Source of the DNA: Alphaproteobacteria bacterium
GTDB taxonomy: Bacteria > Pseudomonadota > Alphaproteobacteria > UBA828
DNA: 64,000 nt
Assembly: GCA_965220745.1 (NCBI GenBank)
Contig: CBDCQT010000012.1
Coordinates: forward strand, 4,661-68,660
Reading direction: 5' to 3'
In this document: one piece after another, positions 1 to 64,000 of the stretch
Numbering within the stretch: position 1 is the stretch's first letter
How the letters are laid out: each line of letters begins with the position of its first letter
Position numbers and translations under genes: made by a program
The notes under the pieces: generated by a model
Database searches by the model: none
What the model was told of the DNA's origin: nothing
The model's input: only the letters and a program-made list of their open reading frames with translations

Positions 1-711
1 GATCGGCTCGGTGATGAAGTAGCAGTGATGCGAGGGCTGGATCGGGACGTTCACACCCGCGAGCCGCCCAATCTCGCGCGACCAGATGCCGCAGCAGATC
101 ACCGCGATCTCGCAGCGGATCGTGCCGCGCTCCGTAACGACGGCGGCGACGCGGCCCTGCTCGATCTCGAAGCCGGTAACCGCCGTGTCCTCGAAGAGCC
201 GGGCGCCGTACTGGCGTGCCCCCTTGGCGAGCGCCATGCACGTATCCGACGGGCTCAAGGCGCCGTCGGTGGGGATGTAGAGCGCGCAATCCACGTGATC
301 GATGGTCATGAAGGGAAATAGTGCCTGCGCTTCCTTGGCGGAAATCAGCTCCATCTCGACGCCGAAGGAGCGCGCCGTCGTGATCGCCCGCTCGTACTCG
401 CGCCGACGGTCGCGATTGGAGGCGACCCGCATGCCGCCCGTCCGGTGCCAGCCGGTGGCCTGGCCGGTCTCCTCCTCCAGCGACGCGTAGAGGTCGGCAC
501 CGTAGGCCATGAGCCGGCCGGCATTGGGATCGGTGCGGAACTGCGCAAAAGCGCCGGCGGCGTGCCAGGTCGAGCCCGACGTGAGCTTGGCCTTCTCGAC
601 CAGGACGACATCGTCGCGGCCGTGTTTGGCCAGATGGTACGCGGTGGCACAGCCGATCGCCCCGCCGCCGATAATCACGACGCGCGCCTGGTCGGTAAAC
701 CCCTGGGTCAT
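1..711 (-). CDS. FAD-dependent oxidoreductase, DAO family (sarcosine/dimethylglycine-dehydrogenase-like N-terminal part); 3' end outside window
   Basis: Absent from the ORF track because it runs off the window edge. Reverse translation from the ATG at 711 gives MTQGFTDQARVVIIGGGAIGCATAYHLAKHG... (GxGxxG Rossmann motif), and the frame stays open to position 1. Confidence 0.7.
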   Translation of the reverse strand, partial: MTQGFTDQARVVIIGGGAIGCATAYHLAKHGRDDVVLVEKAKLTSGSTWHAAGAFAQFRTDPNAGRLMAYGADLYASLEEETGQATGWHRTGGMRVASNRDRRREYERAITTARSFGVEMELISAKEAQALFPFMTIDHVDCALYIPTDGALSPSDTCMALAKGARQYGARLFEDTAVTGFEIEQGRVAAVVTERGTIRCEIAVICCGIWSREIGRLAGVNVPIQPSHHCYFITEPI

Positions 712-793
712 CCGCTGCCGTCTCTTTGGCTCAGTGCTTGGCGCGCGCGAGTGTACCAGCGGGGTGTCGGGATCACGAAGCGAGGCCGGGGTG

Positions 794-2314
794 TCAGGCG
801 TTGGCGCGCAGAATGTGGTGGGCCGCGTTGTGACCGGGAGCGCCGGTGACCTCGCCGGCCGGGTGCGTGCCGCCGCCGCAGAGGTAGAAGTTGCGGATTT
901 CGGTATCGTAGCTGAGCCGCCCGTTCAGGAACTGGCTCGGCACGACGTCGAGATGGCGGATGGCGCCGTCGGTGATCCCCGTTCGCTGCTCGATGTCCCA
1001 GGGGCTCATGAACATCCATTCCCGGATGGCGGAGCGGAAGTTGGGAACGAACTGCGTCACGTAGTCGATTACTCCTTCGCCCACCTCTTCGCGGCGCTCC
1101 TCCCAGGTGCCTGTGGCGAGACGGGGAGGCGCGTAGAGACCCCAGATCGAGCAGATGTGCCCGTCCCGATCGGTCAGGGTGTCGTCGTAGAGGGTCGGCA
1201 CCTGAAGGTGGCAGATCGGCTCGCCGCAGGGCTCGCCTGCGCGCATTTCCGCACCCGCCAGGGCGTAGTGATCCAGGCTCGGCGCTATCAGGATGTAAGA
1301 GATCGGCGGGCCATCGTAGCCGTTGAGATAGCCTGAAACGTCCGGGGGCTCATCCATCACGCAATGAAACTTGAAGTAGCCGGTTTCGGTCTTGAGCCGT
1401 TCCACGCGGTCCAGGAGATCGCCCGGCAGGTCTTCTGGCGCGAAGAGAGTGCGGTAGGTGCGCTTGGGATCGGCATTCGAGAGCACGATCTGCGCGCGGA
1501 TCTCTTCGCCCGAGCCGAGGCGCACGCCGGTGGCCGCGCCGTCCTCCACCAGCACCTGCGCGACCGGGGCGTCACAGCGGATCTCGCCGCCCTGCTCTTC
1601 GACCGCCTCGGCCATATAGCGGGTGATGGAGCCCATGCCGCCTTCCACGACGTAGAAGCCGTGTCCGCCGGCGGCGCCGAACTGGAAGAAAACCTCTGCC
1701 CAGGCGCTGCCATTGGCGTAGGGGTCGGCCATATCCTGCACGTAGAGCATCATCGCGCGCACGCGCTCGTCCTCGAAATAGTCAGCCGCGAGGTCGACGA
1801 GGGAGGTGGTCAGAAAGCGCTCCAGCACGGCCTCGTCGCCGTTTTCCCTGGCACGCTCCCAAACGTCGGAGAGCGTCGGCGGGTCGGTCAGCATGTAGGG
1901 CTGCACCAGCCCGGTCGCCCGGCTCCACAGGTCCACCCACTCGGGAAAGCGCTCGGCATCGCGCGCGTTCAGCCGCGCGATCGAATCGATCGTGCGCTCC
2001 ATGTCGTAGTGAAGGAATGCGTGCGAGCCGTCTTCGTAAGGCAGGAACACGGGCGGGTCGATCAGGTGCATGGTCAACCCGCGCGCGTCGAGCCCCATGT
2101 CGTCGCGCACCTTCTGCTCCAGTTTCCACATGACGTAGGAGCAGGACGAGACGCGGTAGCCCTCGAAAAGCTCTTCGGTCGCGCACGCACCGCCGACGAA
2201 CGGCCTTCGCTCGCAGAGCAGCACCTTGCGCCCGGCACGCGCCAGATAGAAGGCAGCGACCAGCCCGTTGTGGCCGGCGCCGACGATGATCGCGTCGTAT
2301 TGTGAGTCCGCCAT
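794..2314 (-). CDS. NAD(P)/FAD-dependent oxidoreductase, phytoene-desaturase (CrtI)-like
   Basis: Internal start MADSQYDAIIVGAGHNGLVAAFYLARAG (GxGxxG) within track ORF 794..2398. Length and C-terminal motif ...LCGGGTHPAGEVTGAPGHNAA are typical of the amine-oxidase/CrtI fold. Confidence 0.75.
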   Translation of the reverse strand: MADSQYDAIIVGAGHNGLVAAFYLARAGRKVLLCERRPFVGGACATEELFEGYRVSSCSYVMWKLEQKVRDDMGLDARGLTMHLIDPPVFLPYEDGSHAFLHYDMERTIDSIARLNARDAERFPEWVDLWSRATGLVQPYMLTDPPTLSDVWERARENGDEAVLERFLTTSLVDLAADYFEDERVRAMMLYVQDMADPYANGSAWAEVFFQFGAAGGHGFYVVEGGMGSITRYMAEAVEEQGGEIRCDAPVAQVLVEDGAATGVRLGSGEEIRAQIVLSNADPKRTYRTLFAPEDLPGDLLDRVERLKTETGYFKFHCVMDEPPDVSGYLNGYDGPPISYILIAPSLDHYALAGAEMRAGEPCGEPICHLQVPTLYDDTLTDRDGHICSIWGLYAPPRLATGTWEERREEVGEGVIDYVTQFVPNFRSAIREWMFMSPWDIEQRTGITDGAIRHLDVVPSQFLNGRLSYDTEIRNFYLCGGGTHPAGEVTGAPGHNAAHHILRANA

Positions 2315-2472
2315 GGCGCCGTCCTCCTCCCTGCGGGCATTGGATACCCAGCTTGCAACCGGTGGCCCCGCTCGGGCAAGGGCGCCGCCTCGCTCCAAGA
2401 CGCCCGATGACTCAGGCGATGGGTCGGGTAGACTGATGGAGGATGAGAGTCACCAGGGAGAGGAGGGAGAAG

Positions 2473-2853
2473 ATGCTCGACTATGTGACGCTGAAGGACG
2501 AGGGCGGCCTGGAGCCGTGGCCGCCGCTGGAGGAGCTGCCGTTCGTGAACGTGCTCGACGGCAACCCGGTGCACGAGGGGCGTTTCGATCTGGGCGGCTT
2601 CGGCATGCGCACGATGGCAGGTGTCTGGCAGTGCACGCCGGGCAGTTTCGAATACACCTACCCCGGCGACGAGATCTGCACCCTGCTCCAGGGCAAGATC
2701 CACGTGACCGAGCAGGACGGCACCACCCACACCTATACTGCCGGCGACATCTTTTACACGAACAAGGGCGAGAAGGTGACCTGGGTCATCGAGGAGACCG
2801 TCCGCAAGGTCTTCTTCATTCACGATCCCGAGTCCGAGCAGCTCGCCGCCTAG
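2473..2853 (+). CDS. small cupin protein (DUF861/cupin_3-like)
   Basis: The ATG at 2473 is preceded by a GGAGGGAG RBS. The sequence ...GVWQCTPGSFEYTYPGDEICTLLQGKIHVTEQDG...GDIFYTNKGEKVTWVIEETVRKVFF is paralogous to the 7245..7598 product. Confidence 0.7.
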   Translation: MLDYVTLKDEGGLEPWPPLEELPFVNVLDGNPVHEGRFDLGGFGMRTMAGVWQCTPGSFEYTYPGDEICTLLQGKIHVTEQDGTTHTYTAGDIFYTNKGEKVTWVIEETVRKVFFIHDPESEQLAA

Positions 2854-2969
2854 GCGAGGGTCTCACATCCCGGCGGCGCCGCGCCGTGCGCTCATGCGCG
2901 TGGCGCGCCCGTCGCGACCACTTTGGGGTTCCAAATCAGCGTCGGCCGCTCCAGACAAGCGAGGCAACC

Positions 2970-3872
2970 ATGAACGAAGTGCGTTCAATCGACCGGCATG
3001 CGTCGGCCGACGAGGCGATGGCGATCCTCGAAGAGGATGGTGCCGTCATCTACCGCCAGGTCGTCGATGACGAGGCGATCGACAGAGTCAATACCGAGCT
3101 CGAGCCCTTCCTGTCACGCGCCTACTACGGTGAGGGCGAGTTCTGGGGGAACAAGACGAAGCGGGTCAGCTCCCTGGTCGCGAAGTCCAAGAGCTACGGC
3201 GAAGAGCTTGCCACGTGCCCGCAGATCCTTGGCGTGATGGACCGCCTTCTGCTGCCGCGCTGCGAACGCTACCAGCTTCACGTCACCCAGGCGGTGCGGA
3301 TCGGCCCCGGTCAGGGACTGCAGATCATCCACCGCGACGACGCACTGATGCCCTTCCGCCATCCTGGGCCGCAATGCCTGTGCAACACGATGTGGGCGCT
3401 CACCGACTTCACATACGAGAACGGCGCCACCAACGTGGTTCTGGGAAGCCATGTCTGGGACGATGACACTTACCCCGACGACGACACCCCGAGAGCCTAT
3501 GCCGTCATGCCGCGCGGCTCGTGCCTGATCTATCTGGGCTCGGTCTATCACGGCGGCGGCCAGAACAATACCGAGGACGAGTGGCGCACTGGCGCGATCA
3601 CCGGCTACAGCCTGGGATGGCTGCGTCAGGAGGAGAACCAGTACCTCGCGGTCCCTCCGGCCGTGGCAAAAGACCTGCGCGAGGACGTGCAGCACCTGAT
3701 CGGCTACCACCTGCACGACTTCTTCCTGGGATGGGTCGAGGGGCACGATCCTCACATCGTGTTGGAGGATCGCTACAGTGATGTCATGCCGGCGGCCTCG
3801 GAGGGCGGCGAGTATGTCGACGATACCTTCGTCTTCAAGGCTGCGACGCTTGGCGAGCCGAGCAGGCACTGA
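2970..3872 (+). CDS. phytanoyl-CoA dioxygenase (PhyH) family Fe(II)/2-oxoglutarate oxygenase
   Basis: Real start MNEVRSIDRHASADEAM... lies inside the 534-aa track ORF. PhyH-like HRDD (HxD) motif and ...SVYHGGGQN (distal His). Confidence 0.8.
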   Translation: MNEVRSIDRHASADEAMAILEEDGAVIYRQVVDDEAIDRVNTELEPFLSRAYYGEGEFWGNKTKRVSSLVAKSKSYGEELATCPQILGVMDRLLLPRCERYQLHVTQAVRIGPGQGLQIIHRDDALMPFRHPGPQCLCNTMWALTDFTYENGATNVVLGSHVWDDDTYPDDDTPRAYAVMPRGSCLIYLGSVYHGGGQNNTEDEWRTGAITGYSLGWLRQEENQYLAVPPAVAKDLREDVQHLIGYHLHDFFLGWVEGHDPHIVLEDRYSDVMPAASEGGEYVDDTFVFKAATLGEPSRH

Positions 3873-4025
3873 CGCGGACTTTTCCTCACGGTCGCGGCCC
3901 GCGCGCGCAACCGCCGGAAAAGGCGGGCAGTCTTGCCGGTTCGTTCCGGGCTGGCGTAAGCTGAACTCGGCAATCAACGAGGCACTCGGCTGTCGTAGCC
4001 GGGCCGATTTCGGGAAGGCGAGCCA

Positions 4026-4409
4026 ATGTCGAGCACCCTCGAATCACAACGGCGCATGGTCAACCTCGATACGGCGGAGTTCGTGCCGTACGGGCTGCAG
4101 GGATCGGAGCAGTCCGACCTTACCTGGTGCAACGTCAGCTACAACGAGGCAGAGGGCGGCGGCTGTTTCCTGATTCGATTCAAGCCCGGTGGAACCTCGA
4201 TCCCGCACGAACACGTGGGCTACGAGGAGTTCCTGATCCTCGACGGCGAGATCGAGGACTGCGATGGCGCCATCTACAAGAAGAACGACCTCGTGTCTCT
4301 CAAGCCCGGCTCCAAGCACTTCTCGGTGTCGCACACCGGTTGCACTGTCGCAGTCTTCATTCGCGGCGGCTTCCGCACGCTGGAGAAAGACGAGCCGGTC
4401 GACGCCTGA
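4026..4409 (+). CDS. ChrR-like cupin domain protein
   Basis: ...FLIRFKPGGTSIPHEHVGYEEFLILDGEIEDCDG...LKPGSKHFSV cupin motifs; tandem paralog follows. Confidence 0.7.
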   Translation: MSSTLESQRRMVNLDTAEFVPYGLQGSEQSDLTWCNVSYNEAEGGGCFLIRFKPGGTSIPHEHVGYEEFLILDGEIEDCDGAIYKKNDLVSLKPGSKHFSVSHTGCTVAVFIRGGFRTLEKDEPVDA

Positions 4410-4436
4410 GCGCCAACCGTGCAAGCGAGGGCCCGG

Positions 4437-4847
4437 ATGAGCACGTCCCTCGCATCCTTTCGCACGGTCGTGAACGTCGAGACCGCGACCTTTGGCACGG
4501 AACCGCCCCACCGCATGATGCGCGCAGTCTGTGCCGATCGTCCGGCGCGTGGCAGCGTCACCTACTGCAACATCAGCTATGACGCGGACGCGGGCGAAGG
4601 CTGCTACCTGATACGCTTTGCGCCGGGGACGTCATCGACGCCCCACGAGCACATCGGCTACGAGGAGTTCCTGGTGCTCGACGGGACGCTGACCGATTGC
4701 GACGGCTCGGTCTACCGCCGCAACGACTTCGTCTCACTGAAGCCGGGCTCTAAACACGTCTCGGTCTCGGAGGACGGCGCCACGCTCGCGGTGTTTATCC
4801 GCGGCGGTTTTCGCGCGCTCGACGAGAACGAGGACGTTCACCGCTAA
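4437..4847 (+). CDS. ChrR-like cupin domain protein (tandem paralog)
   Basis: ...YLIRFAPGTSSTPHEHIGYEEFLVLDGTLTDCDG...LKPGSKHVSV. Start chosen at MSTSLASF by alignment with the upstream paralog MSSTLESQ. Confidence 0.7.
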   Translation: MSTSLASFRTVVNVETATFGTEPPHRMMRAVCADRPARGSVTYCNISYDADAGEGCYLIRFAPGTSSTPHEHIGYEEFLVLDGTLTDCDGSVYRRNDFVSLKPGSKHVSVSEDGATLAVFIRGGFRALDENEDVHR

Positions 4848-4871
4848 CGGTGTGTAGGTCGCTGCGCTCCG

Positions 4872-6266
4872 CTACTCGGCTGCTTCGGCTTCGGCGAGCT
4901 CGGCGCTGAGCCTCGCGATCAGGGCGCGTTTAGCGTCGTCGTCGAGCTTCTTCAGCTCGTTGTTCATGGCGCGCTCGTTGACCGACTGGTTCCAGTAGTC
5001 GAGGGCCTCGAACCCGAGCAGTGCCCACTTGCCGACAAACTGGCGCAGCACCTCGTTGGTCGGCCCCATGATCCAGCCGGCCTTCGCGTCCCTGACCACG
5101 CGCTCGATGACGAGGCTCTTCTTGTAGCCGGTGCCGCCGCAGGCGTTCAGCATGCGGTCGGCGACCGTGTAGACGCTCTTGCTCGCGATGTATTTCGCCT
5201 TCCAGCTCCAGGTCAGGAACTCCGACCGGGGCAGCAGGTCGAGATCGTCCTCGTGGATCGTCCAGTCGCAGTTGTTGGTGACGGCATCGAGTTGCTGGGC
5301 GACGGCGAAGGTGTAAACGCGCGAGGCTTGGGTATCCATGATTGCATCGCCGAAATAGTCCTGGATGGACGGATAGTCGCAGACGCGCATGCCCACGTCC
5401 GCATGGGTCGTGCGCGTCACCTGCCGCTTGGCGAGGTCAATCGCGCCCATGCCGAGGCCGTTGTATGACGCGGCGAGCATCAAGAGGCCGATCGGGTCCA
5501 GTCCCTCGTCGTTCGAGCGGGCGCCGTCGCCGGGCGGTCCCACCATGCGATCGGCCGGCACCTCCACGTCCGTGATCTCGATCGGCCCCGACTGATTGCC
5601 GCGCATACCCATCGCGTCCCAGCTCGCGGGGTGCGCGACGACCTCGTCGGCGTAGATCAGGAACACGGAGAGATCGGAGAAGTCGCCGTCAAAGTCCGGG
5701 CTGGTGGTCTGCGCCACGTAGAAGTCCGCGAACCCGCCTGACGTGGTCCATGAGGACTTCTTGTTGACCCGCCAGCCACCGTCGATCTTCTCGGCCTTCG
5801 ACGCCATCGGATACCAGAAGTGCGAGCCGGTCTCGGGGTCGGAGTAGGACGCGGTGCCGATGAACACGTCGCGGTTCATCCTCCGCAGCGTCCTCTGGAT
5901 CTCGGGATTGCCGCCTGCGCGGAGCAGCAGCGCGCTGACCGCGAGCAGATGCATGGTGTAGACCAGCGCCGTGCTGGCACAACCGTAGCGGGCGATCGTC
6001 TCCAGCACCATCGCCACGCAGACGTGGTTCTGCCCCATGCCGCCGTACTTCTTCGGCACGTGAAGGGCGAGCAGGTCCTGGGAGGCGAGCGCTTCCATGC
6101 TCTTGCGCGGAAAGATGCTGTCGCGGTCGCATTCGATGGCATGTGGCGCGATGGTCGAGTGGCAGAGTTCGATCAGCCGGGCCTGAATCTCCCTCTGCTC
6201 ATCGGTCAGATACCATTGTGGATCGAAGTCATAGGACAATCCGAAATAGGGCTCACCGCCCCACAT
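4872..6266 (-). CDS. acyl-CoA dehydrogenase-fold flavoprotein (possibly an oxidase/monooxygenase rather than a true ACAD)
   Basis: ACAD N-terminal, middle and C-terminal domain pattern. Start MWGGEPYF follows a GGGAGAG RBS. The canonical C-terminal YEG(T/S)xE is replaced by WIMGPTNE. Ends in a ~50-aa charged helical tail. Confidence 0.75.
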   Translation of the reverse strand: MWGGEPYFGLSYDFDPQWYLTDEQREIQARLIELCHSTIAPHAIECDRDSIFPRKSMEALASQDLLALHVPKKYGGMGQNHVCVAMVLETIARYGCASTALVYTMHLLAVSALLLRAGGNPEIQRTLRRMNRDVFIGTASYSDPETGSHFWYPMASKAEKIDGGWRVNKKSSWTTSGGFADFYVAQTTSPDFDGDFSDLSVFLIYADEVVAHPASWDAMGMRGNQSGPIEITDVEVPADRMVGPPGDGARSNDEGLDPIGLLMLAASYNGLGMGAIDLAKRQVTRTTHADVGMRVCDYPSIQDYFGDAIMDTQASRVYTFAVAQQLDAVTNNCDWTIHEDDLDLLPRSEFLTWSWKAKYIASKSVYTVADRMLNACGGTGYKKSLVIERVVRDAKAGWIMGPTNEVLRQFVGKWALLGFEALDYWNQSVNERAMNNELKKLDDDAKRALIARLSAELAEAEAAE

Positions 6267-6484
6267 CTTCGTCACGGCAGACTCTCCCTTCGTGGTGAAG
6301 CGCGATGCGACAACAGCGCTGCATTCTAGTGCTCTGATCGAGAAGTTCGAGTGGGTTGACGGGGTGCCCGCTGCCACGTCATGGCCGGACTCGTGTTCGT
6401 CGGTGGGGTCCGAGACTCGTCGGTGCCCTGCGTTTAGCGGAGGTAGTATGCTGCGCTGCGGATCGAGCATTTCCGGAGACGAGC

Positions 6485-7132
6485 GTGCCGCGCCGGTTGG
6501 ACATTGCCCAAGTCAACATCAGCGGCATTGCGGTGCTTACGTTGTTGGCCGGGCTGGTTGCCGCCGCCACGATCGACCCTCCCTCCGAGAACCGCGTCCC
6601 GAAAATCAGCGATGAAGACCGGCGGTTGACCGCCTATCACGAGGCCGGTCATGCCCTGATCGCCGCCACTCTCCCGGCGGGCGGGGAGATCCTGCAAGTG
6701 ACCATCGTCTCGCGCTGGGGCGTGCTTGGCAGCGTGACCCGCGTTCCAGCGGATGGCGATCTGGACGACGAAGCACGGCGAGCACGCAAGGAGGCGGAGC
6801 TCGCCATTGCTCTGGGCGGTCTGATCGCCGAGGAGATCGCAAGCGGCGATGACGCGATGACTGAGGCCATGACGTCCGATATCAAAGCGGCGGAAAGGAT
6901 CGCATACGACTTGCTTGGCGGTCCCGAGGCCGGCCTTACGGTCGCGGAGGCCGAGGCAGGCGTGCGCCTCTTGATGAGTGATGCGGAACGCCGTGCACGC
7001 GACATTCTAATCAGTCGCGAGGGGCAGCTTCACAGTCTCGCCACCGCTCTTCTGGAACACGGCACGTTGGAGGCGGTGGACATTGCGGACGTTCTCAAGG
7101 GCCGCACCGTGACCAGGATCGTCAGCAATTGA
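6485..7132 (+). CDS. membrane-anchored FtsH-type M41 zinc peptidase domain without AAA+ ATPase module
   Basis: A predicted TM segment [19 protein letters not shown] is followed directly by ...[18 protein letters not shown]... (HEXXH) and ...[11 protein letters not shown]. The start (GTG 6485) is uncertain and the frame is open from 6356. Confidence 0.6.
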   Translation: [215 protein letters not shown]

Positions 7133-7244
7133 TGGCGTGCCCCGCGGCGCGCGAAGCTGTTTTTCCTTGCATCGCGTTGCGCAACTTTCCCGCCCTGTCG
7201 ACCGGAACGTGCCGCGCCTGCCGTCTCAACGGTGAAGAGTTTTA

Positions 7245-7598
7245 CTACCGCACCATGTAGACCTTGCGCACGGTCTCGACGACCTCACACGCGCCCTTCC
7301 AGCCGGTGGGGAAGGCGCAGGTCATACCGGCGGCAATTTCGATCACCGCGCCGTCGTCCTCCGTATAGACCGCACGGCCGGCGAGCACATAGAAAAACTC
7401 GTCGTTCTCGACCTCGCAGCGCCAACGCCCCGGCGTGCATTCCCAGAGCCCCATCTCCGACGAACGGTTCTCGTTCCGAAACAGGATCAGGCCGCTCGTG
7501 CGAGAGACCGGCTCGCCGATCGGCTTGGCGATCTCCCCCCAGTCGGTGAAGGATGCCGGATCGAGCGCGGCGGCATTCGCCAACACGTGCGCAGGCAT
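7245..7598 (-). CDS. small cupin protein (DUF861/cupin_3-like)
   Basis: MPAHVLANAA...GLWECTPGRWRCEVENDEFFYVLAGRAVYTEDDG...TVRKVYMVR. The ATG lies 2 nt after the stop of the upstream GT1 gene. Confidence 0.7.
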   Translation of the reverse strand: MPAHVLANAAALDPASFTDWGEIAKPIGEPVSRTSGLILFRNENRSSEMGLWECTPGRWRCEVENDEFFYVLAGRAVYTEDDGAVIEIAAGMTCAFPTGWKGACEVVETVRKVYMVR

Positions 7599-7600
7599 TT

Positions 7601-8890
7601 CTAAAGGCGCTCCAGCAGGTCGTTGATGGCGTTGGCGGCACGCATACGGCCATTCTGTGCCTGCATGTACTCGCTGGTCGCCGCGACGTTGGCGCGCATT
7701 TCCTGGTCGGTCAGCGTCTTCTCGATGTTCGACAACAGCTCTGCGTCGGTCCAGTCGTAGCGGTGCATCCCGATGCCGTGCTTTGTGTCGTTGACGCGCT
7801 GGGCATTGTCGTGGCCGTCCCAGACGAAAGGCATCACGATGGGCGGGATGCCGAAATAGAGGCTCTCGTTGAAGCTGTTGTTGCCGCCATGCTGGATGAA
7901 GGCGTCGACATGGGGCAGCACCGCGGTTTGACGATACCACGACGCGATCTGCACGTTGTCCGGCGGTGTGTCGTACTGCTCGACGTAGTCTCCCACGTTG
8001 ACCAGCACGCGGTAGGGCGCGTTGGCGAGCACGCCGATGATGCGCTTGATGAGATCGACGTCGGCGACGCCAAGGCTGCCATAGCTGAAATAGATTAGCG
8101 GCTTGTCGTTGTTCGCTTTGAAGGTTGGCACTTCATAGGGCTCGCTTTCCTCCCGCACGCAGCCGTCGAGATAGACGAACTTCTCGGGATCGAGAGGGTT
8201 CCGCCGCGTGAAGCGCAACGGCTTGGGATAAAGCAGCAGATTGAGATATGGCGACGGCAGCACGAACTCCGGGAACGGCAGCCGTTCGCACCCTTGGGCT
8301 TCAAGAAAGTCGTTGAAGCCATCGTGGACCGGCTTGAGCTCTTTCTCGAACTCCGCCCGATAGGCTGCGAAGCATTCCTTGTCGTTCTCGCCGCAACCGG
8401 ACAGATGAGGCGGAATGTCTGGGTCGATAATCTCGTTCTCCGAGCACGAAATCATGCGCGCCCAAGGGCAGCCTGCCTGCTGCGTGGCGGGGTAGAGCGC
8501 GACATTGTCGTTGATGATCAGATCGGGAGCGATCTCGGCAAAGACCTTGTCGAGCCCGTTCTTCACCGACCATTCGGAGGTGTAGATGATCGCCTCCCAA
8601 CAGCCTTTCACGTAGGTGGCGATCTGATCGTAGGCCGAAGTCTTGAAGGTCGGCATGTATCGGATCATGAAATCGTCCCAGTAGGCCGCTTGCGCCTCCG
8701 GGCTCATCGGCTCCATGCAGGAGACGTAGCGCTCGTCGAAGCCATAGCTTTCGACAGAACCCTTGAGACCGGGCTCGAGCACGAAGACAGGTTCGTGGCC
8801 CATATCCCGCAGGCCCTGGCAAATGCCCACTAGGTTCATTACGGGACCGATAGCACCGGGTTCGGGGAACACCGCGATCTTCTTTCCCAT
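7601..8890 (-). CDS. family 1 (GT-B, UDP-dependent) glycosyltransferase, MGT/UGT-like
   Basis: 429 aa. C-terminal nucleotide-sugar signature ...FIQHGGNNSFNESLYFGIPPIVMPFVWDGHDNAQRV. Confidence 0.8.
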   Translation of the reverse strand: MGKKIAVFPEPGAIGPVMNLVGICQGLRDMGHEPVFVLEPGLKGSVESYGFDERYVSCMEPMSPEAQAAYWDDFMIRYMPTFKTSAYDQIATYVKGCWEAIIYTSEWSVKNGLDKVFAEIAPDLIINDNVALYPATQQAGCPWARMISCSENEIIDPDIPPHLSGCGENDKECFAAYRAEFEKELKPVHDGFNDFLEAQGCERLPFPEFVLPSPYLNLLLYPKPLRFTRRNPLDPEKFVYLDGCVREESEPYEVPTFKANNDKPLIYFSYGSLGVADVDLIKRIIGVLANAPYRVLVNVGDYVEQYDTPPDNVQIASWYRQTAVLPHVDAFIQHGGNNSFNESLYFGIPPIVMPFVWDGHDNAQRVNDTKHGIGMHRYDWTDAELLSNIEKTLTDQEMRANVAATSEYMQAQNGRMRAANAINDLLERL

Positions 8891-9128
8891 CCCATTCTCT
8901 CTCTCTTGCCAGTGGTTGTGCCGGGCCTGTCCACCCGGAGTGCGCTTCTTCTCCTGTGCGAGCGCGGCCGGCGACGAAACCGGTTGTCGGGTATTTGTGT
9001 CCGAGGCCGTAGATTACTATACAGAGTGAGCGTCGCCGAATGCCTCGCGGACCAGCGCAAGGACCCGACATCATTACCTATAGGGGCGCCTCGGTGAGCG
9101 ACGCGCACATCACCTCGGGCCGGTCGAG

Positions 9129-9908
9129 ATGAGCGAGCAGGCGTTTTTCAGAGTCGAGAAGCTGCAAAAGAGGTTCGGTGGCTTGGCCGCCATCGACGGG
9201 TTGAGTTTCGAACTGAAAGAGGGTGCCATTCACGGGCTCATCGGCCCGAATGGAGCGGGAAAGACCACCGTCTTCAACGTGATCACCGGCTATTACAGGC
9301 CGACCGCAGGCAAGATCTTCTACCAGGGCGAGTCCATCGGTGGCCTGCAGCCGCATCAGGTGGCCGCCAAGGGGTTGGTCCGCACATTCCAGGAAACGAC
9401 GCTCTTCCGGGAGTTCACCACCTTCGAGAATGCTCTGATGGGGTGCTATCTCCACACCAAGAGCAACATGATCTCGGCTTTGTTCAACACCCAGCGAGCG
9501 AGCGAGCGGGCGAGCGACGCGAAGACCCTCGAGGTGCTGGAATTCCTCGGCCTCGCCGATCGCAAGGACGAGCTTGCTTCCAATTTGCCGCATGGCCTGC
9601 AGCGCGCCCTCGGTATCGCCGTCGCTCTCACGACGGAGCCCAAACTACTGCTGCTGGACGAGCCCTTCGCCGGGATGAACCCGGAAGAGACACGCAACAT
9701 GATGGAGTTGATCCAGAAGGTGCGCGAAAGCGGCATCACTATCTTGCTGGTCGAGCACGACATGCAGGCGGTGATGGGCCTCTGCGAACGAATTACCGTG
9801 GTGAATTTCGGTCAGCTGTTAATGGAAGGCGCGCCGGACGAAATCAAGGCCAACAAGGACGTCATCGAAGCCTATTTGGGAACCGGCCTCAATGCTGCTC
9901 GAAGTTAA
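9129..9908 (+). CDS. ABC transporter ATP-binding protein, LivG-like (HAAT family)
   Basis: Walker A GPNGAGKTT, signature LPHGLQRAL, Walker B LLLLDEP. Confidence 0.85.
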   Translation: MSEQAFFRVEKLQKRFGGLAAIDGLSFELKEGAIHGLIGPNGAGKTTVFNVITGYYRPTAGKIFYQGESIGGLQPHQVAAKGLVRTFQETTLFREFTTFENALMGCYLHTKSNMISALFNTQRASERASDAKTLEVLEFLGLADRKDELASNLPHGLQRALGIAVALTTEPKLLLLDEPFAGMNPEETRNMMELIQKVRESGITILLVEHDMQAVMGLCERITVVNFGQLLMEGAPDEIKANKDVIEAYLGTGLNAARS

Positions 9909-10599
9909 GGACATCACCGTCCACTACGGGAGCGTTCAGGCGGTCTCGGATATCTCGATCTCGATCGACGAAGGTCAGATCATCACGTTGATCGGCGCCA
10001 ACGGCGCCGGCAAGAGCACCACGCTTCGCACGATATCTGGGCTGAAACGCGCGACGAAGGGCAGCGTCTGGTTCGACGGTCAGCGCATCGATCGCTTGGC
10101 GCCGGAAAAGATCGTGCGCATGGGCATCGCCCATGTGCCGGAGGGGCGGCAGGTATTTCCCGATCTCAGCGTCAATCAGAACCTTCATACCGGTGCCTAC
10201 CTGCGGAAGGACAGACAGGGTATTGCGCGTGACCTCGAAGACGTTCACGAGCGCTTTCCGGTGCTCAGGGAGCGGCGCAATCAGCGAGCCAAGACGCTCA
10301 GTGGTGGCGAACAACAGATGGTCGCGATCGGCCGCGCCCTCATGTCCAATCCGCGGTTGATCCTGATGGACGAGCCGTCGCTGGGCCTGTCGCCGGTGAT
10401 GGTGCAGGAGGTGGCGAGAATCATCCACGATATCAACAGTCGGGGTGTTCCGGTGATCCTGGTCGAGCAGAATGCCGAGCTGGCCCTCATGCTGGCGAGC
10501 TATGGCTACGTGCTGGAAACCGGCCGCATCGCGCTCGAAGGCAAGGCGAACGATCTGCACGAGAACGATCACGTTCGCCACGCCTATCTCGGGGCCTGA
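9892..10599 (+). CDS. ABC transporter ATP-binding protein, LivF-like (HAAT family)
   Basis: Walker A GANGAGKST, signature LSGGEQQM, Walker B LILMDEP. Overlaps the livG-like stop. Confidence 0.85.
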   Translation: MLLEVKDITVHYGSVQAVSDISISIDEGQIITLIGANGAGKSTTLRTISGLKRATKGSVWFDGQRIDRLAPEKIVRMGIAHVPEGRQVFPDLSVNQNLHTGAYLRKDRQGIARDLEDVHERFPVLRERRNQRAKTLSGGEQQMVAIGRALMSNPRLILMDEPSLGLSPVMVQEVARIIHDINSRGVPVILVEQNAELALMLASYGYVLETGRIALEGKANDLHENDHVRHAYLGA

Positions 10600-10632
10600 G
10601 CGTCCGCGCCGACACCAGACAAGTCTCAACCC

Positions 10633-11376
10633 ATGCGGCCCTGCTTGCTCGTCGATTTCCTGTGGGAGCAGTTCGCCGAGGAGGCCGCCGATTCCTCCAA
10701 GGCAGGCGTCGAGATCGAGCCGTTGTGGCGAACCGGCGCCACGCTGAGTCAGGCTTTCGACGAAGCGGATCCGCGGCGCGCGGCGAGTCTCCATTGCCTC
10801 GCCGCGATCGCACGAGAGGCGGGTGATTTGGAGGGAGCCGAGACCGGATATCGCGATGCCATCGCTGCCTGGGAGCGGGTGCCCGAATGGGTCTCGCAGA
10901 TGGCTGTCGAGTTCACCGGGCGAAGCGCCTCGATGCACATCCGCCTCGAGATGAAACGGACGGAAGAACTGCGCGCCCTCAAGCGCAGCATCAACGCCAA
11001 GCTCGCCGAGGGCGGCCTCGCGGCGACGCTGAACAACCTCGCGGAACTCCTGCACACGATGGGGCGAACCGACGAAGCGGAGCCGTTCTACCGTCAAGCG
11101 CGCGAAATGCGGGCGAAGTCCCTCAGCCACCGTGAAGCCGGGGTGGCGATCATTTGCGACAATCTGGCGGACCTTCTGGAAGAAGCCGGGCGGCACAACG
11201 AAGCGGAAGAGCCTCGGGCCCGGGCGCGCGAGATCGATGCCGAGCCGTTCCATGCCGGGATCGAAGACTTTCGCAGGAAGCGTTGGCGGAAAATGACCGA
11301 CACCCGAAAGTTAACGGCGGCGGTTTACCTCACGCCACCGTGCCGTCGTGCCGGTACACCCCCTACTCCCGCTTGA
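10633..11376 (+). CDS. hypothetical protein with TPR-like helical repeats
   Basis: Repeated ...LNNLAELLHTMGRTDEAEPFYRQA... and ...CDNLADLLEEAGRHNEAEE... helical-hairpin patterns. The C-terminal end overlaps the convergent permease gene, so the exact 3' end is uncertain. Confidence 0.45.
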   Translation: MRPCLLVDFLWEQFAEEAADSSKAGVEIEPLWRTGATLSQAFDEADPRRAASLHCLAAIAREAGDLEGAETGYRDAIAAWERVPEWVSQMAVEFTGRSASMHIRLEMKRTEELRALKRSINAKLAEGGLAATLNNLAELLHTMGRTDEAEPFYRQAREMRAKSLSHREAGVAIICDNLADLLEEAGRHNEAEEPRARAREIDAEPFHAGIEDFRRKRWRKMTDTRKLTAAVYLTPPCRRAGTPPTPA

Positions 11377-12355
11377 CGAGAGTCCCCCCTCCACGGTTCC
11401 ACAGCCAGGTCGACCACTGCAGAACTTTTCTGGGCAGACTGACCAGGCCTTCGGGCAGGAACAGCACGGTCGCGATCAGCACCAGGCCGTAGAAGCCGGG
11501 CCGCAGCTCATCCAGGCCGCGTAGGGATTCGTCGATGATCGACAGCACCGTGACGCCGATGATTGGACCCGCGAAGTGGCCCATACCGCCCACCAGCACC
11601 CAGACCAGGACGAAGAGCATCTGCTTCAGGCCGAACAGACCCGGATTAATCGCGGTGACGTAGTGCGCCACCATGGCGCCCGCGATGCCCGCGAAAAATC
11701 CGCCGGTGACGAATGCGATGGTGCGGAACTGGCGCACGTCCACTCCGACCGATTGCGCCAGCGTGTCCTTGTGATGCACCGCGTGAAAGACGAAGCCGTA
11801 GCGGGAATGCTCGATACGGTACATGACGAACAGGCAAATCAGCCCCACGATCAGCGCGAAGAAGTAGTAGGGCACCGGGGCACCCAGATCGATGTACAGC
11901 AGCTCGCCCAGATCGATTTCCAGAACCGGGATGCGCCGCAGGCCGCGAAAACCGCCGAACGGATCATTGAATTGGACCCAGCAGAGCCGGATTGCCTCGG
12001 CGGCGGCGAAGGAGCCGATGAGGAAGTAGAACCCCTTCATGCGGAAGAGCGGGAAACTCAGAACGTAGGCGATGGCGGCAGCGGCCACGCCGCCAAGCGG
12101 CATGGATATCCACGGTGAGATAGGAAGCGCCGCGAGAAGCGCGCTAGCATAGGCGCCCACGCCCATGATCACGGCATGGGCCAGCGAAAACTCGCCGGTG
12201 ATGGCGATGAAACGGTAGCTCACCACCAGAATGATGTTGATGAACATGAAAATCAGGAAATCGAGCTGATACGGCCGCAGGACGAACGGCAGGACGCAGA
12301 CGACCGCCAGGACGACGGCAATTCCGGCGAGATTGCGGTGCGTCCGGCTAAACAC
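11363..12355 (-). CDS. ABC transporter permease, LivM-like
   Basis: 330-aa polytopic membrane protein of the branched-chain amino acid permease family. Overlaps the upstream livH-like gene. Confidence 0.85.
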   Translation of the reverse strand: MFSRTHRNLAGIAVVLAVVCVLPFVLRPYQLDFLIFMFINIILVVSYRFIAITGEFSLAHAVIMGVGAYASALLAALPISPWISMPLGGVAAAAIAYVLSFPLFRMKGFYFLIGSFAAAEAIRLCWVQFNDPFGGFRGLRRIPVLEIDLGELLYIDLGAPVPYYFFALIVGLICLFVMYRIEHSRYGFVFHAVHHKDTLAQSVGVDVRQFRTIAFVTGGFFAGIAGAMVAHYVTAINPGLFGLKQMLFVLVWVLVGGMGHFAGPIIGVTVLSIIDESLRGLDELRPGFYGLVLIATVLFLPEGLVSLPRKVLQWSTWLWNRGGGTLVKRE

Positions 12356-13232
12356 TCTCGCGCGCTCCCATGATCCCGGTCGGCTTGACGATCAGCACCA
12401 GAAGCATCAACGCCAGACCCAGGATCGTCGCGATCTCGCCGCCAATGTAGGTGGTGACGAACGTATGGAAGAAGCTGTACACGACGGCCGCAATCAGAGC
12501 GCCTTCGATGCTGCCCATGCCGCCCACGATCATGACGATGAAGGCGGTGACCAGAACCGGATGGCCCATCTGCGGCGTGATGCGCACGAGCGGCGACATG
12601 ACCGCGCCACCCATGCCCGCCATTGCCGCGCTGATCACCATCGCCAGCATGGAAATCTTGCCGATGCCGATGCCCTGCAGCGCCGCCGCTTCGGGATTTT
12701 GGGCGCAGGCGCGCATGGCCCAGCCGATCCTGGTGCGGCTCATGAAGAGCCAGAAGGCAACGAGGATGAATGCCGCGATCGCGAAGACGAACAGCCGCGA
12801 GTGGGAGATCGTGACGCTCTCGATCCCGAAGGCATGCCACGATTCCTTGAAATAGGGCGTCATGTTCTTCATGAGCCCTTGGCCGAACAAATAAACAACG
12901 AGAACCTCGAGGACGAACATCATGCCGACGGAAACGATGAGGCCGCCGAACAAGTTGCCGCGCATCGGGCGAAACAGCGCGCGTTCCATCAGGAGGCCGA
13001 TGGCCACCGTCAGGAGTGTCGCAATAACGATCGAGGCGAAGAACGGGATACCGACTTCCGCGTAGAGATACCAAGTTGCATAGGCGCCCACCATGTAGAG
13101 AGCACCGTGGGCGAAATTGACGATCTGCATGATGCCAAAGATCAGCACCAGGCCGACCGCAAAAATTGCGGTGAAACTGCTCGCAATCAGCGAGTTCATG
13201 ATGGTCTGAAGAATGAGTTCCAGATCCGTCAT
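12348..13232 (-). CDS. ABC transporter permease, LivH-like
   Basis: 294-aa polytopic membrane protein, MTDLELILQTIMNSL...NFAHGALYMVGAY typical of the LivH family. Confidence 0.85.
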   Translation of the reverse strand: MTDLELILQTIMNSLIASSFTAIFAVGLVLIFGIMQIVNFAHGALYMVGAYATWYLYAEVGIPFFASIVIATLLTVAIGLLMERALFRPMRGNLFGGLIVSVGMMFVLEVLVVYLFGQGLMKNMTPYFKESWHAFGIESVTISHSRLFVFAIAAFILVAFWLFMSRTRIGWAMRACAQNPEAAALQGIGIGKISMLAMVISAAMAGMGGAVMSPLVRITPQMGHPVLVTAFIVMIVGGMGSIEGALIAAVVYSFFHTFVTTYIGGEIATILGLALMLLVLIVKPTGIMGARESV

Positions 13233-13323
13233 GTCTCGCTAAGGCCCGTTGCGGCCGATCGTCAGTGTACGTGAAAGGAAAGGGTGTGCCCCGCCGGAGC
13301 GGGGCACAGCATTCTAGGTCTGT

Positions 13324-14604
13324 TTAACCGGCGAGCGGAACGCCGAGCTCTATGAAGTGCTTTTTCAGTACGTCCAGATGCTGGTCGCACCAGGCTCTGA
13401 CGTCTCCCATCTCGACGATGACGGCCTTGCCGTTCTGCATCTGAACGACAGGCCACTTGCCCAGCGCCGCGCTGTTCACGCCGAAAAAATCCTCGCCCCA
13501 CCATTCGGCGTCGCCGAACGCGTGCGGCACCGGGCTCAGCGCCCGGAGCGCGTCGGCCACCGCCGGCGGATCGAAGGTGCCGGCCTGGCTCACGGCGGAG
13601 CGCCACATCTCGAGTGCTGCGGCATATTCCCACGAGACCGCTGTCCAGGCCCCCGGATAGCGCTCGTTGTAGGTTTGATAGAAGGCGGCCGCGTTATCGA
13701 AATGGGTGCCGCCGCCCTGCATGATCGGGTCGTCGAGATCCGGGAACTGCCAGAGGAATCCTTCAAGGAACTCCTTGCTGGTCTTGCTCATGATGTGCTC
13801 GTACTGGTCGAGCGTGCAGTTCACGAACTGACCCTTGTAACCTTGCAGGTAGGCTTGCTCGGTCAGGAGATTGACGTAATCGGGATAGGCGGTGTCCCAG
13901 GTGATCACGTCGGGATTCGCGGCGATCAGCTTCGACACCACCGGCGCGAAGTCGGTCACCTCGAAGCCGAACAGGTTCTCTTCGACGATCTCGATACCGG
14001 CGACCTCGAACGCGGCCCTGTAGGTCGCGAGCGAGCTCAGGCCCAGCTCGTCGTTCTGTGTCGCGATGGCCGCGGTCTTGATGTGCGGCATGTTGCGCGC
14101 GATGTAGTCGACGGCGGTCACATTGTAGAAAGGATGGACCTCGACCGGCGCGAACAGGTAGGGCGCGTCTTCGCTGATGTCGGTCGGAACCAGCGTCGTC
14201 GTCAGCATCTTGTTTCGGGTCATGAAGTCCTTGACCGCCTGCACCGGCGTGATGCCGAGCATAAGGACGATCGAGACCTCATCCTCGAAGAGCAGCTTCT
14301 TGGCGCCGACCGTCGCCTTGACGGCGTCGAACTCATCGTCATAGGAGATGATCTCGACCTTGTACTTCTCGCCGCCCATGTCGAGGCCACCGGCAGCGTT
14401 TATCTGTTCCGCCCAGATCTCGACCCCGTAGAGTCCGGGAAGACCCCAGCCCGCGGCATCGCCGGTGAGCGCCGCGAGAAATCCGATCTTGACCGTCTTC
14501 TCGTCAGCGAAAAGCTTGGACGGCGTCGCGCCGAAGGCAGTCAAGCCCGCGGCAACGCCACCCGTTGCTGCCATAAACTTGCGTCGTGTGATGTTCGCTT
14601 TCAT
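13324..14604 (-). CDS. periplasmic substrate-binding protein (type I PBP, Leu/Ile/Val-binding-like) with Tat-type signal
   Basis: N-terminus MKANITRRKFMAATGGVAAGLTAFGA (twin-arginine), then ...KIGFLAALTGDAAGWG... typical of LivJ/amide-urea-type binding proteins. Confidence 0.85.
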   Translation of the reverse strand: MKANITRRKFMAATGGVAAGLTAFGATPSKLFADEKTVKIGFLAALTGDAAGWGLPGLYGVEIWAEQINAAGGLDMGGEKYKVEIISYDDEFDAVKATVGAKKLLFEDEVSIVLMLGITPVQAVKDFMTRNKMLTTTLVPTDISEDAPYLFAPVEVHPFYNVTAVDYIARNMPHIKTAAIATQNDELGLSSLATYRAAFEVAGIEIVEENLFGFEVTDFAPVVSKLIAANPDVITWDTAYPDYVNLLTEQAYLQGYKGQFVNCTLDQYEHIMSKTSKEFLEGFLWQFPDLDDPIMQGGGTHFDNAAAFYQTYNERYPGAWTAVSWEYAAALEMWRSAVSQAGTFDPPAVADALRALSPVPHAFGDAEWWGEDFFGVNSAALGKWPVVQMQNGKAVIVEMGDVRAWCDQHLDVLKKHFIELGVPLAG

Positions 14605-14729
14605 CGATCAAGACCTCCTGTGTTTACCGACATTTGTGAAGATATGCGCCGTTGCGGATCGCTCGTCCAACAACGGAAGTTCCCGACGTCATTCGCGCGC
14701 GCCAACTCTTTTCGGAACGTCGATCACGA

Positions 14730-16904
14730 TCAGTTCACCGTCACCGACGGATCGTCTCGTCCCCAGATCATGCGCTCGCGGAGGAAGGGCTGCGGCCGCC
14801 GCGGATTTTCCGATTCGAACTCTCGGGCGAGGCGGTGTGCGTCGAAGATCGCATCGCCGGTAAGCCGGGGTGCATAGCAATCGCCGGCTTGGTAGATACC
14901 CGCGATTCCTTCTTCTTCCCACTTTTCGCGACGCTCCCATAGCGACTTGTAGAGTTCGCTGTTCGCGAGCCGCGCCGTGACCAGAATCACGGTATCTGCG
15001 TCGATGGTCTGGGTCTCCTCGCCCATCCTGCGTACATGCTCGCCGGGTCTCGGCTCGATGGTGCGCTTGTAGCCGTCCCGAGAGAGGCTGAAGAGCTTCA
15101 CCTTCACCACGTTGCCTGGATCGCACTCCTCGACCCACGTGCCGCCATATTGGGTGATGCCTTTTTCGTGCAGCACGCGATGCAGGTTGGGGGCCTCCAA
15201 GGTGTACTCCATCAACGGTGCGGCCTCGGAGAACTGCGTGACGATCGAGACCTGCTTGCCCCGGTCGGCCAGCATCTCGGCCATGCTGACGCCAGTGAAG
15301 TACCCGTCGGCATCGAGAATGACGACACGCTCGCCGACATCCTTGCCCGCCATGATCTGCTCGGGCGTTGCGAAGTGGGGCGCCGCTGCATCGATGCCCG
15401 GAACCGGCGCCATCGTGATGTGACTGAAGCCGTCCGTCGCCCACCGGGAGCCGGTGCAAAGTACCACCTTATCGGCGCCGTACGTCAGCACGTCGTCCGA
15501 TTCGAGGCGGGCGTTCGTGTGCACCTCGACGTTCTTGAGCTTGTCGAGCTGAGCCTGCCGGTAGCTAGTGATGCGGCCCCATTCCGCCATGCCCGGATAG
15601 CGCATGACGTCTCGGATATGCCCGCCGATTTCGGATTCCGCCTCGCAGACGTGCACATCGTAGCCCCGCTGGCCCAGAACGCGAGCGGCCTCGGTCCCGG
15701 CGGGCCCTGCGCCGACCACGAGAACCGATCCGGCGTCCTCTACGTGATCGAATTTTTCCGGGTGCCAGCCGCGGCGATATTCCTCGTTGGCGACGGGGTT
15801 CTGCGTGCAAACGAGCGCAGTGCCCCGCTCCCATCGTGAGATGCAGATATTGCAGCCGATGCACTCGCGGATGTCTTCGAGCCGTCCTTCCTCGATCTTC
15901 TGGGGCAGGAAGGGATCGGCGATCGAGGGGCGCGCGCCGCCGATGATGTCCGCCTGTCCGGAACTGATCACGTGGACCATGTCGTCCGGACTGGTGAAGC
16001 GCCCCACGTTGATCACCGGTACCTTGGCGACGCTCTTGACGTGCTTCGTGAACGGCGCCTGGTGGTTCGCCTTGTAGAAGCGGGACGGGCCGGCATCTTC
16101 GCCCCACTCGCTGAACGTGGAAACGTTCACGTCCCACAGATCCACCAGGCCGCGCTGGGTGGCGAGCTCGATAAACCCGATGCCGTCATCCTCCGCCTGC
16201 ACGCCGTCTGGCCCCATGATCTGATCGATCGAAATTCGCACGGCGATCGCGCATTCATGGCCGACGGCCTCTTTCACCTTTTCGATGGTCTCCAGCCAGA
16301 AGCGCGCGCGATTCTCGAAGGAACCGCCGTACTTGTCGGTCCGCTTGTTGTAGAAGCGAGATAAAAACTGCACTGGCAAGACGCCGTGCGAGCCGTAGAC
16401 GTACACGATGTCGAAGCCGGCCTGCACGGCCCGTTTCGCGGACTCAACGTACATGTCCTGGAGCTCGATGATCTCGTCTTCGTCGGGCTCGTGCGAGTAA
16501 GTGCCGATCGACCAATCCGAGGTCGATTGCGTGGGAGACGACGGAGCGGCTCGCGTCTCCAGGTTCGCCGACGCCGAGCCCATATGCCAAAGCTCGACAC
16601 CGGCGAGCGCATCCCACTTGTGCAGGCTGTCGCACATATGCCGAAGATTGATGATGTCGCCGTCGTCCCAGAGGCAGGCCAGCACGCCCGGCGAGGTGTC
16701 GGCCTCGTGGTCGATCGAGCAAGCCTCGGTACAGACGCCGCCCCATCCGCCTTCGGCCTTCATGCCCCGAAATGCGGCCTGTGTGCCTGGCCGCTCCGAA
16801 CCCGCGCCGTTGCAGTGCGGAACCTGGTAGAAGCGGTTCTTCATCGTCTTCGGGCCGAACTGGATGGGCTCGAAGAGGACGTCGTACTTGGGGTCTCGCG
16901 CCAT
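14730..16904 (-). CDS. trimethylamine/dimethylamine/histamine dehydrogenase family flavoprotein (FMN TIM barrel + 4Fe-4S + ADP-binding domains)
   Basis: Start MARDPKYDVLFEPIQFG. YQVPHCNGAGS matches the cysteinyl-FMN site of the TMADH family. CIGCNICISRWE is the 4Fe-4S cysteine cluster. VLVVGAGPAGTEAA is the dinucleotide fold. Confidence 0.85.
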   Translation of the reverse strand: MARDPKYDVLFEPIQFGPKTMKNRFYQVPHCNGAGSERPGTQAAFRGMKAEGGWGGVCTEACSIDHEADTSPGVLACLWDDGDIINLRHMCDSLHKWDALAGVELWHMGSASANLETRAAPSSPTQSTSDWSIGTYSHEPDEDEIIELQDMYVESAKRAVQAGFDIVYVYGSHGVLPVQFLSRFYNKRTDKYGGSFENRARFWLETIEKVKEAVGHECAIAVRISIDQIMGPDGVQAEDDGIGFIELATQRGLVDLWDVNVSTFSEWGEDAGPSRFYKANHQAPFTKHVKSVAKVPVINVGRFTSPDDMVHVISSGQADIIGGARPSIADPFLPQKIEEGRLEDIRECIGCNICISRWERGTALVCTQNPVANEEYRRGWHPEKFDHVEDAGSVLVVGAGPAGTEAARVLGQRGYDVHVCEAESEIGGHIRDVMRYPGMAEWGRITSYRQAQLDKLKNVEVHTNARLESDDVLTYGADKVVLCTGSRWATDGFSHITMAPVPGIDAAAPHFATPEQIMAGKDVGERVVILDADGYFTGVSMAEMLADRGKQVSIVTQFSEAAPLMEYTLEAPNLHRVLHEKGITQYGGTWVEECDPGNVVKVKLFSLSRDGYKRTIEPRPGEHVRRMGEETQTIDADTVILVTARLANSELYKSLWERREKWEEEGIAGIYQAGDCYAPRLTGDAIFDAHRLAREFESENPRRPQPFLRERMIWGRDDPSVTVN

Positions 16905-17071
16905 GATTACACTCCCTACAGACCGGCAGACCGGCAGACCGGCGCACGGCATAACTTCTGTTCGGCAGCTTAAGTGGCTTCGAATTGGCAGGCAAGCACG
17001 TGCCAACTCAGCGCCGCGCAACGTCTGGTTTTCGATCCGGTGCCGATCGCGCGGCGTGGCGCCGTTACACG

Positions 17072-17240
17072 TCAGAAATAGAACAGCTGCTCCTGCGTGA
17101 CGCCCTCATCTCCAAAGCTGATCATGCCGGCCCCGACAATGTCGCCGACCTGCCACTTGCACCATGCGGTGCCGCCCTCGACCACGACATCGGTGATGTC
17201 CATCCTGTCGCCGATCTTTCTCAGCTCGGCGATGTAGCCC
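17072..17240 (-). pseudogene. 3' fragment of a small NTF2/SnoaL-like gene split by IS insertion
   Basis: The track ORF 17072..17254 takes its ATG from inside the IS terminal repeat. The genuine part ...YIAELRKIGDRMDITDVVVEGGTAWCKWQ... continues in frame from 18504..18644 once the IS and one GCCC copy are removed. Confidence 0.6.
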
Positions 17241-17297
17241 TGATCCTCCCCCATCGAGTTGGTCCACCCTTAGGTTATGGAAAGAGGAGGACCGACG

Positions 17298-17576
17298 ATG
17301 GCAAGGAAGCGTTACAAGCCCGAGGAGATCGTGAGCCTGCTGCGGCGGGCTGAGGTTCTGAACGGCCAGGGCATGTCGATGGCGGACGCGATCCGCGAGC
17401 TTGGGATCAGCGAGGTTACCTTCTACCGCTGGCGCAAGGAGTATGCCGGGATGAGCGGCGATCAGCTCCGCCGTTTGAAGGAGCTCGAGAAGGAGAACGA
17501 GCGGCTGCGCCGTGCGGTCTCCGATCTGACGCTGGACAAGCAGATTCTCAAAGAGGCCGCAGGGGGAAACTTCTAA
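17298..17576 (+). CDS. IS3-family transposase OrfA (HTH)
   Basis: MARKRYKPEEIVSLLRRAEVL...EVTFYRWRKEYAGMS...LKELEKENERLRRAVSDLTLDKQILKEAAGGNF. An AGGAGG RBS precedes the ATG. Confidence 0.85.
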   Translation: MARKRYKPEEIVSLLRRAEVLNGQGMSMADAIRELGISEVTFYRWRKEYAGMSGDQLRRLKELEKENERLRRAVSDLTLDKQILKEAAGGNF

Positions 17577-17650
17577 GCCCCTCGCGCCGGCGCCAGTGCA
17601 TCGATCATGTCTGTGACCGGCTCGGGGTCTCGGAACGCCGCGCTTGCCGG

Positions 17651-18469
17651 GTGCTGGGGCAGCACCGCTCGACCCAGCGCCGCATCCCGCGCGGCCGCGA
17701 CGACGAGGACCGCCTGGTCGCGTACATGATCGAGCTGGCCCGCCAGTACGGCCGTTACGGCTATCGCCGCATCGCGGCCCTGCTTCGCGATGCCGGCTGG
17801 CAGGTCAACGACAAGCGGATCGAGCGCTTGTGGCGGCGCGAGGGGCTGAAGGTGCCCGGCAAGCAACCGAAGCGGGGCCGGCTTTGGCTCAATGACGGCT
17901 CCTGCATCCGGCTGCGCGCCGAGAGGGCGGATCACGTCTGGTCCTACGACTTCGTCCATCACCGGACGTATGACGGCAGGGCCTTCCGCATGCTCAACGT
18001 CCTGGACGAGTTCACCCGCGAGAGCCTGGTCATCCGGGTGCGCAGGAGGCTTTCCTCGATCGACGTCATCGATGTGCTGACCGACCTGTTCATCCTGCGC
18101 GGCATTCCGACCTGGATCCGTTCCGACAACGGTCCGGAGTTCGTCGCCGAGGCCGTCAGGCGGTGGATCGCTGCGGTCAGCGCCCGCACCGCCTTCATCG
18201 AGCCGGGCTCACCCTGGGAGAACGGCTACATCGAGAGCTTCAATGCGCGGCTGCGCGACGAGCTCCTGAACGGGGAGATCTTCTACACCCTGAAGGAAGC
18301 CCAGGTTCTCATCGAATCGTGGCGGTGCCATTACAACGCGATCCGCCCACACGGCAGCCTGGGATACCGGCCGCCCGCCCCGGAGACGATCATCATGCCA
18401 AGCTGGCCGCCCGGCTCCGCTACGCTCCGCCGGCCACCCAGCTTGGCCGAGGAACCCGCGATGCACTAA
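17651..18469 (+). CDS. IS3-family transposase OrfB (DDE/rve integrase core)
   Basis: ...ADHVWSYDFVHHRT...WIRSDNGPEFVA...PWENGYIESFNARLRDELLNGE... The frame is open upstream to ~17573 (..RRACRVLGQHRSTQRR..), implying an OrfAB fusion by frameshifting near the orfA stop. Confidence 0.85.
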   Translation: MLGQHRSTQRRIPRGRDDEDRLVAYMIELARQYGRYGYRRIAALLRDAGWQVNDKRIERLWRREGLKVPGKQPKRGRLWLNDGSCIRLRAERADHVWSYDFVHHRTYDGRAFRMLNVLDEFTRESLVIRVRRRLSSIDVIDVLTDLFILRGIPTWIRSDNGPEFVAEAVRRWIAAVSARTAFIEPGSPWENGYIESFNARLRDELLNGEIFYTLKEAQVLIESWRCHYNAIRPHGSLGYRPPAPETIIMPSWPPGSATLRRPPSLAEEPAMH

Positions 18470-18503
18470 CATTCGACCTGGACCAGTCGACGGGGGCAGG
18501 TCA

Positions 18504-18644
18504 GCCCGACAGGTCGCTCTTTCTGTAGACAGCTCCGTCCTTGTCCAAAAGCTTGTAGTCGTCCGTCACGTTTGCGGCGATTTCTTCAGCGTTCAAACCA
18601 CTGAAACCGCCGGCATACCCACCCAACTTGTCCGCTGCTGACAT
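18504..18644 (-). pseudogene. 5' fragment of the IS-split NTF2/SnoaL-like gene
   Basis: A GGAGAAGAGAG RBS, then the ATG at 18644: MSAADKLGGYAGGFSGLNAEEIAANVTDDYKLLDKDGAVYRKSDLSG, ending exactly at the IS target duplication. Confidence 0.6.
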
Positions 18645-18759
18645 GTCTCTCTTCTCCAGCCCGTGTTGAGGTCATTCAAGATAGCCGGGTCGGACGGTTG
18701 TCGCGCATCAACCGTCGCCACACAAGCCAAGACGCTCCGGGCCCTTGGCCGGTGCAGGA

Positions 18760-19629
18760 TCAGGTGCCCGCGCCATTCAGGAACGTGTCGATATCGGGGG
18801 TTCGATAGCCGTCGCAGGTCCACAGAACCGGAAAGTAGTTCTCGTCGATGGTGTTGTCGCCGAGCCGCTTGTAGCGGCTGTAGATGGAGCCGACACCTTG
18901 GCCCAAGCACTCAGGGACGTAGCGCGTGTCGCTTCGCATAGCGTGCAGCACGAGAGAGCGGCGGGGGACCGTCGCGGCGTTGTCGCCGGAGCCGTGCCAG
19001 GTCCAGCCGTGATGGAAGGAGCCGCCGCCCTTGGGCACCTCCACGTGGACGATTTCCGGCTCGACATCCTCCTTGGCAGCCGCCTTCTCCATGTACTTGC
19101 GGTAGTCCTTGGGGCCGTGGAACTCGCCTTCGGGGAGTGAGTGGTGCCACCGGTGCGATCCGCGCACGAACTCGAGCGTCCCTGCATCGGCCCTGGTGTC
19201 GTCGAGCGCCATCCAGCAGCTCAGCAACTCCGTCGGCTGAAACCAATGCAGATAGGCGTTGTCCTGGTGAAGAGCCAGCGGCCGTGTGCCGGGCGGCTTC
19301 CACAGCACGTTATCGACCATCAAGCGCGCGCCCGGCCAGCCGCCGAGTGTGGCGATCGCCTTGCCCAGGTCGGCCCTCATGACCACCGACGCGATCGTCC
19401 GATCCGCCTTCCATGCGTTGCAGATTTGCCGGGTCAGGGAAGGATCGCTCTCACCCTCCTGCCAGTTGACTTCGTCCGGCAGGACTCCGGTTTCGAATTC
19501 GCCGCGAAAGAGCTTTTCGTAGCGCTCGCTCACCGCCTCGACCGTCTCGTCATCGATCAGCCTGTCGACGACCAGAAAGCCGTCTTTGTTGAACTGGTCT
19601 ATCTGTGCCGGCGTGAGCTCGAATGCCAT
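18760..19629 (-). CDS. phytanoyl-CoA dioxygenase (PhyH) family Fe(II)/2-oxoglutarate oxygenase
   Basis: MAFELTPAQIDQFNKDGFLVVDRLI...LALHQDNAY (HxD)...GGGSFHHGWTWHGSGDN. Confidence 0.8.
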   Translation of the reverse strand: MAFELTPAQIDQFNKDGFLVVDRLIDDETVEAVSERYEKLFRGEFETGVLPDEVNWQEGESDPSLTRQICNAWKADRTIASVVMRADLGKAIATLGGWPGARLMVDNVLWKPPGTRPLALHQDNAYLHWFQPTELLSCWMALDDTRADAGTLEFVRGSHRWHHSLPEGEFHGPKDYRKYMEKAAAKEDVEPEIVHVEVPKGGGSFHHGWTWHGSGDNAATVPRRSLVLHAMRSDTRYVPECLGQGVGSIYSRYKRLGDNTIDENYFPVLWTCDGYRTPDIDTFLNGAGT

Positions 19630-19650
19630 TCGCGCTTTTCCTGCACCCCG

Positions 19651-21117
19651 CTAGGGCAAGCAGTCCAGATACATGTTCACATCCCAGTCGGAGACTTGCC
19701 AGATGAACTTGTTCCATTCGTCGCGCTTGTACCAATCGTAGACCCGGTAAAGGTCCCCAGGGAGGGCGGCCTTGACCACGCCGTCATCCGCCAGCGCGTC
19801 GAGCGCGTCGCGCAGCGTGGTGGGAATACGTTCGATCGCCTCGCCCGCGTTCAACAGATCCACGAAGTTCCGGTCTTCGGGCTCCCCAGGATCGATCCGG
19901 TTCCTGATGCCGTCGTCGATGGCCTTCAGCAGCGCCGCCTGCATCAGGTAGGGATTGACCATGCTGTCCACACAACGGAACTCGAGCCGGTCCGGGCTCG
20001 AAACGCGAATGGCGCAGGACCTGTTTTGCAGGCCCCACCCCGCGCCAACCGGTGCCCACAGGCCCGTGTCGTTCAGCCGCCGATAGGAGTTCACCGTAGA
20101 CGAGCCGATGGCGACCAAAGCGTTGAGGTGCACGAGCATGCCGCCCAGCGCGTGACGCCCGAGCTCCGAGGGCATCCAGGCGTGGTTCGAATTCTCGATC
20201 TCGTTGGTGCCGCCCCTGCGGTAGGTGAAGACGTCGTCCATCGCCGGCTGACCCTGGCGGCCGATCGATTGCACCGTGTCCTCGCCACCCCGCCAGAGCG
20301 AGAGGTTGTGGTGGCAGCCGTTGCCCGACAGGCTCATGTAGGGCTTGGACATGAACACCGCGATGAGCCCGCACTCGCGCGCCACCTGCGCGCATAGCTG
20401 GCGGTAGGTGGTCAGGCGGTCGCTGGTGCGCAACGCGTCGTCATACTGAAAGTTCATCTCGATCATGCCGGGCGCGTCCTCGTGATCCGCCTGGATCATG
20501 TCGAGGCCCATCGCCGTCCCGTACTCGTAGAGCTTCAGCCAGACCTCCTGGAGCTGCTCGAACTGATCGATGTGGTAGGCGTAGGGCTTGGTCGTCTCGT
20601 AATAGGGCTTCTCCCCGTCGCCCGGCTTCAGCCAAAGCATTTCGGGCTCGCAGCCCACACGCATATGCAAGCCGTCGTGATCCTGACGGAATGCGTCGTG
20701 GACGCGCCGCAGATTCCCGCGTGAATCCGAGTCAAGAAATTCCTCGGGACGGTCCGGATCCTCCCGGCTGAAAAACACGGTGCAGAAGACCCTGGCGACA
20801 CGTTTGTTCCAGGGAAGCTGGCAGAATGTTTCGGGGTCGGGGATGGCCAGAAGCTCGGAGGCATTCGGGGGAAACCCGATCAGGTTTCCGTCCCTGTCAG
20901 CGAAGACGTTGGTGATGCCGCCGATCCAGGTCTGCATCCCCTCTTGGGCCGCGCGCTCCCAGTGCTTGGCTGGGATCATCTTGCCCATGATGCGACCGGT
21001 GATCGAAATGTACTGGTAGTAAATCGCGTCGATTTCGAGCGCGTCGATCTTCTTGCGAACCTCGACGACCAACCCGTCGCGGGCGGGATCGTTTAAGTAG
21101 TCCTGCAGATCACTCAT
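19651..21117 (-). CDS. glutamine synthetase family protein (gamma-glutamyl-amine ligase-like)
   Basis: Start MSDLQDYLND. GS catalytic motifs GCEPEM, ADHEDAPGMIEMNF, SGNGCHHNLSLW, NSYRRL, NRSCAIRV. Confidence 0.8.
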   Translation of the reverse strand: MSDLQDYLNDPARDGLVVEVRKKIDALEIDAIYYQYISITGRIMGKMIPAKHWERAAQEGMQTWIGGITNVFADRDGNLIGFPPNASELLAIPDPETFCQLPWNKRVARVFCTVFFSREDPDRPEEFLDSDSRGNLRRVHDAFRQDHDGLHMRVGCEPEMLWLKPGDGEKPYYETTKPYAYHIDQFEQLQEVWLKLYEYGTAMGLDMIQADHEDAPGMIEMNFQYDDALRTSDRLTTYRQLCAQVARECGLIAVFMSKPYMSLSGNGCHHNLSLWRGGEDTVQSIGRQGQPAMDDVFTYRRGGTNEIENSNHAWMPSELGRHALGGMLVHLNALVAIGSSTVNSYRRLNDTGLWAPVGAGWGLQNRSCAIRVSSPDRLEFRCVDSMVNPYLMQAALLKAIDDGIRNRIDPGEPEDRNFVDLLNAGEAIERIPTTLRDALDALADDGVVKAALPGDLYRVYDWYKRDEWNKFIWQVSDWDVNMYLDCLP

Positions 21118-21131
21118 TATCGGTGCCGGCC

Positions 21132-22493
21132 CTAAACGACTTCGAGATATCGGGCGCGCTCGGCAGCACTGGTTTCGCGGGATAGAGCGGCCACCTCCTG
21201 GTGGCACGCTTCCACAAGATGCTGCACGAATGTCTCTCCCCAGATTTCGCTCGCGCGTTCAGAGCGGGCAAGACGGTCAACAGCTTCGAAGAGATCGTGG
21301 GGCAGCGCCGCGCCCCCGGCGACCGTAAGACCCGGGCCCCCGCCAGTCAATTCGGGGGGGAGTTCGGCATTGGAGTCGAGGCCCCAGAGCCCCGCACCCA
21401 GCACGAAGGCCAAGGCGAGGAACGGGTTGATGTCGGAGCCGGGAAGCCGATATTCGAGCCGGCATCGGTCCGTCGGTTGTGGGACCACGCGGACCGCGGC
21501 TGCATAGTTCTGCACCGCCCAGGATGCCGTCTTCGGCGCCCAATTCTGCGGTGCGTGACGGCGGTATGCATTGGCCGTGTGGTGGGTCAGCGGCATTGCT
21601 TCAGGTGCCAGGGCAGCCAGCCCCGCCACGAAAGACCGGAAGGTCCGGCTCATACCCTTTTCATCGGCTGGGTCGGGGAACAGGTCTTCGCCCGTTTCGC
21701 GGTCGGTCAACGACAAATGGATGTGGCCCGAGAGGCCCGGAAATTGACCGCCGAGCTGAGCCATGAACGACGCCGTTTTGCCCTGCCGCCGGCAATACGC
21801 CTTCGTCAGGAGCTTGAAAAACGCCGCATTGTCAGCGGCACGCAGCGGGTCGCCGTGACTGAGGGTTGCTTCGAAGCATCCCGGTCCAAGCTCTAGGCCG
21901 AGCGCCAACATGTCGATATCGCTCTGAACGAGTATCCGCTCCAGCTCCGTCACGAAATCCGCGTAAATCGCCGCACTCTCTCCGGCCCAACAACGGTTGT
22001 CCTTCGCAAATGTCTTGAGGGTCGAAAACCCCGATTCCCTCAAGGATTCTGCGTCATCGTCGAGCACCAGAAACTCGAACTCGAAGGCGGCTCGCACACC
22101 CAGACCCAGGTCGTCTGCCTTCGCCACCAAGTGTTCCAGCAAACGTCTTGGCGAGGTTTCGGCGGAGGGGCCGATGTAGTCGGCGACAAGGGCGCAAGCA
22201 TTGGGCTCGAAGGGGTAGGGACGGAGCGACGCGGGGTCGATCGCAATTGGCTCGCCGACAAACGGACCGGCACCGAACACCTGCTCTCCGGTATCCCATT
22301 CGTGCACGACGTTGACGAATGTTCCGCCTGGTCCGAATACCCTGGTGAGATCGGCTACCCTGACCCGGCGCTCACGGAAGGTGGCATTCAGGTCGAACAT
22401 ACCGACGTGCGCAACGTCGCAGGATTCGGCCATCAGCTTCTTTACCAAAGCAGTCAAGTCTTGAAATTCGAGGCCGCCAGCCTCACGCTCCAT
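21132..22493 (-). CDS. glutamine synthetase family protein (second, diverged paralog)
   Basis: AFEFEFLV, LELGPGCFEATL, LSGHIHLSL, NAYRRH, AAAVRV. These GS catalytic-domain motifs are present but more degenerate than in the neighbour. Confidence 0.8.
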   Translation of the reverse strand: MEREAGGLEFQDLTALVKKLMAESCDVAHVGMFDLNATFRERRVRVADLTRVFGPGGTFVNVVHEWDTGEQVFGAGPFVGEPIAIDPASLRPYPFEPNACALVADYIGPSAETSPRRLLEHLVAKADDLGLGVRAAFEFEFLVLDDDAESLRESGFSTLKTFAKDNRCWAGESAAIYADFVTELERILVQSDIDMLALGLELGPGCFEATLSHGDPLRAADNAAFFKLLTKAYCRRQGKTASFMAQLGGQFPGLSGHIHLSLTDRETGEDLFPDPADEKGMSRTFRSFVAGLAALAPEAMPLTHHTANAYRRHAPQNWAPKTASWAVQNYAAAVRVVPQPTDRCRLEYRLPGSDINPFLALAFVLGAGLWGLDSNAELPPELTGGGPGLTVAGGAALPHDLFEAVDRLARSERASEIWGETFVQHLVEACHQEVAALSRETSAAERARYLEVV

Positions 22494-22620
22494 TTTCGTT
22501 CCTCCGCATATTGGTTGCCGATCATCCTTCCCGCGCAGTATGTGAGCTCACAGGCAATGAGGCCTAGACGATACCGAGTCCGGTCGACTGGCCCCGAGGG
22601 AGCGAGCCAGTGCGAATGTT

Positions 22621-23046
22621 AGAGCATTCTTCGGCCACAGAGAATCTTTAGAATTTTCAATCGCTTGGATTTGTTACTTAGGATGCGGGCTGGTGAAGGA
22701 GGCCAACCTGCATGACACGACCTCTTTCGATTGATCTGCGCCGCCAAGTGGTGACGGCGGTGGTAGATGGCGACATGAGCCGCCGGAGCGCGGCGAAGCG
22801 GTTCGGCATCGAGCCGTCGACGGCGATCAAGTGGGTCGCAGCCTGGCGCCGCGCGGGCAGCTATCGCCCCAGAGCGCAAGGCGGCGACAGGCGCTCGCAG
22901 CGGATCGAGGCACGGACAGGGGTGGTCCTCTCGCTGGTGGACGAGACCCCGGACTTCACGCTTTCGGAGACCGTCGCCCATCTGGAAGACGAGCACGGTC
23001 TGCGGGTCTCACAGAGCACTATGTGGCACCTGTTCCTCCGCCGGGA
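22621..23046 (+). mobile_element. IS630-family element, 5' fragment only
   Basis: Begins TAGAGCATTCTTCGGCC..., alignable with the end of the complete copy at 31724. Similarity to the complete copy stops near 23045. Confidence 0.7.
22712..23046 (+). pseudogene. IS630-family transposase N-terminal (HTH) fragment
   Basis: [42 protein letters not shown]... is closely similar to the product of 31249..31632. The remainder of track ORF 22712..23137 is unrelated read-through. Confidence 0.7.
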
Positions 23047-23064
23047 TGTTTTTTGGCGCCCCAA

Positions 23065-23290
23065 TCAAAACACGACGCGCAGGCCCACGTTCACCAGGTG
23101 GTCGCTGCGGGAACCGTCGCCGGTGCGGCCTGAGTAGCCCAGGACAGCGCTCGCCTGCCCGCCGAGGCTCATCGTCGAGCGCTCGATGTCCACACCGGTT
23201 CTGCCCAGGTTCACCGCGCCGCTGAGCTGCAGCCCGCCTTGCCGCCAGGTTCCGTGCAGCGAGCCGACGGCCGTCTCGCTCTCGAGGCCG
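23065..23290 (-). pseudogene. C-terminal fragment of an outer-membrane beta-barrel/autotransporter-like gene
   Basis: The reverse frame ends ...AVLGYSGRTGDGSRSDHLVNVGLRVVF-stop, an alternating beta-strand pattern with terminal Phe typical of OMP C-termini. No N-terminal part is present. Confidence 0.4.
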
Positions 23291-24309
23291 GCAACCGCCA
23301 CCGCTCGAAGAGCGCGGCACCCTCGCTGTGGGCCCTGCTTGAGCGCCTCGACCGTGAGCACTGGCCGCGGCTTGTCCGGGGTGACAAGGACTGGGGGAGC
23401 GAGGGCACCATGGCGTCGTGCGAGGGGGCTGGCCTGGACTATCTGTTCAAGCTGCGCCTGACGCAGGGCGCGCGTCGCCTTGCGGAGCGCCTCATGGGGC
23501 GTGACGAGTGGGCGGACGCGGGCCAGGGCTGGTGGGGTATCGAGGCCGAGCTTCGCCTGCGGGGTTGGAGCCGGACGCGTCGCGTGGTGGTGCTGCGCCG
23601 GCGTCTTCCCGGAACGGTGGCGCTGACGCGTGTCGATGACGGCCAGGGCGATCTGTTCTGGGCCGACGCGCAGCCGGGCACCAAGGTGTGGGAGTTCGCG
23701 GTTCTGGCGACGTCGCTCGATCTTGAGGTCCGTTCGGTTGCCCAGCTCTACCGGGACCGGGCTGACGCGGAGAACGGCTTCGACGAGTTGAAGAACCAGT
23801 GGGGGTGGGGCGGCTTCACGACACGCGACCTGAAGTGCTGCCAACACATGGCCCGTCTGATCGCGCTGACCTACAACTGGTGGAGCCTGTTTGTGCGCTT
23901 GGCCGATCCCGATCATCACCGCGAGGCGATCACCAGTCGGCCGCTTCTGCTGCGCGGGATTGCGCGCCGGACCCAGCATGCTGGTCAGACGCGGCTGACG
24001 GTGACGTCGAGCCACGGGCGTCGGCGGATGGTGGTCGCAGCATTGCGGCGCATCACCGGCTTCTTCCGGAGCCTGATGCGAAGTGCGGAGCAGTTGAGCG
24101 CCGAGGATCGCTGGCGCCGCATCCTGGCGGAAGCGCTGAAGAAGTACCTGCGTGGCCGCCAGCCCGGCCGACAGCCCTGGCTGCCGCCGCCTCGACCCGC
24201 TCATACGCTCGTTCTCGCTAACGACCACGGGTGCCCGCTACGTCGGGCCGCCCGCCGAATACAACGGCCGATCCCGGTGCGGGGTAGCTCCCTGCACCCA
24301 GGTGAATAG
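23290..24309 (+). pseudogene. IS4-superfamily DDE transposase, N-terminally truncated
   Basis: ...LDYLFKLRLTQGARRL...VAQLYRDRADAENGFDELKNQWGWGGFTTRDLKCCQHMARLIALTYNWWSLFVRL... No plausible start or N-terminal DNA-binding region. The 5' boundary is approximate. Confidence 0.65.
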
Positions 24310-24409
24310 GCGGGGACCTCACACACCCGTGTGTCGTTAGCAACGGCCCGGCACCCGCCGGGTCGAGCGAACCGACGCGGAGGGTGTCATAATAATCAGA
24401 CATATTTCC

Positions 24410-24538
24410 ATGGTGGCGATCCTGTTGGTCGCCTTGTCGGCGTGCAAAGCCGTCACGCTTGTCAACGGCGGCGGGATTATGGGCCAGAGCGGCGGAGTGA
24501 AGATGTACCACGGTCTCGGCGGTAGCTTGTCCCCGTAG
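24410..24538 (+). CDS. possible 42-aa lipoprotein-like peptide
   Basis: MVAILLVALSACKAVTLVNGGGIMGQSGGVKMYHGLGGSLSP has a hydrophobic leader with an LSAC lipobox-like motif and is followed by a GC hairpin. It is below the ORF-track size cutoff and has no homology support. Confidence 0.25.
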   Translation: MVAILLVALSACKAVTLVNGGGIMGQSGGVKMYHGLGGSLSP

Positions 24539-24558
24539 TCCACGGGAGGGCCCCGCGC

Positions 24559-24575
24559 GGGGGCGCCGCGCCCCC
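24559..24575. terminator. GC-rich hairpin between convergent small ORFs
   Basis: GGGGGCG-CCG-CGCCCCC (7-bp stem, 3-nt loop) lies between the stops at 24538 (+) and 24585 (-). There is no clean U-tract. Confidence 0.3.
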
Positions 24576-24584
24576 AGCCGGACT

Positions 24585-24917
24585 TCAATTTGCGACCAGC
24601 CAGTCTTCGCTGGGTCCATGGCCCTTACGTTCTGCGGCCCTGTATTCGATTGTCAATCCAACGATTGCTTTATGTAGGGCATAAGCGGGATAGTCAGCAA
24701 AGGGTCGGCTGGTACGGTACTTCCCAGCCTGCAACGGCGTCTGAATTGCATGGCTCACAATAAACTCTGTTGTCTCGTCGGTCCCGAGCCGGCGCAGCGT
24801 GATGGTCACGGGTGTCTCCAGCGAGCCGATCCGAATGCGATAGCGTCCCGCGTCGTCATCCCGATCGATCACCGTGACCCGGTCGTCAGTGAGCGCGCTG
24901 TCAAACGTGTAGGCCAT
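24585..24917 (-). CDS. hypothetical protein
   Basis: The ATG at 24917 (MAYTFDSALTDDRVTVIDRDDDAGRYRIRIG...) has an AGAGGG RBS. The track start at 24983 is a TTG. No recognisable domain. Confidence 0.4.
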   Translation of the reverse strand: MAYTFDSALTDDRVTVIDRDDDAGRYRIRIGSLETPVTITLRRLGTDETTEFIVSHAIQTPLQAGKYRTSRPFADYPAYALHKAIVGLTIEYRAAERKGHGPSEDWLVAN

Positions 24918-25021
24918 TCGCTTCGCCCTCTTGTTCGTCGCTTGTATTGGCCAGCATCGGTTGCGTTGCGTCCGTTTAGCCAAGCAGGGATTTCATGTGT
25001 CGGCGGACGCTCTCCATCTCT

Positions 25022-25219
25022 TCATCGACATGCTTCTGGGGGGCAACTCCTTCCTGCCAGGTACTTGCGGAATTCTCTGTCCATTTCCTCCAACGAGACG
25101 CCCTCCTTGCGCAGCCTTTCCAACAACTCCCAAGCCCGTTCTTCGTCGGCCGAATGCCCCGCAAGAATGCCGTCCTCTGTTCCGAAACACCCTAGCACCC
25201 GGCTTTGCCACCCTGTCAT
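25022..25219 (-). CDS. hypothetical 65-aa protein (possibly frameshifted)
   Basis: MTGWQSRVLGCFGTEDGILAGHSADEERAWELLERLRKEGVSLEEMDREFRKYLAGRSCPPEACR. A C6 tract near the 3' end separates it from an alternative frame ending ...KHVDEEMESVRRHMKSLLG. Confidence 0.3.
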   Translation of the reverse strand: MTGWQSRVLGCFGTEDGILAGHSADEERAWELLERLRKEGVSLEEMDREFRKYLAGRSCPPEACR

Positions 25220-25421
25220 AGCTGAGGTGGTCCTGGAAAAATCGGACAGGTCGTTGTCGGCAGACTGTAGAGCACATTTTGAACTGGCTCCTTCGCTTAC
25301 GGGATTACCATCGAAATCGCGAAAGCGAGAGGCGGACAGGCGCCGGCCCGAACCGCAAAGGCGCGCGGGAACCCGACGGGGTCTCCGGCGCCAGCTTCGT
25401 GTTTCGCGCGCTGCCGAGACT

Positions 25422-25760
25422 CTACGATTGTGGCTCGACCTTGATCGGAGGGTTCCGCTCAATCCGTTTGAACTGGTCAAGAGACTCGGGCCAAAGGGGG
25501 CCGTACCGCCATTCACCGTATGCGTCGAAGATCGATTCCACCGCCTCATTGAGGCGATCAAAGGCCTTTCCGCAAACAAGGGGGCCAATGGCCGCGCCCC
25601 CTGCTGCGCCATACTTGGCTCCAACAGCGCTGCAGAAGCCTTGTGCTAAGGTCCTGCCTGCGTCCTGCGTTCCCTCGCCTAAATCGAAAGGATCGGCAGT
25701 CGCTGGAACTGACGCGGACACTACCGCCGCAAAGGCGACCATCGCCAAGACTTTCCTCAT
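25422..25760 (-). CDS. hypothetical secreted protein
   Basis: A GGAGG RBS precedes MRKVLAMVAFAAVVSASVPATA-DPF... (Sec signal with AxA-like cleavage site). No recognisable domain. Confidence 0.45.
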   Translation of the reverse strand: MRKVLAMVAFAAVVSASVPATADPFDLGEGTQDAGRTLAQGFCSAVGAKYGAAGGAAIGPLVCGKAFDRLNEAVESIFDAYGEWRYGPLWPESLDQFKRIERNPPIKVEPQS

Positions 25761-25874
25761 CTGCCGTTTCCTCCATCGCCACGTCGCGTTCAGCGGCAAT
25801 CATAGTTTGGGTGCAAAACCGCAGATTTCAAGCACCCGGCCACTGGAGCTCAGCGACTCCTCCAGCGTGTCCCG

Positions 25875-26051
25875 TCAGTGGCTCTGTACATGCGACGCCC
25901 CGTTTCCCTCCGGCGGGTCCCCGTCCCGGGTCATGTTGGCGATTACCGCATGAGTGTGGAGCTGCGGATCGAGGTTGCGGCTCGCGATGTGGCGGAACAG
26001 CGCCGCCACCATGCAGGGCGCCTTCACCCGCGGGCGCTTGCGGGTGTCGGG
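25875..26051 (-). pseudogene. fragment of a TrwC/TraA (MobF)-type conjugative relaxase
   Basis: The reverse frame reads ...MVAALFRHIASRNLDPQLHTHAVIANMTRDGD..., matching the relaxase histidine-triad motif (HxDxSRxxDPxLHTHxxxxN). Only ~45 aa is retained. Confidence 0.5.
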
Positions 26052-26052
26052 G

Positions 26053-26700
26053 TCACAGCCCCGGGTCGGGTCGGGCGATGATGGCCTTGCGCAATGCGGT
26101 CAGGAACTCGCGCTCGGTCTCGACCAGCGGGCGGTCGTCTGCGAAGAGCGGGCTCTTGGAGGCCAGGGCCACGATCATCTCGTTACCGAAGGGGGCGGAG
26201 ACCGTGAACCTGGCCCGCCCCTCCAGGCCGTCGCCGAACGTTAGCTGTGTTCGAGGCGGCAGGGTGGACAGCGTCAACGCGTCGGACTCCACCAGGTTGA
26301 CCACGTTGCTGTCCGCCTGGATGTAGGCGACGTGCAGGTAGCCCTGGAAATTCGCCATCGCCACGTCGAACGCGAGCGTGTCTTCGGCTTGATAGGACGA
26401 TTTTGGTAGCGAGATGGATGGCGTGCTCGGCTGCGCCAGGGGCTTCTCGACGGTCATCAATGCCTCGCACTGAGGCCAGGGACGGAGGGAGACCTCGACG
26501 TGCGCCTTCGACTTGGCCGCTACGTCTTGGATCTTGGCCAGATCCTCAGCGGTGCCGACGAAGCCACGACCACTTGTACTTCGCCGCGCTTCTCGATGGC
26601 GATGCGACCGCAGCCGATCTCCGGCAGAACCAGCTCGGGGACGACCGACGTAGGCGGCTCAGGCTTCGGTTTGGGCGGCTCGGGAGGCGGCTCAGGCGAT
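26053..26700 (-). pseudogene. frameshifted remnant of a DUF4384-like domain protein with Pro-rich linker
   Basis: Track ORF 26053..26460 contains ...FQGYLHVAYIQADSNVVNLVESD..., a DUF4384-like pattern. Upstream, in a different frame, ...SPEPPPEPPKPKPEPPTSVVPELVLPEIGCGRIAIEKRGEVQV... continues the same gene. No start codon. Confidence 0.4.
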
Positions 26701-26723
26701 ACCCTCGCCCGGGCAGCACGCCT

Positions 26724-27896
26724 TCAGGACGACGCTGCTGCTGGCGACTCGCCGCCCGCCATTGCGGCCTCGATGGCCTTTCCGATGCGCTCGGTGGCGG
26801 CCTGCAGGTCGCGGTCGCCGACATGGGCGTATCGCAGGGTCATTGTGGGGTTGGCGTGCCCGAGCATGCGCGCGACGGTGGACAGGGGAACGCCCCGGGC
26901 GACGGCCTGGCTGGCAACGGTATGCCTGAGATCGTGCAGGCGGACGTCGTCGAGACCGGCTTCCTTCCGCGCCCGGCTCCAGAGGTGAAGCGTGTCCGAA
27001 AGCGGTTTGTCAGGATGCGTCGGGGACGGGAACACGTAAGGGCTTGCGGCACGCGGCTGGCGGGCGAGGATGGCCTGCGCAACCTGACTCAACCGGACCC
27101 TTCGCGGCCCGGTCTTGGTGTTGGCGAGGTCGAGGCGGTCGCCGTCGACCTCCGACCATCGGAGCTTCAGGATCTCACCCACCCTGCAGCCGGTGAGCAG
27201 GAGCAGCCGGATGACGTCGGCCTGTTGCCGGCGGGAGGGCTGCTCCCCGACCAGCCGATCAAGGACGCGGTGGAGCCTTTCGATCTCTTCGGCGGAGAGG
27301 AAGCGGGTGAGTTTCGGACGGGGGTTCTTGGTGATGCCCTTGACGGGAGCGGTCCCGACATGGCCGGCGGCGAGGGCGGCGTTCATGATCTGGCTGATGA
27401 TTTCGAGCGCCTTGTTGGCTCCGCCCGGCGCGGTGCGGCTGTAGGCGTCGAACCACCGCTCGACGTCGATCCGCCGGATGGCGTCCAGCGGGAGGCGGCC
27501 GAAGGCGGGGATCAACTGCCGCCTAAGTACAAGGTCGGCGGATCGGCAGGACGACGGGGCGCAGCGGCGGCGGTACGCCGGCCACCACTCGACGAGAACG
27601 AAGTCGCGGAACAGGGGAGCGCGGGAACCTCCTTCCACCTTGCACGGGACGGTTCCCAGGCGGAGCGCCAGGGCTCCCTTCCGAGCGTCCTCGACGGTCA
27701 TGAGCGCAGTCGGGCCGATAGTCCTCCTGACCGGCTCTCCCTGGACGCGCCCGTGCCAGACGAAGCTGCGATGCCCGGACGGGCGCACCCGCACGCCGAG
27801 GCCGGGCACCTCGCTGTCCCACACTACGTATTCCGTCTTGCCCGGCTTCAACCTGCCGACGCCCGCGTCGGTCAGCCGGAGCCTCCGCCCCTTCAC
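26724..27896 (-). CDS. tyrosine recombinase/integrase, P4-like with DUF4102 arm domain (type B, copy 1)
   Basis: A GTG start overlaps the upstream stop (GTGA). VKGRRLRLTDAGVGRLKPGKTEYVVWDSEVPGLGVRVRPSGHRSFVW... and the catalytic ...LLLLTGCRVGE...HDLRHT...LGHANPTMTLRYAHV. Confidence 0.85.
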   Translation of the reverse strand: MKGRRLRLTDAGVGRLKPGKTEYVVWDSEVPGLGVRVRPSGHRSFVWHGRVQGEPVRRTIGPTALMTVEDARKGALALRLGTVPCKVEGGSRAPLFRDFVLVEWWPAYRRRCAPSSCRSADLVLRRQLIPAFGRLPLDAIRRIDVERWFDAYSRTAPGGANKALEIISQIMNAALAAGHVGTAPVKGITKNPRPKLTRFLSAEEIERLHRVLDRLVGEQPSRRQQADVIRLLLLTGCRVGEILKLRWSEVDGDRLDLANTKTGPRRVRLSQVAQAILARQPRAASPYVFPSPTHPDKPLSDTLHLWSRARKEAGLDDVRLHDLRHTVASQAVARGVPLSTVARMLGHANPTMTLRYAHVGDRDLQAATERIGKAIEAAMAGGESPAAASS

Positions 27897-28198
27897 GCCT
27901 GCCTCCCCGACAGGACGGGAGACAGGGTCTCGACCGCTTCGCGAACCGTGGCGTCGGACAGGTGCGCGTATTTCAGAGTGGTCGACGCGTTCTCGTGACC
28001 GAGCAGGCGACCGACGGTGCGCACGCTCTCGCCGCAGAGCAGTGCCATGCTGGCGTAGGAATGTCTCGTGTCGTGCAGGCGGACGTCCTGCAGCCCGGCT
28101 TCCTCCCTCACGCTGCGCCAGAAGGGATCCAGCCACAGCCACGGGGTGCGCAAACCGGCAACCGGGAAGACCCATCCGGACTGTTGCTCGGCGCGCAT
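27893..28198 (-). pseudogene. tyrosine recombinase, C-terminal catalytic fragment only (type A, truncated copy)
   Basis: ...WVFPVAGLRTPWLWLDPFWRSVREEAGLQDVRLHDTRHSYASMALLCGESVRTVGRLLGHENASTTLKYAHLSD... aligns with the C-terminus of the 29477..30610 product. The arm and core-binding domains are missing. Confidence 0.7.
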
Positions 28199-28312
28199 GT
28201 TGGCCGCCGATCGGCGTAGTAAAGCGTTGATTCGCTTCGATTCCGAGGGGTCAAACTTCGACGCCGAACAACGGGTGAGGGGCGCGGCGCCTGCTGGCGG
28301 CGGCGCGCCGGG

Positions 28313-29473
28313 TCAGCCGCCGTTTCCGGCGTCGCCGCCATCCATTGTCCGCTCGATGGCTGCGCCGATTCGTTCCGCTGCCGCCTCGGTCTCCCGGTCG
28401 CCGACATGGGCGTAGCGCAGCGTCATGCCCGGATTCTTGTGACCCAGCAGGCGGGAGACAACCGGCAGCGGAACGCCTTGCAGGACGGCATGGCTGGCGA
28501 ACGTATGCCGAAGGTCATGAATTCGCACGTCTTCGATGCCGGCTTCCCTGCGCGCCAAGTACCAGAGCGGCAGGTGAGTCGACAGCGGCCGCGCCGGATC
28601 GAACGGCGAGGGAAAGACGAAGGCGCTGCCCGATCGCGGCTGGCGCTCCAGGATGGCGCGGGCCGGCGCATTCAGGAACACCTGTCTCGGTCCGGTCTTG
28701 GCGTCGGCGAGGTTGAGCGTGTCTGCGTCCACATCCTGCCAGCGCATGGTCACAATCTCGCTCTTGCGGCAGCCGGTCAGCAGCAGCAGGCGGATGATGT
28801 CAGCCTGTTGCACGCGCGACGGCCGCGCGCCGGCGTAGCGGTCCAGCACGCGGTGGAGGCGATAGACTTCATCGCACGAGAGGAAGCGGGTGAGCCTGGG
28901 TCGGGGGTTGCGCTTGATGCCGTGCGTGGGGTTGGTGTCGAGGTGGCCGCAGTCGATCGCATGGTTCAGTATCTGGCGGAGCACGTTCAACGCACGATTG
29001 GCCCCGCCCGGCGCAGTCCTGCTGTACTCGTCGAACCAGCGGGTCACGGCGATCCGGCCGATCCGGTCTAGCGGCATCGGGCCGAAGGCCGGAAGCAGGA
29101 GCCCGCTCAGGACCAGGCGCACGCCCTTTTGCGTCGACGGCTTGCATGTGTCGAGCCGCGCCTGCGCCGGCCCCGCGACGAAGTCCGCGAAGGTCGGGAC
29201 CGCTCCCCGTTCCGGCCTGCGGCCGTGCGGCGCGGTTTCGATTTCGAGGCACCGCGCACGCGCTTCCTCGACGCCCATGAGCGCGGCAGGTCCGAGGGTG
29301 ATCCTGCGCGCGCCGCCCTCGCCCTTGCGGCAATACACGAAGCTGCGGTGTCCCGACGGGCGGACGCGGACGCCGAGGCCCGCAAGGCGCGTGTCCCAGA
29401 CCGTATACTCGCGCGCCGCCGGCACAAGCTTCGCCACGTTGGCGTCGGTCAGACGCCGCCTCTTCGCGGCCAT
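28313..29473 (-). CDS. tyrosine recombinase/integrase, P4-like with DUF4102 arm domain (type B, copy 2)
   Basis: MAAKRRRLTDANVAKLVPAAREYTVWDTRLAGLGVRVRPSGHRSFVY...LLLLTGCRKSE...HDLRHT...LGHKNPGMTLRYAHV. The ATG lies 3 nt after the upstream integrase stop. Confidence 0.85.
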   Translation of the reverse strand: MAAKRRRLTDANVAKLVPAAREYTVWDTRLAGLGVRVRPSGHRSFVYCRKGEGGARRITLGPAALMGVEEARARCLEIETAPHGRRPERGAVPTFADFVAGPAQARLDTCKPSTQKGVRLVLSGLLLPAFGPMPLDRIGRIAVTRWFDEYSRTAPGGANRALNVLRQILNHAIDCGHLDTNPTHGIKRNPRPRLTRFLSCDEVYRLHRVLDRYAGARPSRVQQADIIRLLLLTGCRKSEIVTMRWQDVDADTLNLADAKTGPRQVFLNAPARAILERQPRSGSAFVFPSPFDPARPLSTHLPLWYLARREAGIEDVRIHDLRHTFASHAVLQGVPLPVVSRLLGHKNPGMTLRYAHVGDRETEAAAERIGAAIERTMDGGDAGNGG

Positions 29474-29476
29474 GCC

Positions 29477-30610
29477 TCAACCCTCCACCAGTGCGGCGCC
29501 GACGGTCTCGGCTGCCTCGCGCACCATCGCGTCGGACAGATGCGTGTATTTCAGCGTCGTCGCCGGATTGCGGTGCCCGAGGAGGCGGCCGATGGTCAGC
29601 ACCGTCTCGCCCTGCGCGAGCGCCATGCTGGCGTACGTGTGCCGGCAATCGTGAAGGCGGACGTCGGACAGACCGGCTTCCGCTCTGACGCGATGCCAGA
29701 ATTTGCCAAGCGTCACCGCGTGCACGAAGCCGGCCGTCCGCGGCGAGGGAAAGATCCAGGTTGCCGTACGAGGCAGTCCGTCGAGGACCGCGCGCGCGGG
29801 GGACGAGAGCCAGACCGTGCGCGGCCCCGACTTGGAGTCGCGCAGGAACAGCTTGCCCTCGCGGTACTCGCGCCACTTGAGCGAGACGATCTCGCCCTTG
29901 CGGCATCCGGTGAGCAGCAGCAGCCGTACGATCGCCACGACCTGCGGATTATCGGCCTCGTGGCGTGCCAGCACTTCGCCCAGCCGGCGCATCTCGGCGG
30001 TAGACAGGAAGCGCTCCCGGCCCTGGCGGCGGTAGCGCTTGATGTCCGCGCACGGATTGGTCCCCTCCGGGCGATAGCCGTAGACCTCGGCCTGGCTCAT
30101 GATGACCGAGAGCACCGGAGCCGAGCGGTCGGCCGCCACCGGGGTCTTGTGGAGGGAGGCGAACCATTGCCGGACGTCGCTCGCGGCGATGTCTGCGATC
30201 GGGCGCCCCTCGAACCAAGGCAGGATCTGGTTCTTGTAGTAGCCCCGGTTGACGTTGAGCGTCGAGGGCTTCCAGTTCCGGGCATAGCGGCGGAAGACTT
30301 CTTCGGCGACCGTCTCGAAGGCGACGTCCGCCGGTGCTGCAGTCTCGTCGCCGCTACCGTTGCGGATCGCGGCCAGCAGGCTCCTGGCCCGCTCGCGGGC
30401 CTCGTCCAGGCCAATGGCCCCGGCCTGGCCGACGATCTTCCAGAACCGCCGCCCGTTGTGCTGACTGTGGATGAAGTAACGCCTGGCGCCTGAGGGCAGG
30501 ACCCTTACGCCAAAACCCTTGAGTTCGCGGTCGCGCACGTCGTAGGCGGACTTGCGGGGCTTGAGCGCATCGACCCGGCGTTCGCTGAGGCGAACCGTGG
30601 CCATTGACAT
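29477..30610 (-). CDS. tyrosine recombinase/integrase, P4-like with DUF4102 arm domain (type A, intact copy)
   Basis: MSMATVRLSERRVDALKPRKSAYDVRDRELKGFGVRVLPSGARRYFI...LLLLTGCRKGE...HDCRHTYAS...LGHRNPATTLKYTHLSD. Confidence 0.85.
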   Translation of the reverse strand: MSMATVRLSERRVDALKPRKSAYDVRDRELKGFGVRVLPSGARRYFIHSQHNGRRFWKIVGQAGAIGLDEARERARSLLAAIRNGSGDETAAPADVAFETVAEEVFRRYARNWKPSTLNVNRGYYKNQILPWFEGRPIADIAASDVRQWFASLHKTPVAADRSAPVLSVIMSQAEVYGYRPEGTNPCADIKRYRRQGRERFLSTAEMRRLGEVLARHEADNPQVVAIVRLLLLTGCRKGEIVSLKWREYREGKLFLRDSKSGPRTVWLSSPARAVLDGLPRTATWIFPSPRTAGFVHAVTLGKFWHRVRAEAGLSDVRLHDCRHTYASMALAQGETVLTIGRLLGHRNPATTLKYTHLSDAMVREAAETVGAALVEG

Positions 30611-30698
30611 TCCTCCGGCGTTCCGTTGCAGCCGGGGCGAAATCGGGGATCGACTCCGTGTCCTCCGGCTAGATCAGGAGGAAAAAAGCAACGCTGTG

Positions 30699-31247
30699 TC
30701 AGTATGTTAGAACCGTAGGTGCGCCGGCGGGTGTGAAGTTGTCTGTGGCTTCGCCGATGGCGTCCCAGAGTTCCGGGACGGTGCGGGCGGCGCGTCGCTT
30801 GAGGTAGGCCTTGAACTTGGAGAAGGCCATCTCGATCGGGTTGAGGTCGGGGCTGTAGGGCGGCAGGAAGTGGAGCTCGGCCCCGGCCTGGTGAATGGCG
30901 TCGCGGACAGCGCTGCTGCGGTGGCAGGCAAGGTTGTCCATCACCACGATGTCGCCGGGCTTGAGCGTGGGCACCAGCACTTGGTCTACGTAGGCGAGGA
31001 AGGCGGCGCCATGCATGGCGCCGTCGAGCACCATGGGAGCGGTCATCCCGCTCAGCCTGAGGGCACCGACGAAGGTTGTGGTCTTCCAGTGGCCATGGGG
31101 CACAGGGGCGCGGCACCTCTGTCCGCGCGGAGCCCGGCCCGAGCGTCTCGCCATCTTGGTGGACGCGCCTGTTTCATCGACGAAGACGAGCTTCTCAGGG
31201 TCGAGATCGGGCTGGGCTTCGACCCAGGCGCGCCTGCGCCTGAGCAC
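30699..31247 (-). CDS. IS630-family transposase, DDE catalytic part
   Basis: ...[25 protein letters not shown]...[13 protein letters not shown]...[23 protein letters not shown] (DDE_3 signature). Confidence 0.8.
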
Positions 31248-31248
31248 G

Positions 31249-31632
31249 TCAGCGCGTTGCTGCTCGCTGGCGTGCGCGGTTTTTTTTGAAGGTGATGCCG
31301 CGGCGGTGAAAGAAGCGCCACACCGCGCTCTGGGAGACCCGCAGGCCGTGCTCGTCCTCCAGGTGGGCGGCGATCTCCGCCAAGGTCATGTCCGGGGTCT
31401 CGTCCAGGAGCGCAAGCACCACCTCGGCCCGTGCCTCGATCCGCTGCGAGCGTCTGTCGCCGCCCTGCGCTCTCGGCCGCCAGCTGCCCGTGCGGCGCCA
31501 GGCGCTGACCCACTTGATCGCCGTCGACGGCGCGATGCCGAAGCGTCTCGCCGCGCTCCGCCGGGACATGCCGCCATCGACCACCGCCGTCACCACCCGA
31601 CGACGTAGATCATTCGAAAGAGGTCGCGTCAT
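31249..31632 (-). CDS. IS630-family transposase, N-terminal HTH part
   Basis: [42 protein letters not shown]... The frame ends shortly after an A8 tract (T8 on the + strand, 31280-31287). The catalytic part continues in another frame. Confidence 0.8.
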
Positions 31633-31722
31633 GCAGGCTGGCCTCCTTCACCAGCCTGCATCTTGAATCACATCTACAAGCAATTGAAAATTCTAAAGAT
31701 TCTATAAGGTCGAAAAATGCTC

Positions 31723-31891
31723 TAGAGCAATATCCGACCTGAGTGAATCGTATTAGTTTCCAATGACTTAATGCCCAACAGTCAGATGAACACGCTTTGT
31801 GCCGGAAGCTTGGCTAATGCGTCTGTGATGATTGTCAAGTTGCTTCGCCTTCAAAGCAGGCTGTGATCCAGGCTGATCGGATATTGCTCTA
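31723..31891. mobile_element. MITE related to the adjacent IS630-family element
   Basis: Perfect 15-bp terminal inverted repeats TAGAGCAATATCCGA (31723-31737) and TCGGATATTGCTCTA (31877-31891) enclose a ~140-bp AT-richer non-coding core. The termini resemble the IS630 end TAGAGCATTTTTCGACC. TA lies at both ends. Confidence 0.6.
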
Positions 31892-32050
31892 ACAATCACC
31901 CACTGAGGGCTTGCCGGCCACGCAAGGCGATTCCTGACCGCAGGTACATTCGGACCAAATACCTGATGTGTTGTTAAGCGTGGAAAATTGCCCCCCCTTT
32001 GAATGTGTCCATGAACACGCCCCGTCGTTGGACGGACGGGGTGGGGGGAG

Positions 32051-32596
32051 ATGCTGGTTGTGGAGACGATAGCGCGGATCCGTCGGGATCATCTTGTGAA
32101 GGGCGTTCCGATCAAGAAGCTCGCCCGTGATTTGAGGGTTTCGAAGAACACGATACGCAAGGTGGTTCGGGGCGATGCGACCTCGCACACGTATGAGCGC
32201 ACGATCCAGCCGATGCCGAAGCTTGGACCGTGGGTGGACGAGCTGGAGCGCCAGCTGGAGGCCAACGAGAGGACGCCACGCCGGCTGCGTCTGTCTCTGC
32301 TGCGGATCTACGAGGACCTTGCGGCCCAGGGCTACGAGGGCGGTTATGACGCGGTTCGCCGCTACGCCCGGGCGTGGCGGCGCCGGCGGCGCCTGTTGTC
32401 ACCGTCTCAGGCCTATGTGCCTCTGAGCTTCGATCCGGGCGAGGCCTACCAGTTCGACTGGAGCCACGAGTACGCGCGTCTGGCGGGGGCGACGAGCCGT
32501 GTGAAGGCCGCGCAGATGCGGCTCTGCTACAGCCGGATGCAGCTGGTCCAGGTCTTCCCGCGCGAAGGCCAGGAGATGGTCTTCGAGGCGCACGAG
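32051..32596 (+). pseudogene. IS21-family transposase IstA, N-terminal fragment truncated by IS3-family insertion
   Basis: MLVVETIARIRRDHLVKGVPIKKLARDLRVSKNTIRKVVRG...GEAYQFDWSHEY... The frame is cut at 32597 by the IS terminal repeat TGACCTGCCCCCGTCGAC. No istB or distal part follows. Confidence 0.8.
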
Positions 32597-33375
32597 TGAC
32601 CTGCCCCCGTCGACTGGTCCAAGTCGAATGTTAGTGCATTGCGGGTTTGCCGGCCAAGCTGGGTGACTGGCGGAGCGTAGCGGAGCCGGGCGGCCAGCTT
32701 GGCATGATGATCGTCTCCGGGGCGGGCGGCCGGTATCCCAGGCTGCCGTGTGGGCGGATCGCGTTGTAATGGCACCGCCACGATTCGATGAGAACCTGGG
32801 CTTCCTTCAGGGTGTAGAAGATCTCCCCGTTCAGGAGCTCGTCGCGCAGCCGCGCATTGAAGCTCTCGATGTAGCCGTTCTCCCAGGGTGAGCCCGGCTC
32901 GATGAAGGCGGTGCGGGCGCTGACCGCAGCGATCCACCGCCTGACGGCCTCGGCGACGAACTCCGGACCGTTGTCGGAACGGATCCAGGTCGGAATGCCG
33001 CGCAGGATGAACAGGTCGGTCAGCACATCGATGACGTCGATCGAGGAAAGCCTCCTGCGCACCCGGATGACCAGGCTCTCGCGGGTGAACTCGTCCAGGA
33101 CGTTGAGCATGCGGAAGGCCCTGCCGTCATACGTCCGGTGATGGACGAAGTCGTAGGACCAGACGTGATCCGCCCTCTCGGCGCGCAGCCGGATGCAGGA
33201 GCCGTCATTGAGCCAAAGCCGGCCCCGCTTCGGTTGCTTGCCGGGCACCTTCAGCCCCTCGCGCCGCCACAAGCGCTCGATCCGCTTGTCGTTGACCTGC
33301 CAGCCGGCATCGCGAAGCAGGGCCGCGATGCGGCGATAGCCGTAACGGCCGTACTGGCGGGCCAGCTCGATCATG
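32597..33375 (-). mobile_element. IS3-family element, truncated copy (right-hand 779 bp only), slightly diverged
   Basis: Starts with the same terminal repeat TGACCTGCCCCCGTCGACTGGTCCA. It is collinear with the distal orfB part of the full copies, with a few substitutions near the end (..RQSPSLAGKPAMH vs ..RRPPSLAEEPAMH). It stops abruptly where the next copy begins. Confidence 0.8.
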
Positions 33376-33409
33376 TGACCTGCCCCCGTCGACTGGTCCA
33401 GGTCGAATG

Positions 33410-34228
33410 TTAGTGCATCGCGGGTTCCTCGGCCAAGCTGGGTGGCCGGCGGAGCGTAGCGGAGCCGGGCGGCCAGCTTGGCATGATGATCGTCTCCGGG
33501 GCGGGCGGCCGGTATCCCAGGCTGCCGTGTGGGCGGATCGCGTTGTAATGGCACCGCCACGATTCGATGAGAACCTGGGCTTCCTTCAGGGTGTAGAAGA
33601 TCTCCCCGTTCAGGAGCTCGTCGCGCAGCCGCGCATTGAAGCTCTCGATGTAGCCGTTCTCCCAGGGTGAGCCCGGCTCGATGAAGGCGGTGCGGGCGCT
33701 GACCGCAGCGATCCACCGCCTGACGGCCTCGGCGACGAACTCCGGACCGTTGTCGGAACGGATCCAGGTCGGAATGCCGCGCAGGATGAACAGGTCGGTC
33801 AGCACATCGATGACGTCGATCGAGGAAAGCCTCCTGCGCACCCGGATGACCAGGCTCTCGCGGGTGAACTCGTCCAGGACGTTGAGCATGCGGAAGGCCC
33901 TGCCGTCATACGTCCGGTGATGGACGAAGTCGTAGGACCAGACGTGATCCGCCCTCTCGGCGCGCAGCCGGATGCAGGAGCCGTCATTGAGCCAAAGCCG
34001 GCCCCGCTTCGGTTGCTTGCCGGGCACCTTCAGCCCCTCGCGCCGCCACAAGCGCTCGATCCGCTTGTCGTTGACCTGCCAGCCGGCATCGCGAAGCAGG
34101 GCCGCGATGCGGCGATAGCCGTAACGGCCGTACTGGCGGGCCAGCTCGATCATGTACGCGACCAGGCGGTCCTCGTCGTCGCGGCCGCGCGGGATGCGGC
34201 GCTGGGTCGAGCGGTGCTGCCCCAGCAC
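33410..34228 (-). CDS. IS3-family transposase OrfB
   Basis: 272-aa product identical to that of 17651..18469. Confidence 0.85.
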   Translation of the reverse strand: MLGQHRSTQRRIPRGRDDEDRLVAYMIELARQYGRYGYRRIAALLRDAGWQVNDKRIERLWRREGLKVPGKQPKRGRLWLNDGSCIRLRAERADHVWSYDFVHHRTYDGRAFRMLNVLDEFTRESLVIRVRRRLSSIDVIDVLTDLFILRGIPTWIRSDNGPEFVAEAVRRWIAAVSARTAFIEPGSPWENGYIESFNARLRDELLNGEIFYTLKEAQVLIESWRCHYNAIRPHGSLGYRPPAPETIIMPSWPPGSATLRRPPSLAEEPAMH

Positions 34229-34302
34229 CCGGCAAGCGCGGCGTTCCGAGACCCCGAGCCGGTCACAGACATGATCGATGCACTGGCGCCGGCGCGAGGG
34301 GC

Positions 34303-34581
34303 TTAGAAGTTTCCCCCTGCGGCCTCTTTGAGAATCTGCTTGTCCAGCGTCAGATCGGAGACCGCACGGCGCAGCCGCTCGTTCTCCTTCTCGAGCTCCT
34401 TCAAACGGCGGAGCTGATCGCCGCTCATCCCGGCATACTCCTTGCGCCAGCGGTAGAAGGTAACCTCGCTGATCCCAAGCTCGCGGATCGCGTCCGCCAT
34501 CGACATGCCCTGGCCGTTCAGAACCTCAGCCCGCCGCAGCAGGCTCACGATCTCCTCGGGCTTGTAACGCTTCCTTGCCAT
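34303..34581 (-). CDS. IS3-family transposase OrfA
   Basis: Product identical to that of 17298..17576. Confidence 0.85.
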   Translation of the reverse strand: MARKRYKPEEIVSLLRRAEVLNGQGMSMADAIRELGISEVTFYRWRKEYAGMSGDQLRRLKELEKENERLRRAVSDLTLDKQILKEAAGGNF

Positions 34582-34846
34582 CGTCGGTCCTCCTCTTTCC
34601 ATAACCTAAGGGTGGACCAATCCGATGGGGGAGGATCAATTGGAGGTCAGGAATGGTCGGGAGTTTACTTCGGAGTGCTTACTTGGTGAATATTTGCTTC
34701 GATCCGACGCCTCACTCGAATTCGAGCGTTCTTTCAAGCTATTGACGTACAAAGAGTTTGACCGCTCGTGATGCAGACCGTGTTGGTGGTAAGAAATGCG
34801 GGTTAGACTCCGTGCCGGCTGCAATCCGGCTGAGGGAGCGCCGCCG

Positions 34847-35734
34847 ATGACTCGTATCGACATCCAGTTCACCCTGTTCTCGGCCTTCTATTCGCCACTA
34901 ATCGCGACGATGGCCGGGGGGTTCCTGACTGAGGAGGGGCTGGAGGCGGACTGGTCGGTCGCGCCGCCGGGAGGTTCCGCCATCGCGGCCCTGAGGGAAG
35001 GCACCGCCCATGTCGTGCAGTCGGCGCCGAGCCAGGCTTTTGGGTCGCTGTCGAAGGGCGAAGACCCCGGCGTCGTCCACTTCGCCCAGATCAACGAGAT
35101 GGATGGCTTTTTCCTCATCGGGCGGGCGCCGGACCTGGACTTTGACTGGCGGAAGCTGGAGGGCGCTGAGGTCGTGCTGTTCGGCGGCGGCCAGCCGCTC
35201 GCCATGTTCAGGTATGCTTGCCACAAGGCGGGTATCGATTACGGCCGGCTGAAGGCGATCCATCCGGGCAATGCCGCGGAGATCGACCGCGCCTTTCGCG
35301 ACGGCGTGGGCCAGTACGTCCAGCAACAGGGACCGTTTCCCCAGCAGCTGGAGGCGGAGGGCATCGGCCATGTCGTGGCGCAGGTCGGCCGCCAGGTCGG
35401 CCGCTGCGGCTTCTCCAGCTTGTGCGCCCGGCCGGATTGGCTGGAAACACGCATGGCGCGGGCCTTTACACGCGCGTATCGCAAGGCCCGGCTCTGGCTC
35501 AACGAAACGCCGGCCGCCGAGGTCGCTCGCGCCGAGCAACCCTACTTTCCGGAGATCGATCTGGCGGCGCTTGAACGCTGCATCGCCGCCTACCAACAAC
35601 TCGGCTGCTGGGCGCCGCATATCGAGATTACCCGCCCAGCTTATGAGGCATCGCTCGATATCTTTGCCTACAACGGCCTGATCTCCGAACGCTTCGCCTA
35701 CGAGCGGGTCTGTGTAGCGCCGCCGGAAGATTAG
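34847..35734 (+). CDS. NMT1/THI5-like (SsuA/TauA-type periplasmic-binding fold) protein without signal peptide
   Basis: Start MTRIDIQFTLFSAFYSPLIATMAGGFLTEEGL... Type II binding-protein-like pattern. No N-terminal signal sequence is visible. Confidence 0.55.
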   Translation: MTRIDIQFTLFSAFYSPLIATMAGGFLTEEGLEADWSVAPPGGSAIAALREGTAHVVQSAPSQAFGSLSKGEDPGVVHFAQINEMDGFFLIGRAPDLDFDWRKLEGAEVVLFGGGQPLAMFRYACHKAGIDYGRLKAIHPGNAAEIDRAFRDGVGQYVQQQGPFPQQLEAEGIGHVVAQVGRQVGRCGFSSLCARPDWLETRMARAFTRAYRKARLWLNETPAAEVARAEQPYFPEIDLAALERCIAAYQQLGCWAPHIEITRPAYEASLDIFAYNGLISERFAYERVCVAPPED

Positions 35735-35938
35735 CCCAAAATCCTGGCCGCGGTTACGGCCAAAAAGCGCCCAGCCGGTGCAATCCGCCGCAAAACCATA
35801 TATGCACCGCCCCTGACGCGCGCGAACCGGAACCGGGCCGGAGGCCCGGACGGCGCGACCGCGCCGCGCGCCGAAGACGCGGAGCCAAGCGAGCGGAGCG
35901 AGCGCCCGGCGACTGAGGGAAACGAACAAGAGCGAATC

Positions 35939-37309
35939 ATGGCGGATTTCGATCTCCTTGTGATCGGCGGCGGCTCGGGCGGCGTGGCCTGCGCCAGGCG
36001 CGCGGCGGGCTACGGCGCCAAGGCGGCAGTGGTCGAGAACGACCGGCTCGGCGGCACCTGCGTGCACCGCGGCTGCATCCCGAAGAAGCTCCTGGTCTAC
36101 GCCTCGCACTTCAGCCACGACTTCGAGGACGCGGCGGGCTACGGCTGGACCGTCGGCGAACGCGCCTTCGACTGGCCGGCCATGGTGCAGGCCAAATCGA
36201 CGGAGCTCGACCGGCTGGAAGGCATCTACGAGCGCCTGCTGCGCAACGCCGGGGCGACGCACATCCGCGGCACCGGCCGCCTGCTCGACGCCCATACCGT
36301 CGCCGTCGGCGACGAGACGCACCGCGCCGAAACCATCGTGATCGCCACCGGCGGCCGGCCCACCATGCCCGACATCCCCGGCATCGAGCTCGCCATCAGC
36401 TCAGACGAGATGTTCGACCTGCCGACACTGCCCGAGCGCATCGTGATCGTGGGCGGCGGCTACATCGCCTGCGAGTTCGCCTGCATCATGCAGGGCCTCG
36501 GCTCGAAGGTGACCCAGCTCTACCGGCGCGACCTGCCGTTGCGCGGTTTCGACCACGACCTGCGCGAAGTGCTCTGCGAGGAGATGCGCAAGGGCGGGGT
36601 CGACCTCCGGCTCAACATCAACGCGGCCTCCCTCGCCCGAAACGGGTCGGCGATCGCGGTCACGACGACGACCGGCGAGATCATCGAGGCGGACCAGGTG
36701 CTGTTCGCCACCGGGCGGAAGCCCAGCGTCGCCGGCCTCGGGCTCGAGACCGCGGGCATCGAGCCCGCTGAGGGCGGCGCCATCCCGGTCGATGAGGCCT
36801 CGCACACGGGCGCCGCCAACATCTATGCCATCGGCGACGTCACCGACCGCATCAACCTGACTCCGGTGGCGATCCATGAGGGCCGCTGCATTGCCGAGAC
36901 TCTCTACAACGACAACCCGCAGAACCCGGACCACCGCGACGTGGCGACGGCGGTCTTTACCACGCCGGAGCTTGGCACGGTCGGGCTCACCGAGGAGGAA
37001 GCCCGGCAGACCTACCCCGCCGTGGACATCTACAAGACCCGCTTCCGCCCGCTCAAGCACACGCTCACGACGAGGGAAGAGACCGTCTTCATGAAGCTCG
37101 TCGTCGACCGCGCCTCGGGCCGGGTGGTCGGCTGCCACATGGTGGGCGACGGCGCGGGCGAGGCCGTGCAGCTACTGGGTATCGCCGTCAAGGCGGGCGC
37201 GACCAAGGCCCAGTTCGACGCGACCATGGCGGTCCACCCGACCGCGGCGGAGGAGTTCGTCACCATGTACGAGCCGGTTGCTGAGACCGTTGCCGACGCC
37301 GCCCAATAG
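35939..37309 (+). CDS. gor: glutathione-disulfide reductase
   Basis: MADFDLLVIGGGSGGVACARRAA...GGTCVHRGCIPKK (redox-active CxxxxC)...C-terminal HPTAAEE dimerisation/His-Glu motif. Confidence 0.85.
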   Translation: MADFDLLVIGGGSGGVACARRAAGYGAKAAVVENDRLGGTCVHRGCIPKKLLVYASHFSHDFEDAAGYGWTVGERAFDWPAMVQAKSTELDRLEGIYERLLRNAGATHIRGTGRLLDAHTVAVGDETHRAETIVIATGGRPTMPDIPGIELAISSDEMFDLPTLPERIVIVGGGYIACEFACIMQGLGSKVTQLYRRDLPLRGFDHDLREVLCEEMRKGGVDLRLNINAASLARNGSAIAVTTTTGEIIEADQVLFATGRKPSVAGLGLETAGIEPAEGGAIPVDEASHTGAANIYAIGDVTDRINLTPVAIHEGRCIAETLYNDNPQNPDHRDVATAVFTTPELGTVGLTEEEARQTYPAVDIYKTRFRPLKHTLTTREETVFMKLVVDRASGRVVGCHMVGDGAGEAVQLLGIAVKAGATKAQFDATMAVHPTAAEEFVTMYEPVAETVADAAQ

Positions 37310-37424
37310 CCCATCGGCGCGCGCCGCGCCGGCAGATACCGCTGCCAAACAGGAAAATGCTGGCACGACGGACGGTTCGGGCGTATAGCACGGCAACAAC
37401 GACATAATTCCGCGGGAGAACGAC

Positions 37425-38807
37425 ATGCCCGGCACGTGGAACCCCGGCCGCTGGCGCGGGCTGCCGATCAAGCAGCAGCCGCAATGGCCCGACGCGGCCG
37501 ATCTCGCCTCGGCCGAGGAACGCTTGAAGACCTCGCCCCCGCTGGTCTTCGCCGGTGAGGCGCGGAGGCTGCGCGAGAGCCTGGCACGGGTGAGCGAGGG
37601 CCGCGCCTTCCTGCTGCAGGGCGGGGATTGCGCCGAGAGCTTCGCGGAATTCCACCCCGACACGGTACGCGACACCTTCCGCGTCCTGCTGCAAATGGCG
37701 GTGGTTCTGACCTACGGTGCCAAACTGCCGGTGGTCAAGGTCGGGCGCCTCGCGGGGCAGTTCGCCAAGCCGCGCTCGTCGGACACCGAGACCGTGGGCG
37801 ACACGACGCTGCCCGCCTACCGCGGCGACATGATCAACGGCATGGCCTTCGACGAGGAAGAGCGGACGCCCGTGCCGCAACGCCTGCTCCGGGCCTACGG
37901 CCAATCCGCGTCGACCCTCAACCTGCTGCGCGCGCTTGCCCACGGCGGCTACGCCGACCTCCACGCCGTGCACCGCTGGAACCTCGGTTTCGTGGCCGAG
38001 AGCACGCAGGGCGCGCGCTACGAGGCGCTCGCCAACCAGATCGGCGACACGCTCGACTTCATGGCGGCCTGCGGGCTCACCGAGGAAACCTCGCCGCAGA
38101 TCCGCGAGACCGAGTTCTACACCTCCCACGAGGCTCTGATCCTGGAATACGAGCAGGCGCTGACCCGCGTCGATTCGACCACCGGCGGGTGGTACGACTG
38201 CAGCGCGCACATGCTCTGGATCGGCGACCGCACGCGGCAGGTGGACGGGGCGCATGTCGACTTCCTGAGCGGGGTCGGCAACCCGATTGGGCTCAAGGCA
38301 GGCCCCAGCATCACGCCGGACGACCTGCTTGCCCTGATCGACCGGCTCAACCCGCACAACGAGCCCGGCAAGCTCACGGTGATCGCGCGCATGGGGCACG
38401 AGGCGGTCGAAGCCAAGCTGCCGCCCCTCGTGCGTGCCGTCCAGGGGGAGGGCCGGCACGTGGTCTGGGCCTGCGATCCCATGCACGGCAACACGATCAA
38501 GTCCTCCAACGGCTACAAGACCCGCGTCTTCGACCAGGTTTTGGCGGAGGTGCGCGGCTTCTTCGCGGTGCACCGGGCCGAGGGCACGTATCCCGGCGGT
38601 GTCCATTTCGAGATGACCGGCCAGGACGTGACCGAGTGCCTGGGCGGCGCCCAGGCGATCACCGAGGAGGACCTCTCCAGCCGCTACCACACCCACTGCG
38701 ACCCGCGGCTCAACGCCTCGCAGGCTCTGGAGCTCGCCTTCCTCATCTCCGAGCATCTGAGGGAGGAGCGAGCGGCCACCGCCCAGCCAAGGGCGCTTCA
38801 CGGCTAG
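37425..38807 (+). CDS. 3-deoxy-7-phosphoheptulonate (DAHP) synthase, class II
   Basis: ...[11 protein letters not shown]...[14 protein letters not shown]... and ~460 aa length are characteristic of plant-type class II DAHP synthases. Confidence 0.9.
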
Positions 38808-38827
38808 AGGTGCGGAAGGGGGTCGCG

Positions 38828-39985
38828 ATGTTGCCCCACAATGGACCCCGCGACAGCGAGGTCACCCGCTACACCGACCACTACTTCACGCGCACGCGCA
38901 AGGCGATCGGCCGCTTCGGCGACGCTCGGGTCACCTACGCGCTGTTCATGCGGCGGCCGGTCTGTTTCGCGCCCCGCCTGATGATCGAGTGGCTGAACTC
39001 GGTCGCGGCGGAGCGTGGCACCGAATTCACCATCGAGTGCCGGTTCGAGGAAGGCGAGTGGGTCGGTGCCGGCGAGCCGCTCATCTACCTCTCGGGCTCC
39101 TTCCGTCACCTCGTCGATCTGGAGACGCTTTACCTGCAGCGGCTGGGCGCCGTCTGCGTCGCCGCCTACAACGCCTACGCCATGTCCCGCAGCCTGCCCA
39201 AGGTTGCGTTCATGGCAATGGACGCGCGCCATTGCGCAGGCATCGAGATGGCCGAGATGATGGCCTACGCGGCGAGCGTCGGCTCGAAAGCGGCGAAGCA
39301 GGAGTGCGGCGCGGTCGGCTTCATCGGCAACGCCACAGACGCGACCGCCCACTATTTCGGCAATCAGCGGGGCTACGGCACCATGCCCCACGCCTTCATC
39401 GGCTACGCGGGCTCCACGGTCCGCGCCGCCGAGATGTATCACGAAATTTTCGCGGGCGAGCCGATGACCGTGCTCGTCGACTACTACGGGCAGGAGATCA
39501 CCGATGCGCTCGCCGTGTGCCAGCGCTTCCCGGAGCTTGTCGCGCGCGGCGAGCTGAGCTTCCGCCTCGATACCCACGGCAGCCGCTATGTCGAGGGCCT
39601 GGACATGGCGAAGTCATACGCCGTGCTGGAGCGCTACTGTCCGACTGCCGTTCGTGAATACCGCACCGAGGCGGAGCTGCGCTGGCTGCACGGCACCGGT
39701 GTCAGCGCCGCGGCGCTCTTCCACCTGCGCGCGGCGCTCGACGAGGCCGGCTTCGAGAAAGTGAAGATCGTCGCGAGTTCCGGCTTCGGCCCGGCCAAGT
39801 GCAGGGTCATGGCCAGCGTGAACGCGCCCATCGACGTGATCGGCACGGGCTCGTTCCTGCCCGAGAACTGGTCCGAGACCTTCGCGACCGCAGACGTGGT
39901 GGACTACGACGGCACTGCGCGGGTCAAGCTCGGCCGCGAGTTCCTGCTGCGCAACGGCGCGGACGGATCGCCCCGCTCCCGCTGA
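38828..39985 (+). CDS. nicotinate phosphoribosyltransferase family protein
   Basis: Real start MLPHNGPRDSEVTRYTDHYFTRT... lies inside the 785-aa track ORF. ...YGTMPHAFIGY... and ...SFRLDTHG... are typical of the NAPRTase/QPRTase-like fold. Sits next to nadE. Confidence 0.7.
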   Translation: MLPHNGPRDSEVTRYTDHYFTRTRKAIGRFGDARVTYALFMRRPVCFAPRLMIEWLNSVAAERGTEFTIECRFEEGEWVGAGEPLIYLSGSFRHLVDLETLYLQRLGAVCVAAYNAYAMSRSLPKVAFMAMDARHCAGIEMAEMMAYAASVGSKAAKQECGAVGFIGNATDATAHYFGNQRGYGTMPHAFIGYAGSTVRAAEMYHEIFAGEPMTVLVDYYGQEITDALAVCQRFPELVARGELSFRLDTHGSRYVEGLDMAKSYAVLERYCPTAVREYRTEAELRWLHGTGVSAAALFHLRAALDEAGFEKVKIVASSGFGPAKCRVMASVNAPIDVIGTGSFLPENWSETFATADVVDYDGTARVKLGREFLLRNGADGSPRSR

Positions 39986-40073
39986 GGTGCGCCCCCCGAG
40001 GCCACGCGAGTCGGGCGAGCGTTCGTAATCGGGGCCGGCAAGTGCCGGCTCCTTTGTGTATAACCGGCCGACC

Positions 40074-41735
40074 ATGACCGACACGCTCGCCATCGCGCTC
40101 GCCCAGCTCAATCCCACCGTGGGAGACCTGGAGGGCAACAAGGCGCTGATCCTGCGCGCCCGCGCTGAGGCCGCGGCCCAAGGCGCCGACCTCGTGGTCT
40201 GCACCGAGCTCGTGGTGACCGGCTACCCGCCGGAAGACCTGGTGCTCAAACCGATGTTCCAGGAGCAGTCGCGGGCGATTGTGGAAGCGCTCGCGGCGGC
40301 GACGGCGGACGGCGGGCCTGCGCTCCTCATCGGTGCGCCCTGGGTCGACGGCGGCAAGCTCTACAACGCCGTGCTGCTGCTCGACGAGGGCCGCATCGCG
40401 GCGCAGCGCTACAAGTACGAGCTGCCCAACTACGGCGTCTTCGACGAGGTGCGGGTGTTCGCGCGCGCCGGCCTGCCGGGGCCGATCCCGTTTCGCGGCG
40501 TCCGGCTCGGCGCCATGATCTGCGAGGACATGTGGTTCCCCGAGGTCGCCGAATGCCTCGCAGAATCGGGCGCCGAGATCATGATCGCAATCAACGGCTC
40601 GCCATTCGAGAGCGACAAGGGCGACACTCGCCTCAACCTCGCCGTCGCGCGCATCGGCGAGACCGAACTGCCGTTGATCTACGTGAACCAGGTGGGCGGC
40701 CAGGACGAGCTGGTCTTCGACGGCGCTTCCTTCATCCTTAACGCCGATCACAGCCTCGCCGCCCAGGCGCCGGCCTTCGAAGAGGCGATCATGCTCACCC
40801 GCTGGACGCGCGAGAGCGACGGCTGGCACTGCGCGCCTGCATCCCGTGCCACGCTGCCCGATGGCCACGCGGCGACCTATCGCGCCATGACGGTGGGGCT
40901 CCGCGACTATGTGGAGAAGAACGGCTTCCCCGGCGTGCTGATCGGGTTGTCAGGGGGCATCGACTCCGCGCTGACGGCCGCCGTCGCCGTCGATGCGCTT
41001 GGCGCCGAGCGGGTCTTTTGCGTCGCCATGCCGTCGCGCTACACCGCGCAATCCTCCCTCGACGACGCGGCCGAGTGCGCGCGCCTGCTCGGAGTCCGCC
41101 ACGAGGTGGTGGGGATCGAGCCGGCGGTGGACGCGCTCGGCGAAACGCTGGGGCCGATCTTCGCCGGCCGCGCCGCGGATGAAACCGAGGAGAACATCCA
41201 GGCTCGCGTGCGCGGCGTCATCCTGATGGCGATCAGCAACAAGCTCGGCCACATGGTGCTTACCACCGGCAACAAGTCGGAGATGTCGGTGGGCTACGCC
41301 ACGCTCTACGGCGACATGTGCGGCGGCTACTCGGTGCTGAAGGACGTCTACAAGACCGACGTGTTCGCGATGTCGCGCTGGCGCAACCGCAACTGGATGG
41401 AGGGGCTCAGGGGGCCGCAGGGGCCGGTGATTCCCGAGGCGATCATCGACAAGCCGCCGAGCGCGGAGCTTCGGCCCGACCAGACCGATCAGGACACGCT
41501 CCCCCCCTACGAGGTGCTGGACGACGTGTTGCGCGGCCTGGTTGAGGAAGAACGCTCGACCGAGGAGATCGTCGCCCGCGGCCACGCGGCGGAGATTGCG
41601 GCGCGCATCTGGCGGATGCTCGACATCGCGGAGTATAAGCGGCGCCAGGCGCCGCCGGGCATCAAGCTCACGCTGCGCTCCTTCGGCAAGGACCGCCGCT
41701 ACCCCATCACCAACCGCTACCGCGGGACCGGTTAA
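40074..41735 (+). CDS. nadE: glutamine-dependent NAD+ synthetase (nitrilase-like + synthetase domains)
   Basis: N-terminal CN-hydrolase domain (..LVVCTELVVTGYPPEDL.., ..ICEDMWFPE..) and C-terminal PP-loop GLSGGIDSA. Confidence 0.9.
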   Translation: MTDTLAIALAQLNPTVGDLEGNKALILRARAEAAAQGADLVVCTELVVTGYPPEDLVLKPMFQEQSRAIVEALAAATADGGPALLIGAPWVDGGKLYNAVLLLDEGRIAAQRYKYELPNYGVFDEVRVFARAGLPGPIPFRGVRLGAMICEDMWFPEVAECLAESGAEIMIAINGSPFESDKGDTRLNLAVARIGETELPLIYVNQVGGQDELVFDGASFILNADHSLAAQAPAFEEAIMLTRWTRESDGWHCAPASRATLPDGHAATYRAMTVGLRDYVEKNGFPGVLIGLSGGIDSALTAAVAVDALGAERVFCVAMPSRYTAQSSLDDAAECARLLGVRHEVVGIEPAVDALGETLGPIFAGRAADETEENIQARVRGVILMAISNKLGHMVLTTGNKSEMSVGYATLYGDMCGGYSVLKDVYKTDVFAMSRWRNRNWMEGLRGPQGPVIPEAIIDKPPSAELRPDQTDQDTLPPYEVLDDVLRGLVEEERSTEEIVARGHAAEIAARIWRMLDIAEYKRRQAPPGIKLTLRSFGKDRRYPITNRYRGTG

Positions 41736-41738
41736 GCC

Positions 41739-43118
<1,380 letters not shown>

Positions 43119-43156
43119 CCGACCACCGGGGCCGCTTGCCCACGGCAGGCTGAACC

Positions 43157-43972
43157 GTGGCGGGGACCGACCGGCGCAAGGCCTGCGCGGCGGCCCACGT
43201 CGATGCGGGCGCGCCGGCGGTCATCCTCGTGCGCACCCAGCTCGGCGAGAATATCGGCGCCGCCGCCCGCGCCATGCTGAACTGCGGCCTCTCCGACCTG
43301 CGCCTGGTCCAGCCCCGCGACGGTTGGCCCAACGTGAAGGCGCTGGGCGCGGCCTCCGGCGCGGATGCGGTGCTGAACGGCGTGCGGCTCTGCGCGACCG
43401 TGGAGGAGGCCGTGGCCGACCTCAATGTGGTCCACGCCACCACGGCACGGCCGCGCGAGTTGCTGAAGCCGGAGCTCGCACCGCGCGAAGCGGTCACGGC
43501 GTTGCGCGATGCAGGGCGCGGGGGCGCTCGCCTCGGCCTCCTCTTCGGGCCGGAGAAAGCGGGCCTCAAGAACGAGGAGCTGGTGCTCGCCGATGCCATC
43601 GTCCGGATTCCGCTCAACCCCGCCTTCGCCTCGCTCAACCTGGCGCAGGCGGTCCTCATCATGGCCTACGAGTGGCGCCTCGTGAGCGCCCCGCTGGAGG
43701 ACGAGGACGAACCGGCCCCGCCGCCGACGGGGAGCGCGCGGCCCGCCACCAAGGACGAGATCCTGCATTTCTTCCGACACCTGGAGGGCGCGCTCGACGA
43801 CCGCGACTTCTTCCCGACGCCGGAGATGCGGCCCAAGATGGTGCAGAACATGCGCACCATGTTCGAGCGCATCTCGCTCACCCGCCAGGACGTGCAGACT
43901 CTGCGCGGCGTCGTGCGCGCGCTCACCGGCGAGCGGCTCAGACGCGGCCGTCCACCGGGCCCGGCCGATTGA
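43157..43972 (+). CDS. SpoU/TrmH-family RNA 2'-O-methyltransferase (TrmJ-like)
   Basis: ...ILVRTQLGENIGAAARAMLNCG...LLFGPEKAGL...IPLNPAFASLNLAQAV... SPOUT motifs. GTG start. Confidence 0.75.
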   Translation: MAGTDRRKACAAAHVDAGAPAVILVRTQLGENIGAAARAMLNCGLSDLRLVQPRDGWPNVKALGAASGADAVLNGVRLCATVEEAVADLNVVHATTARPRELLKPELAPREAVTALRDAGRGGARLGLLFGPEKAGLKNEELVLADAIVRIPLNPAFASLNLAQAVLIMAYEWRLVSAPLEDEDEPAPPPTGSARPATKDEILHFFRHLEGALDDRDFFPTPEMRPKMVQNMRTMFERISLTRQDVQTLRGVVRALTGERLRRGRPPGPAD

Positions 43973-44056
43973 CACCGCACCGGCGGGGGCTATAGTGCGC
44001 CCGGCTCGCCGCCAAAGGCCGCGGGCGCACGCGATTCTCCCACCGGCACGGGCACG

Positions 44057-44671
44057 ATGAGCAAGCGACAGCAGTCGAAATACAAGATTTGCCGGCGCCT
44101 CGGCGTCAACCTCTGGGGCCGGCCCAAGAGCCCCACCAACCGGCGCGACTACGGGCCGGGGCAGCACGGCCAGCGGCGGCGCAAGCCGTCCGACTTCGGC
44201 GTGCAGCTCGCGGCCAAGCAGCGCCTGCGCGGCTACTACGGCAACATCACCGAGAAGCAGTTCCGCCGCTACTACCACATCGCCGGCGACCGCAAGGGCG
44301 ACACCGGCGAGAATCTGGTCGGGCTGCTGGAGCGGCGCCTCGATGCCGTCGTCTACCGCATGAAGTTCGTGCCGACCGTGTTCGCGGCACGGCAGTTCGT
44401 GAGCCACGGCCACATCCTGGTGAACGGCCGCCGGGTGACGATCCCGAGCTACCTGGTGAAGGACGAGGACCGCATCACGGTGCGCGAGCGCTCGAAGCAG
44501 CTGCCGCTGGTGCTGGAGGCGATCGATTCGCCGGAGCGCGACGTGCCGGACTATCTCGAGGTCGACCACGACCGGATGGAGGGCCGCTTCATCCGTGCGC
44601 CCAAGTTCGCCGACGTGCCCTACCCGGTGACGATGGAGCCCAATCTCGTCATCGAGTACTACTCCCGCTAA
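44057..44671 (+). CDS. rpsD: 30S ribosomal protein S4
   Basis: [26 protein letters not shown]...S4 RNA-binding domain ...[31 protein letters not shown]. Confidence 0.95.
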
Positions 44672-44691
44672 CCCCCGCGCGCTCACGGCCC

Positions 44692-44713
44692 CGCCCTGCC
44701 GATTGACAGGGCG
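44692..44713 (+). terminator. hairpin downstream of rpsD
   Basis: CGCCCTG-CCGATTGA-CAGGGCG, a 7-bp stem 20 nt after the rpsD stop. A TTTT run follows only after ~14 nt, so intrinsic-terminator status is uncertain. Confidence 0.35.
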
Positions 44714-44766
44714 CCCCATCCCGGCTTTTGTCTGCCCAGGGAAACCGAGGGTAAGGGAGGAGCGTG

Positions 44767-45351
44767 ATGGGCACGTTGGCATTCGAGCATCATCTGCTGA
44801 AGGAAGCCGGCACGAGCCCCAACAACGGGGCGCTGCCGCTCATCGTCTATCGGGGCGCCATCGATGTCGGCGGCGCCGAGCCGGAAGCGGCGGTCGAGCG
44901 CCACTTCGACTCCAACGGTTGGGGCGACGGCTTTCGCGGCGATACCTTTCCTTTCCACCACTACCACTCCATCGCCCACGAGGTGGTGGGCTGCGCACGC
45001 GGTGCGGCGCAGCTCCAGTTCGGCGGGCCGGAGGGGCCGGTGGTGGACGTGCAGGCGGGCGATGCCGTGCTGATCCCCGCCGGCGTGGTCCACGCTCGCC
45101 TCGACGACAAGCCGGGTTACGTCAGCGTCGGCGCCTACCCGCCGGGGCAGCAGCCGGACCTCTGCGTGCTGTCGAACCAGGATGCCGAGGTCTCGAACGC
45201 GCGCGAGGATACCGAGGGCCTGGAGCTGAAGGTGATCGGCCAGACGGAGATGCCCGCGATCAGGGCCTCCATCGCCGATGTCCCGCTGCCCGCGACCGAC
45301 CCGCTCGCCGGCGGCAGCGGCCCCGTGGCCGAGCTCTGGCTGGAGCGCTGA
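44767..45351 (+). CDS. YjlB-like cupin domain protein
   Basis: An AAGGGAGGAG RBS. ...FHHYHSIAHEVVGCARGAAQLQFGGPEG...GDAVLIPAGVVH... The last 35 nt are duplicated at 47168-47202. Confidence 0.7.
   Translation: MGTLAFEHHLLKEAGTSPNNGALPLIVYRGAIDVGGAEPEAAVERHFDSNGWGDGFRGDTFPFHHYHSIAHEVVGCARGAAQLQFGGPEGPVVDVQAGDAVLIPAGVVHARLDDKPGYVSVGAYPPGQQPDLCVLSNQDAEVSNAREDTEGLELKVIGQTEMPAIRASIADVPLPATDPLAGGSGPVAELWLER
45317..45351. repeat. 35-bp direct repeat, copy 1 (3' end of cupin gene including stop)
   Basis: GCGGCCCCGTGGCCGAGCTCTGGCTGGAGCGCTGA matches 47168-47202 with one mismatch (G/A). Confidence 0.9.
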
Positions 45352-45715
45352 GCGCCGGCGCCAGCCGTTGGATCCGATAATCTTGTGCGCGTAGTACTAA
45401 CGAGCACACTCTCGCAATCGTACATTTCCTGATGCAGTGTTGATTCTGACGTCTGCCTCAAGTCATGCTGTCTACACCACGTTACCCATTCAAGCTTACC
45501 AGCTCGGTAATGCACATGGTGCCATCTGTCTTGCTGAGCCACCTATTCGGAAAATGTAAGTTTCGCCCAATGGTTCATTCGACGCCGTTTCGCTTTGAGA
45601 ACTGTCAAGGAATTAATTTGACTTGTATGTGTATTTCCCCCAACTACAAATTACCCGTTAATTTTCTCCAAGGACACGCCATGTGCCGGCACCGTATCTA
45701 AAATCCCTGTTATGA

Positions 45716-46540
45716 TTATTTTATAACTGACTCAATAGAATACAAATTGCATTTATCGATAGTAGATCGCATTATAAAGTAGTGATCGCTTGCCTCCTTG
45801 AACTCTCCATTACCTATAGCCATCTGGCGTTCATTTTCTGTTCGGAAAACAACGAAGTCTTCGATTCCACGAGCTGCGAAATCTCTTTCCACGTAAGCCT
45901 TATTTAGGGATTCCCATCTGCCAATCGGGCTATTCTTGTCTGCCGTATAATATCTATCTTGAAAGAATTCGTCACAATACAGGACAGGCCTAAATGTGTA
46001 ATACAGTTCCGAAATCAGGGGTCCAACAAGTATAGAGATGGTTTCTTGATCGCAAACGTATTCACCAGGTTCCTTTTGAGTGCTTCCGGCCTCAAAAACT
46101 TCCATGAAATTGCCGCAATCATACATTAGAGCGATTCTCTGAAGAAGTGCAGTGAGAGACTGTCGTATTTCATCTTGATGGTTGGGTAGCTCCCTGTGGC
46201 CAAATACAAGAAGGGCCGCCTCTTCTTTTTCCCAGCTTTTTTCTTGCCAAATCAAATACTCTATCCTATGACTTAGTACTCTTAGTCGCTTAACTGCATC
46301 AGAATTAACAAAGTCTGTATATAGCGCTACAGCGCGGGAGACTGCAGCGCGTTGGTTCTCCTGGATAGCGGAAACGGCTGCCCGATCATTCTCTTGCTTT
46401 GCTATCTCCCCCTGAATTTGCTGTCCCTGCTCAGCAATATTTTGCTGTATGATGATTGCAAATGCCGCAACAATCACGGTTGCGATTACCGTGGGCTCTA
46501 TCCATTTGCGCACGTAGGATCTAATGTTCAGAAACTGCAT
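45716..46540 (-). CDS. hypothetical membrane-anchored protein in AT-rich insert
   Basis: 274 aa. An N-terminal TM segment (IEPTVIATVIVAAFAIII) is followed by a Gln/Glu-rich helix and a ~200-aa Cys/Tyr/Phe-rich domain. Codon usage and GC content are clearly unlike the flanking genes. No domain recognised. Confidence 0.65.
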   Translation of the reverse strand: MQFLNIRSYVRKWIEPTVIATVIVAAFAIIIQQNIAEQGQQIQGEIAKQENDRAAVSAIQENQRAAVSRAVALYTDFVNSDAVKRLRVLSHRIEYLIWQEKSWEKEEAALLVFGHRELPNHQDEIRQSLTALLQRIALMYDCGNFMEVFEAGSTQKEPGEYVCDQETISILVGPLISELYYTFRPVLYCDEFFQDRYYTADKNSPIGRWESLNKAYVERDFAARGIEDFVVFRTENERQMAIGNGEFKEASDHYFIMRSTIDKCNLYSIESVIK

Positions 46541-46962
46541 CCAGGTCCTCCAAGAGCTAACTGGCGCAGATGATTCGTCACGTCGTGTGTCTCATGCACA
46601 TAAACCGTCAGGACAAAAGCTCTCGGCTTTGAAAAATTTGAGATAGAATCGTGCGATCTATTCGTGGCTCCCCCAAGACTTCTCTCGGTGCAGTGCAGGA
46701 GCCGAACACAGTAAGAGAGATGGAGACGTCTGCGGCGCTGGCGACCGAAGCACTTTTGCCAAGCTAAGCGCATTCGAACGCCCGCAGAGCGACTGGTCTC
46801 GACGTATAGCCAATCATGACGATCAAGGTGAGAGTGGGCGCCGGGCACATGCCCTGAAGGCATCGCCTGGCGCCCCGCACCCGTCGGGAGTGCACGCCGT
46901 TCCACGCTTCAACCCGATGTCAGCGCTCGGTCCTACGGACGATTCCTATTCGCTCTCATGCG

Positions 46963-47085
46963 CTATCGGCAGACGGCAGGGTTGCGCGCACACGGATTGG
47001 CGTCCGCATCTGGAATGGCCGAAAGGGCACCTGCGCCTAGACCCAGCACGATCGCCGTCACAAGGGCGAGCATGATCATCTTCAT
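46963..47085 (-). CDS. possible 40-aa secreted peptide
   Basis: A GAGGAG RBS, then MKMIMLALVTAIVLGLGAGALSAIPDADANPCARNPAVCR. Below the track cutoff, with no homology support. Confidence 0.25.
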   Translation of the reverse strand: MKMIMLALVTAIVLGLGAGALSAIPDADANPCARNPAVCR

Positions 47086-47167
47086 GGCGTGCTCCTCAAG
47101 CATCAGCTAAACCCCATAAAGTATATCTTATTCGATATAGCACGAAAGCATAATTTGCCGGTAGACG

Positions 47168-47202
47168 GCGGCCCCATGGCCGAGCTCTGGCTGGAGCGCT
47201 GA
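47168..47202. repeat. 35-bp direct repeat, copy 2
   Basis: GCGGCCCCATGGCCGAGCTCTGGCTGGAGCGCTGA at the distal end of the AT-rich insert. Confidence 0.9.
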
Positions 47203-47211
47203 AGGCCAGCC

Positions 47212-47556
47212 TCAATCGAACACGCTGAAGTCGAGGGAGAGCCGCTCGCCCAGCCAGATTGGGTAGTCGCGGTGATCGGCGAGATCGTCGCCGGTGTTGG
47301 GATGGACCAGCACCGAATGTCCCCGGCGGTTGAGCATGAGCCAGGGCACGAACGCGGCGAACAGCGCCGGCTCGAACGCCACCTGGAACATGTGCATCGG
47401 GTGCGGCCCCACCAGCTTGTCGCGCCAGCGCCCGAGCCGCACGGGGAAGCGCGCGATCAGATCGGTTCTGACCGCCGCCGCGCTCTGCCGCGTCGCAGGC
47501 TCGTAGTAGACGTGGGCGTGGTAGCTGGCGATGGCCGCCGGCGGCAGTGGTGTCAA
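47212..47556 (-). CDS. DOPA 4,5-dioxygenase (DODA) family protein
   Basis: ...[26 protein letters not shown]...[13 protein letters not shown]...[23 protein letters not shown]... The proposed TTG start overlaps the grxD stop (TTGA). The start is uncertain. Confidence 0.6.
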
Positions 47557-47906
47557 ACGCGGGGCTCGACGCTGACGCCCCTGGTGCTCAGCAACTCCGA
47601 AAGCTCGCCGGTCTCGTACATCTCGCGCACGATATCGCAGCCGCCCACGAACTCGCCCTTGACGTAGAGCTGCGGGATCGTCGGCCAGTCGCTGAAGCTC
47701 TTGATGCCCTGGCGGACCTCCGGGTCTTCGAGCACGTCGAAGCCCTTGAAGCGCACACCGAGCAGCGAGAGCATCTGCACCACCGTGGCGGAGAACCCGC
47801 ACTGCGGAAACACGGGCGTCCCCTTCATGAACAGGACGACATCGTGCTCGTCGATGAGGCCCCGGATTCGGTTCTCGACCGGCGCACTGGTCGTGGCCTC
47901 GATCAT
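47553..47906 (-). CDS. grxD: monothiol glutaredoxin (Grx4 family)
   Basis: ...[21 protein letters not shown]... (CGFS active site)...[19 protein letters not shown]. Confidence 0.9.
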
Positions 47907-47933
47907 GCGAAATCCCCTTTCATTCTCAGATAG

Positions 47934-48173
47934 TTACGCGTCCGTCGGGACGCTGGTCTGGAGCGCGAGCGCGTGCAGCTGATCGCCCATCCGCCCGCGC
48001 AGCGCGCGATAGACCATCTGATGCTGCTCCACCCGCGACTTGCCGGCGAACGAGGCCGAAACCACGCGCGCCGCGTAGTGATCGCCGTCGCCGCGCAGGT
48101 CGTCGATATGGATCTGGGCGTCCGGGAGCGCCTCTCGAATGAGCTGCTCGATCTCCTGAACGTCCATGGGCAT
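47934..48173 (-). CDS. BolA family protein
   Basis: 79 aa. ...DDLRGDGDHYAARVVSASFAGKSRVEQHQMVYRAL...HALALQT. BolA fold signature. Adjacent to grxD, as is commonly observed. Confidence 0.85.
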   Translation of the reverse strand: MPMDVQEIEQLIREALPDAQIHIDDLRGDGDHYAARVVSASFAGKSRVEQHQMVYRALRGRMGDQLHALALQTSVPTDA

Positions 48174-48210
48174 CGGCGGTTCTCTCAGGCGGTGCGGTCT
48201 GCGGGTGCGC

Positions 48211-50468
<2,258 letters not shown>

Positions 50469-50472
<4 letters not shown>

Positions 50473-51158
50473 GAGAGCGACTCCACCAGGTGATCGAACA
50501 TGGCGCGCCCGTCGGCGCCACCCAGCGCAGGCTCCGCAGCGCGCTCCGGATGCGGCATCAAGCCCAGCACCGTCCGCGCCGGATTGAGGATGCCTGCGAT
50601 GTCGGCGGCGGAGCCGTTGGGGTTGGCCTCGTTATCGGCCCTGTCGTCGTCCCCCACGTAGCGGAACGCCACCAGCCCGTCGCCTTCCAGCCGGGCCAGG
50701 GTCTCGGCATCGGCGCAGTAGTTGCCCTCGTGATGGGCGACCGGCATCCGCACCACCTGCCCGGCCTCGTAGCCGGCGGTGAACGGGCTCGCGGCTTCCT
50801 CCACGCGCAGGCTCACCCAGCGGCAGACGAAGCGGAGGCCTGCGTTGCGCATCAGCGCGCCCGGCAGCAGCCCGGCCTCGGTCGCCACTTGGAAGCCGTT
50901 GCAAATCGCCAGCACGAGCACGCCCGCCTTGGCCCGCTTCACCACGTCCGCCATCACCGGCGAGCGCGCCGCCATGGCGCCCGCGCGCAGGTAATCGCCG
51001 TGGGCAAAGCCGCCGGGCAGCACGATCAGGTCGCAGGCGGGCAGCGCGGTCTCGTCGTGCCAGACCACCGCGGGCGCCCGGCCTGTACTGGCCTCCAGCG
51101 CCACCATGACGTCGCGGTCGCAGTTGGAGCCGGGAAAGACGACGACCGCGGCCCTCAT
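50469..51158 (-). CDS. purQ: phosphoribosylformylglycinamidine synthase subunit PurQ (glutaminase)
   Basis: [16 protein letters not shown]...[12 protein letters not shown]...ICNGFQV...MPHPER class I amidotransferase triad. Confidence 0.9.
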
Positions 51159-51483
51159 CCCGCTCCCATCGCCGGGCATGGCACGTCCTTGCTGCCGCTC
51201 AGGAAAGAGAGACGTGGGACGCGGAACTTTAATTTCATCCGGGCTATGCCGGGATTAAGCGGGATGGCTGAGATTGCGGGGGACATGCGACCGCCGCCCG
51301 TGACCGTGGCCGCGGCGCTAGCGCGGTCTGCGGTCATCAACGTATTCCGCGCCCCGCGCTCACTCACCCCGCCTCGGACTGACGTGGCGTGATCTCCCCC
51401 GCGCAACATGATGCCTTCATCGCGCGGGCGCCGCGCCGCGTGCACCGGAACAAGGTCCGGGGAGTCTGACGCAGCGCGCCGGC

Positions 51484-51726
51484 TCATTCGGCGAGGTCGA
51501 TGGTGTAGTCCTCGATCACGGTGTTCGCCAGCAGGCGCGCACACATGGCGTCGAGCTGCTCCCTGGCGGCCTGCGGGTCGGTCTCGGCCAGGTCGAGCTC
51601 CAGGTACTTGCCCTGGCGCACGTCCTCCACGCCGGCGAATCCCATGCGGGCGAGCGTGCTCGCGATCGCCTTGCCTTGGGGGTCGAGAACGCCGGGCTTG
51701 AGGGTGATGTGGACTCGGGCTCGCAC
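51484..51726 (-). CDS. purS: phosphoribosylformylglycinamidine synthase subunit PurS
   Basis: 80 aa. MRARVHITLKPGVLDPQGKAIASTL... Confidence 0.9.
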   Translation of the reverse strand: MRARVHITLKPGVLDPQGKAIASTLARMGFAGVEDVRQGKYLELDLAETDPQAAREQLDAMCARLLANTVIEDYTIDLAE

Positions 51727-51732
51727 GCGGTC

Positions 51733-52506
51733 TCACGCGCGCTCGTCGTCGTTGCCGGCGCCGTTCACTGCCTGCACCACCGTCTCCGGCATCAGGCCGA
51801 GCCGCCGGGCGACCTCCTGATAGGCTTCGGAGACCCGGCCGAGATCGCGGCGGAAGCGGTCCTTGTCCAGCTTCTCGTTGGTCTCGATATCCCAGAGCCG
51901 GCAGCTGTCGGGCGTGATCTCGTCGGCGAGCACGATGCGCATGTCCTCGCCGTGCCAGAGGCGGCCGAACTCCAGCTTGAAGTCCACCAGCCTGATGCCG
52001 ATGCCGTGGAACAGCCCGCTGAGGAAGTCGTTGATGCGGAGCGACATGGAGAGGATGTCGTCGAGCTCCTGCGGCGTGGCCCAGCCGAAGGCGGTGATGT
52101 GCTCCTCCGAGACCAGCGGGTCGTCGAGCTCGTCGTTCTTGTAGCAGTACTCGACGATGGAGCGCGGCAGCTGGACGCCCTCCTTGAGGCCGAGCCGCTT
52201 GACCAGCGTGCCGGCGGCGTAGTTGCGGATGATCACCTCGACCGGGATGATCTCCACCTCGCGAATCAGTTGCTCGCGCATGTTGAGCCGGCGCATGAAA
52301 TGGGTGGGCACGCCGATCTCGTTGAGGCGCGCCATCAGGTGCTCGGAGATGCGGTTGTTGAGCACCCCCTTGCCGGTTATCACGCCCTGCTTCTTGTTGT
52401 TGAAGGCCGTGGCGTCGTCCTTGAAGTACTGCACCAGGGTGCCGGGCTCAGGCCCTTCGTAAAGGACCTTCGCCTTTCCTTCGTAGATCCGCCTGCGACG
52501 GGACAT
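51733..52506 (-). CDS. purC: phosphoribosylaminoimidazole-succinocarboxamide (SAICAR) synthase
   Basis: [36 protein letters not shown]...DKDRFR... Confidence 0.95.
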
Positions 52507-52657
52507 GATGGGGATCCTCGATGTGGGGGGCGTCGCGCCGGGTCGGCGCTGCGCGCGCCCGTTACCTCGCCAACATAGTCGTTACACGGGGTCAGTACAA
52601 TTGCCTGTCGCCAGTCGTTCCGGGCGGGCCGCGCGGGTCGGCCGCCGCGATGGCGCT

Positions 52658-53407
52658 CTAAATCTCAATGCTTTCAAATAGATGACGATTCGGTGGCCCC
52701 GCCGCGAAAAGCCACACAGGGGCGGTGTCGGGCCGTCCGGGCGGCGGCAACGCAATCAACGACGCGTTAACCGTCCCGAATCCGCCGACGGGCTCGATGC
52801 ACATGGCGGCCTCCGGGTCGCCGCCCGAGTCGCGCGCCCCCCGCGCGAGCAGCGCAGCCCAGCCGTCCCAGGCGCCGCGTTCGGGGTCGGGCGGTGCCGC
52901 CGCCTCGAAGGCCGCGAGATGGGTGCGAATTCGTGCCGATTTCGCGTCGTTGCGCTCGCGCGCGGTGAACATGGAAAGCCCCTCCGGCAGCGCATGAAAC
53001 ACAGGGGCCTTGCCGCCGTCATGGCGCAGCCAGAACGCCTCATCGGAATCGGCCACCACGAGGTTGAAAGGGCGATAGGCCGCGCCGTCGATATCGGCGA
53101 GCGCCATGGCCGCCGCCGCGGCATCGGCATGATCCAGCGCATCCAGCACCAGCTCGCCCCGCGAGCGCTTGCCCGCTGCGGGCCCGAGCGCGCCGGTGCG
53201 GTTCAGGATGCCAGCGCAGAGGCCGTCGTCGTTGACGCCGAGCCAGCTTCCGCCCGCGAGCTCGTCCTGGCCAGCGGTCACCTCTGCCCGGTCGGGCCAG
53301 TGCCGGCCCGGCCCGCGCCAGGGGCGGTCGATCATCTCGTCGCGGTTGGCGGCGATCACGACCGGCCAGTCGTGGCCGGGGCGCCGCAGGATCACGAGTG
53401 TGCACAT
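52658..53407 (-). CDS. NRDE family protein (TANGO2-like)
   Basis: MCTLVILRRPGHDWPVVIAANRDEM... N-terminal Cys and the NRDE motif. Confidence 0.8.
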   Translation of the reverse strand: MCTLVILRRPGHDWPVVIAANRDEMIDRPWRGPGRHWPDRAEVTAGQDELAGGSWLGVNDDGLCAGILNRTGALGPAAGKRSRGELVLDALDHADAAAAAMALADIDGAAYRPFNLVVADSDEAFWLRHDGGKAPVFHALPEGLSMFTARERNDAKSARIRTHLAAFEAAAPPDPERGAWDGWAALLARGARDSGGDPEAAMCIEPVGGFGTVNASLIALPPPGRPDTAPVWLFAAGPPNRHLFESIEI

Positions 53408-53506
53408 GCCGCCTTACCCGCCGAAGGGACCGCGCCCGCCGTGGACCGGCGCGGGCCGCTCTGGCACAATGCGCGCGCGTCCAATCATCGGCTGGGAGCC
53501 TGGGGT

Positions 53507-53827
53507 ATGAACACGTTCGATGACCGCAAGAAAGCCGCCGAGGCGAAGTTCAAGCACGATCAGGAGTTTCAGTTCAAGGTCATCGCCCGGCGCAACAAGC
53601 TTCTCGGCCTGTGGGCGGCGGAGAAGATGGGCATCGCGGGCGACGATGCCGAGGCCTACGCCAAGCAGGTGGTCATGGCCGATTTCGAGGAGCCGGGCGA
53701 CGACGACGTGGTCCGCAAGGTGGTCGGCGACTTGACGCAGAAGGGCATCGAGGCCGACGATCACCTGATCCGCACGCAGATGGAGCGCCTGTTGGACGAG
53801 GCCAAGGGCCAGGTCAGCACCGAATAG
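53507..53827 (+). CDS. DUF1476 protein, F1-ATPase inhibitor zeta-subunit-like
   Basis: MNTFDDRKKAAEAKFKHDQEFQFKVIARRNKLLGLWAAEKMG...FEEPGDDDVVRKV... resembles the alphaproteobacterial zeta subunit family. It forms only the last 107 codons of track ORF 52682..53827. Confidence 0.8.
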   Translation: MNTFDDRKKAAEAKFKHDQEFQFKVIARRNKLLGLWAAEKMGIAGDDAEAYAKQVVMADFEEPGDDDVVRKVVGDLTQKGIEADDHLIRTQMERLLDEAKGQVSTE

Positions 53828-53870
53828 CCCGCGCGCGTACCTCCTCCATCCTCGACGTTCGGAACCGCCG

Positions 53871-54395
53871 GTGAGCGGAACTGCCTCCGGCTGGGGCGCC
53901 CACGCCCACCGGGCGCTGCATGCGGCCGGCGTGCGCCAGGTCGCCTACGTGCCGGATGGCGGCCTGTCGGCGCTACTCGGCCTGTGCGAGGCCGACGAGA
54001 CCATGCGCATGGTGCTTCTGGCCCACGAGCAGGAAGGCCCGGCGCTGATCGCCGGCGCCTGGCTCGGCGGCGAGCGCGCGGCGCTGCTGATGCAGTCGAG
54101 CGGGGCCGGCAACTGCGTCGCCGCGCTCTCGCTGATCCGCACCTGCCGCTTCCCCTTCCTCAGCATCGTCACCATGCGGGGCGAGTGGGGCGAGACCAAC
54201 CCTTGGCAGCTCCCCATGGGCCAGGGGACCGCAGCCCATCTCGAGCAGTGCGGCGTGATCGTCTCGCGCGTCGACGACCCAGACGACGCGTTCGAAACCA
54301 TCGAGGCGGCCGCCGCCATCGTCTTTGAAAGCCAAGCGGCGGCCGCGGTCCTCATCGGTCAGCGCGTGATCGGCGCCAAGAGCTTCGACGGATGA
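53871..54395 (+). CDS. thiamine-diphosphate enzyme, N-terminal (PYR) domain subunit; sulfopyruvate/phosphonopyruvate decarboxylase alpha-like
   Basis: ...VPDGGLSALL...HEQEGPALIAGAWLGGERAALLMQSSGAGN... 174 aa. 4-nt overlap with the next gene. Confidence 0.7.
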   Translation: MSGTASGWGAHAHRALHAAGVRQVAYVPDGGLSALLGLCEADETMRMVLLAHEQEGPALIAGAWLGGERAALLMQSSGAGNCVAALSLIRTCRFPFLSIVTMRGEWGETNPWQLPMGQGTAAHLEQCGVIVSRVDDPDDAFETIEAAAAIVFESQAAAAVLIGQRVIGAKSFDG

Positions 54396-54997
54396 CGCAC
54401 CGCGCGCAGCCGGATACGACCCTGGACCGGCGCACGGCGACGGCAGTTCTGCTCGAAGGCCGCGACGACGTGCTCGTGGTTCCCGGCCTGGGCTCTGCCA
54501 CCTGGGACTGTGCCGCGCTCGGCGACAACCCGCTGCACTTCTCGCTCTGGGGCGCCATGGGCAACGCGTCGATGATCGGGCTCGGTCTCGCGCTAGCGCA
54601 GCCTGCGCGCCGCGTGCTGGTGTTGACAGGCGACGGCGACATGCTGATGGGGCTCGCGAGCCTCGCCACCATCGCGACCCAGGCGCCGCCCAATCTCGCC
54701 ATCGTCGTGCTCGACAACGAGCGTCACGGTGAGACCGGAATGCAGCCCACGCATACCGCGCACCGCACCGATCTCGCAGCCACAGCAGCCGCCTGCGGCT
54801 TTGCCGAGGCCCGGCAGGTCGCGGACGAAGCCGGCCTCCGCGCCGCGCTCCCGCTGGTGCACGAGACGCCGGGGCCGACCTTCCTCACGGTGAAGGTGCA
54901 CGCGAAGCCCCTGCCCCGAGTCCTCCCACCCCGCGACGGCGCCTACCTCAAGGACCGCTTCCGCGCGGCGTTATTGGGCAAGGACGCCGTCCTTTAG
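54392..54997 (+). CDS. thiamine-diphosphate enzyme, C-terminal (PP) domain subunit; sulfopyruvate/phosphonopyruvate decarboxylase beta-like
   Basis: ...LTGDGDMLMGLASLATIA...VVLDNERHGETG... (GDG...N TPP-binding motif). Confidence 0.7.
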   Translation: MTHRAQPDTTLDRRTATAVLLEGRDDVLVVPGLGSATWDCAALGDNPLHFSLWGAMGNASMIGLGLALAQPARRVLVLTGDGDMLMGLASLATIATQAPPNLAIVVLDNERHGETGMQPTHTAHRTDLAATAAACGFAEARQVADEAGLRAALPLVHETPGPTFLTVKVHAKPLPRVLPPRDGAYLKDRFRAALLGKDAVL

Positions 54998-55253
54998 TCC
55001 CGGCAGCGCATCGTCGTCCCGGCGCAAGGCCGGCGTACGGAACCTCCCTCCCTGCGCCGTGTTGACTTGCCGTTCCGAGCGCCCCACCGTTTTCGGCATG
55101 CTTCTCTCGAGTCGCGACGCCGCCGGGATGCTTCGAGAGGTCGCTCCCTGAACGGCGCGCGTTTGCAAGGCTCGCTTGGAGTTGGCAGAGCGCCGCACTC
55201 CCCCATTGGGCCGCTGCCGCCGACCCACCCACGCTGCCGAGGAACCTGATGCC

Positions 55254-56531
55254 ATGAGACGCCAGACCCGATCCCTTCGCCCGGTAACGGCACTTCTGAT
55301 GGTTGGAAGCCTGGCCGGTGGCCTGTCCGCCTGCGGTGGCGGAGGTGGTGACGGGTCGTCCCCTCCGCCGATGCCCACAGCCAGCGGTGAGGCGCTCGAC
55401 GTAGCGATCACCGCGGATCCCCCGTCAACGGCACCGGACCTGCTGAGCGCGGACGGCTCGGGGACGCCCGCGGACGGCACGATGCTCGAGGAGGCAGCCG
55501 ACGCGGCCAGAGCCACAATCGACGGCTGGGACGGCAGCGTGTACGAGCGAATGAACGAGGCGAATGGTACGCCGGCTTCGACAGAAACATTCGTGATCTA
55601 TAGCAACAAAGACGCGCCGGAGGACACGCCGTTCAGCGATGTTTATCCGTTCGATTATGACGCGGACAACGACGCAGCGAATGACTCTTTGATCGTCGAC
55701 GACTCAAACGTGGGGTTAGTCAGTGGCGTGGCTGAGTTCCCTTCGGCAGTCAATCAAGTGGACGTGCCGTTCACGGACGACGATACGTTCATGGGCATGT
55801 TCGCCGGCGCGCCGGGCAGCTACACCTGCGTCTCGATGTGCACACTCTCAACCAATATGGATGCAGAATTGAGCGCCGTCGGCGGCGACTGGATCTTCGC
55901 ACCCAACGACGATGAGTTCCCGGTGCCGGTTGACGACAGCGACTACATCCATTTCGGCTACTGGATGAATGAGTCGGAAGAGAACGACCAGCCCGTCATG
56001 ATGGCAGCCGCCATCGCCGGCGGAACCGACCCGTCCCCCATCGGCACCGTTCAAAGCCTCGAGGGTCAGGCCAGCTACAGTGGCGCGGCGACGGGCCTCT
56101 ACGTGATCAGAACTTTTACGTTGGACGGTGAAGTCCAGAGCCGGACGGGCGGACAGTTCACCGCCGATGCGACGCTGACGGCCTACTTTGGCGGCGACGA
56201 CGTAGCCGTCAACAAGCACTGCTCGATCGTCGGCACGATCGAGAATTTCGGGGACCAACGCGGCAGCCCCATCGACTCAAGCTGGAGCGTCGAGCTGGAG
56301 GCAGCGCGGTTCGGCAGTCAACAAGGCGGCACGTTCCGTGGCGCGACCGAGGGCGACCAAGGCCTGATGGGCTCCTGGGACGGCCGGTTCTTCGGACCTG
56401 TGGCCGTCGACGGCGACGATACGATGCCGGGGAACCAGTCTACGTTCCCGAGCGCCGTGGCCGGAACCTTCGACGCCGCGTTTACGAACGGCGCCGTCAT
56501 CGGCTCCTTCGGCACAGAGAGAGACGACTGA
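55254..56531 (+). CDS. lipoprotein with C-terminal TbpB/fHbp-like 8-stranded beta-barrel domain
   Basis: MRRQTRSLRPVTALLMVGSLAGGLSAC-GGGGGDGSS (lipobox plus flexible linker). C-terminus ...ASYSGAATGLYV...FTADATLTAYFGG...GTIENF...GSWDGRFFGP...VAGTFDAAFTNGAVIGSFGTERDD. Confidence 0.7.
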   Translation: MRRQTRSLRPVTALLMVGSLAGGLSACGGGGGDGSSPPPMPTASGEALDVAITADPPSTAPDLLSADGSGTPADGTMLEEAADAARATIDGWDGSVYERMNEANGTPASTETFVIYSNKDAPEDTPFSDVYPFDYDADNDAANDSLIVDDSNVGLVSGVAEFPSAVNQVDVPFTDDDTFMGMFAGAPGSYTCVSMCTLSTNMDAELSAVGGDWIFAPNDDEFPVPVDDSDYIHFGYWMNESEENDQPVMMAAAIAGGTDPSPIGTVQSLEGQASYSGAATGLYVIRTFTLDGEVQSRTGGQFTADATLTAYFGGDDVAVNKHCSIVGTIENFGDQRGSPIDSSWSVELEAARFGSQQGGTFRGATEGDQGLMGSWDGRFFGPVAVDGDDTMPGNQSTFPSAVAGTFDAAFTNGAVIGSFGTERDD

Positions 56532-56707
56532 CGCAGACGCTGTGGGCGCGCGCCGGCGCCTATCTAGAGGACCGAAATCGGGCAGCGCTATTGGATGGAG
56601 ACGCGGCCGTCTGAATCCTGCCGCCCCTTCCCCTCTGTCGCTAGCACAGAACTTGACAAATCATGATATGAGAAGATAGGTCTGCGAGAAGCAATCGGGA
56701 CCTTGCC

Positions 56708-56935
56708 ATGCCGCAGACGCGCGAAAAATTTGCCACCCAGGTTGACGGTGCGCTGCTGTCCGACCTGCGAGGGTTGGCGAAACAGGAAGGGCGTCAAATT
56801 CAGGCGCTCGTCGAAGAGGCGATCGCAGCGCTGATTGAGCAGCGGCGACACGGCACCGCCCGCCCACACGTGATGAGCGCCTATCTAAAGAGCCACGCCC
56901 GCTACGCACCGCTCTACAAGAAACTCGCGAAGTGA
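56708..56935 (+). CDS. ribbon-helix-helix antitoxin (partner of Doc)
   Basis: 75 aa. ...KFATQVDGALLSDLRGLAKQEGRQIQALVEEAIAALI... (RHH pattern). 4-nt ATGA overlap with the doc-like gene. Confidence 0.7.
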   Translation: MPQTREKFATQVDGALLSDLRGLAKQEGRQIQALVEEAIAALIEQRRHGTARPHVMSAYLKSHARYAPLYKKLAK

Positions 56936-57312
56936 CGCGGGATTATTTGACCCTTGCCGACGTTCTCGCCATCCATGACGACCAGATCGCGACCTATGGC
57001 GGCGCGGAGGGTGTGCGGGATCCGGGCCAGTTGGAAGCCGCACTGTTCCGACCGCAGAGCGGCTATTACGCCGATGTGATCGCGGAAGCGGCGGCCCTTT
57101 GGGAGAGCCTCTCGCAGAATCATCCTTTCATCGACGGCAACAAACGCACCGCTTTCGCCGCGACGTTCACGTTTCTCGCCATCAACGGTGTGGAGCTTAC
57201 AGCCAGCGCTGACGAGGCGTGGACATTTCTGTCCCGCCTCTACGACCGCAGCGAACTCACGTTCGACGCGCTCGATGCATGGCTCCGCGACAACACGAAG
57301 CCTGTGAGTTAG
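56932..57312 (+). CDS. doc: Fic/Doc family toxin (death-on-curing)
   Basis: ...GVRDPGQLEAALFRPQ...HPFIDGNKRTAFAAT... Doc-type Fic motif. Confidence 0.85.
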   Translation: MTRDYLTLADVLAIHDDQIATYGGAEGVRDPGQLEAALFRPQSGYYADVIAEAAALWESLSQNHPFIDGNKRTAFAATFTFLAINGVELTASADEAWTFLSRLYDRSELTFDALDAWLRDNTKPVS

Positions 57313-57324
57313 CGCCAGGCAGCG

Positions 57325-57699
57325 CTACTCGTGGACGTCGAAGCGGAACGACTTCGAGACGATCTTCCACTCGCCGTCGATCTTGACGAGGCTCAGGAAG
57401 TCCGTGAAGTAGCGCGGATGAATCGCGCACTCGCAGGTCACGACGGCGGTGTTCTCGTCCGACATGTCGATGGAGAGGATCTTGTCGAAGCGCGCCTGCC
57501 CCGTCGACGCCGGCGGCACGCGGCCCCTCACGATTTCGAACCACTCCTCGCGCGGCCAGTCGACGAACTTGCCGTCCATGTTCGCGAAGAGGCGGCTGGA
57601 CGGGTGAAAGATCGTGGCGAGCTTCTCCGTGTCGCACTCGTATAGCCCGTCGAAATAGACCTGCACCACGTCGGTGATCTCTTGGTAGCTGTTGCTCAT
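57325..57699 (-). CDS. NTF2/SnoaL-like (putative lumazine-binding) family protein
   Basis: MSNSYQEITDVVQVYFDGLYECDTEKLATIFHPSSRLF...KIDGEWKIVSKSF. It forms only the last 124 codons of track ORF 57325..59157. Confidence 0.7.
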   Translation of the reverse strand: MSNSYQEITDVVQVYFDGLYECDTEKLATIFHPSSRLFANMDGKFVDWPREEWFEIVRGRVPPASTGQARFDKILSIDMSDENTAVVTCECAIHPRYFTDFLSLVKIDGEWKIVSKSFRFDVHE

Positions 57700-57894
57700 T
57701 CGTGCTCCCTCCAGTCCCTTGCGGCCCCTTGGCCCGTTCCGCCGACCACGGACCCCGTATAGGCTTTTGCGCCTACCCACAAGAGCCGTATCGCCGGCGC
57801 CGAGCTTGATCCCCGGACGGGCTGGCGTGCTACCGTCCCACTCTGCGACAGCGAGGGCCGACCGGAGGCCGCGCCGGGCGCGGGAGGGAGACCG

Positions 57895-59085
57895 ATGAAG
57901 ACGGTCGTGCGGAACAAGCAGTGGGCGGAGAAGTATCCCGACCTCGGGACCGAGCCGGTGCCCACCGAGCCCTACTACTCGGACGAACACTACGCCCTCG
58001 AGCGCGAGCGCATCTTCCGCCGGTGCTGGATCAATGTGGGCCGCGTGGACGAAATCCCCGAGCCGGGCGATTACTTCGTGCGCGAGATCGCCATCTGCAA
58101 AGTCTCCGTGCTGATCATCCGGGGCTCGGACGGTGTCGTGCGCGGCTTCCACAACGTCTGCTCGCATCGCGGCAACACTCTGGTGCTGGACGGGCGCGGC
58201 ACCTGCCCCGGCAGCGTCTACTGCCACTTCCATAACTGGATTTACAGCGACACGGGCGAGCTCATCCGCGTGCCCGACGAGGAGAACTTCTTCGACCTCG
58301 ACAAGCGCGACCACGGGCTCACCCCGGTCAACACGGATTTCTGGGAGGGCTTCGTCTTCGTCCACCTTGAACCGGAACCCGCGGAGACGCTGCGGCAATA
58401 TCTCGGCGGCGTCGCCGACCAACTCGACGGCTGCCCGTTCCACGAGATGGGATTGATGCAGACCTACAAGGTGGAGGAGCAAGCCAACTGGAAGGTGGCG
58501 CTCGACGCGCAGAACGAGCTCTATCACCTGCCGTTCCAGCACCGCCTGATCGTGGGTGATGCCTTCGTTAAGAACGACAAGGGCCTCATTCGCTTCCAGG
58601 ACGTCAATCTCTACAACTATCACAGCGTCTGGTCGTGCGAGAACAACCCGACTCGCGCACTGCCACCGCTGGAGAGCATGCTGTTCGACGGCGACGACAG
58701 GGCGCCCGTGATCCGCATCCCGCAGATGATCGGCGAGTTCGACTTCTTCGTGGTGTTCCCGAACTTCGTGCTGCTGCTGTTCGATGTCGGCAATTCGACG
58801 AGCTACATCAGCTACAATTTTTGGCCGCTCGCCGTGGACCGGACGATCTGGGAGATCCGCATGCATTTCAGGGAACCCAGGTCCACGCGTGAGCGGCTGC
58901 AGCAGGAGTATTTCAAGTGCATCATTCGCGATGCGCTGCAAGAGGACGCATTCGCGCACGAGAACATTCATGCGGGTCTCGCCTCGCGCGCGAAGTCGCA
59001 CGTGATCCTGCAAGACGAGGAGGCGCCGATCCGCTACTTCCACAAGGTGCTGGAGGATCACTGCGGGTTCTACCGGAACGCGTGA
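57895..59085 (+). CDS. Rieske [2Fe-2S] aromatic-ring-hydroxylating oxygenase, alpha subunit-like
   Basis: Rieske motif CSHRGNTLV...CHFHNW. The C-terminal catalytic domain has ...NELYHLPFQH... Confidence 0.85.
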   Translation: MKTVVRNKQWAEKYPDLGTEPVPTEPYYSDEHYALERERIFRRCWINVGRVDEIPEPGDYFVREIAICKVSVLIIRGSDGVVRGFHNVCSHRGNTLVLDGRGTCPGSVYCHFHNWIYSDTGELIRVPDEENFFDLDKRDHGLTPVNTDFWEGFVFVHLEPEPAETLRQYLGGVADQLDGCPFHEMGLMQTYKVEEQANWKVALDAQNELYHLPFQHRLIVGDAFVKNDKGLIRFQDVNLYNYHSVWSCENNPTRALPPLESMLFDGDDRAPVIRIPQMIGEFDFFVVFPNFVLLLFDVGNSTSYISYNFWPLAVDRTIWEIRMHFREPRSTRERLQQEYFKCIIRDALQEDAFAHENIHAGLASRAKSHVILQDEEAPIRYFHKVLEDHCGFYRNA

Positions 59086-59116
59086 GGGGCGCTGGCGGAA
59101 GGAAGGAGCGCGCACG

Positions 59117-59440
59117 ATGGCCGACGCTGCATTGCCGGACGGGTTCGAGGACCTCACCCCCTGGCTCGACTGGGCGCTGGAGCCCGAGCGCGCGCGCTCG
59201 GCGAAGAAAACCGAGTCCTCGATGGAGGAACTCCGCGCCTTCTACGACGCGATGATGCCGCGTATGGAGGAGATCATCGCCTACCTGGATGGCGTTCCTG
59301 ACGACGACAGGCCGGCGCCGGCGCACCGCCTCTACCTGATCACCCTCTCACTCGTCGAAGTCGCCAACCTCGTGGAGATCTACAAGCGCCGCGAGGTGAT
59401 CGAGGCCTGCGACCCCCTGCACTTCAACCCGCAGCACTGA
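59117..59440 (+). CDS. hypothetical protein
   Basis: 107-aa ORF with host-like codon usage, immediately downstream of the Rieske oxygenase. No domain recognised. Confidence 0.5.
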   Translation: MADAALPDGFEDLTPWLDWALEPERARSAKKTESSMEELRAFYDAMMPRMEEIIAYLDGVPDDDRPAPAHRLYLITLSLVEVANLVEIYKRREVIEACDPLHFNPQH

Positions 59441-59536
59441 AGGGGAAGGGCTGGAACAACAGGCCACTATCTGTAGACACTATCTATATAAACACGTTGT
59501 GACCATACTGCGGAAGAGTGATCATCCGAACTTAAT

Positions 59537-60412
59537 CTACTGAGCCGGTTTCTCGGGCTGGGAATCCAGTGCACGTTCTGCCAGCTTTAGCGCCCCTAGC
59601 ATGTCCTCTCGCAGGAACTTCATGTAATTCTCGAATACTTCCTGTGTCCATTCTGGCCCCGACAAAAGGCTCATCATGAATTGCTTTATTGTAGGATCAG
59701 TTTCATCTTCAATAGTTTGAGGTTTTTCGGCCTCCTCTATTGTGTTTCTAACCATACGCAACACTGAAGCTCTCGATTTAGCTCGCGGCTTACGCTCTGC
59801 AGATGAATACAGACTTGTTGTTCCCCATCTTTCTCCCTTAAAGTACTTAAGTCTATCCTTGGCACTCAAATTGAGACTCCGAAATTTGAATCCAGATACT
59901 TTCTCCTTTGCAATTGCTTCTACGATTTCTCTTTGAGTAATGATGCTTGGAAAGCTGGCCTTCATTCCAGTCAGGCGAAAGGCTAATACGACAGATCTCC
60001 CAACAAGATCAAAATGCTCTCCATTTTCGTCGGTCACCTTAGTCAACAAGGCGTCGTGCTCCACCGTTATACCATGCTTCAGCCGGAATCGAGTTTCTCC
60101 ACTAACTCCCAGGCCAGTTACATTATTCATTACTGTGATTTGCTTGCTAATTGTGACGATTCTTGCGGCCTGACATCCTAGCTCCCTGTGCAACTCAATC
60201 GGAAACCACGCTAAAAATCCGTCCCCTGTCCACTTGACGAATCGGCCACCGGCTGCATTTACGGCCAACTTACCCAACCAATGTAGCCTTTGGAAATATT
60301 CCTCTACAGCTTGTGCAGACTCATTCTCGTAAAGATATTTTGAGGAGTTCTGAATGTCACAAACCCAAACGATCCCCCGCCCGCGCTCAAATGTAAACTT
60401 GGTCTCCTTCAT
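59537..60412 (-). CDS. class III nucleotidyl cyclase-like protein with uncharacterised C-terminal extension, in AT-rich islet
   Basis: Cyclase-homology-domain pattern: GIVWVCDIQNSSKY (first metal Asp), GGRFVKWTGDGFLAWF (second metal Asp), RLKHGITVEHDALL...FDLVGRSVVLAFRLTG (G..V..A.R region). 291 aa. GC content and codon usage are unlike the neighbours. Confidence 0.7.
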   Translation of the reverse strand: MKETKFTFERGRGIVWVCDIQNSSKYLYENESAQAVEEYFQRLHWLGKLAVNAAGGRFVKWTGDGFLAWFPIELHRELGCQAARIVTISKQITVMNNVTGLGVSGETRFRLKHGITVEHDALLTKVTDENGEHFDLVGRSVVLAFRLTGMKASFPSIITQREIVEAIAKEKVSGFKFRSLNLSAKDRLKYFKGERWGTTSLYSSAERKPRAKSRASVLRMVRNTIEEAEKPQTIEDETDPTIKQFMMSLLSGPEWTQEVFENYMKFLREDMLGALKLAERALDSQPEKPAQ

Positions 60413-60637
60413 TTCTCAACGCGTCTCCAAACTTCCACTTGTTCTGTGGCGAAATATCAAGACTAGCTTTTCGGGCACTATCACTTTCAGTGGTCGAATT
60501 CTCGAACTGGGTCATTTTCTGCCAAGTGCACACGGCCCTCACCCAGGCCGTACACTGGTTGGTGTCGAAGAGTTATTGGTTCCTCGCCATAAATTGAGTG
60601 CCGCCTGACCCCGCGACAGGGACTCGACGCCTGGTAT

Positions 60638-60802
60638 TCACTTCGCCAACTGCTTCAGCACCTCGCGGTCGTCGCGCATGATCTCCTCGGCCAGCGCCTC
60701 CTGGCGAGCATCGTCGGACTCATTCGAGGGCAGCCGCTGATCCTCGCCCGGCGTCTTGGGCAGATCGGGCAAATCGCCTTTCTTCACCTTGCTACTCATC
60801 AT
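60638..60802 (-). CDS. possible 54-aa protein translationally coupled to aspS
   Basis: The ATG overlaps the aspS TGA (ATGA): [54 protein letters not shown]. Host-like GC content. Below the track cutoff. Confidence 0.3.
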
Positions 60803-62589
60803 CCTTCTCCCTGCTTTGGCGGCAGGTCGAGCTTGAGGCTCAGCTCCTTGAGGTGCTTGTCGGGCACGGTCGCAGGTGCCCCCATCATCAGGTCCTGCGC
60901 CGTCTGGTTGAGTGGGAACATGATGACCTCGCGGATGTTGGGCTCGTCCGAGAGCAGCATGACGATCCGGTCGATCCCAGGCGCGATGCCGCCGTGGGGT
61001 GGCGCGCCGTACTGGAAGGCATGGTAGAGCGCGCCGAAGCGGCGCTTCACCTCGTCCTCACCGTAGCCCGCGATCTCGAACGCCTTGACCATCAGATCGG
61101 GCTGGTGATTGCGGATCGCACCGCTGGAAAGCTCCACGCCGTTGCAGACGATATCGTACTGGTAGGCCAGCACGCTGAGCGGATCGTCGCTCTCCAGCGC
61201 CTCCATCCCGCCTTGCGGCATGGAGAAGGGGTTGTGGCTGAAGCCGATGGCGCCGGTCTGCTCGTCGCGCTCGAACATCGGGTAGTCGACGATCCAGCAG
61301 AACGCGAACCTGTCCTCGTCGATGAGCTCCAGCCGCGTGCCGAGTTCCAGCCTCACGGCCCCGGCATAGCGCGCGGCTGCGGCCGGCCTGTCGCAGCTCA
61401 GAAACACCGCATCGCCGTCCTCGAGGCCCGCGATCGTGCGAATCTCCTCCTGCACCGCCTCCGGCACGAACTTCGCGATCGGCCCCTTGCCGGCGCCGTC
61501 GGCAAAGGTGATGTAGCCGAGGCCGGGCGCGCCCAGGTCTTGGGCGAACCCGATCATCCGGTCGAAGAAGCTGCGCGGCTGGTCCGCGATCCCCTTCACC
61601 GGAATGCCGCGCACGACGCCCCCCTTCGCAATGGTGCCCTTGAAGGCCTTGAACGTCACCTCCTCGCGCCCGAACTGCTCGGTGAGGTCGACGATCTCGA
61701 TGGGGATGCGCAGGTCCGGCTTGTCCGTGCCGAAGCGCAGCATCGCGTCCTTGTAGGCGAAGCGCGGGAACGGCGGTTTGGTGACCGCGCGCTCGGTGAA
61801 CTCCGTGAAGACGCCGTGCATCACCGGTTCCAGCGCGTCGAACACGTCCTCCTGCTCGACGAACGCCATCTCGACATCGAGCTGGTAGAACTCGCCGGGG
61901 GAGCGGTCGGCGCGCGCGTCCTCGTCGCGGAAGCAGGGCGCGATCTGAAAGTAGCGGTCGAAGCCGGACGCCATCACCAGCTGCTTGAACTGCTGCGGCG
62001 CCTGCGGCAGCGCGTAGAAGGTTCCGGGATGCAGCCGGCTCGGCACCAGGAAATCCCGCGCGCCCTCGGGCGAGCTCGCGGTGAGAATTGGCGTGTGGCA
62101 TTCCATGAAGCCCTGCTCGACCATGTGCCGGCGGATGCTGGCGACGATGGCGCTTCGGCGCACCATGTTCTGGTGCATGCGCTCGCGCCTGAGGTCGAGG
62201 AAGCGGTAGCGGAGCCGCACCTCCTCGCCATAGTCGTGCTCGCCGTGAACCGGCAACGGCAGGGTCTCGGCCGCGTTCTGCACCTGGAGCTCGGCGATCC
62301 GCACCTCGACCTCGCCGGTGGGAATCTTGGGGTTCACGGTCTCAGCGTCGCGCGTCACCACCGGGCCGGTCAGGGTCACCACCGTCTCGGGCTTGAACGC
62401 CGTCACCGCATCGAACAGCGGCTCGCCGCTCTCGGCAACGCACTGGGTGATGCCGTAGTGGTCGCGCAGGTCCACGAAGACGAGATGGCCGTGATCGCGC
62501 ACCCGATGGACCCAGCCGGAGAGGCGCACGGTCGAGCCGACATCGGACGGCCTGAGCGCGCCGCAGGTATGCGTTCGGAATCGATGCAT
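60799..62589 (-). CDS. aspS: aspartate--tRNA ligase
   Basis: Start [18 protein letters not shown]... OB-fold, then class II motifs ...[19 protein letters not shown]... and ...[12 protein letters not shown]... Confidence 0.95.
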
Positions 62590-62723
62590 GGCGGGAGGCC
62601 CCGTGGTGCGTGAGGTGGTGGGTGATGCCCGGAGCGGGCCGAGCCGGGCCGGAAAAGCGCACGGAACCGGACGCCTTGTCAAGCGCCGCTCCAGGCCGGC
62701 GCCGCGGCGCCGCTCAAGTCACG

Positions 62724-63500
62724 TCAATGCAGCGTCGCGATGTCCTCGGCGGTCTCCTCGCCGGGCTGCTTGCCGAGAATGATCATGCTCAGCACCTGAT
62801 CCTTGGTGACCTCGGCGGTGCGGTGGGTGCCGATCTGGCGGCCGTTCGTCATCACCGTGATCCGGTCCGACAGATCGAACACGTCGTGGATGTCGTGGGA
62901 GATCAGGACCATGCCGATCCCCTCCGACTTGAGCCGGATCACCAGCTCCTTGAAGACCGCGGTCTCGCGGTGCCCGAGGGCAGCGGTTGGCTCGTCCATG
63001 ATCAGGACCTTGGTGTCGAAATAGAGCGCCCGCCCGATGGCCACCGACTGGCGCTGGCCGCCGGAGAGCCGCTGCACCGGCTCGCGCAGGTTGACGAAGT
63101 TGGGGTTGATGCGGGCGATGACCTCGCGGGTGGCCTTCTCCATGGCGTTGCCGTCGAGGGTCGCCCAGCGGGTCATGATCTCGCGGCCGAGAAACAGATT
63201 GGCGACCGCGTCGAGATGGTCGGCCAGCGCCAAGTCCTGATAGAGCGTCTCGATGCCGAGGTCCCTGGCGTCGCGGGGATTGTGGATCGAGACCTTCTCG
63301 CCCTGCATGTAGATCTCGCCGCTGTCCATGCGGTAGGCGCCGGCGAGAATCTTGATGAGCGTCGACTTGCCGGCCCCGTTGTGGCCGACGACACCGAGCA
63401 CCTCGCCGCCCTGGACCGTGACCGAGACATCCTCGACCGCGTGGGTGCCGCCGAAGCTCTTGTAGATGTTGCGCATCTCGATCAGCGGCGGCGCGCTCAT
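62724..63500 (-). CDS. ABC transporter ATP-binding protein (single-domain, sugar/CUT2-like)
   Basis: Walker [10 protein letters not shown], signature LSGGQRQS, Walker [12 protein letters not shown]. No permease or binding-protein gene is adjacent in this window. Confidence 0.85.
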
Positions 63501-63609
63501 CGTGTCTCCCTGCGGGTCAGGCGACGTCGTACTGACGGGATATTCTCGAAAGCACTCCCGCGCCGGTCAAGCACCCGCCAATCCCCGCCGCGCGGAACGT
63601 CCGCCCAAC

Positions 63610-64000
63610 CTACTGAGCCGCGTCGCCTTCCTTGAATTGCTCGATGGCCTCCGCCAGTTCCTCGGTCTCTTCGCAGGACGCGCAGATGTCCTGCAGGGTC
63701 GCGAGGTGCCCCTCGGCCTTGGCCAGATCGCCGACCATCAGGTAGGCCTCGCCGATGTACTCGTGGGCGCCCAAGTGCTTCGGATCGAGGTCGAGCGCCC
63801 GCCCATAATTCTCGAACGCTTCGTCGAGCCGGTCGAGATGGCGATAGCTGTAGGCGAGCAGGTTGAACACGTCCGCGTTGCGCGGGTTGGACTCGGCCGC
63901 GCGTTCGAGAAACGCGGCAGCGCGCTCCCAGTTGCCGGCCTCGATCGCCTGCTTGCCGCGCTCGATGTTGCGCTGGTCGGCCTGGGACGCTGCGTTGCTC
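63610..64000 (-). CDS. TPR repeat protein, 5' end outside window
   Basis: The frame is open to the window edge. ...AIEAGNWERAAAFLERAAESNPRNADVFNLLAYSYRHLDRLDEAFENYGRALDLDPKHLGAHEYIGEAYLMVGDLAKAEGHL... shows TPR consensus spacing. Confidence 0.6.
   Translation of the reverse strand, partial: SNAASQADQRNIERGKQAIEAGNWERAAAFLERAAESNPRNADVFNLLAYSYRHLDRLDEAFENYGRALDLDPKHLGAHEYIGEAYLMVGDLAKAEGHLATLQDICASCEETEELAEAIEQFKEGDAAQ

Follow-up and report, generated by a model that had tools for sequence, protein, structure and literature searches.

Four tyrosine-recombinase genes follow one another on the minus strand of the window, the stretch of 64,000 nucleotides of alphaproteobacterial DNA analysed here, and the question is whether they are neighbours by accident or parts of an integration system that employs two integrases. 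The order A-B-A'-B and the coordinates proposed in an earlier note on this DNA were found again in the ORFs, all four of which contain the Pfam domain Phage_integrase:

29477 to 30610, minus strand: integrase A, 377 amino acids, with Arm-DNA-bind_3, SAM-like and catalytic domains and intact R-K-H-R-H-Y residues
28313 to 29473, minus strand: integrase B1, 386 amino acids, R-K-H-R-H-Y intact, translationally coupled to A
27893 to 28181, minus strand: A' remnant, the last ~94 codons of an A gene that belongs to a second element lineage
26724 to 27896, minus strand: integrase B2, 390 amino acids, GTG start, intact, with a GTGA overlap with the A' stop

The C-terminal motifs by which the two types had been told apart were all located in the sequences (HDCRHTYAS or HDTRHSYAS and LKYTHLSD or LKYAHLSD for A, HDLRHT and LRYAHVGDR for B). 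Both B starts are coupled to A stops, as had been claimed: the TGA of A (29477-29479) is followed by a 3-nt gap and the B1 ATG at 29473, with GGAGG within the end of A, and A' and B2 have GTGA in common at 27893-27896. Pairwise alignment gave 61.5% protein identity for A and A' over 91 amino acids and 58.2% for B1 and B2 (75.7% and 68% at the DNA level), in agreement with the moderate similarity first judged by eye, and ~39% protein identity between the A and B paralogs (A/B1 39.1%, A/B2 38.2%). Integrases of the IntSXT/P4-like subgroup combine a DUF4102-type arm-binding domain, a core-binding (SAM-like) domain and the catalytic residues R-K-H-R-H/W-Y (Smyshlyaev et al. 2021, PMC8138268). A, B1 and B2 belong to this subgroup by their domains (Phage_int_SAM_3/Phage_int_M, Arm-DNA-bind_3 and Phage_integrase, Pfam) and the invariant hexad; the P4-type arm domain previously suspected in the intact copies scored 37.1 bits in A, 29.3 in B1 and 26.9 in B2, the last marginally below the cut-off of 27 bits.

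Two active-site residues, the first arginine and the lysine, are missing from the A' remnant. At the amino-acid level it matches residues 282-375 of the full-length A at another locus (L102) with 92.6% identity, and its DNA homology to a full-length relative (89.7%) begins at 28181, at about codon 280; we take the ATG at 28198 to be fortuitous. Homologs of A at 77-93% identity occupy the top 120 clusters listed. Close A relatives elsewhere are 90-93% identical, and those of B2, at 83-88%, have a full-length A' partner in L102 and L103, where complete A and B genes overlap by 4 nt as A' and B2 do. Since each has its own close relatives elsewhere, the assignment of the two modules in the window to two different lineages of the A-B family is supported.

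The earlier note had allowed that the adjacency might occur only in this genome. Searching other genomes for syntenic pairs yielded 50 further A-B pairs across the fetched loci, all on the same strand and in the same order, and the arrangement of A stop, 3 nt and B ATG (GGAGGGnTGAnnnATG) is near-invariant among them, a few having an ATGA or GTGA overlap. The hosts are mostly uncultured Alphaproteobacteria and include Gammaproteobacteria; ten loci were found in isolate 777528ef (at least 10 copies in one genome/MAG) and five in OZ244041. Ordered A-B orthologs are present on the Shewanella oneidensis MR-1 megaplasmid, where gene 1 is 41.8% identical to A (32-33% in the cross-comparison) and gene 2 39.5% identical to B1, and a 95% identical pair unit is carried by S. 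baltica plasmids. A Vibrio europaeus plasmid also has an overlapping integrase pair, the gene order having been compared for Shewanella. Four independent single-integrase islands or remnants, gathered at a hotspot with A and B functionally unlinked, might have been expected in an IS-rich window, and integrase remnants do accumulate at hotspots. However, A followed by B with a 3-nt or overlapping junction in about 50 loci, in many genomes of two proteobacterial classes, makes chance adjacency extremely improbable, and it was rejected on this recurrence. We therefore regard A-B as a genuine, conserved, translationally coupled two-integrase unit, which is widespread and apparently undescribed.

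Some lineages have a third coupled small gene of 80-100 amino acids, the non-recombinase DUF5372, which overlaps the B stop and is intact or truncated. It is absent or decayed in most copies, and many copies may therefore be defective at some step. Around the A-B loci no fourth conserved gene was found, and no gene lies between A and B.

Conservation extends to the active sites of both proteins. None of the six catalytic residues varies among 36 distinct A and 40 distinct B sequences, with one exception, an alignment gap at the tyrosine of a single B, and the pairwise identities of A and B co-vary (r = 0.95, 630 pairs). These results bear on a division of labour without a heteromer, in which one protein would be the true integrase and the other would serve excision directionality, dimer resolution, second-site control or regulation. 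Such a split would fit the shuffled A/B combinations of L013-L015, whose A proteins are 94-95% identical and B proteins 71-74%, suggesting some functional independence, and also a second core-like motif (GNTGCG-N3-GGTGTG) that closely follows B in six loci without marking the element end. Yet A and B have the identical full domain set including the arm-binding domain, and order, coupling and all catalytic residues are kept in both across Alpha- and Gammaproteobacteria; a lone close homolog of A or B was seen among the loci only at contig ends or as an obviously truncated copy. Hence we consider the division of labour unlikely. Instead, A-B probably serves as integration module for a family of proteobacterial integrative elements (genomic islands), with A and B acting together.

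The following features were mapped upstream of A:

30725 to 31727, minus strand: IS630-family insertion sequence, interrupted by element 1 as its target, 87-93% identity to intact copies
31249 to 31632 and 30699 to 31247, minus strand: frameshifted IS630 transposase ORFs, with the left TIR at 31708-31727
30724 to 30735, minus strand: attL identity segment with the ACACC half-site followed by a 6-nt spacer (CACACC-CGCCGG)
30710 to 30723, minus strand: left end of element 1, formed by the palindrome CGCACC-TAC-GGTTC as element-side (P') core site
30611 to 30709, minus strand: conserved leader (P' arm) with TGACA..AGCGTTGCTTTTTTCCTCC, CCCCGGCTGCAAC and a GGAGGA ribosome-binding site

Copies of IS630, IS3, IS21 and IS4/IS5-like elements occur in the window. 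The IS630 copy had been described as a neighbour 60 bp upstream of A; its sequence in fact stops at 30725, at a distance of 114 nt from the start of A, and it is the interrupted target. The match to intact copies from JGI metagenomes holds at 87-93% up to 30725, and the element supplies the final 26 nt of the IS630 ORF, among them the stop at 30699. An att site, which had escaped notice, lies at 30710-30735. At the attL position the intact IS630 reads CACATC-CGCCGA, compared with CACACC-CGCCGG in the window; the attL segment may be target-derived or common to target and element, and its 6-nt spacer probably contains the crossover.

Comparison of the loci revealed a recurrent left end. Homology between copies begins sharply about 130 nt upstream of A, the flanks beyond being unrelated, and a CGCACC-TNC-GGTGC palindrome lies about 113-115 nt upstream of A in every related locus, its arms covarying (CGCACC..GGTGC versus CGCATC..GATGC) in nine loci. 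ACACC is near-invariant at a fixed offset across about 40 independent junctions, and the spacer is variable, alike within a lineage and different between lineages; on the B' side of the targets no clear consensus was found across the junctions. A single insertion was seen with junction variants that differ by one half-site plus spacer unit. Two empty sites were identified, in an intact IS630 (TTCACATCCGCCG|AGTGCC) and an intact IS3 (AACACCGACCAG|GGCAGCC). The leader (~110 nt) may hold arm-type sites and a promoter; a sigma-70 consensus promoter was looked for and not found there (30611-30709).

Mapping of the flanks, which the earlier note had recommended for defining the ends, thus gave a left end consisting of the palindrome and the ACACC junction, and it also gave right-end repeats in three loci. 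In L013, L020 and L038 the 12-mer of the locus itself (ACACC plus spacer) recurs downstream, 7-14 kb away, with at most one mismatch; the same search upstream gave no match, with ~0.8 expected by chance. The repeat in L013 and L020 is preceded by a conserved arm of ~60 nt, CGAGGAA..AGCG(C/T)TTC..GGCACACC, which is also found as solo copies. The L038 arm is shorter and weaker, with AAAGCGTTTC about 28 nt upstream of the repeat and no GAGGAA. These 12-nt direct repeats form attL and attR around cargo, in three of ~50 loci and two sub-lineages only; neither an excised circle nor an unoccupied chromosomal site was seen for a complete element, and no right end was found for the two lineages of the window. 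With empty sites in IS630 and IS3 targets and putatively complete elements recognised from the direct repeats of L013, L020 and L038, the family has the marks of classical integrative elements, but both copies in the window lack their right ends.

The extent of the mobile unit could also be read in another way, as a compact block of ~2.5 kb (core, leader, A, B and a short tail) that moves without cargo in an IS-like or Crypton-like manner, the larger repeats being secondary rearrangements. L090 and L087-L091 are 99% identical over exactly 2,483-2,489 bp with both flanks unrelated, and this ~2.49-kb sharing is explained equally well by module exchange, by a minimal element without cargo and by the island model. 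Likewise, Shewanella MR-1 and the S. baltica plasmids have only a 2.9-kb unit in common, and the homology of copies within a genome is confined to the stretch between about -130 and the end of B. A block of this size leaves unexplained the ACACC-plus-spacer direct repeats 7-14 kb off in three loci, the conserved right arm in two of the three and the solo right arms; moreover, there is no core or 12-mer repeat within 800 nt after B, and beyond B the sequence is uneven, DUF5372 being cut short at differing points, a pattern that looks like erosion and not like a defined end. On balance the compact block appears somewhat less probable even than the division of labour, and we retain the island model. 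In L025/26, L097/98 and L102/103 the right-hand sequence is common over at least 8-11 kb and the left flank is not, so that these pairs could be whole elements at two sites or attL rearrangements.

The four genes of the window are one complete and one truncated module copy, the complete one lying inside an IS630 transposase gene. One further feature marks the junction of the two:

28182 to 28312, minus strand: tail of element 1, ending at the junction with the element 2 remnant

The tail (..CCTCACCCGTTGTTCGG..) weakly resembles the start of the DUF5372 gene (ACGCACCCGTTTCATCC), as judged by eye and without statistics, and is possibly a decayed remnant of this third gene. Intact IS630 copies continue AGTGCCAAAAC...CTCTAG, a 3' remainder that the window does not contain. 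Of element 1 (30724 to about 28182) neither cargo nor attR is left there, and element 2 is without attL and about 280 codons (~three quarters) of A', leaving A'(3')-B2. Element 1 inserted into the IS630 transposase gene at a site that agrees with its own core in 10 of 12 positions. Because the IS630 remainder is missing and element 2 lacks attL and most of A', a later deletion or rearrangement must have joined the element 1 tail to the middle of a second-lineage A gene, with loss of the element 1 cargo, attR and the IS630 remainder. The former proposal of two related elements that accreted in tandem and lost their cargo is therefore borne out in part: there are two lineages, and module 1 has no cargo or right end, but the arrangement is not a clean tandem accretion.

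Several known systems employ more than one recombinase. In the RIT elements, ritA-ritB-ritC encode three families of simple recombinases with 4-8 bp overlaps and several copies per genome, their mobility being inferred from distribution only (Van Houdt et al. 2012). A-B elements share the adjacent, overlapping genes and the multiple copies, but have two recombinases per unit in ~50 loci, both with arm domains, and the third gene is DUF5372. The bipartite modules (BIM), which the earlier note took for paired recombinases, consist of one Famint19 recombinase and a conserved SMC-domain protein in Betaproteobacteria (PMC3414803); an A-B pair, by contrast, unites two integrases and occurs in Alpha- and Gammaproteobacteria. 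The pair thus belongs to neither of these named families.

Tn554 of Staphylococcus carries at its left end a tnpA, tnpB, tnpC operon for two tyrosine recombinases, both of which it requires, and a small third protein, and inserts in an oriented, site-selective manner without inverted terminal repeats (PMC10214605, PMC3414803). It resembles the A-B elements in these respects, and some of the latter likewise have a small third coupled gene, DUF5372. TnpA and TnpB, however, are 'simple' recombinases of 361 and 630 amino acids without a DUF4102 arm domain, TnpB having a long N-terminal extension, whereas A and B are equal-sized (377 and 386 amino acids) P4/SXT-type arm-binding paralogs of 39% identity with no long extension, and the hosts are Firmicutes for Tn554 and Proteobacteria for A-B. 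Sizes and arm domains thus set A and B apart from the Tn554 family as described. In SE (strand-biased circularizing integrative elements; intA-tfp-intB-srap) and GInt (ginABCD), a multi-recombinase operon bounds the 5' end of the island with variable cargo rightward, sequence variants arise at the attachment site, and the flanks are short imperfect direct repeats of 10-17 nt (GInt) or a 6-bp spacer footprint (SE) (PMC5385486, PMC10214605). The layout, 12-nt flanking repeats and junction microheterogeneity of A-B elements are similar. SE and GInt, though, need four genes including Tfp/GinC, which is recombinase-like without the catalytic motif, and the small Srap/GinD; A-B elements have two catalytically complete integrases, no Tfp/GinC counterpart, no gene between A and B and no fourth conserved gene. 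SE are confined to Gammaproteobacteria with 1-2 copies per replicon, and A-B reach at least 10 per genome.

Single-integrase P4/SXT islands and ICEs resemble A-B elements in domain architecture, in the integrase beside attL and in the flanking direct repeats. Such islands have one integrase and usually a separate Xis, with tRNA or other unique genes as their typical targets; A-B elements have a coupled pair and a short ACACC-based site at many loci, with no tRNA association. XerC/XerD, integron integrases and GmtZ of GMT were rejected as identities of A and B (best 61-74 bits against NCBIfam cut-offs of 220-600; 61-65 bits against 330-335 for XerC/XerD). Together, A-B elements are distinct from RIT, BIM, Tn554, SE and GInt, and are a variant of multi-recombinase integrative elements.

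XerC and XerD are a paralogous pair that acts at dif, each binding one arm of an asymmetric core and exchanging one strand pair. Although Xer proteins have no arm-binding domains, serve chromosome segregation and are not part of a coupled mobile operon, they provide a model for A-B, and coupling, co-divergence, intact active sites and the asymmetric core indirectly suggest a heteromer. Insertion joins the element palindrome to a target supplying ACACC and a 6-7 nt spacer. A and B would act jointly as a hetero-tetramer, as XerC/XerD or Tn554 TnpA/TnpB do, on a core whose crossover is flanked by ACACC at one side and by CGCACC (GGTGCG when read from the complementary strand) at the other, each protein binding one kind of half-site and exchanging one strand pair within the spacer. 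The DUF4102 domains may bridge to arm sites, for which the AGCGTTT motifs in both arms are candidates. With an identity segment of 11-12 nt in which mismatches are tolerated, many sites would be usable, allowing at least 10 copies per genome.

In its strictest form, which we put forward only tentatively, A and B would form an arm-assisted integrase that works only as a hetero-tetramer, amounting to a lambda-type intasome made of two different subunits in the manner of XerCD. Its target would be a fixed 5-nt half-site, ACACC, and a lineage-specific overlap of 6-7 nt that has to match the one in the element. If so, it would constitute a naturally 'reprogrammable' short-site integrase system, and would explain how islands multiply to ten or more copies per genome, as well as the continued reshuffling of symbiont genomes and plasmid defence hotspots.

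The earlier note placed four tyrosine-recombinase genes on the minus strand between 26724 and 30610, and all four open reading frames were found there. They belong to two related copies of a coupled integrase pair, here denoted element 1 (A and B1) and element 2 (the remnant A' and B2):

29477-30610, minus strand, A, 377 aa
28313-29473, minus strand, B1, 386 aa
27893-28198, minus strand, A' (short ORF), 101 aa
27896 (GTG start) to 26724, minus strand, B2, 390 aa

Pfam detected the Phage_integrase domain in all four proteins and, in A, B1 and B2, Arm-DNA-bind_3 together with SAM-like/core-binding domains, bearing out the proposed DUF4102-like arm domain. The Xer, integron and GmtZ models of NCBIfam gave far sub-threshold similarity only, and the closest solved structures (XerA, XerD and HP1 Int) match the catalytic domain only. 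A and B are members of the IntSXT/P4 arm-binding subgroup. The window holds no integrase fragments besides these four. The couplings described for both modules are evident in the sequence: the A stop is followed by three nucleotides and the ATG of B1, with GGAGG within the end of A, while A' and B2 overlap in a GTGA that serves as both stop and start. Pairwise protein comparison yielded identities of 61.5% for A/A', 58.2% for B1/B2 and 38-39% for A/B, in agreement with the moderate similarity of the modules perceived by eye.

Homologs of A number in the thousands, the best 120 clusters being 77-91% identical. A scan for relatives of A using one genome per species returned 79 loci, and wherever A was at least 40% identical and the contig continued, a B-type gene followed on the same strand in essentially every locus. 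The coupling was kept in 50 further pairs, as A stop, 3 nt and ATG (GGAGGGnTGAnnnATG), a few having an ATGA or GTGA overlap. The six catalytic residues (R, K, H, R, H and Y) show no variation among 36 distinct A and 40 distinct B proteins, save one alignment gap, and the pairwise identities of A and B correlate with r = 0.95 over 630 pairs, though a few combinations are shuffled. Chance adjacency of A and B is refuted: far from being confined to this genome, the pair occurs in many others.

The hosts are mostly uncultured Alphaproteobacteria MAGs, and copy numbers per genome are high: isolate 777528ef has 10 loci, OZ244041 has 5 and one Paracoccaceae MAG has 3. Cultured Gammaproteobacteria also carry the pair. 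The megaplasmid of Shewanella oneidensis MR-1 encodes two 'site-specific integrase' genes overlapping by 4 bp, a 95% identical integrase unit is present on S. baltica plasmids, and a Vibrio europaeus plasmid has an integrase pair with a similar overlap. Since the first MR-1 gene is nearest to A (41.8%, versus 32-33% in the cross-comparison) and the second nearest to B (39.5%), the A-then-B order is ancient. Viral contigs hold no close relatives, the best in IMG/VR being 29% identical, and association with phages was dropped on this ground.

The earlier note had left room for the pair to belong to a named bipartite or recombinase-in-trio family; neither fits. BIM elements combine one recombinase with an SMC-like protein, and RIT elements a trio of simple recombinases. 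Tn554, SE and GInt elements resemble the A-B pair in having a multi-recombinase operon at the 5' end, cargo and short repeats, but differ in their protein sets and in their extra obligatory genes. The coupled arm-domain P4-like pair had been called unfamiliar, and we found no description of coupled DUF4102 integrases among open-access papers; an earlier account may exist elsewhere. The A-B pair is genuine and conserved, a two-integrase integration module that is apparently undescribed and forms a variant among multi-recombinase integrative elements.

The earlier note saw neither a tRNA nor an obvious att site next to the genes. The first part held: there is no tRNA gene in the window and none consistently near 29 related loci, so that a tRNA target was ruled out. 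The second part did not, because an attL-type ACACC-spacer and palindrome lie upstream of A. Homology among copies starts sharply about 130 nt upstream of A, with unrelated sequence farther left. The conserved block opens with the palindrome CGCACC-TNC-GGTGC-TAA, whose exact form occurs once per locus and whose arms vary together (nine loci have CGCATC..GATGC in place of CGCACC..GGTGC). Preceding it is an almost invariant ACACC and then a variable spacer of 6-7 nt. Almost no core-like motifs were seen in the ~10 kb upstream of ~50 elements, and an integron-like array left of the site was rejected.

Element 1 lies within an IS630 transposase gene, whose open reading frame runs directly into the att site. 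Scanning metagenomes with an IS630 20-mer turned up a closely related IS630 in eleven intact copies, to which the window IS630 is 87-93% identical up to 30725. Intact copies read TTCACATCCGCCG up to the insertion point and AGTGCCAAAAC...CTCTAG beyond it, whereas the window reads TTCACACCCGCCG and then GCGCACCTACGGTTCTAA. From this comparison, ACACC and the spacer occupy the place that they have in the target itself, and 30724/30723 is where element 1 starts. The IS630 site TTCACATCCGCCGAGTGCC is a candidate attB. In another locus (L041) the element interrupts an IS3 transposase gene directly after AACACCGACCAG, a point from which the intact IS3 of L102 and L049 goes on with GGCAGCC. As intact IS630 and IS3 hold ACAYC and spacer at the insertion point, ACACC was dropped as the element's own terminus at attL; the element's own CACACC is present at the right arm.

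Spacers are alike within lineages, being (C)GGTCA in L013/L014, GGGCA in L016/L018/L020 and (C/A)G(A/C)CGG in the group of element 1. Of the 12 core positions of element 1, 10 agree with the IS630 target, which suggests that overlap homology may be required. Three loci (L081, L087 and L091) represent one insertion in one population with three junction variants around position 9867-9885, differing by a 12-13 nt unit of half-site plus spacer (ACACC and spacer). The variants suggest ongoing recombinase activity at attL and recall the att-site variants reported for GInts.

The 750 nt that follow B hold nothing like the left end; no consistent inverted or direct repeat emerged when the two were aligned locally, and terminal repeats just after B were rejected. 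The 12 nt that precede the palindrome in each locus were then used to look for a further copy in that locus, with at most one mismatch allowed. Repeats were detected at +7.2 kb in L013 (CACACCGGTCAC / CACACCGGTCAA), at +11.2 kb in L020 (GACACCGGGCAG / CACACCGGGCAG) and at +13.6 kb in L038 (ACACCGGCATCA / ACACCGGCATCT). Matches were downstream only, with none upstream; the number expected by chance is ~0.8. A conserved arm of ~60 nt, CGAGGAA..AGCG(C/T)TTC....GG running into CACACC, stands before the downstream repeat in L013 and L020 and also occurs as solo copies elsewhere in these loci; the arm of L038 is shorter and weaker. A further repeat, at +4993 in L094, lacks the right-arm motif, lies inside a coding region and is probably a chance match. 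On the strength of the downstream 12-nt repeats and the conserved right arm, loci of the L013, L020 and L038 type are classical integrative elements. At their attL the target's ACACC-spacer is joined to palindrome, leader, A and B, with cargo next; their attR consists of the right arm, which closes with a CACACC of the element itself, followed by spacer and target. AGCGTTT-like motifs in both arms are candidate arm-type sites.

The cargo of L013 and L020 consists mostly of ORFs without Pfam matches. A rival reading is that the mobile unit is a cargo-less 2.5-kb transposon, and it draws support from a 2.49-kb unit shared at 99% identity by L090 and L087 and from a 2.9-kb Shewanella unit. On the S. 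baltica plasmids the sequence directly right of B differs (10.5-15.4 kb): a BstXI-type restriction-modification system on pSBAL17501 (L099), an AAA-ATPase module and an Ec67-type retron on its sister pSBP2_mcr4 (L100), with a 450-bp duplicate of the B 3' end between the two cargo blocks. Loci L104-L106, reached through the 99% representative of an ABC-transporter protein when L102 and L103 were traced past 10 kb for their point of divergence, show further rearranged copies with no clean right end; the FtsX 3'-end duplication in L104 was dropped as an att repeat, being a segmental duplication that includes an FtsX fragment.

Other genes also adjoin the pair. In L090 (1-21125) the A-B unit stands between two mirror-image defence gene sets, both with a ResIII helicase, HepT/MNT and an N6_N4 methyltransferase and one also with a CAP12/TIR gene, and immediately to the right of the unit is a 3' fragment resembling a tRNA. 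In several independent lineages, genes for giant Calx-beta-repeat autotransporters (1,887-2,928 aa) end convergently 0-95 nt from the B stop (L030:12324-21110 and L025:13527-19190, also L006, L015, L027, L029 and L031).

Directly after B, an intact DUF5372 (PF17342) gene of 101 aa overlaps the B stop by 4 nt in L094/L095 (4361-4666). It is truncated at differing points in L013, L022, L025/26 and L028 (about 12316-12555), frameshifted in L102, and decayed or absent in most lineages, the window included, where the 131-nt tail after B1 bears by eye a weak likeness to the gene start. No literature on DUF5372 was found among open-access papers. Judging by its position, we speculate that it could be a TnpC/Srap-like accessory or directionality factor. 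A motif GNTGCG-N3-GGTGTG, which inverts the attL-type CACACC..CGCACC and has a spacer of only 3 nt, was noticed 0-40 nt after the B stop in L012, L020, L023, L035, L038 and L052. In L023 (10120-10160) it also forms a full palindrome, and in several loci a conserved stretch of ~200 bp and a higBA toxin-antitoxin pair follow. This motif is not the element end. A group II intron, suggested by GGTGCG..GGTGTG, was rejected: Rfam at gathering thresholds reported nothing in the window or four loci.

In the window, element 1 comprises:

30724 to about 28182, minus strand, element 1 (palindrome 30710-30723, A, B1)

The window contains no cargo, right arm or second CACACCCGCCGG for this element, and searches with a TIR pattern and a peptide pattern did not find the IS630 3' remainder expected after it; a right-end-like TIR at 31720-31739 is from a different, diverged IS630 end. 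Element 2 has lost attL and ~280 codons of A', and B2 is intact. Relatives of B2 (83-88% identity) mark the second module as another abundant lineage, and in L102/L103 a B of this kind follows a complete A of 375 aa, again overlapping it by 4 nt. Between 28181 (A codon ~280) and 26759 the window shares 89.7% identity with L102, and at the protein level A' matches residues 282-375 of the L102 A at 92.6% identity. L104 has a similar truncated A (111 aa) beside an intact B. Since the IS630 remainder, the attL of element 2 and the 5' part of A' are gone, the tail of element 1 must have become fused to the middle of A' in a subsequent deletion or rearrangement. The tandem accretion with cargo loss formerly proposed thus stands in spirit, but it was not simple accretion. 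The window copies are one cargo-less element in IS630 and one decapitated remnant.

The region around the integrases is an IS-rich graveyard. Two inverted IS3-family copies are 99.8% identical (17241-18503 and 33376-34638), the second with a 780-bp tandem duplication (32596-33376 and 33375-34155), and a further 5' fragment, from an IS630 relative, lies in inverted orientation at 22620-23043 (84% identical to 31301-31724). A terminal repeat resembling an IS630 right end (GGTCGGATATTGCTCTAG) adjoins the left one of the interrupted IS630 at 31708-31739; this palindromic IRR-IRL junction may be a remnant of a tandem IS630 or an IS circle junction. Low-GC islands lie at 45000-47000 and 59000-61000 (0.51-0.54, versus about 0.66 for the window).

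Together, two intact, coupled and co-evolving arm-type integrases, an asymmetric core, a target of ACACC and spacer, 12-nt flanking repeats and conserved arms are established. We propose that A and B work as a heteromer comparable to XerC/XerD or Tn554 TnpA/TnpB: one protein would recognise ACACC and its partner the CGCACC side, strands would be exchanged within the spacer, and the arm domains would bridge to the AGCGTTT sites. Obligate cooperation of A and B, the key claim, is what we infer from this arrangement; as a rival, A and B may divide the labour without forming a heteromer.

Integrative elements that use one P4/SXT-type integrase are well known from textbooks. Those needing at least two tyrosine recombinases (Tn554, SE, GInt and RIT) are few, poorly understood and mechanistically puzzling. 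The A-B family adds a simple two-protein case made of ordinary arm-binding integrases, with a readable asymmetric core, empty sites and, in some members, both ends. With att sites now defined and cultured hosts at hand (the S. oneidensis MR-1 megaplasmid and Vibrio plasmids), the system is experimentally tractable, and it could interest integrase engineering if the spacer-matching rule is true. Given its abundance (thousands of homologs, and 10 copies or more in certain genomes of uncultured Alphaproteobacteria) and its position beside swapped defence cargo on Shewanella plasmids (restriction-modification system versus retron), the A-B family probably contributes to genome plasticity.

Follow-up and report, generated by a model that had tools for sequence, protein, structure and literature searches.

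The 64,000-nucleotide stretch of DNA analyzed here (the window), from the genome of an alphaproteobacterium (G000), contains a 1.85-kb insert between two housekeeping genes, a cupin gene and a DODA-family gene, and the results confirm that this insert is foreign DNA. On balance, we favor the view that the insert is a non-autonomous mini-island in a cupin|DODA hotspot, which entered by a single crossover, spreads by host homologous recombination, and carries genes for a predicted exported peptide and a predicted membrane protein.

Direct repeats of the cupin gene end flank the insert

The insert lies between an intact cupin gene (positions 44764 to 45351, plus strand) and an intact, convergent DODA-family gene (47212 to 47541, minus strand; PF08883, E = 1.1e-34). 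The cupin open reading frame encodes 195 amino acids (194 to 207 in the orthologues of congeners), with a Cupin_2 match (E = 1e-5) below the Pfam gathering cut-off. The last 35 nt of this gene (45317 to 45351), including its TGA stop codon (45349 to 45351), reappear with one mismatch at 47168 to 47202, 1,851 bp further downstream. This duplication had been reported in the original prediction, and the two copies (0 and 1 mismatch, respectively) were confirmed as the only matches in the window when up to 3 mismatches were allowed. Ungapped extension of the repeat reached 43 nt at 91% identity; with a 6-nt indel allowed in the spacer, the repeat reached the DODA stop codon. Copy 1 (attL-like; 45317 to 45366, plus strand; GCGCCGGCGCCAGCC) consists of the 35-nt cupin tail and a 15-nt spacer, and copy 2 (attR-like; 47168 to 47211, plus strand) consists of the displaced 35-nt tail, with its mismatch, and a host-type 9-nt spacer that adjoins the DODA stop codon at 47212 to 47214. 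Since a metagenome contig (L029) has the identical spacer structure in copy 1, the 15-nt spacer is associated with the element. None of 100 dinucleotide shuffles contained a match to the 35-nt repeat (chance expectation, 0). Because the whole 4.8-Mb genome has only two copies, the repeat is not a member of a dispersed family, a possibility which the original prediction had raised.

The GC content was 0.37 to 0.50 across 45400 to 46700, compared with 0.65 to 0.75 in the flanks and 0.67 genome-wide, which bears out the AT-rich, foreign character proposed from the sequence. The absence of a recombinase also held: a PF00589 search of C12:49977-51870, the span covering the insert, returned no match, and the copies of the insert in congener G006 and in L029 have no recombinase either. 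None of the open reading frames of the insert could be assigned to a family in Pfam, NCBIfam, PHROG or PADLOC, and neither Rfam nor a tRNA search gave a hit above threshold in it. We rejected a transposon or insertion sequence with target-site duplication, since Pfam found no transposase in the insert, no terminal inverted repeats were among the inverted repeats reported, and the duplication is 44 to 50 bp, while 2 to 15 bp would be expected.

Three non-coding parts of the insert have distinct patterns of conservation. A left-end motif (45367 to 45393; CCGTTGGATCCGATAATCTTGTGCGCG) was found in alignments to be kept in L029 and partly in G006 (GCGTTGGAGCAGAT). A stretch of about 90 nt (45485 to 45575, plus strand) is absent from G006 and about 93% identical to its counterpart in L029, and is thus better conserved than the coding gene; a six-frame comparison of this stretch with L029 revealed no in-frame conserved open reading frame, and its plus-strand RNA fold had a weak z score of -2.1. 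The AT-rich right end (47104 to 47167, minus strand), upstream of the peptide gene described below, is kept in G006 and partly in L029. It contains the inverted repeat TATATC-N6-GATATA and is a putative promoter/operator region; a consensus scan for promoters and terminators returned no sigma-70 match in it.

Genes for a predicted membrane protein and a predicted secreted peptide

The larger cargo gene (45716 to 46540, minus strand; GC3, 0.41) encodes a protein of 274 amino acids and is preceded by a Shine-Dalgarno sequence GGAGGA at 46546 to 46551. The protein is predicted to have a single N-terminal transmembrane helix (about residues 12 to 37) flanked N-terminally by positive residues, and a helical ectodomain in which four cysteines are invariant (C142, C163, C189 and C264). 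These models suggest that the protein is likely membrane-anchored and faces the periplasm, with two likely disulfides. Comparison with the L029 homologue gave a dN/dS of 0.09 and a dS of 0.68, and the family, whose members diverge to 21 to 26% identity, is under purifying selection as judged from its sequences. No Pfam family was found for 45 family members, and the 274-aa protein had no match in NCBIfam, PHROGs, PADLOC (0 families) or the PDB sequences. The structural search for remote relatives that had been suggested was likewise without a match: Foldseek against PDB and BFVD gave best E values of 0.78 and 0.92, with TM scores below 0.3. The query was a model with a pLDDT of 87.6, which replaced an earlier model from a 4-sequence alignment (pLDDT, 65). 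The predicted fold is a confident one, and has no known relative.

The second cargo gene (46963 to 47085, minus strand), an open reading frame conserved in the family loci, encodes a 40-aa precursor of a predicted secreted peptide (MKMIMLALVTAIVLGLGAGALSAIPDADANPCARNPAVCR) and has a Shine-Dalgarno sequence GAGGAG at 47091 to 47096. While the original prediction had counted only one convincing gene in the insert and treated this peptide as merely possible, we found the precursor upstream of the 274-aa gene in each of the 7 loci whose upstream DNA could be read, and conclude that the peptide gene is real. The precursor ends in ANPC-x6-C-R, a motif which occurs once in the entire genome in a six-frame search. 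All 7 homologues have a basic N-terminus and a hydrophobic stretch of 18 to 20 residues, followed by a strongly conserved mature part. From this arrangement, the precursor would comprise a Sec-type signal and a mature C-x6-C peptide of about 17 amino acids, probably closed into a loop by a disulfide, with the cleavage site placed by inference. Against the homologue in L031, the mature part has 8 synonymous changes and 1 non-synonymous change, and it is nearly invariant whereas the membrane partner diverges strongly.

The two genes are separated by a 422-nt spacer (46541 to 46962) in the window and by 24 to about 430 nt in the other family loci. Taken together, these comparisons indicate that the cargo is a conserved two-gene module, a previously undescribed and rare family pair, and not the single gene that had been proposed as one reading of the insert. 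None of 400 genomes drawn from across the class carried the family; within the order it was present in 3 of 49, G000 included. A cargo search of GTDB representatives returned only G006, and the JGI metagenomes yielded one further cargo contig, which belongs to the L030/L031 lineage. Searches of plasmid, phage and IMG/VR records did not find the cargo, and the cargo proteins matched neither an anti-phage profile in PADLOC nor a toxin-antitoxin family.

Empty sites and copies of the insert in related genomes

The original prediction held that, without the insert, the cupin stop would lie about 10 nt from the DODA stop, and had suggested a search of related genomes for such empty sites. They are present in 9 of 20 congeners, in which the cupin stop is followed after about 9 to 15 nt by the DODA stop: the stop codons are 9 nt apart in G015, G005, G013, G008, G004 and G001, and about 10 to 15 nt apart in G002, G016 and G017. 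Other congeners carry different cargo at the same junction, without repeats, including vapBC (a MazE-like antitoxin and a PIN protein), DUF2971, a DUF900 hydrolase and a type I hsdSMR restriction-modification block; vapB remnants also occur at the junction among the 20 congeners. In G012, about 17 kb, including a type I restriction-modification system, occupies the junction. This block has no cupin-tail repeat and includes the housekeeping gene rpoD, which suggests a rearrangement. Across the genus, the cupin|DODA junction is an insertion hotspot.

The same insert with both repeat copies was found in G006 and in L029 (78% identical). A search for the repeat and the 274-aa protein elsewhere, also suggested originally, was successful for these two, while the att-like sequence was found in no IMG/VR contig. 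The copies in the window, G006 and L029 are equally minimal, each of about 1.85 kb and up to 22% divergent. Between G000 and G006, the cargo core (45900 to 47090) is 97 to 100% identical, compared with 87 to 95% for the adjacent core genes, and the identity breakpoints fall inside the element, away from the repeats. The inter-gene spacer is 98 to 100% identical to that of G006 and only 53 to 70% identical to that of L029, and by this contrast it serves as a neutral marker of recent exchange. From the alignments, the mosaic identity profile shows patch-wise exchange between related species. In the window and in L029, both repeat copies bear the lineage-specific variants of their own host, and the similarity of the two copies inside one genome could also stem from gene conversion.

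Sister islets with other repeats

Two sister islets in G000 have a similar organization. The islet at C13:1032995-1035128 is flanked by 116-nt repeats of the tail of an RDD-like gene and carries an HTH-Peptidase_M78 gene, and that at C13:583835-585298 is flanked by 74-nt repeats that duplicate the start region of a gene. For each islet, empty sites with a single copy of the repeat occur in congeners, and one other species has a diverged copy of the islet. The repeats of the focal insert (43 nt) and of the sister islets (74 and 116 nt) are unrelated and locus-specific. In C13:1032995-1035128, the distal repeat runs on into a foreign, diverged version of the target gene, and the point at which host sequence takes over is not the same in G000 and G019. 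Elements of the phage 21/e14 type integrate in the 3' end of icd and supply an alternative gene end; they encode an integrase and are tens of kilobases long. C13:1032995-1035128 resembles them in bringing a diverged copy of the target 3' end and in having long repeats that differ at synonymous positions, but those elements have their own integrase and are far larger.

Three other repeat-flanked, AT-rich regions (C10:224528-227465, C12:719660-722513 and C13:363791-366494) look composite and were left out of the count of sister islets because of a truncated GST copy, an insertion sequence and an internal gene fragment. A paralogous cargo module is present in G003 as a 1.86-kb insert at a DUF2147|DAO hotspot, where G002 is empty. 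Since this insert has no flanking repeat, the cargo is independent of the repeat.

Discussion

In the favored model, DNA with the cargo and a copy of the cupin tail would have recombined with the chromosomal cupin tail in one reciprocal, Campbell-type crossover. Such a crossover would leave the cupin open reading frame intact as copy 1, with the 15-nt spacer of the element behind it, and would push the original tail and its 9-nt spacer next to the DODA stop as copy 2. Present spread, patch-wise exchange and probably also loss would then rely on homologous recombination by the host, acting at the repeat and at the conserved flanks. Homologous recombination, Campbell-type or flank-mediated, fits better than one site-specific enzyme because the repeats of the sister islets are unrelated and the crossover in one of them varies between hosts. 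As for the vehicle of transfer, the RcGTA marker GTA_TIM was not found in G000, so RcGTA is unsupported; this counts against the favored model, as does the absence of the cargo from the plasmid, phage and IMG/VR records searched. Capture by NHEJ was ruled out because G000 has no Ku.

In experiments, single-crossover integration of a circular molecule was shown to duplicate 109 to 950 bp of the homologous locus (PMC3240628). Our insert is similarly flanked by a direct duplication and has no dedicated recombinase. The variable crossover position of that process is matched by the sister islet C13:1032995-1035128; the focal repeat is short and its two copies too alike to mark the crossover. However, the lacZ case in that study concerned engineered E. 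coli plasmids, whereas here the homology is only about 44 to 50 bp and the circular intermediate and its transfer route are hypothetical. Homology this short is close to the minimum that RecA needs for an efficient crossover, which stands against the favored model. Hotspots without mobile elements were reported in 2017 to turn over by recombination at flanking core genes (PMC5635113). The cupin|DODA interval resembles them as a core-gene interval with varied cargo (toxin-antitoxin, restriction-modification and orphan genes), no integrase and mosaic identity. Target duplications of 43 to 116 nt are not predicted by that hotspot model, so an extra step is needed, either a single crossover or a one-sided illegitimate event.

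The original prediction read the repeats as an attL/attR signature. A duplicated gene 3' end that includes the stop codon is the textbook footprint of tyrosine-integrase attL and attR sites, and the duplication at the cupin gene fits this origin as well, which speaks against the favored model; so does the left-end motif of the three copies (partial in G006), which could be a recombinase site. If the repeats are true attL and attR, the islet would be moved in trans by a tyrosine recombinase encoded elsewhere, or would be mobilized through accretion with an arriving element whose target is the cupin tail. The repeats take in the stop codon and regenerate the open reading frame, the right boundary falls exactly at the DODA stop, the element-type spacer and the left-end motif are common to the window and L029, about 60 PF00589 tyrosine-recombinase matches in G000 could act in trans, and paired-integrase modules lie about 15 kb away within the window. 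On the other hand, none of the 20 congeners has an integrase-bearing element at the junction, which instead holds other cargo without repeats, and neither tandem accretion nor a third repeat copy was found. The absence of the att-like sequence from IMG/VR and the unrelated repeats of the sister islets, of three lengths and one with variable crossover points, also count against this reading. Of the proposed signature, the regenerating repeats and the empty sites stand. Integration as an element of the cis-mobilizable kind (CIME) is the main alternative, possible but appreciably less likely than the favored model. In Streptococcus, CIMEs of the ICESt1/ICESt3 type integrate at the 3' end of fda (PMC5704250). 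The insert shares with them a short length, direct repeats of the 3' end of a protein gene and cargo without integration or transfer genes. It differs in having no cognate ICE or IME at the site in the 20 congeners or in IMG/VR and no decay remnants or accretion arrays, besides the differences noted above for the sister islets.

A broader proposal, which we consider doubtful, is that the focal insert and the two sister islets are recombinase-free 'homology-hook' cassettes: islets of one or two genes with a copy of the end of a conserved host gene, which would serve them to enter and leave the chromosome and to pass between related species with no enzyme but the RecA of the host. The cargo here would then be a new two-component envelope system for phage exclusion or bacterial competition, made up of a secreted disulfide-loop peptide and a fast-evolving, membrane-anchored partner with four cysteines.

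It is improbable that the insert is what remains of a larger integrative island or prophage that lost its integrase and other genes and kept its ends and one cargo operon, as had been offered among the original explanations. Decay of an island would indeed leave flanking repeats without a recombinase, and the 17 kb in G012 could be seen as such an island, but that block appears to be a rearrangement, for the reasons given. Moreover, three copies that differ by up to 22% share the same minimal structure of 1.85 kb, and no integrase or other pseudogene remnant was found in the insert.

Improbable as well, in our judgment, is a single ancient insertion in the ancestor of the genus followed by vertical descent, with the empty sites produced by repeated precise deletion and no horizontal movement. 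Recombination between the repeats would restore exactly the empty site that is seen, and the L029 copy is old by the dS of its 274-aa gene. However, the cargo core of G000 and G006, including the neutral spacer, is more alike than the flanking core genes, which requires recent exchange. In addition, the carriers are not mutual closest relatives at the flanks, where G015, the congener closest to G000 on the left, has an empty site, and the non-coding copy 2 should show more decay than 1 to 3 mismatches unless it was converted. A chance repeat, an assembly artefact or a dispersed repeat family can be dismissed: some genomes are draft or MAG assemblies, with nothing further in its favor, while the shuffles gave no matches, the genome has two copies, and independent assemblies of G006, L029 and, in part, L054 show the same structure.

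Returning to the mini-island of the favored model, its cargo operon is probably transcribed from the AT-rich right end, with the peptide gene first and the 274-aa gene second. Our best guess, a tentative one drawn from topology, conservation pattern and genomic neighborhood, is that the cargo may be an envelope-level competition or defence module. The highly conserved peptide would act as effector or ligand, and its partner in the membrane, which evolves fast, would be a cognate binder, an immunity protein or a sensor. The kinase PhoQ is inhibited by MgrB, a membrane protein of 47 aa (PMC8404706), and the HXS antiphage system has a periplasmic effector (PMC13128918). As in these systems, a very small exported or membrane protein is paired, here by prediction, with a larger membrane protein, and HXS provides a precedent for periplasmic defence. 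However, the cargo proteins resemble neither system in sequence or fold, the membrane partner lacks a kinase or any other output domain, and there is no rSAM maturase.

Many hotspots of horizontal transfer have no recognizable mobile element, which raises the question of how cargo comes to enter them in the first place. The genus supplies three clean cases, in each of which the target is duplicated (over 43, 74 or 116 nt), empty sites exist and another species has a diverged copy; these would allow single-crossover homologous integration to be set against integrase action in trans. With a near-invariant peptide and a diverging membrane partner, both predicted to be exported, the cargo may embody a new defence or competition function at the level of the envelope, and is a candidate that lends itself to study.

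Boundaries and other carriers of the insert

The original prediction placed an AT-rich insert between 35-nt direct repeats of a cupin gene's 3' end, and both parts were confirmed. Repeat copy 1 (GCGGCCCCGTGGCCGAGCTCTGGCTGGAGCGCTGA, 45317-45351) is the final 35 nt, stop codon included, of the cupin ORF (44764-45351), and copy 2, with one mismatch, lies at 47168-47202. The repeat has only these two matches in the window when up to three mismatches are allowed, two copies and no more in the whole 4.8-Mb genome, and none in 100 dinucleotide shuffles. Ungapped extension lengthened it to 43 nt at 91%. Over 45400-46700 the GC content is 0.37-0.50, whereas the flanks have ~0.70 and the genome as a whole 0.67.

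After copy 1 comes a 15-nt spacer (GCGCCGGCGCCAGCC). The spacer after copy 2 has 9 nt (AGGCCAGCC) and borders directly on TCA, where the convergent DODA-family gene (PF08883, E 1e-34) has its stop codon; with a 6-nt indel, the duplication thus extends exactly to the DODA stop. L029, a Logan metagenome contig of 1,925 nt, carries this insert with its two repeat copies and spans the region from cupin tail to DODA tail at 78% identity. The 15-nt spacer after copy 1 and the motif that follows it, CCGTT(G/A)G(A/T)TCCGATAATCTTG, are common to the window and L029, and the copy 2 spacer is of the normal 9-nt empty-site type, its L029 version being identical to the empty-site spacer of the congener G001. 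These features indicate that the sequence rightward of copy 1 arrived with the element and that copy 2 with its spacer is the original host tail. Both copies carry host lineage-specific variants within the 35 nt (GGCCGAGC in the window, GGC(A/G)ACGC in L029), which fits independent integrations as well as a crossover or conversion that took place inside the repeat of each host.

The insert with both repeat copies is also present in the congener G006, an 'Alphaproteobacteria bacterium' MAG, and its right half in the ENA contig L054. The insert had been noted to lack a recombinase, and none was found in any of the copies (window, G006 and L029). When the source genome (G000) was compared with G006, identity was 87-95% in the cupin gene, ~400 nt at the left end of the insert were unrelated, and identity was 83% at the 3' end of the gene for the 274-aa protein, 97-100% over 45900-47090, and back down to 92-95% in the right repeat and the DODA gene. 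Separating the two cargo genes, a 422-nt spacer is poorly kept between the window and L029 (53-70%) and is thus without constraint, so that its 98-100% identity between G000 and G006 indicates recent shared ancestry. An element patch was exchanged between the two lineages once the flanking core genes had diverged, with breakpoints inside the element.

Downstream of the 274-aa gene, ~90 nt of non-coding DNA (45485-45575) are ~93% identical between the window and L029, more conserved than the coding gene. This stretch has no ORF conserved in frame and is absent from G006; its plus-strand fold is slightly better than those of shuffled sequences (z = -2.1).

A genus-wide hotspot at the cupin-DODA junction

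The 4.1-kb rpsD-cupin-insert-DODA-grxD-bolA region was compared with 40 relatives, 20 of the same genus, and the junctions were extracted. The predicted empty site, with the cupin stop directly next to the DODA gene, was found in 9 of the 20 congeners: 9 nt separate the cupin TGA from TCA in G015, G005, G013, G008, G004 and G001, and ~10-15 nt lie between the stops in G002, G016 and G017. Other congeners hold a vapBC pair (MazE-like antitoxin and PIN; G011, G009 and G019), vapBC remnants (G020, G003 and G014, the last also with a frameshifted DUF2971 gene), a DUF900 hydrolase (G007), or ~17 kb starting with a type I hsdS-hsdM-hsdR set (G012). None of these fillers is flanked by a duplication. 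The junction between the convergent stops is therefore a hotspot throughout the genus, taking up small cargo of an accessory or defence type.

In G012, hsdS (with duplicated target-recognition domains), hsdM and hsdR lie directly downstream of the cupin gene (contig C6; L022 1691-7329), and an HTH gene, amidase genes and rpoD follow before the DODA gene; this block probably arose by insertion together with a rearrangement. Variation also occurs between rpsD and the cupin gene, where G001 has ~3.8 kb inserted (C343:5685-9493) and G006 has ~110 extra nt (L003).

The cargo is a conserved gene pair

The 274-aa ORF (45716-46540, minus strand, start preceded by GGAGGA) has a dN/dS of 0.09 against L029 (dS 0.68), which shows strong purifying selection. 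A word-indexed search of 5.8 billion proteins gave three hits only. Profile searching with HMMER, run exhaustively on 1.84 billion cluster representatives, recovered 65 members at E <= 1e-3, mostly ~230-320 aa long. Full-length-looking members have a single N-terminal hydrophobic helix and, in nearly all cases, exactly four Cys; in the 45-member alignment the sole invariant columns are C142, C163, C189 and C264. The four conserved Cys and the positive residues ahead of the helix point to an N-in topology with a putative periplasm-facing ectodomain. The protein matched no entry in any family library searched. Structure prediction and remote homology had been proposed as a check: the 45-sequence alignment gave a confident AlphaFold model (pLDDT 87.6) that is mostly helical, and Foldseek found no match to it in PDB or BFVD. 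The GC3 of this gene is ~0.40-0.46 in the window, L029, L031 (a family locus) and L034 lineages, against ~0.9 in host genes (for the window, flanking genes), and was kept low despite the dS of 0.68 between two copies. The adjacent peptide gene is far less AT-rich (GC3 0.6-0.7).

The 40-aa peptide precursor, initially listed as a possible gene (46963-47085, minus strand, GAGGAG before the start), proved to be a real one: all seven family loci with readable upstream DNA, including loci whose large protein is just 21-44% identical, have an NPC-x6-C-x-stop ORF upstream of the large gene and on its strand, and a six-frame search of the genome met the motif only once. The mature peptides are IPDADANPCARNPAVCR in the window, IPVADANPCARNPAVCR in L031, and VGPEVAANPCLRDVTICQ and VGPEVEANPCERDPTICQ in the G003 lineage, and over the final 17 codons the window and L031 are separated by 8 synonymous changes and 1 non-synonymous change. 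The conserved upstream ORF and this codon pattern argue that the cargo is a conserved two-gene module, predicted to be extracytoplasmic, whose small peptide is nearly invariant and whose membrane partner evolves fast.

The cargo family is rare. Within the genus, 3 of 21 species genomes carry it (G000 counted); it was found in 0 of 28 other genomes of the order and 0 of 400 sampled across the class, and not on the plasmids, phages or IMG/VR contigs searched. In the congener G003, a paralogous module of peptide and 4-Cys membrane protein (21-26% identity) forms a 1.86-kb insert between DUF2147 and DAO genes (C2, L047 2612-4474 = L033 3012-5002). No repeat flanks this module, so the cargo is independent of the cupin repeat. 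The DUF2147-DAO site is empty in G002 (53 nt) and has other fillers in other species; since in G000 it holds a different 4.4-kb filler (C13:833482-837928), it is a second hotspot.

Sister inserts and the mode of insertion

When G000 was scanned for AT-rich DNA lying between direct repeats, two further clean cases emerged. The first (C13:1032995-1035128; L037 1496-3629) is 2.0 kb of lower GC between 116-nt repeats that copy an RDD-like membrane-protein gene's 3' end with its stop codon, and carries a 211-aa orphan ORF and an HTH-Peptidase_M78 (ImmA/IrrE-like) gene; most congeners are empty, with one repeat copy, and G019 has an 80%-identical insert. The second (C13:583835-585298; L038 1436-2899) is 1.4 kb with a GC of 0.41-0.47 between 74-nt repeats of the start region of the downstream gene, and carries one 320-aa orphan gene with no Pfam family; the site is empty in G011, G006, G001 and G010, and the G008 copy is ~69% identical. 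In the first case, the distal repeat extends on its left into foreign DNA, a diverged version of the target gene, and the switch to host-identical sequence, host-specific variants included, differs by at least ~30 nt between G000 and G019. Such a variable switch point is a prediction of homologous crossover, not of a single fixed site-specific cut. Three more AT-rich stretches with 43-192-nt direct repeats are composite (C10:224528-227465, C12:719660-722513 and C13:363791-366494); among them, one each, are a truncated GST gene copy, a DUF4065/SocA-like gene with an IS transposase, and an MT-A70 methyltransferase beside an internal-gene-segment fragment.

We consider it somewhat probable that insertion and spread of the focal insert would be driven by homology, without a dedicated recombinase. 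This is favoured because the repeats at three loci are unrelated (43, 74 and 116 nt), one locus duplicates a gene start and not an end, the position of the crossover varies, copies at 69-80% divergence still have the minimal form, the identity profile is mosaic, other cargo occupies the same junction without repeats, and no integrase-bearing element was found at the cupin-DODA site in the 20 congeners. Experiments have shown that exactly such a duplication is left when a circular molecule integrates by a single crossover (PMC3240628), and hotspots without mobile elements, turned over via flank recombination, are established (PMC5635113).

The footprint is also the textbook one for a cis-mobilizable element (CIME) moved by an integrase acting in trans (PMC5704250), for which the conserved left-end motif and the ~60 tyrosine-recombinase matches in G000 speak as well; its single fixed cut, however, does not predict the variable crossover in C13:1032995-1035128, and we regard this explanation as rather unlikely. 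A remnant of a larger element, or purely vertical inheritance, is more doubtful still, and capture by NHEJ is unlikely, with no Ku in G000. Many of the PF00589 matches form clusters of 2-3 neighbouring genes, and identical copies occur on several contigs; G000 is an unusually recombinase-rich genome. The RcGTA marker was not found in it.

Implications for the cargo family

Gene-end-duplication islands, CIMEs and mobile-element-free hotspots are known, and the footprint is a variant of these; the cargo family is undescribed. It is improbable, in our estimate, that the insert and its two sister inserts represent a class of recombinase-free 'homology-hook' cassettes spreading by host RecA alone, with a new two-component envelope system as cargo. 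A housekeeping role of the cargo is unlikely from its distribution. Since both products are predicted to be exported, the peptide is conserved far more than its partner, and the module is sporadic, AT-rich and placed in hotspots that elsewhere hold toxin-antitoxin, restriction-modification and other defence-type genes, we infer that the two genes would most likely form a pair for envelope-level competition or defence, with the peptide as a putative effector or ligand that the membrane protein would bind, sense or give immunity to.
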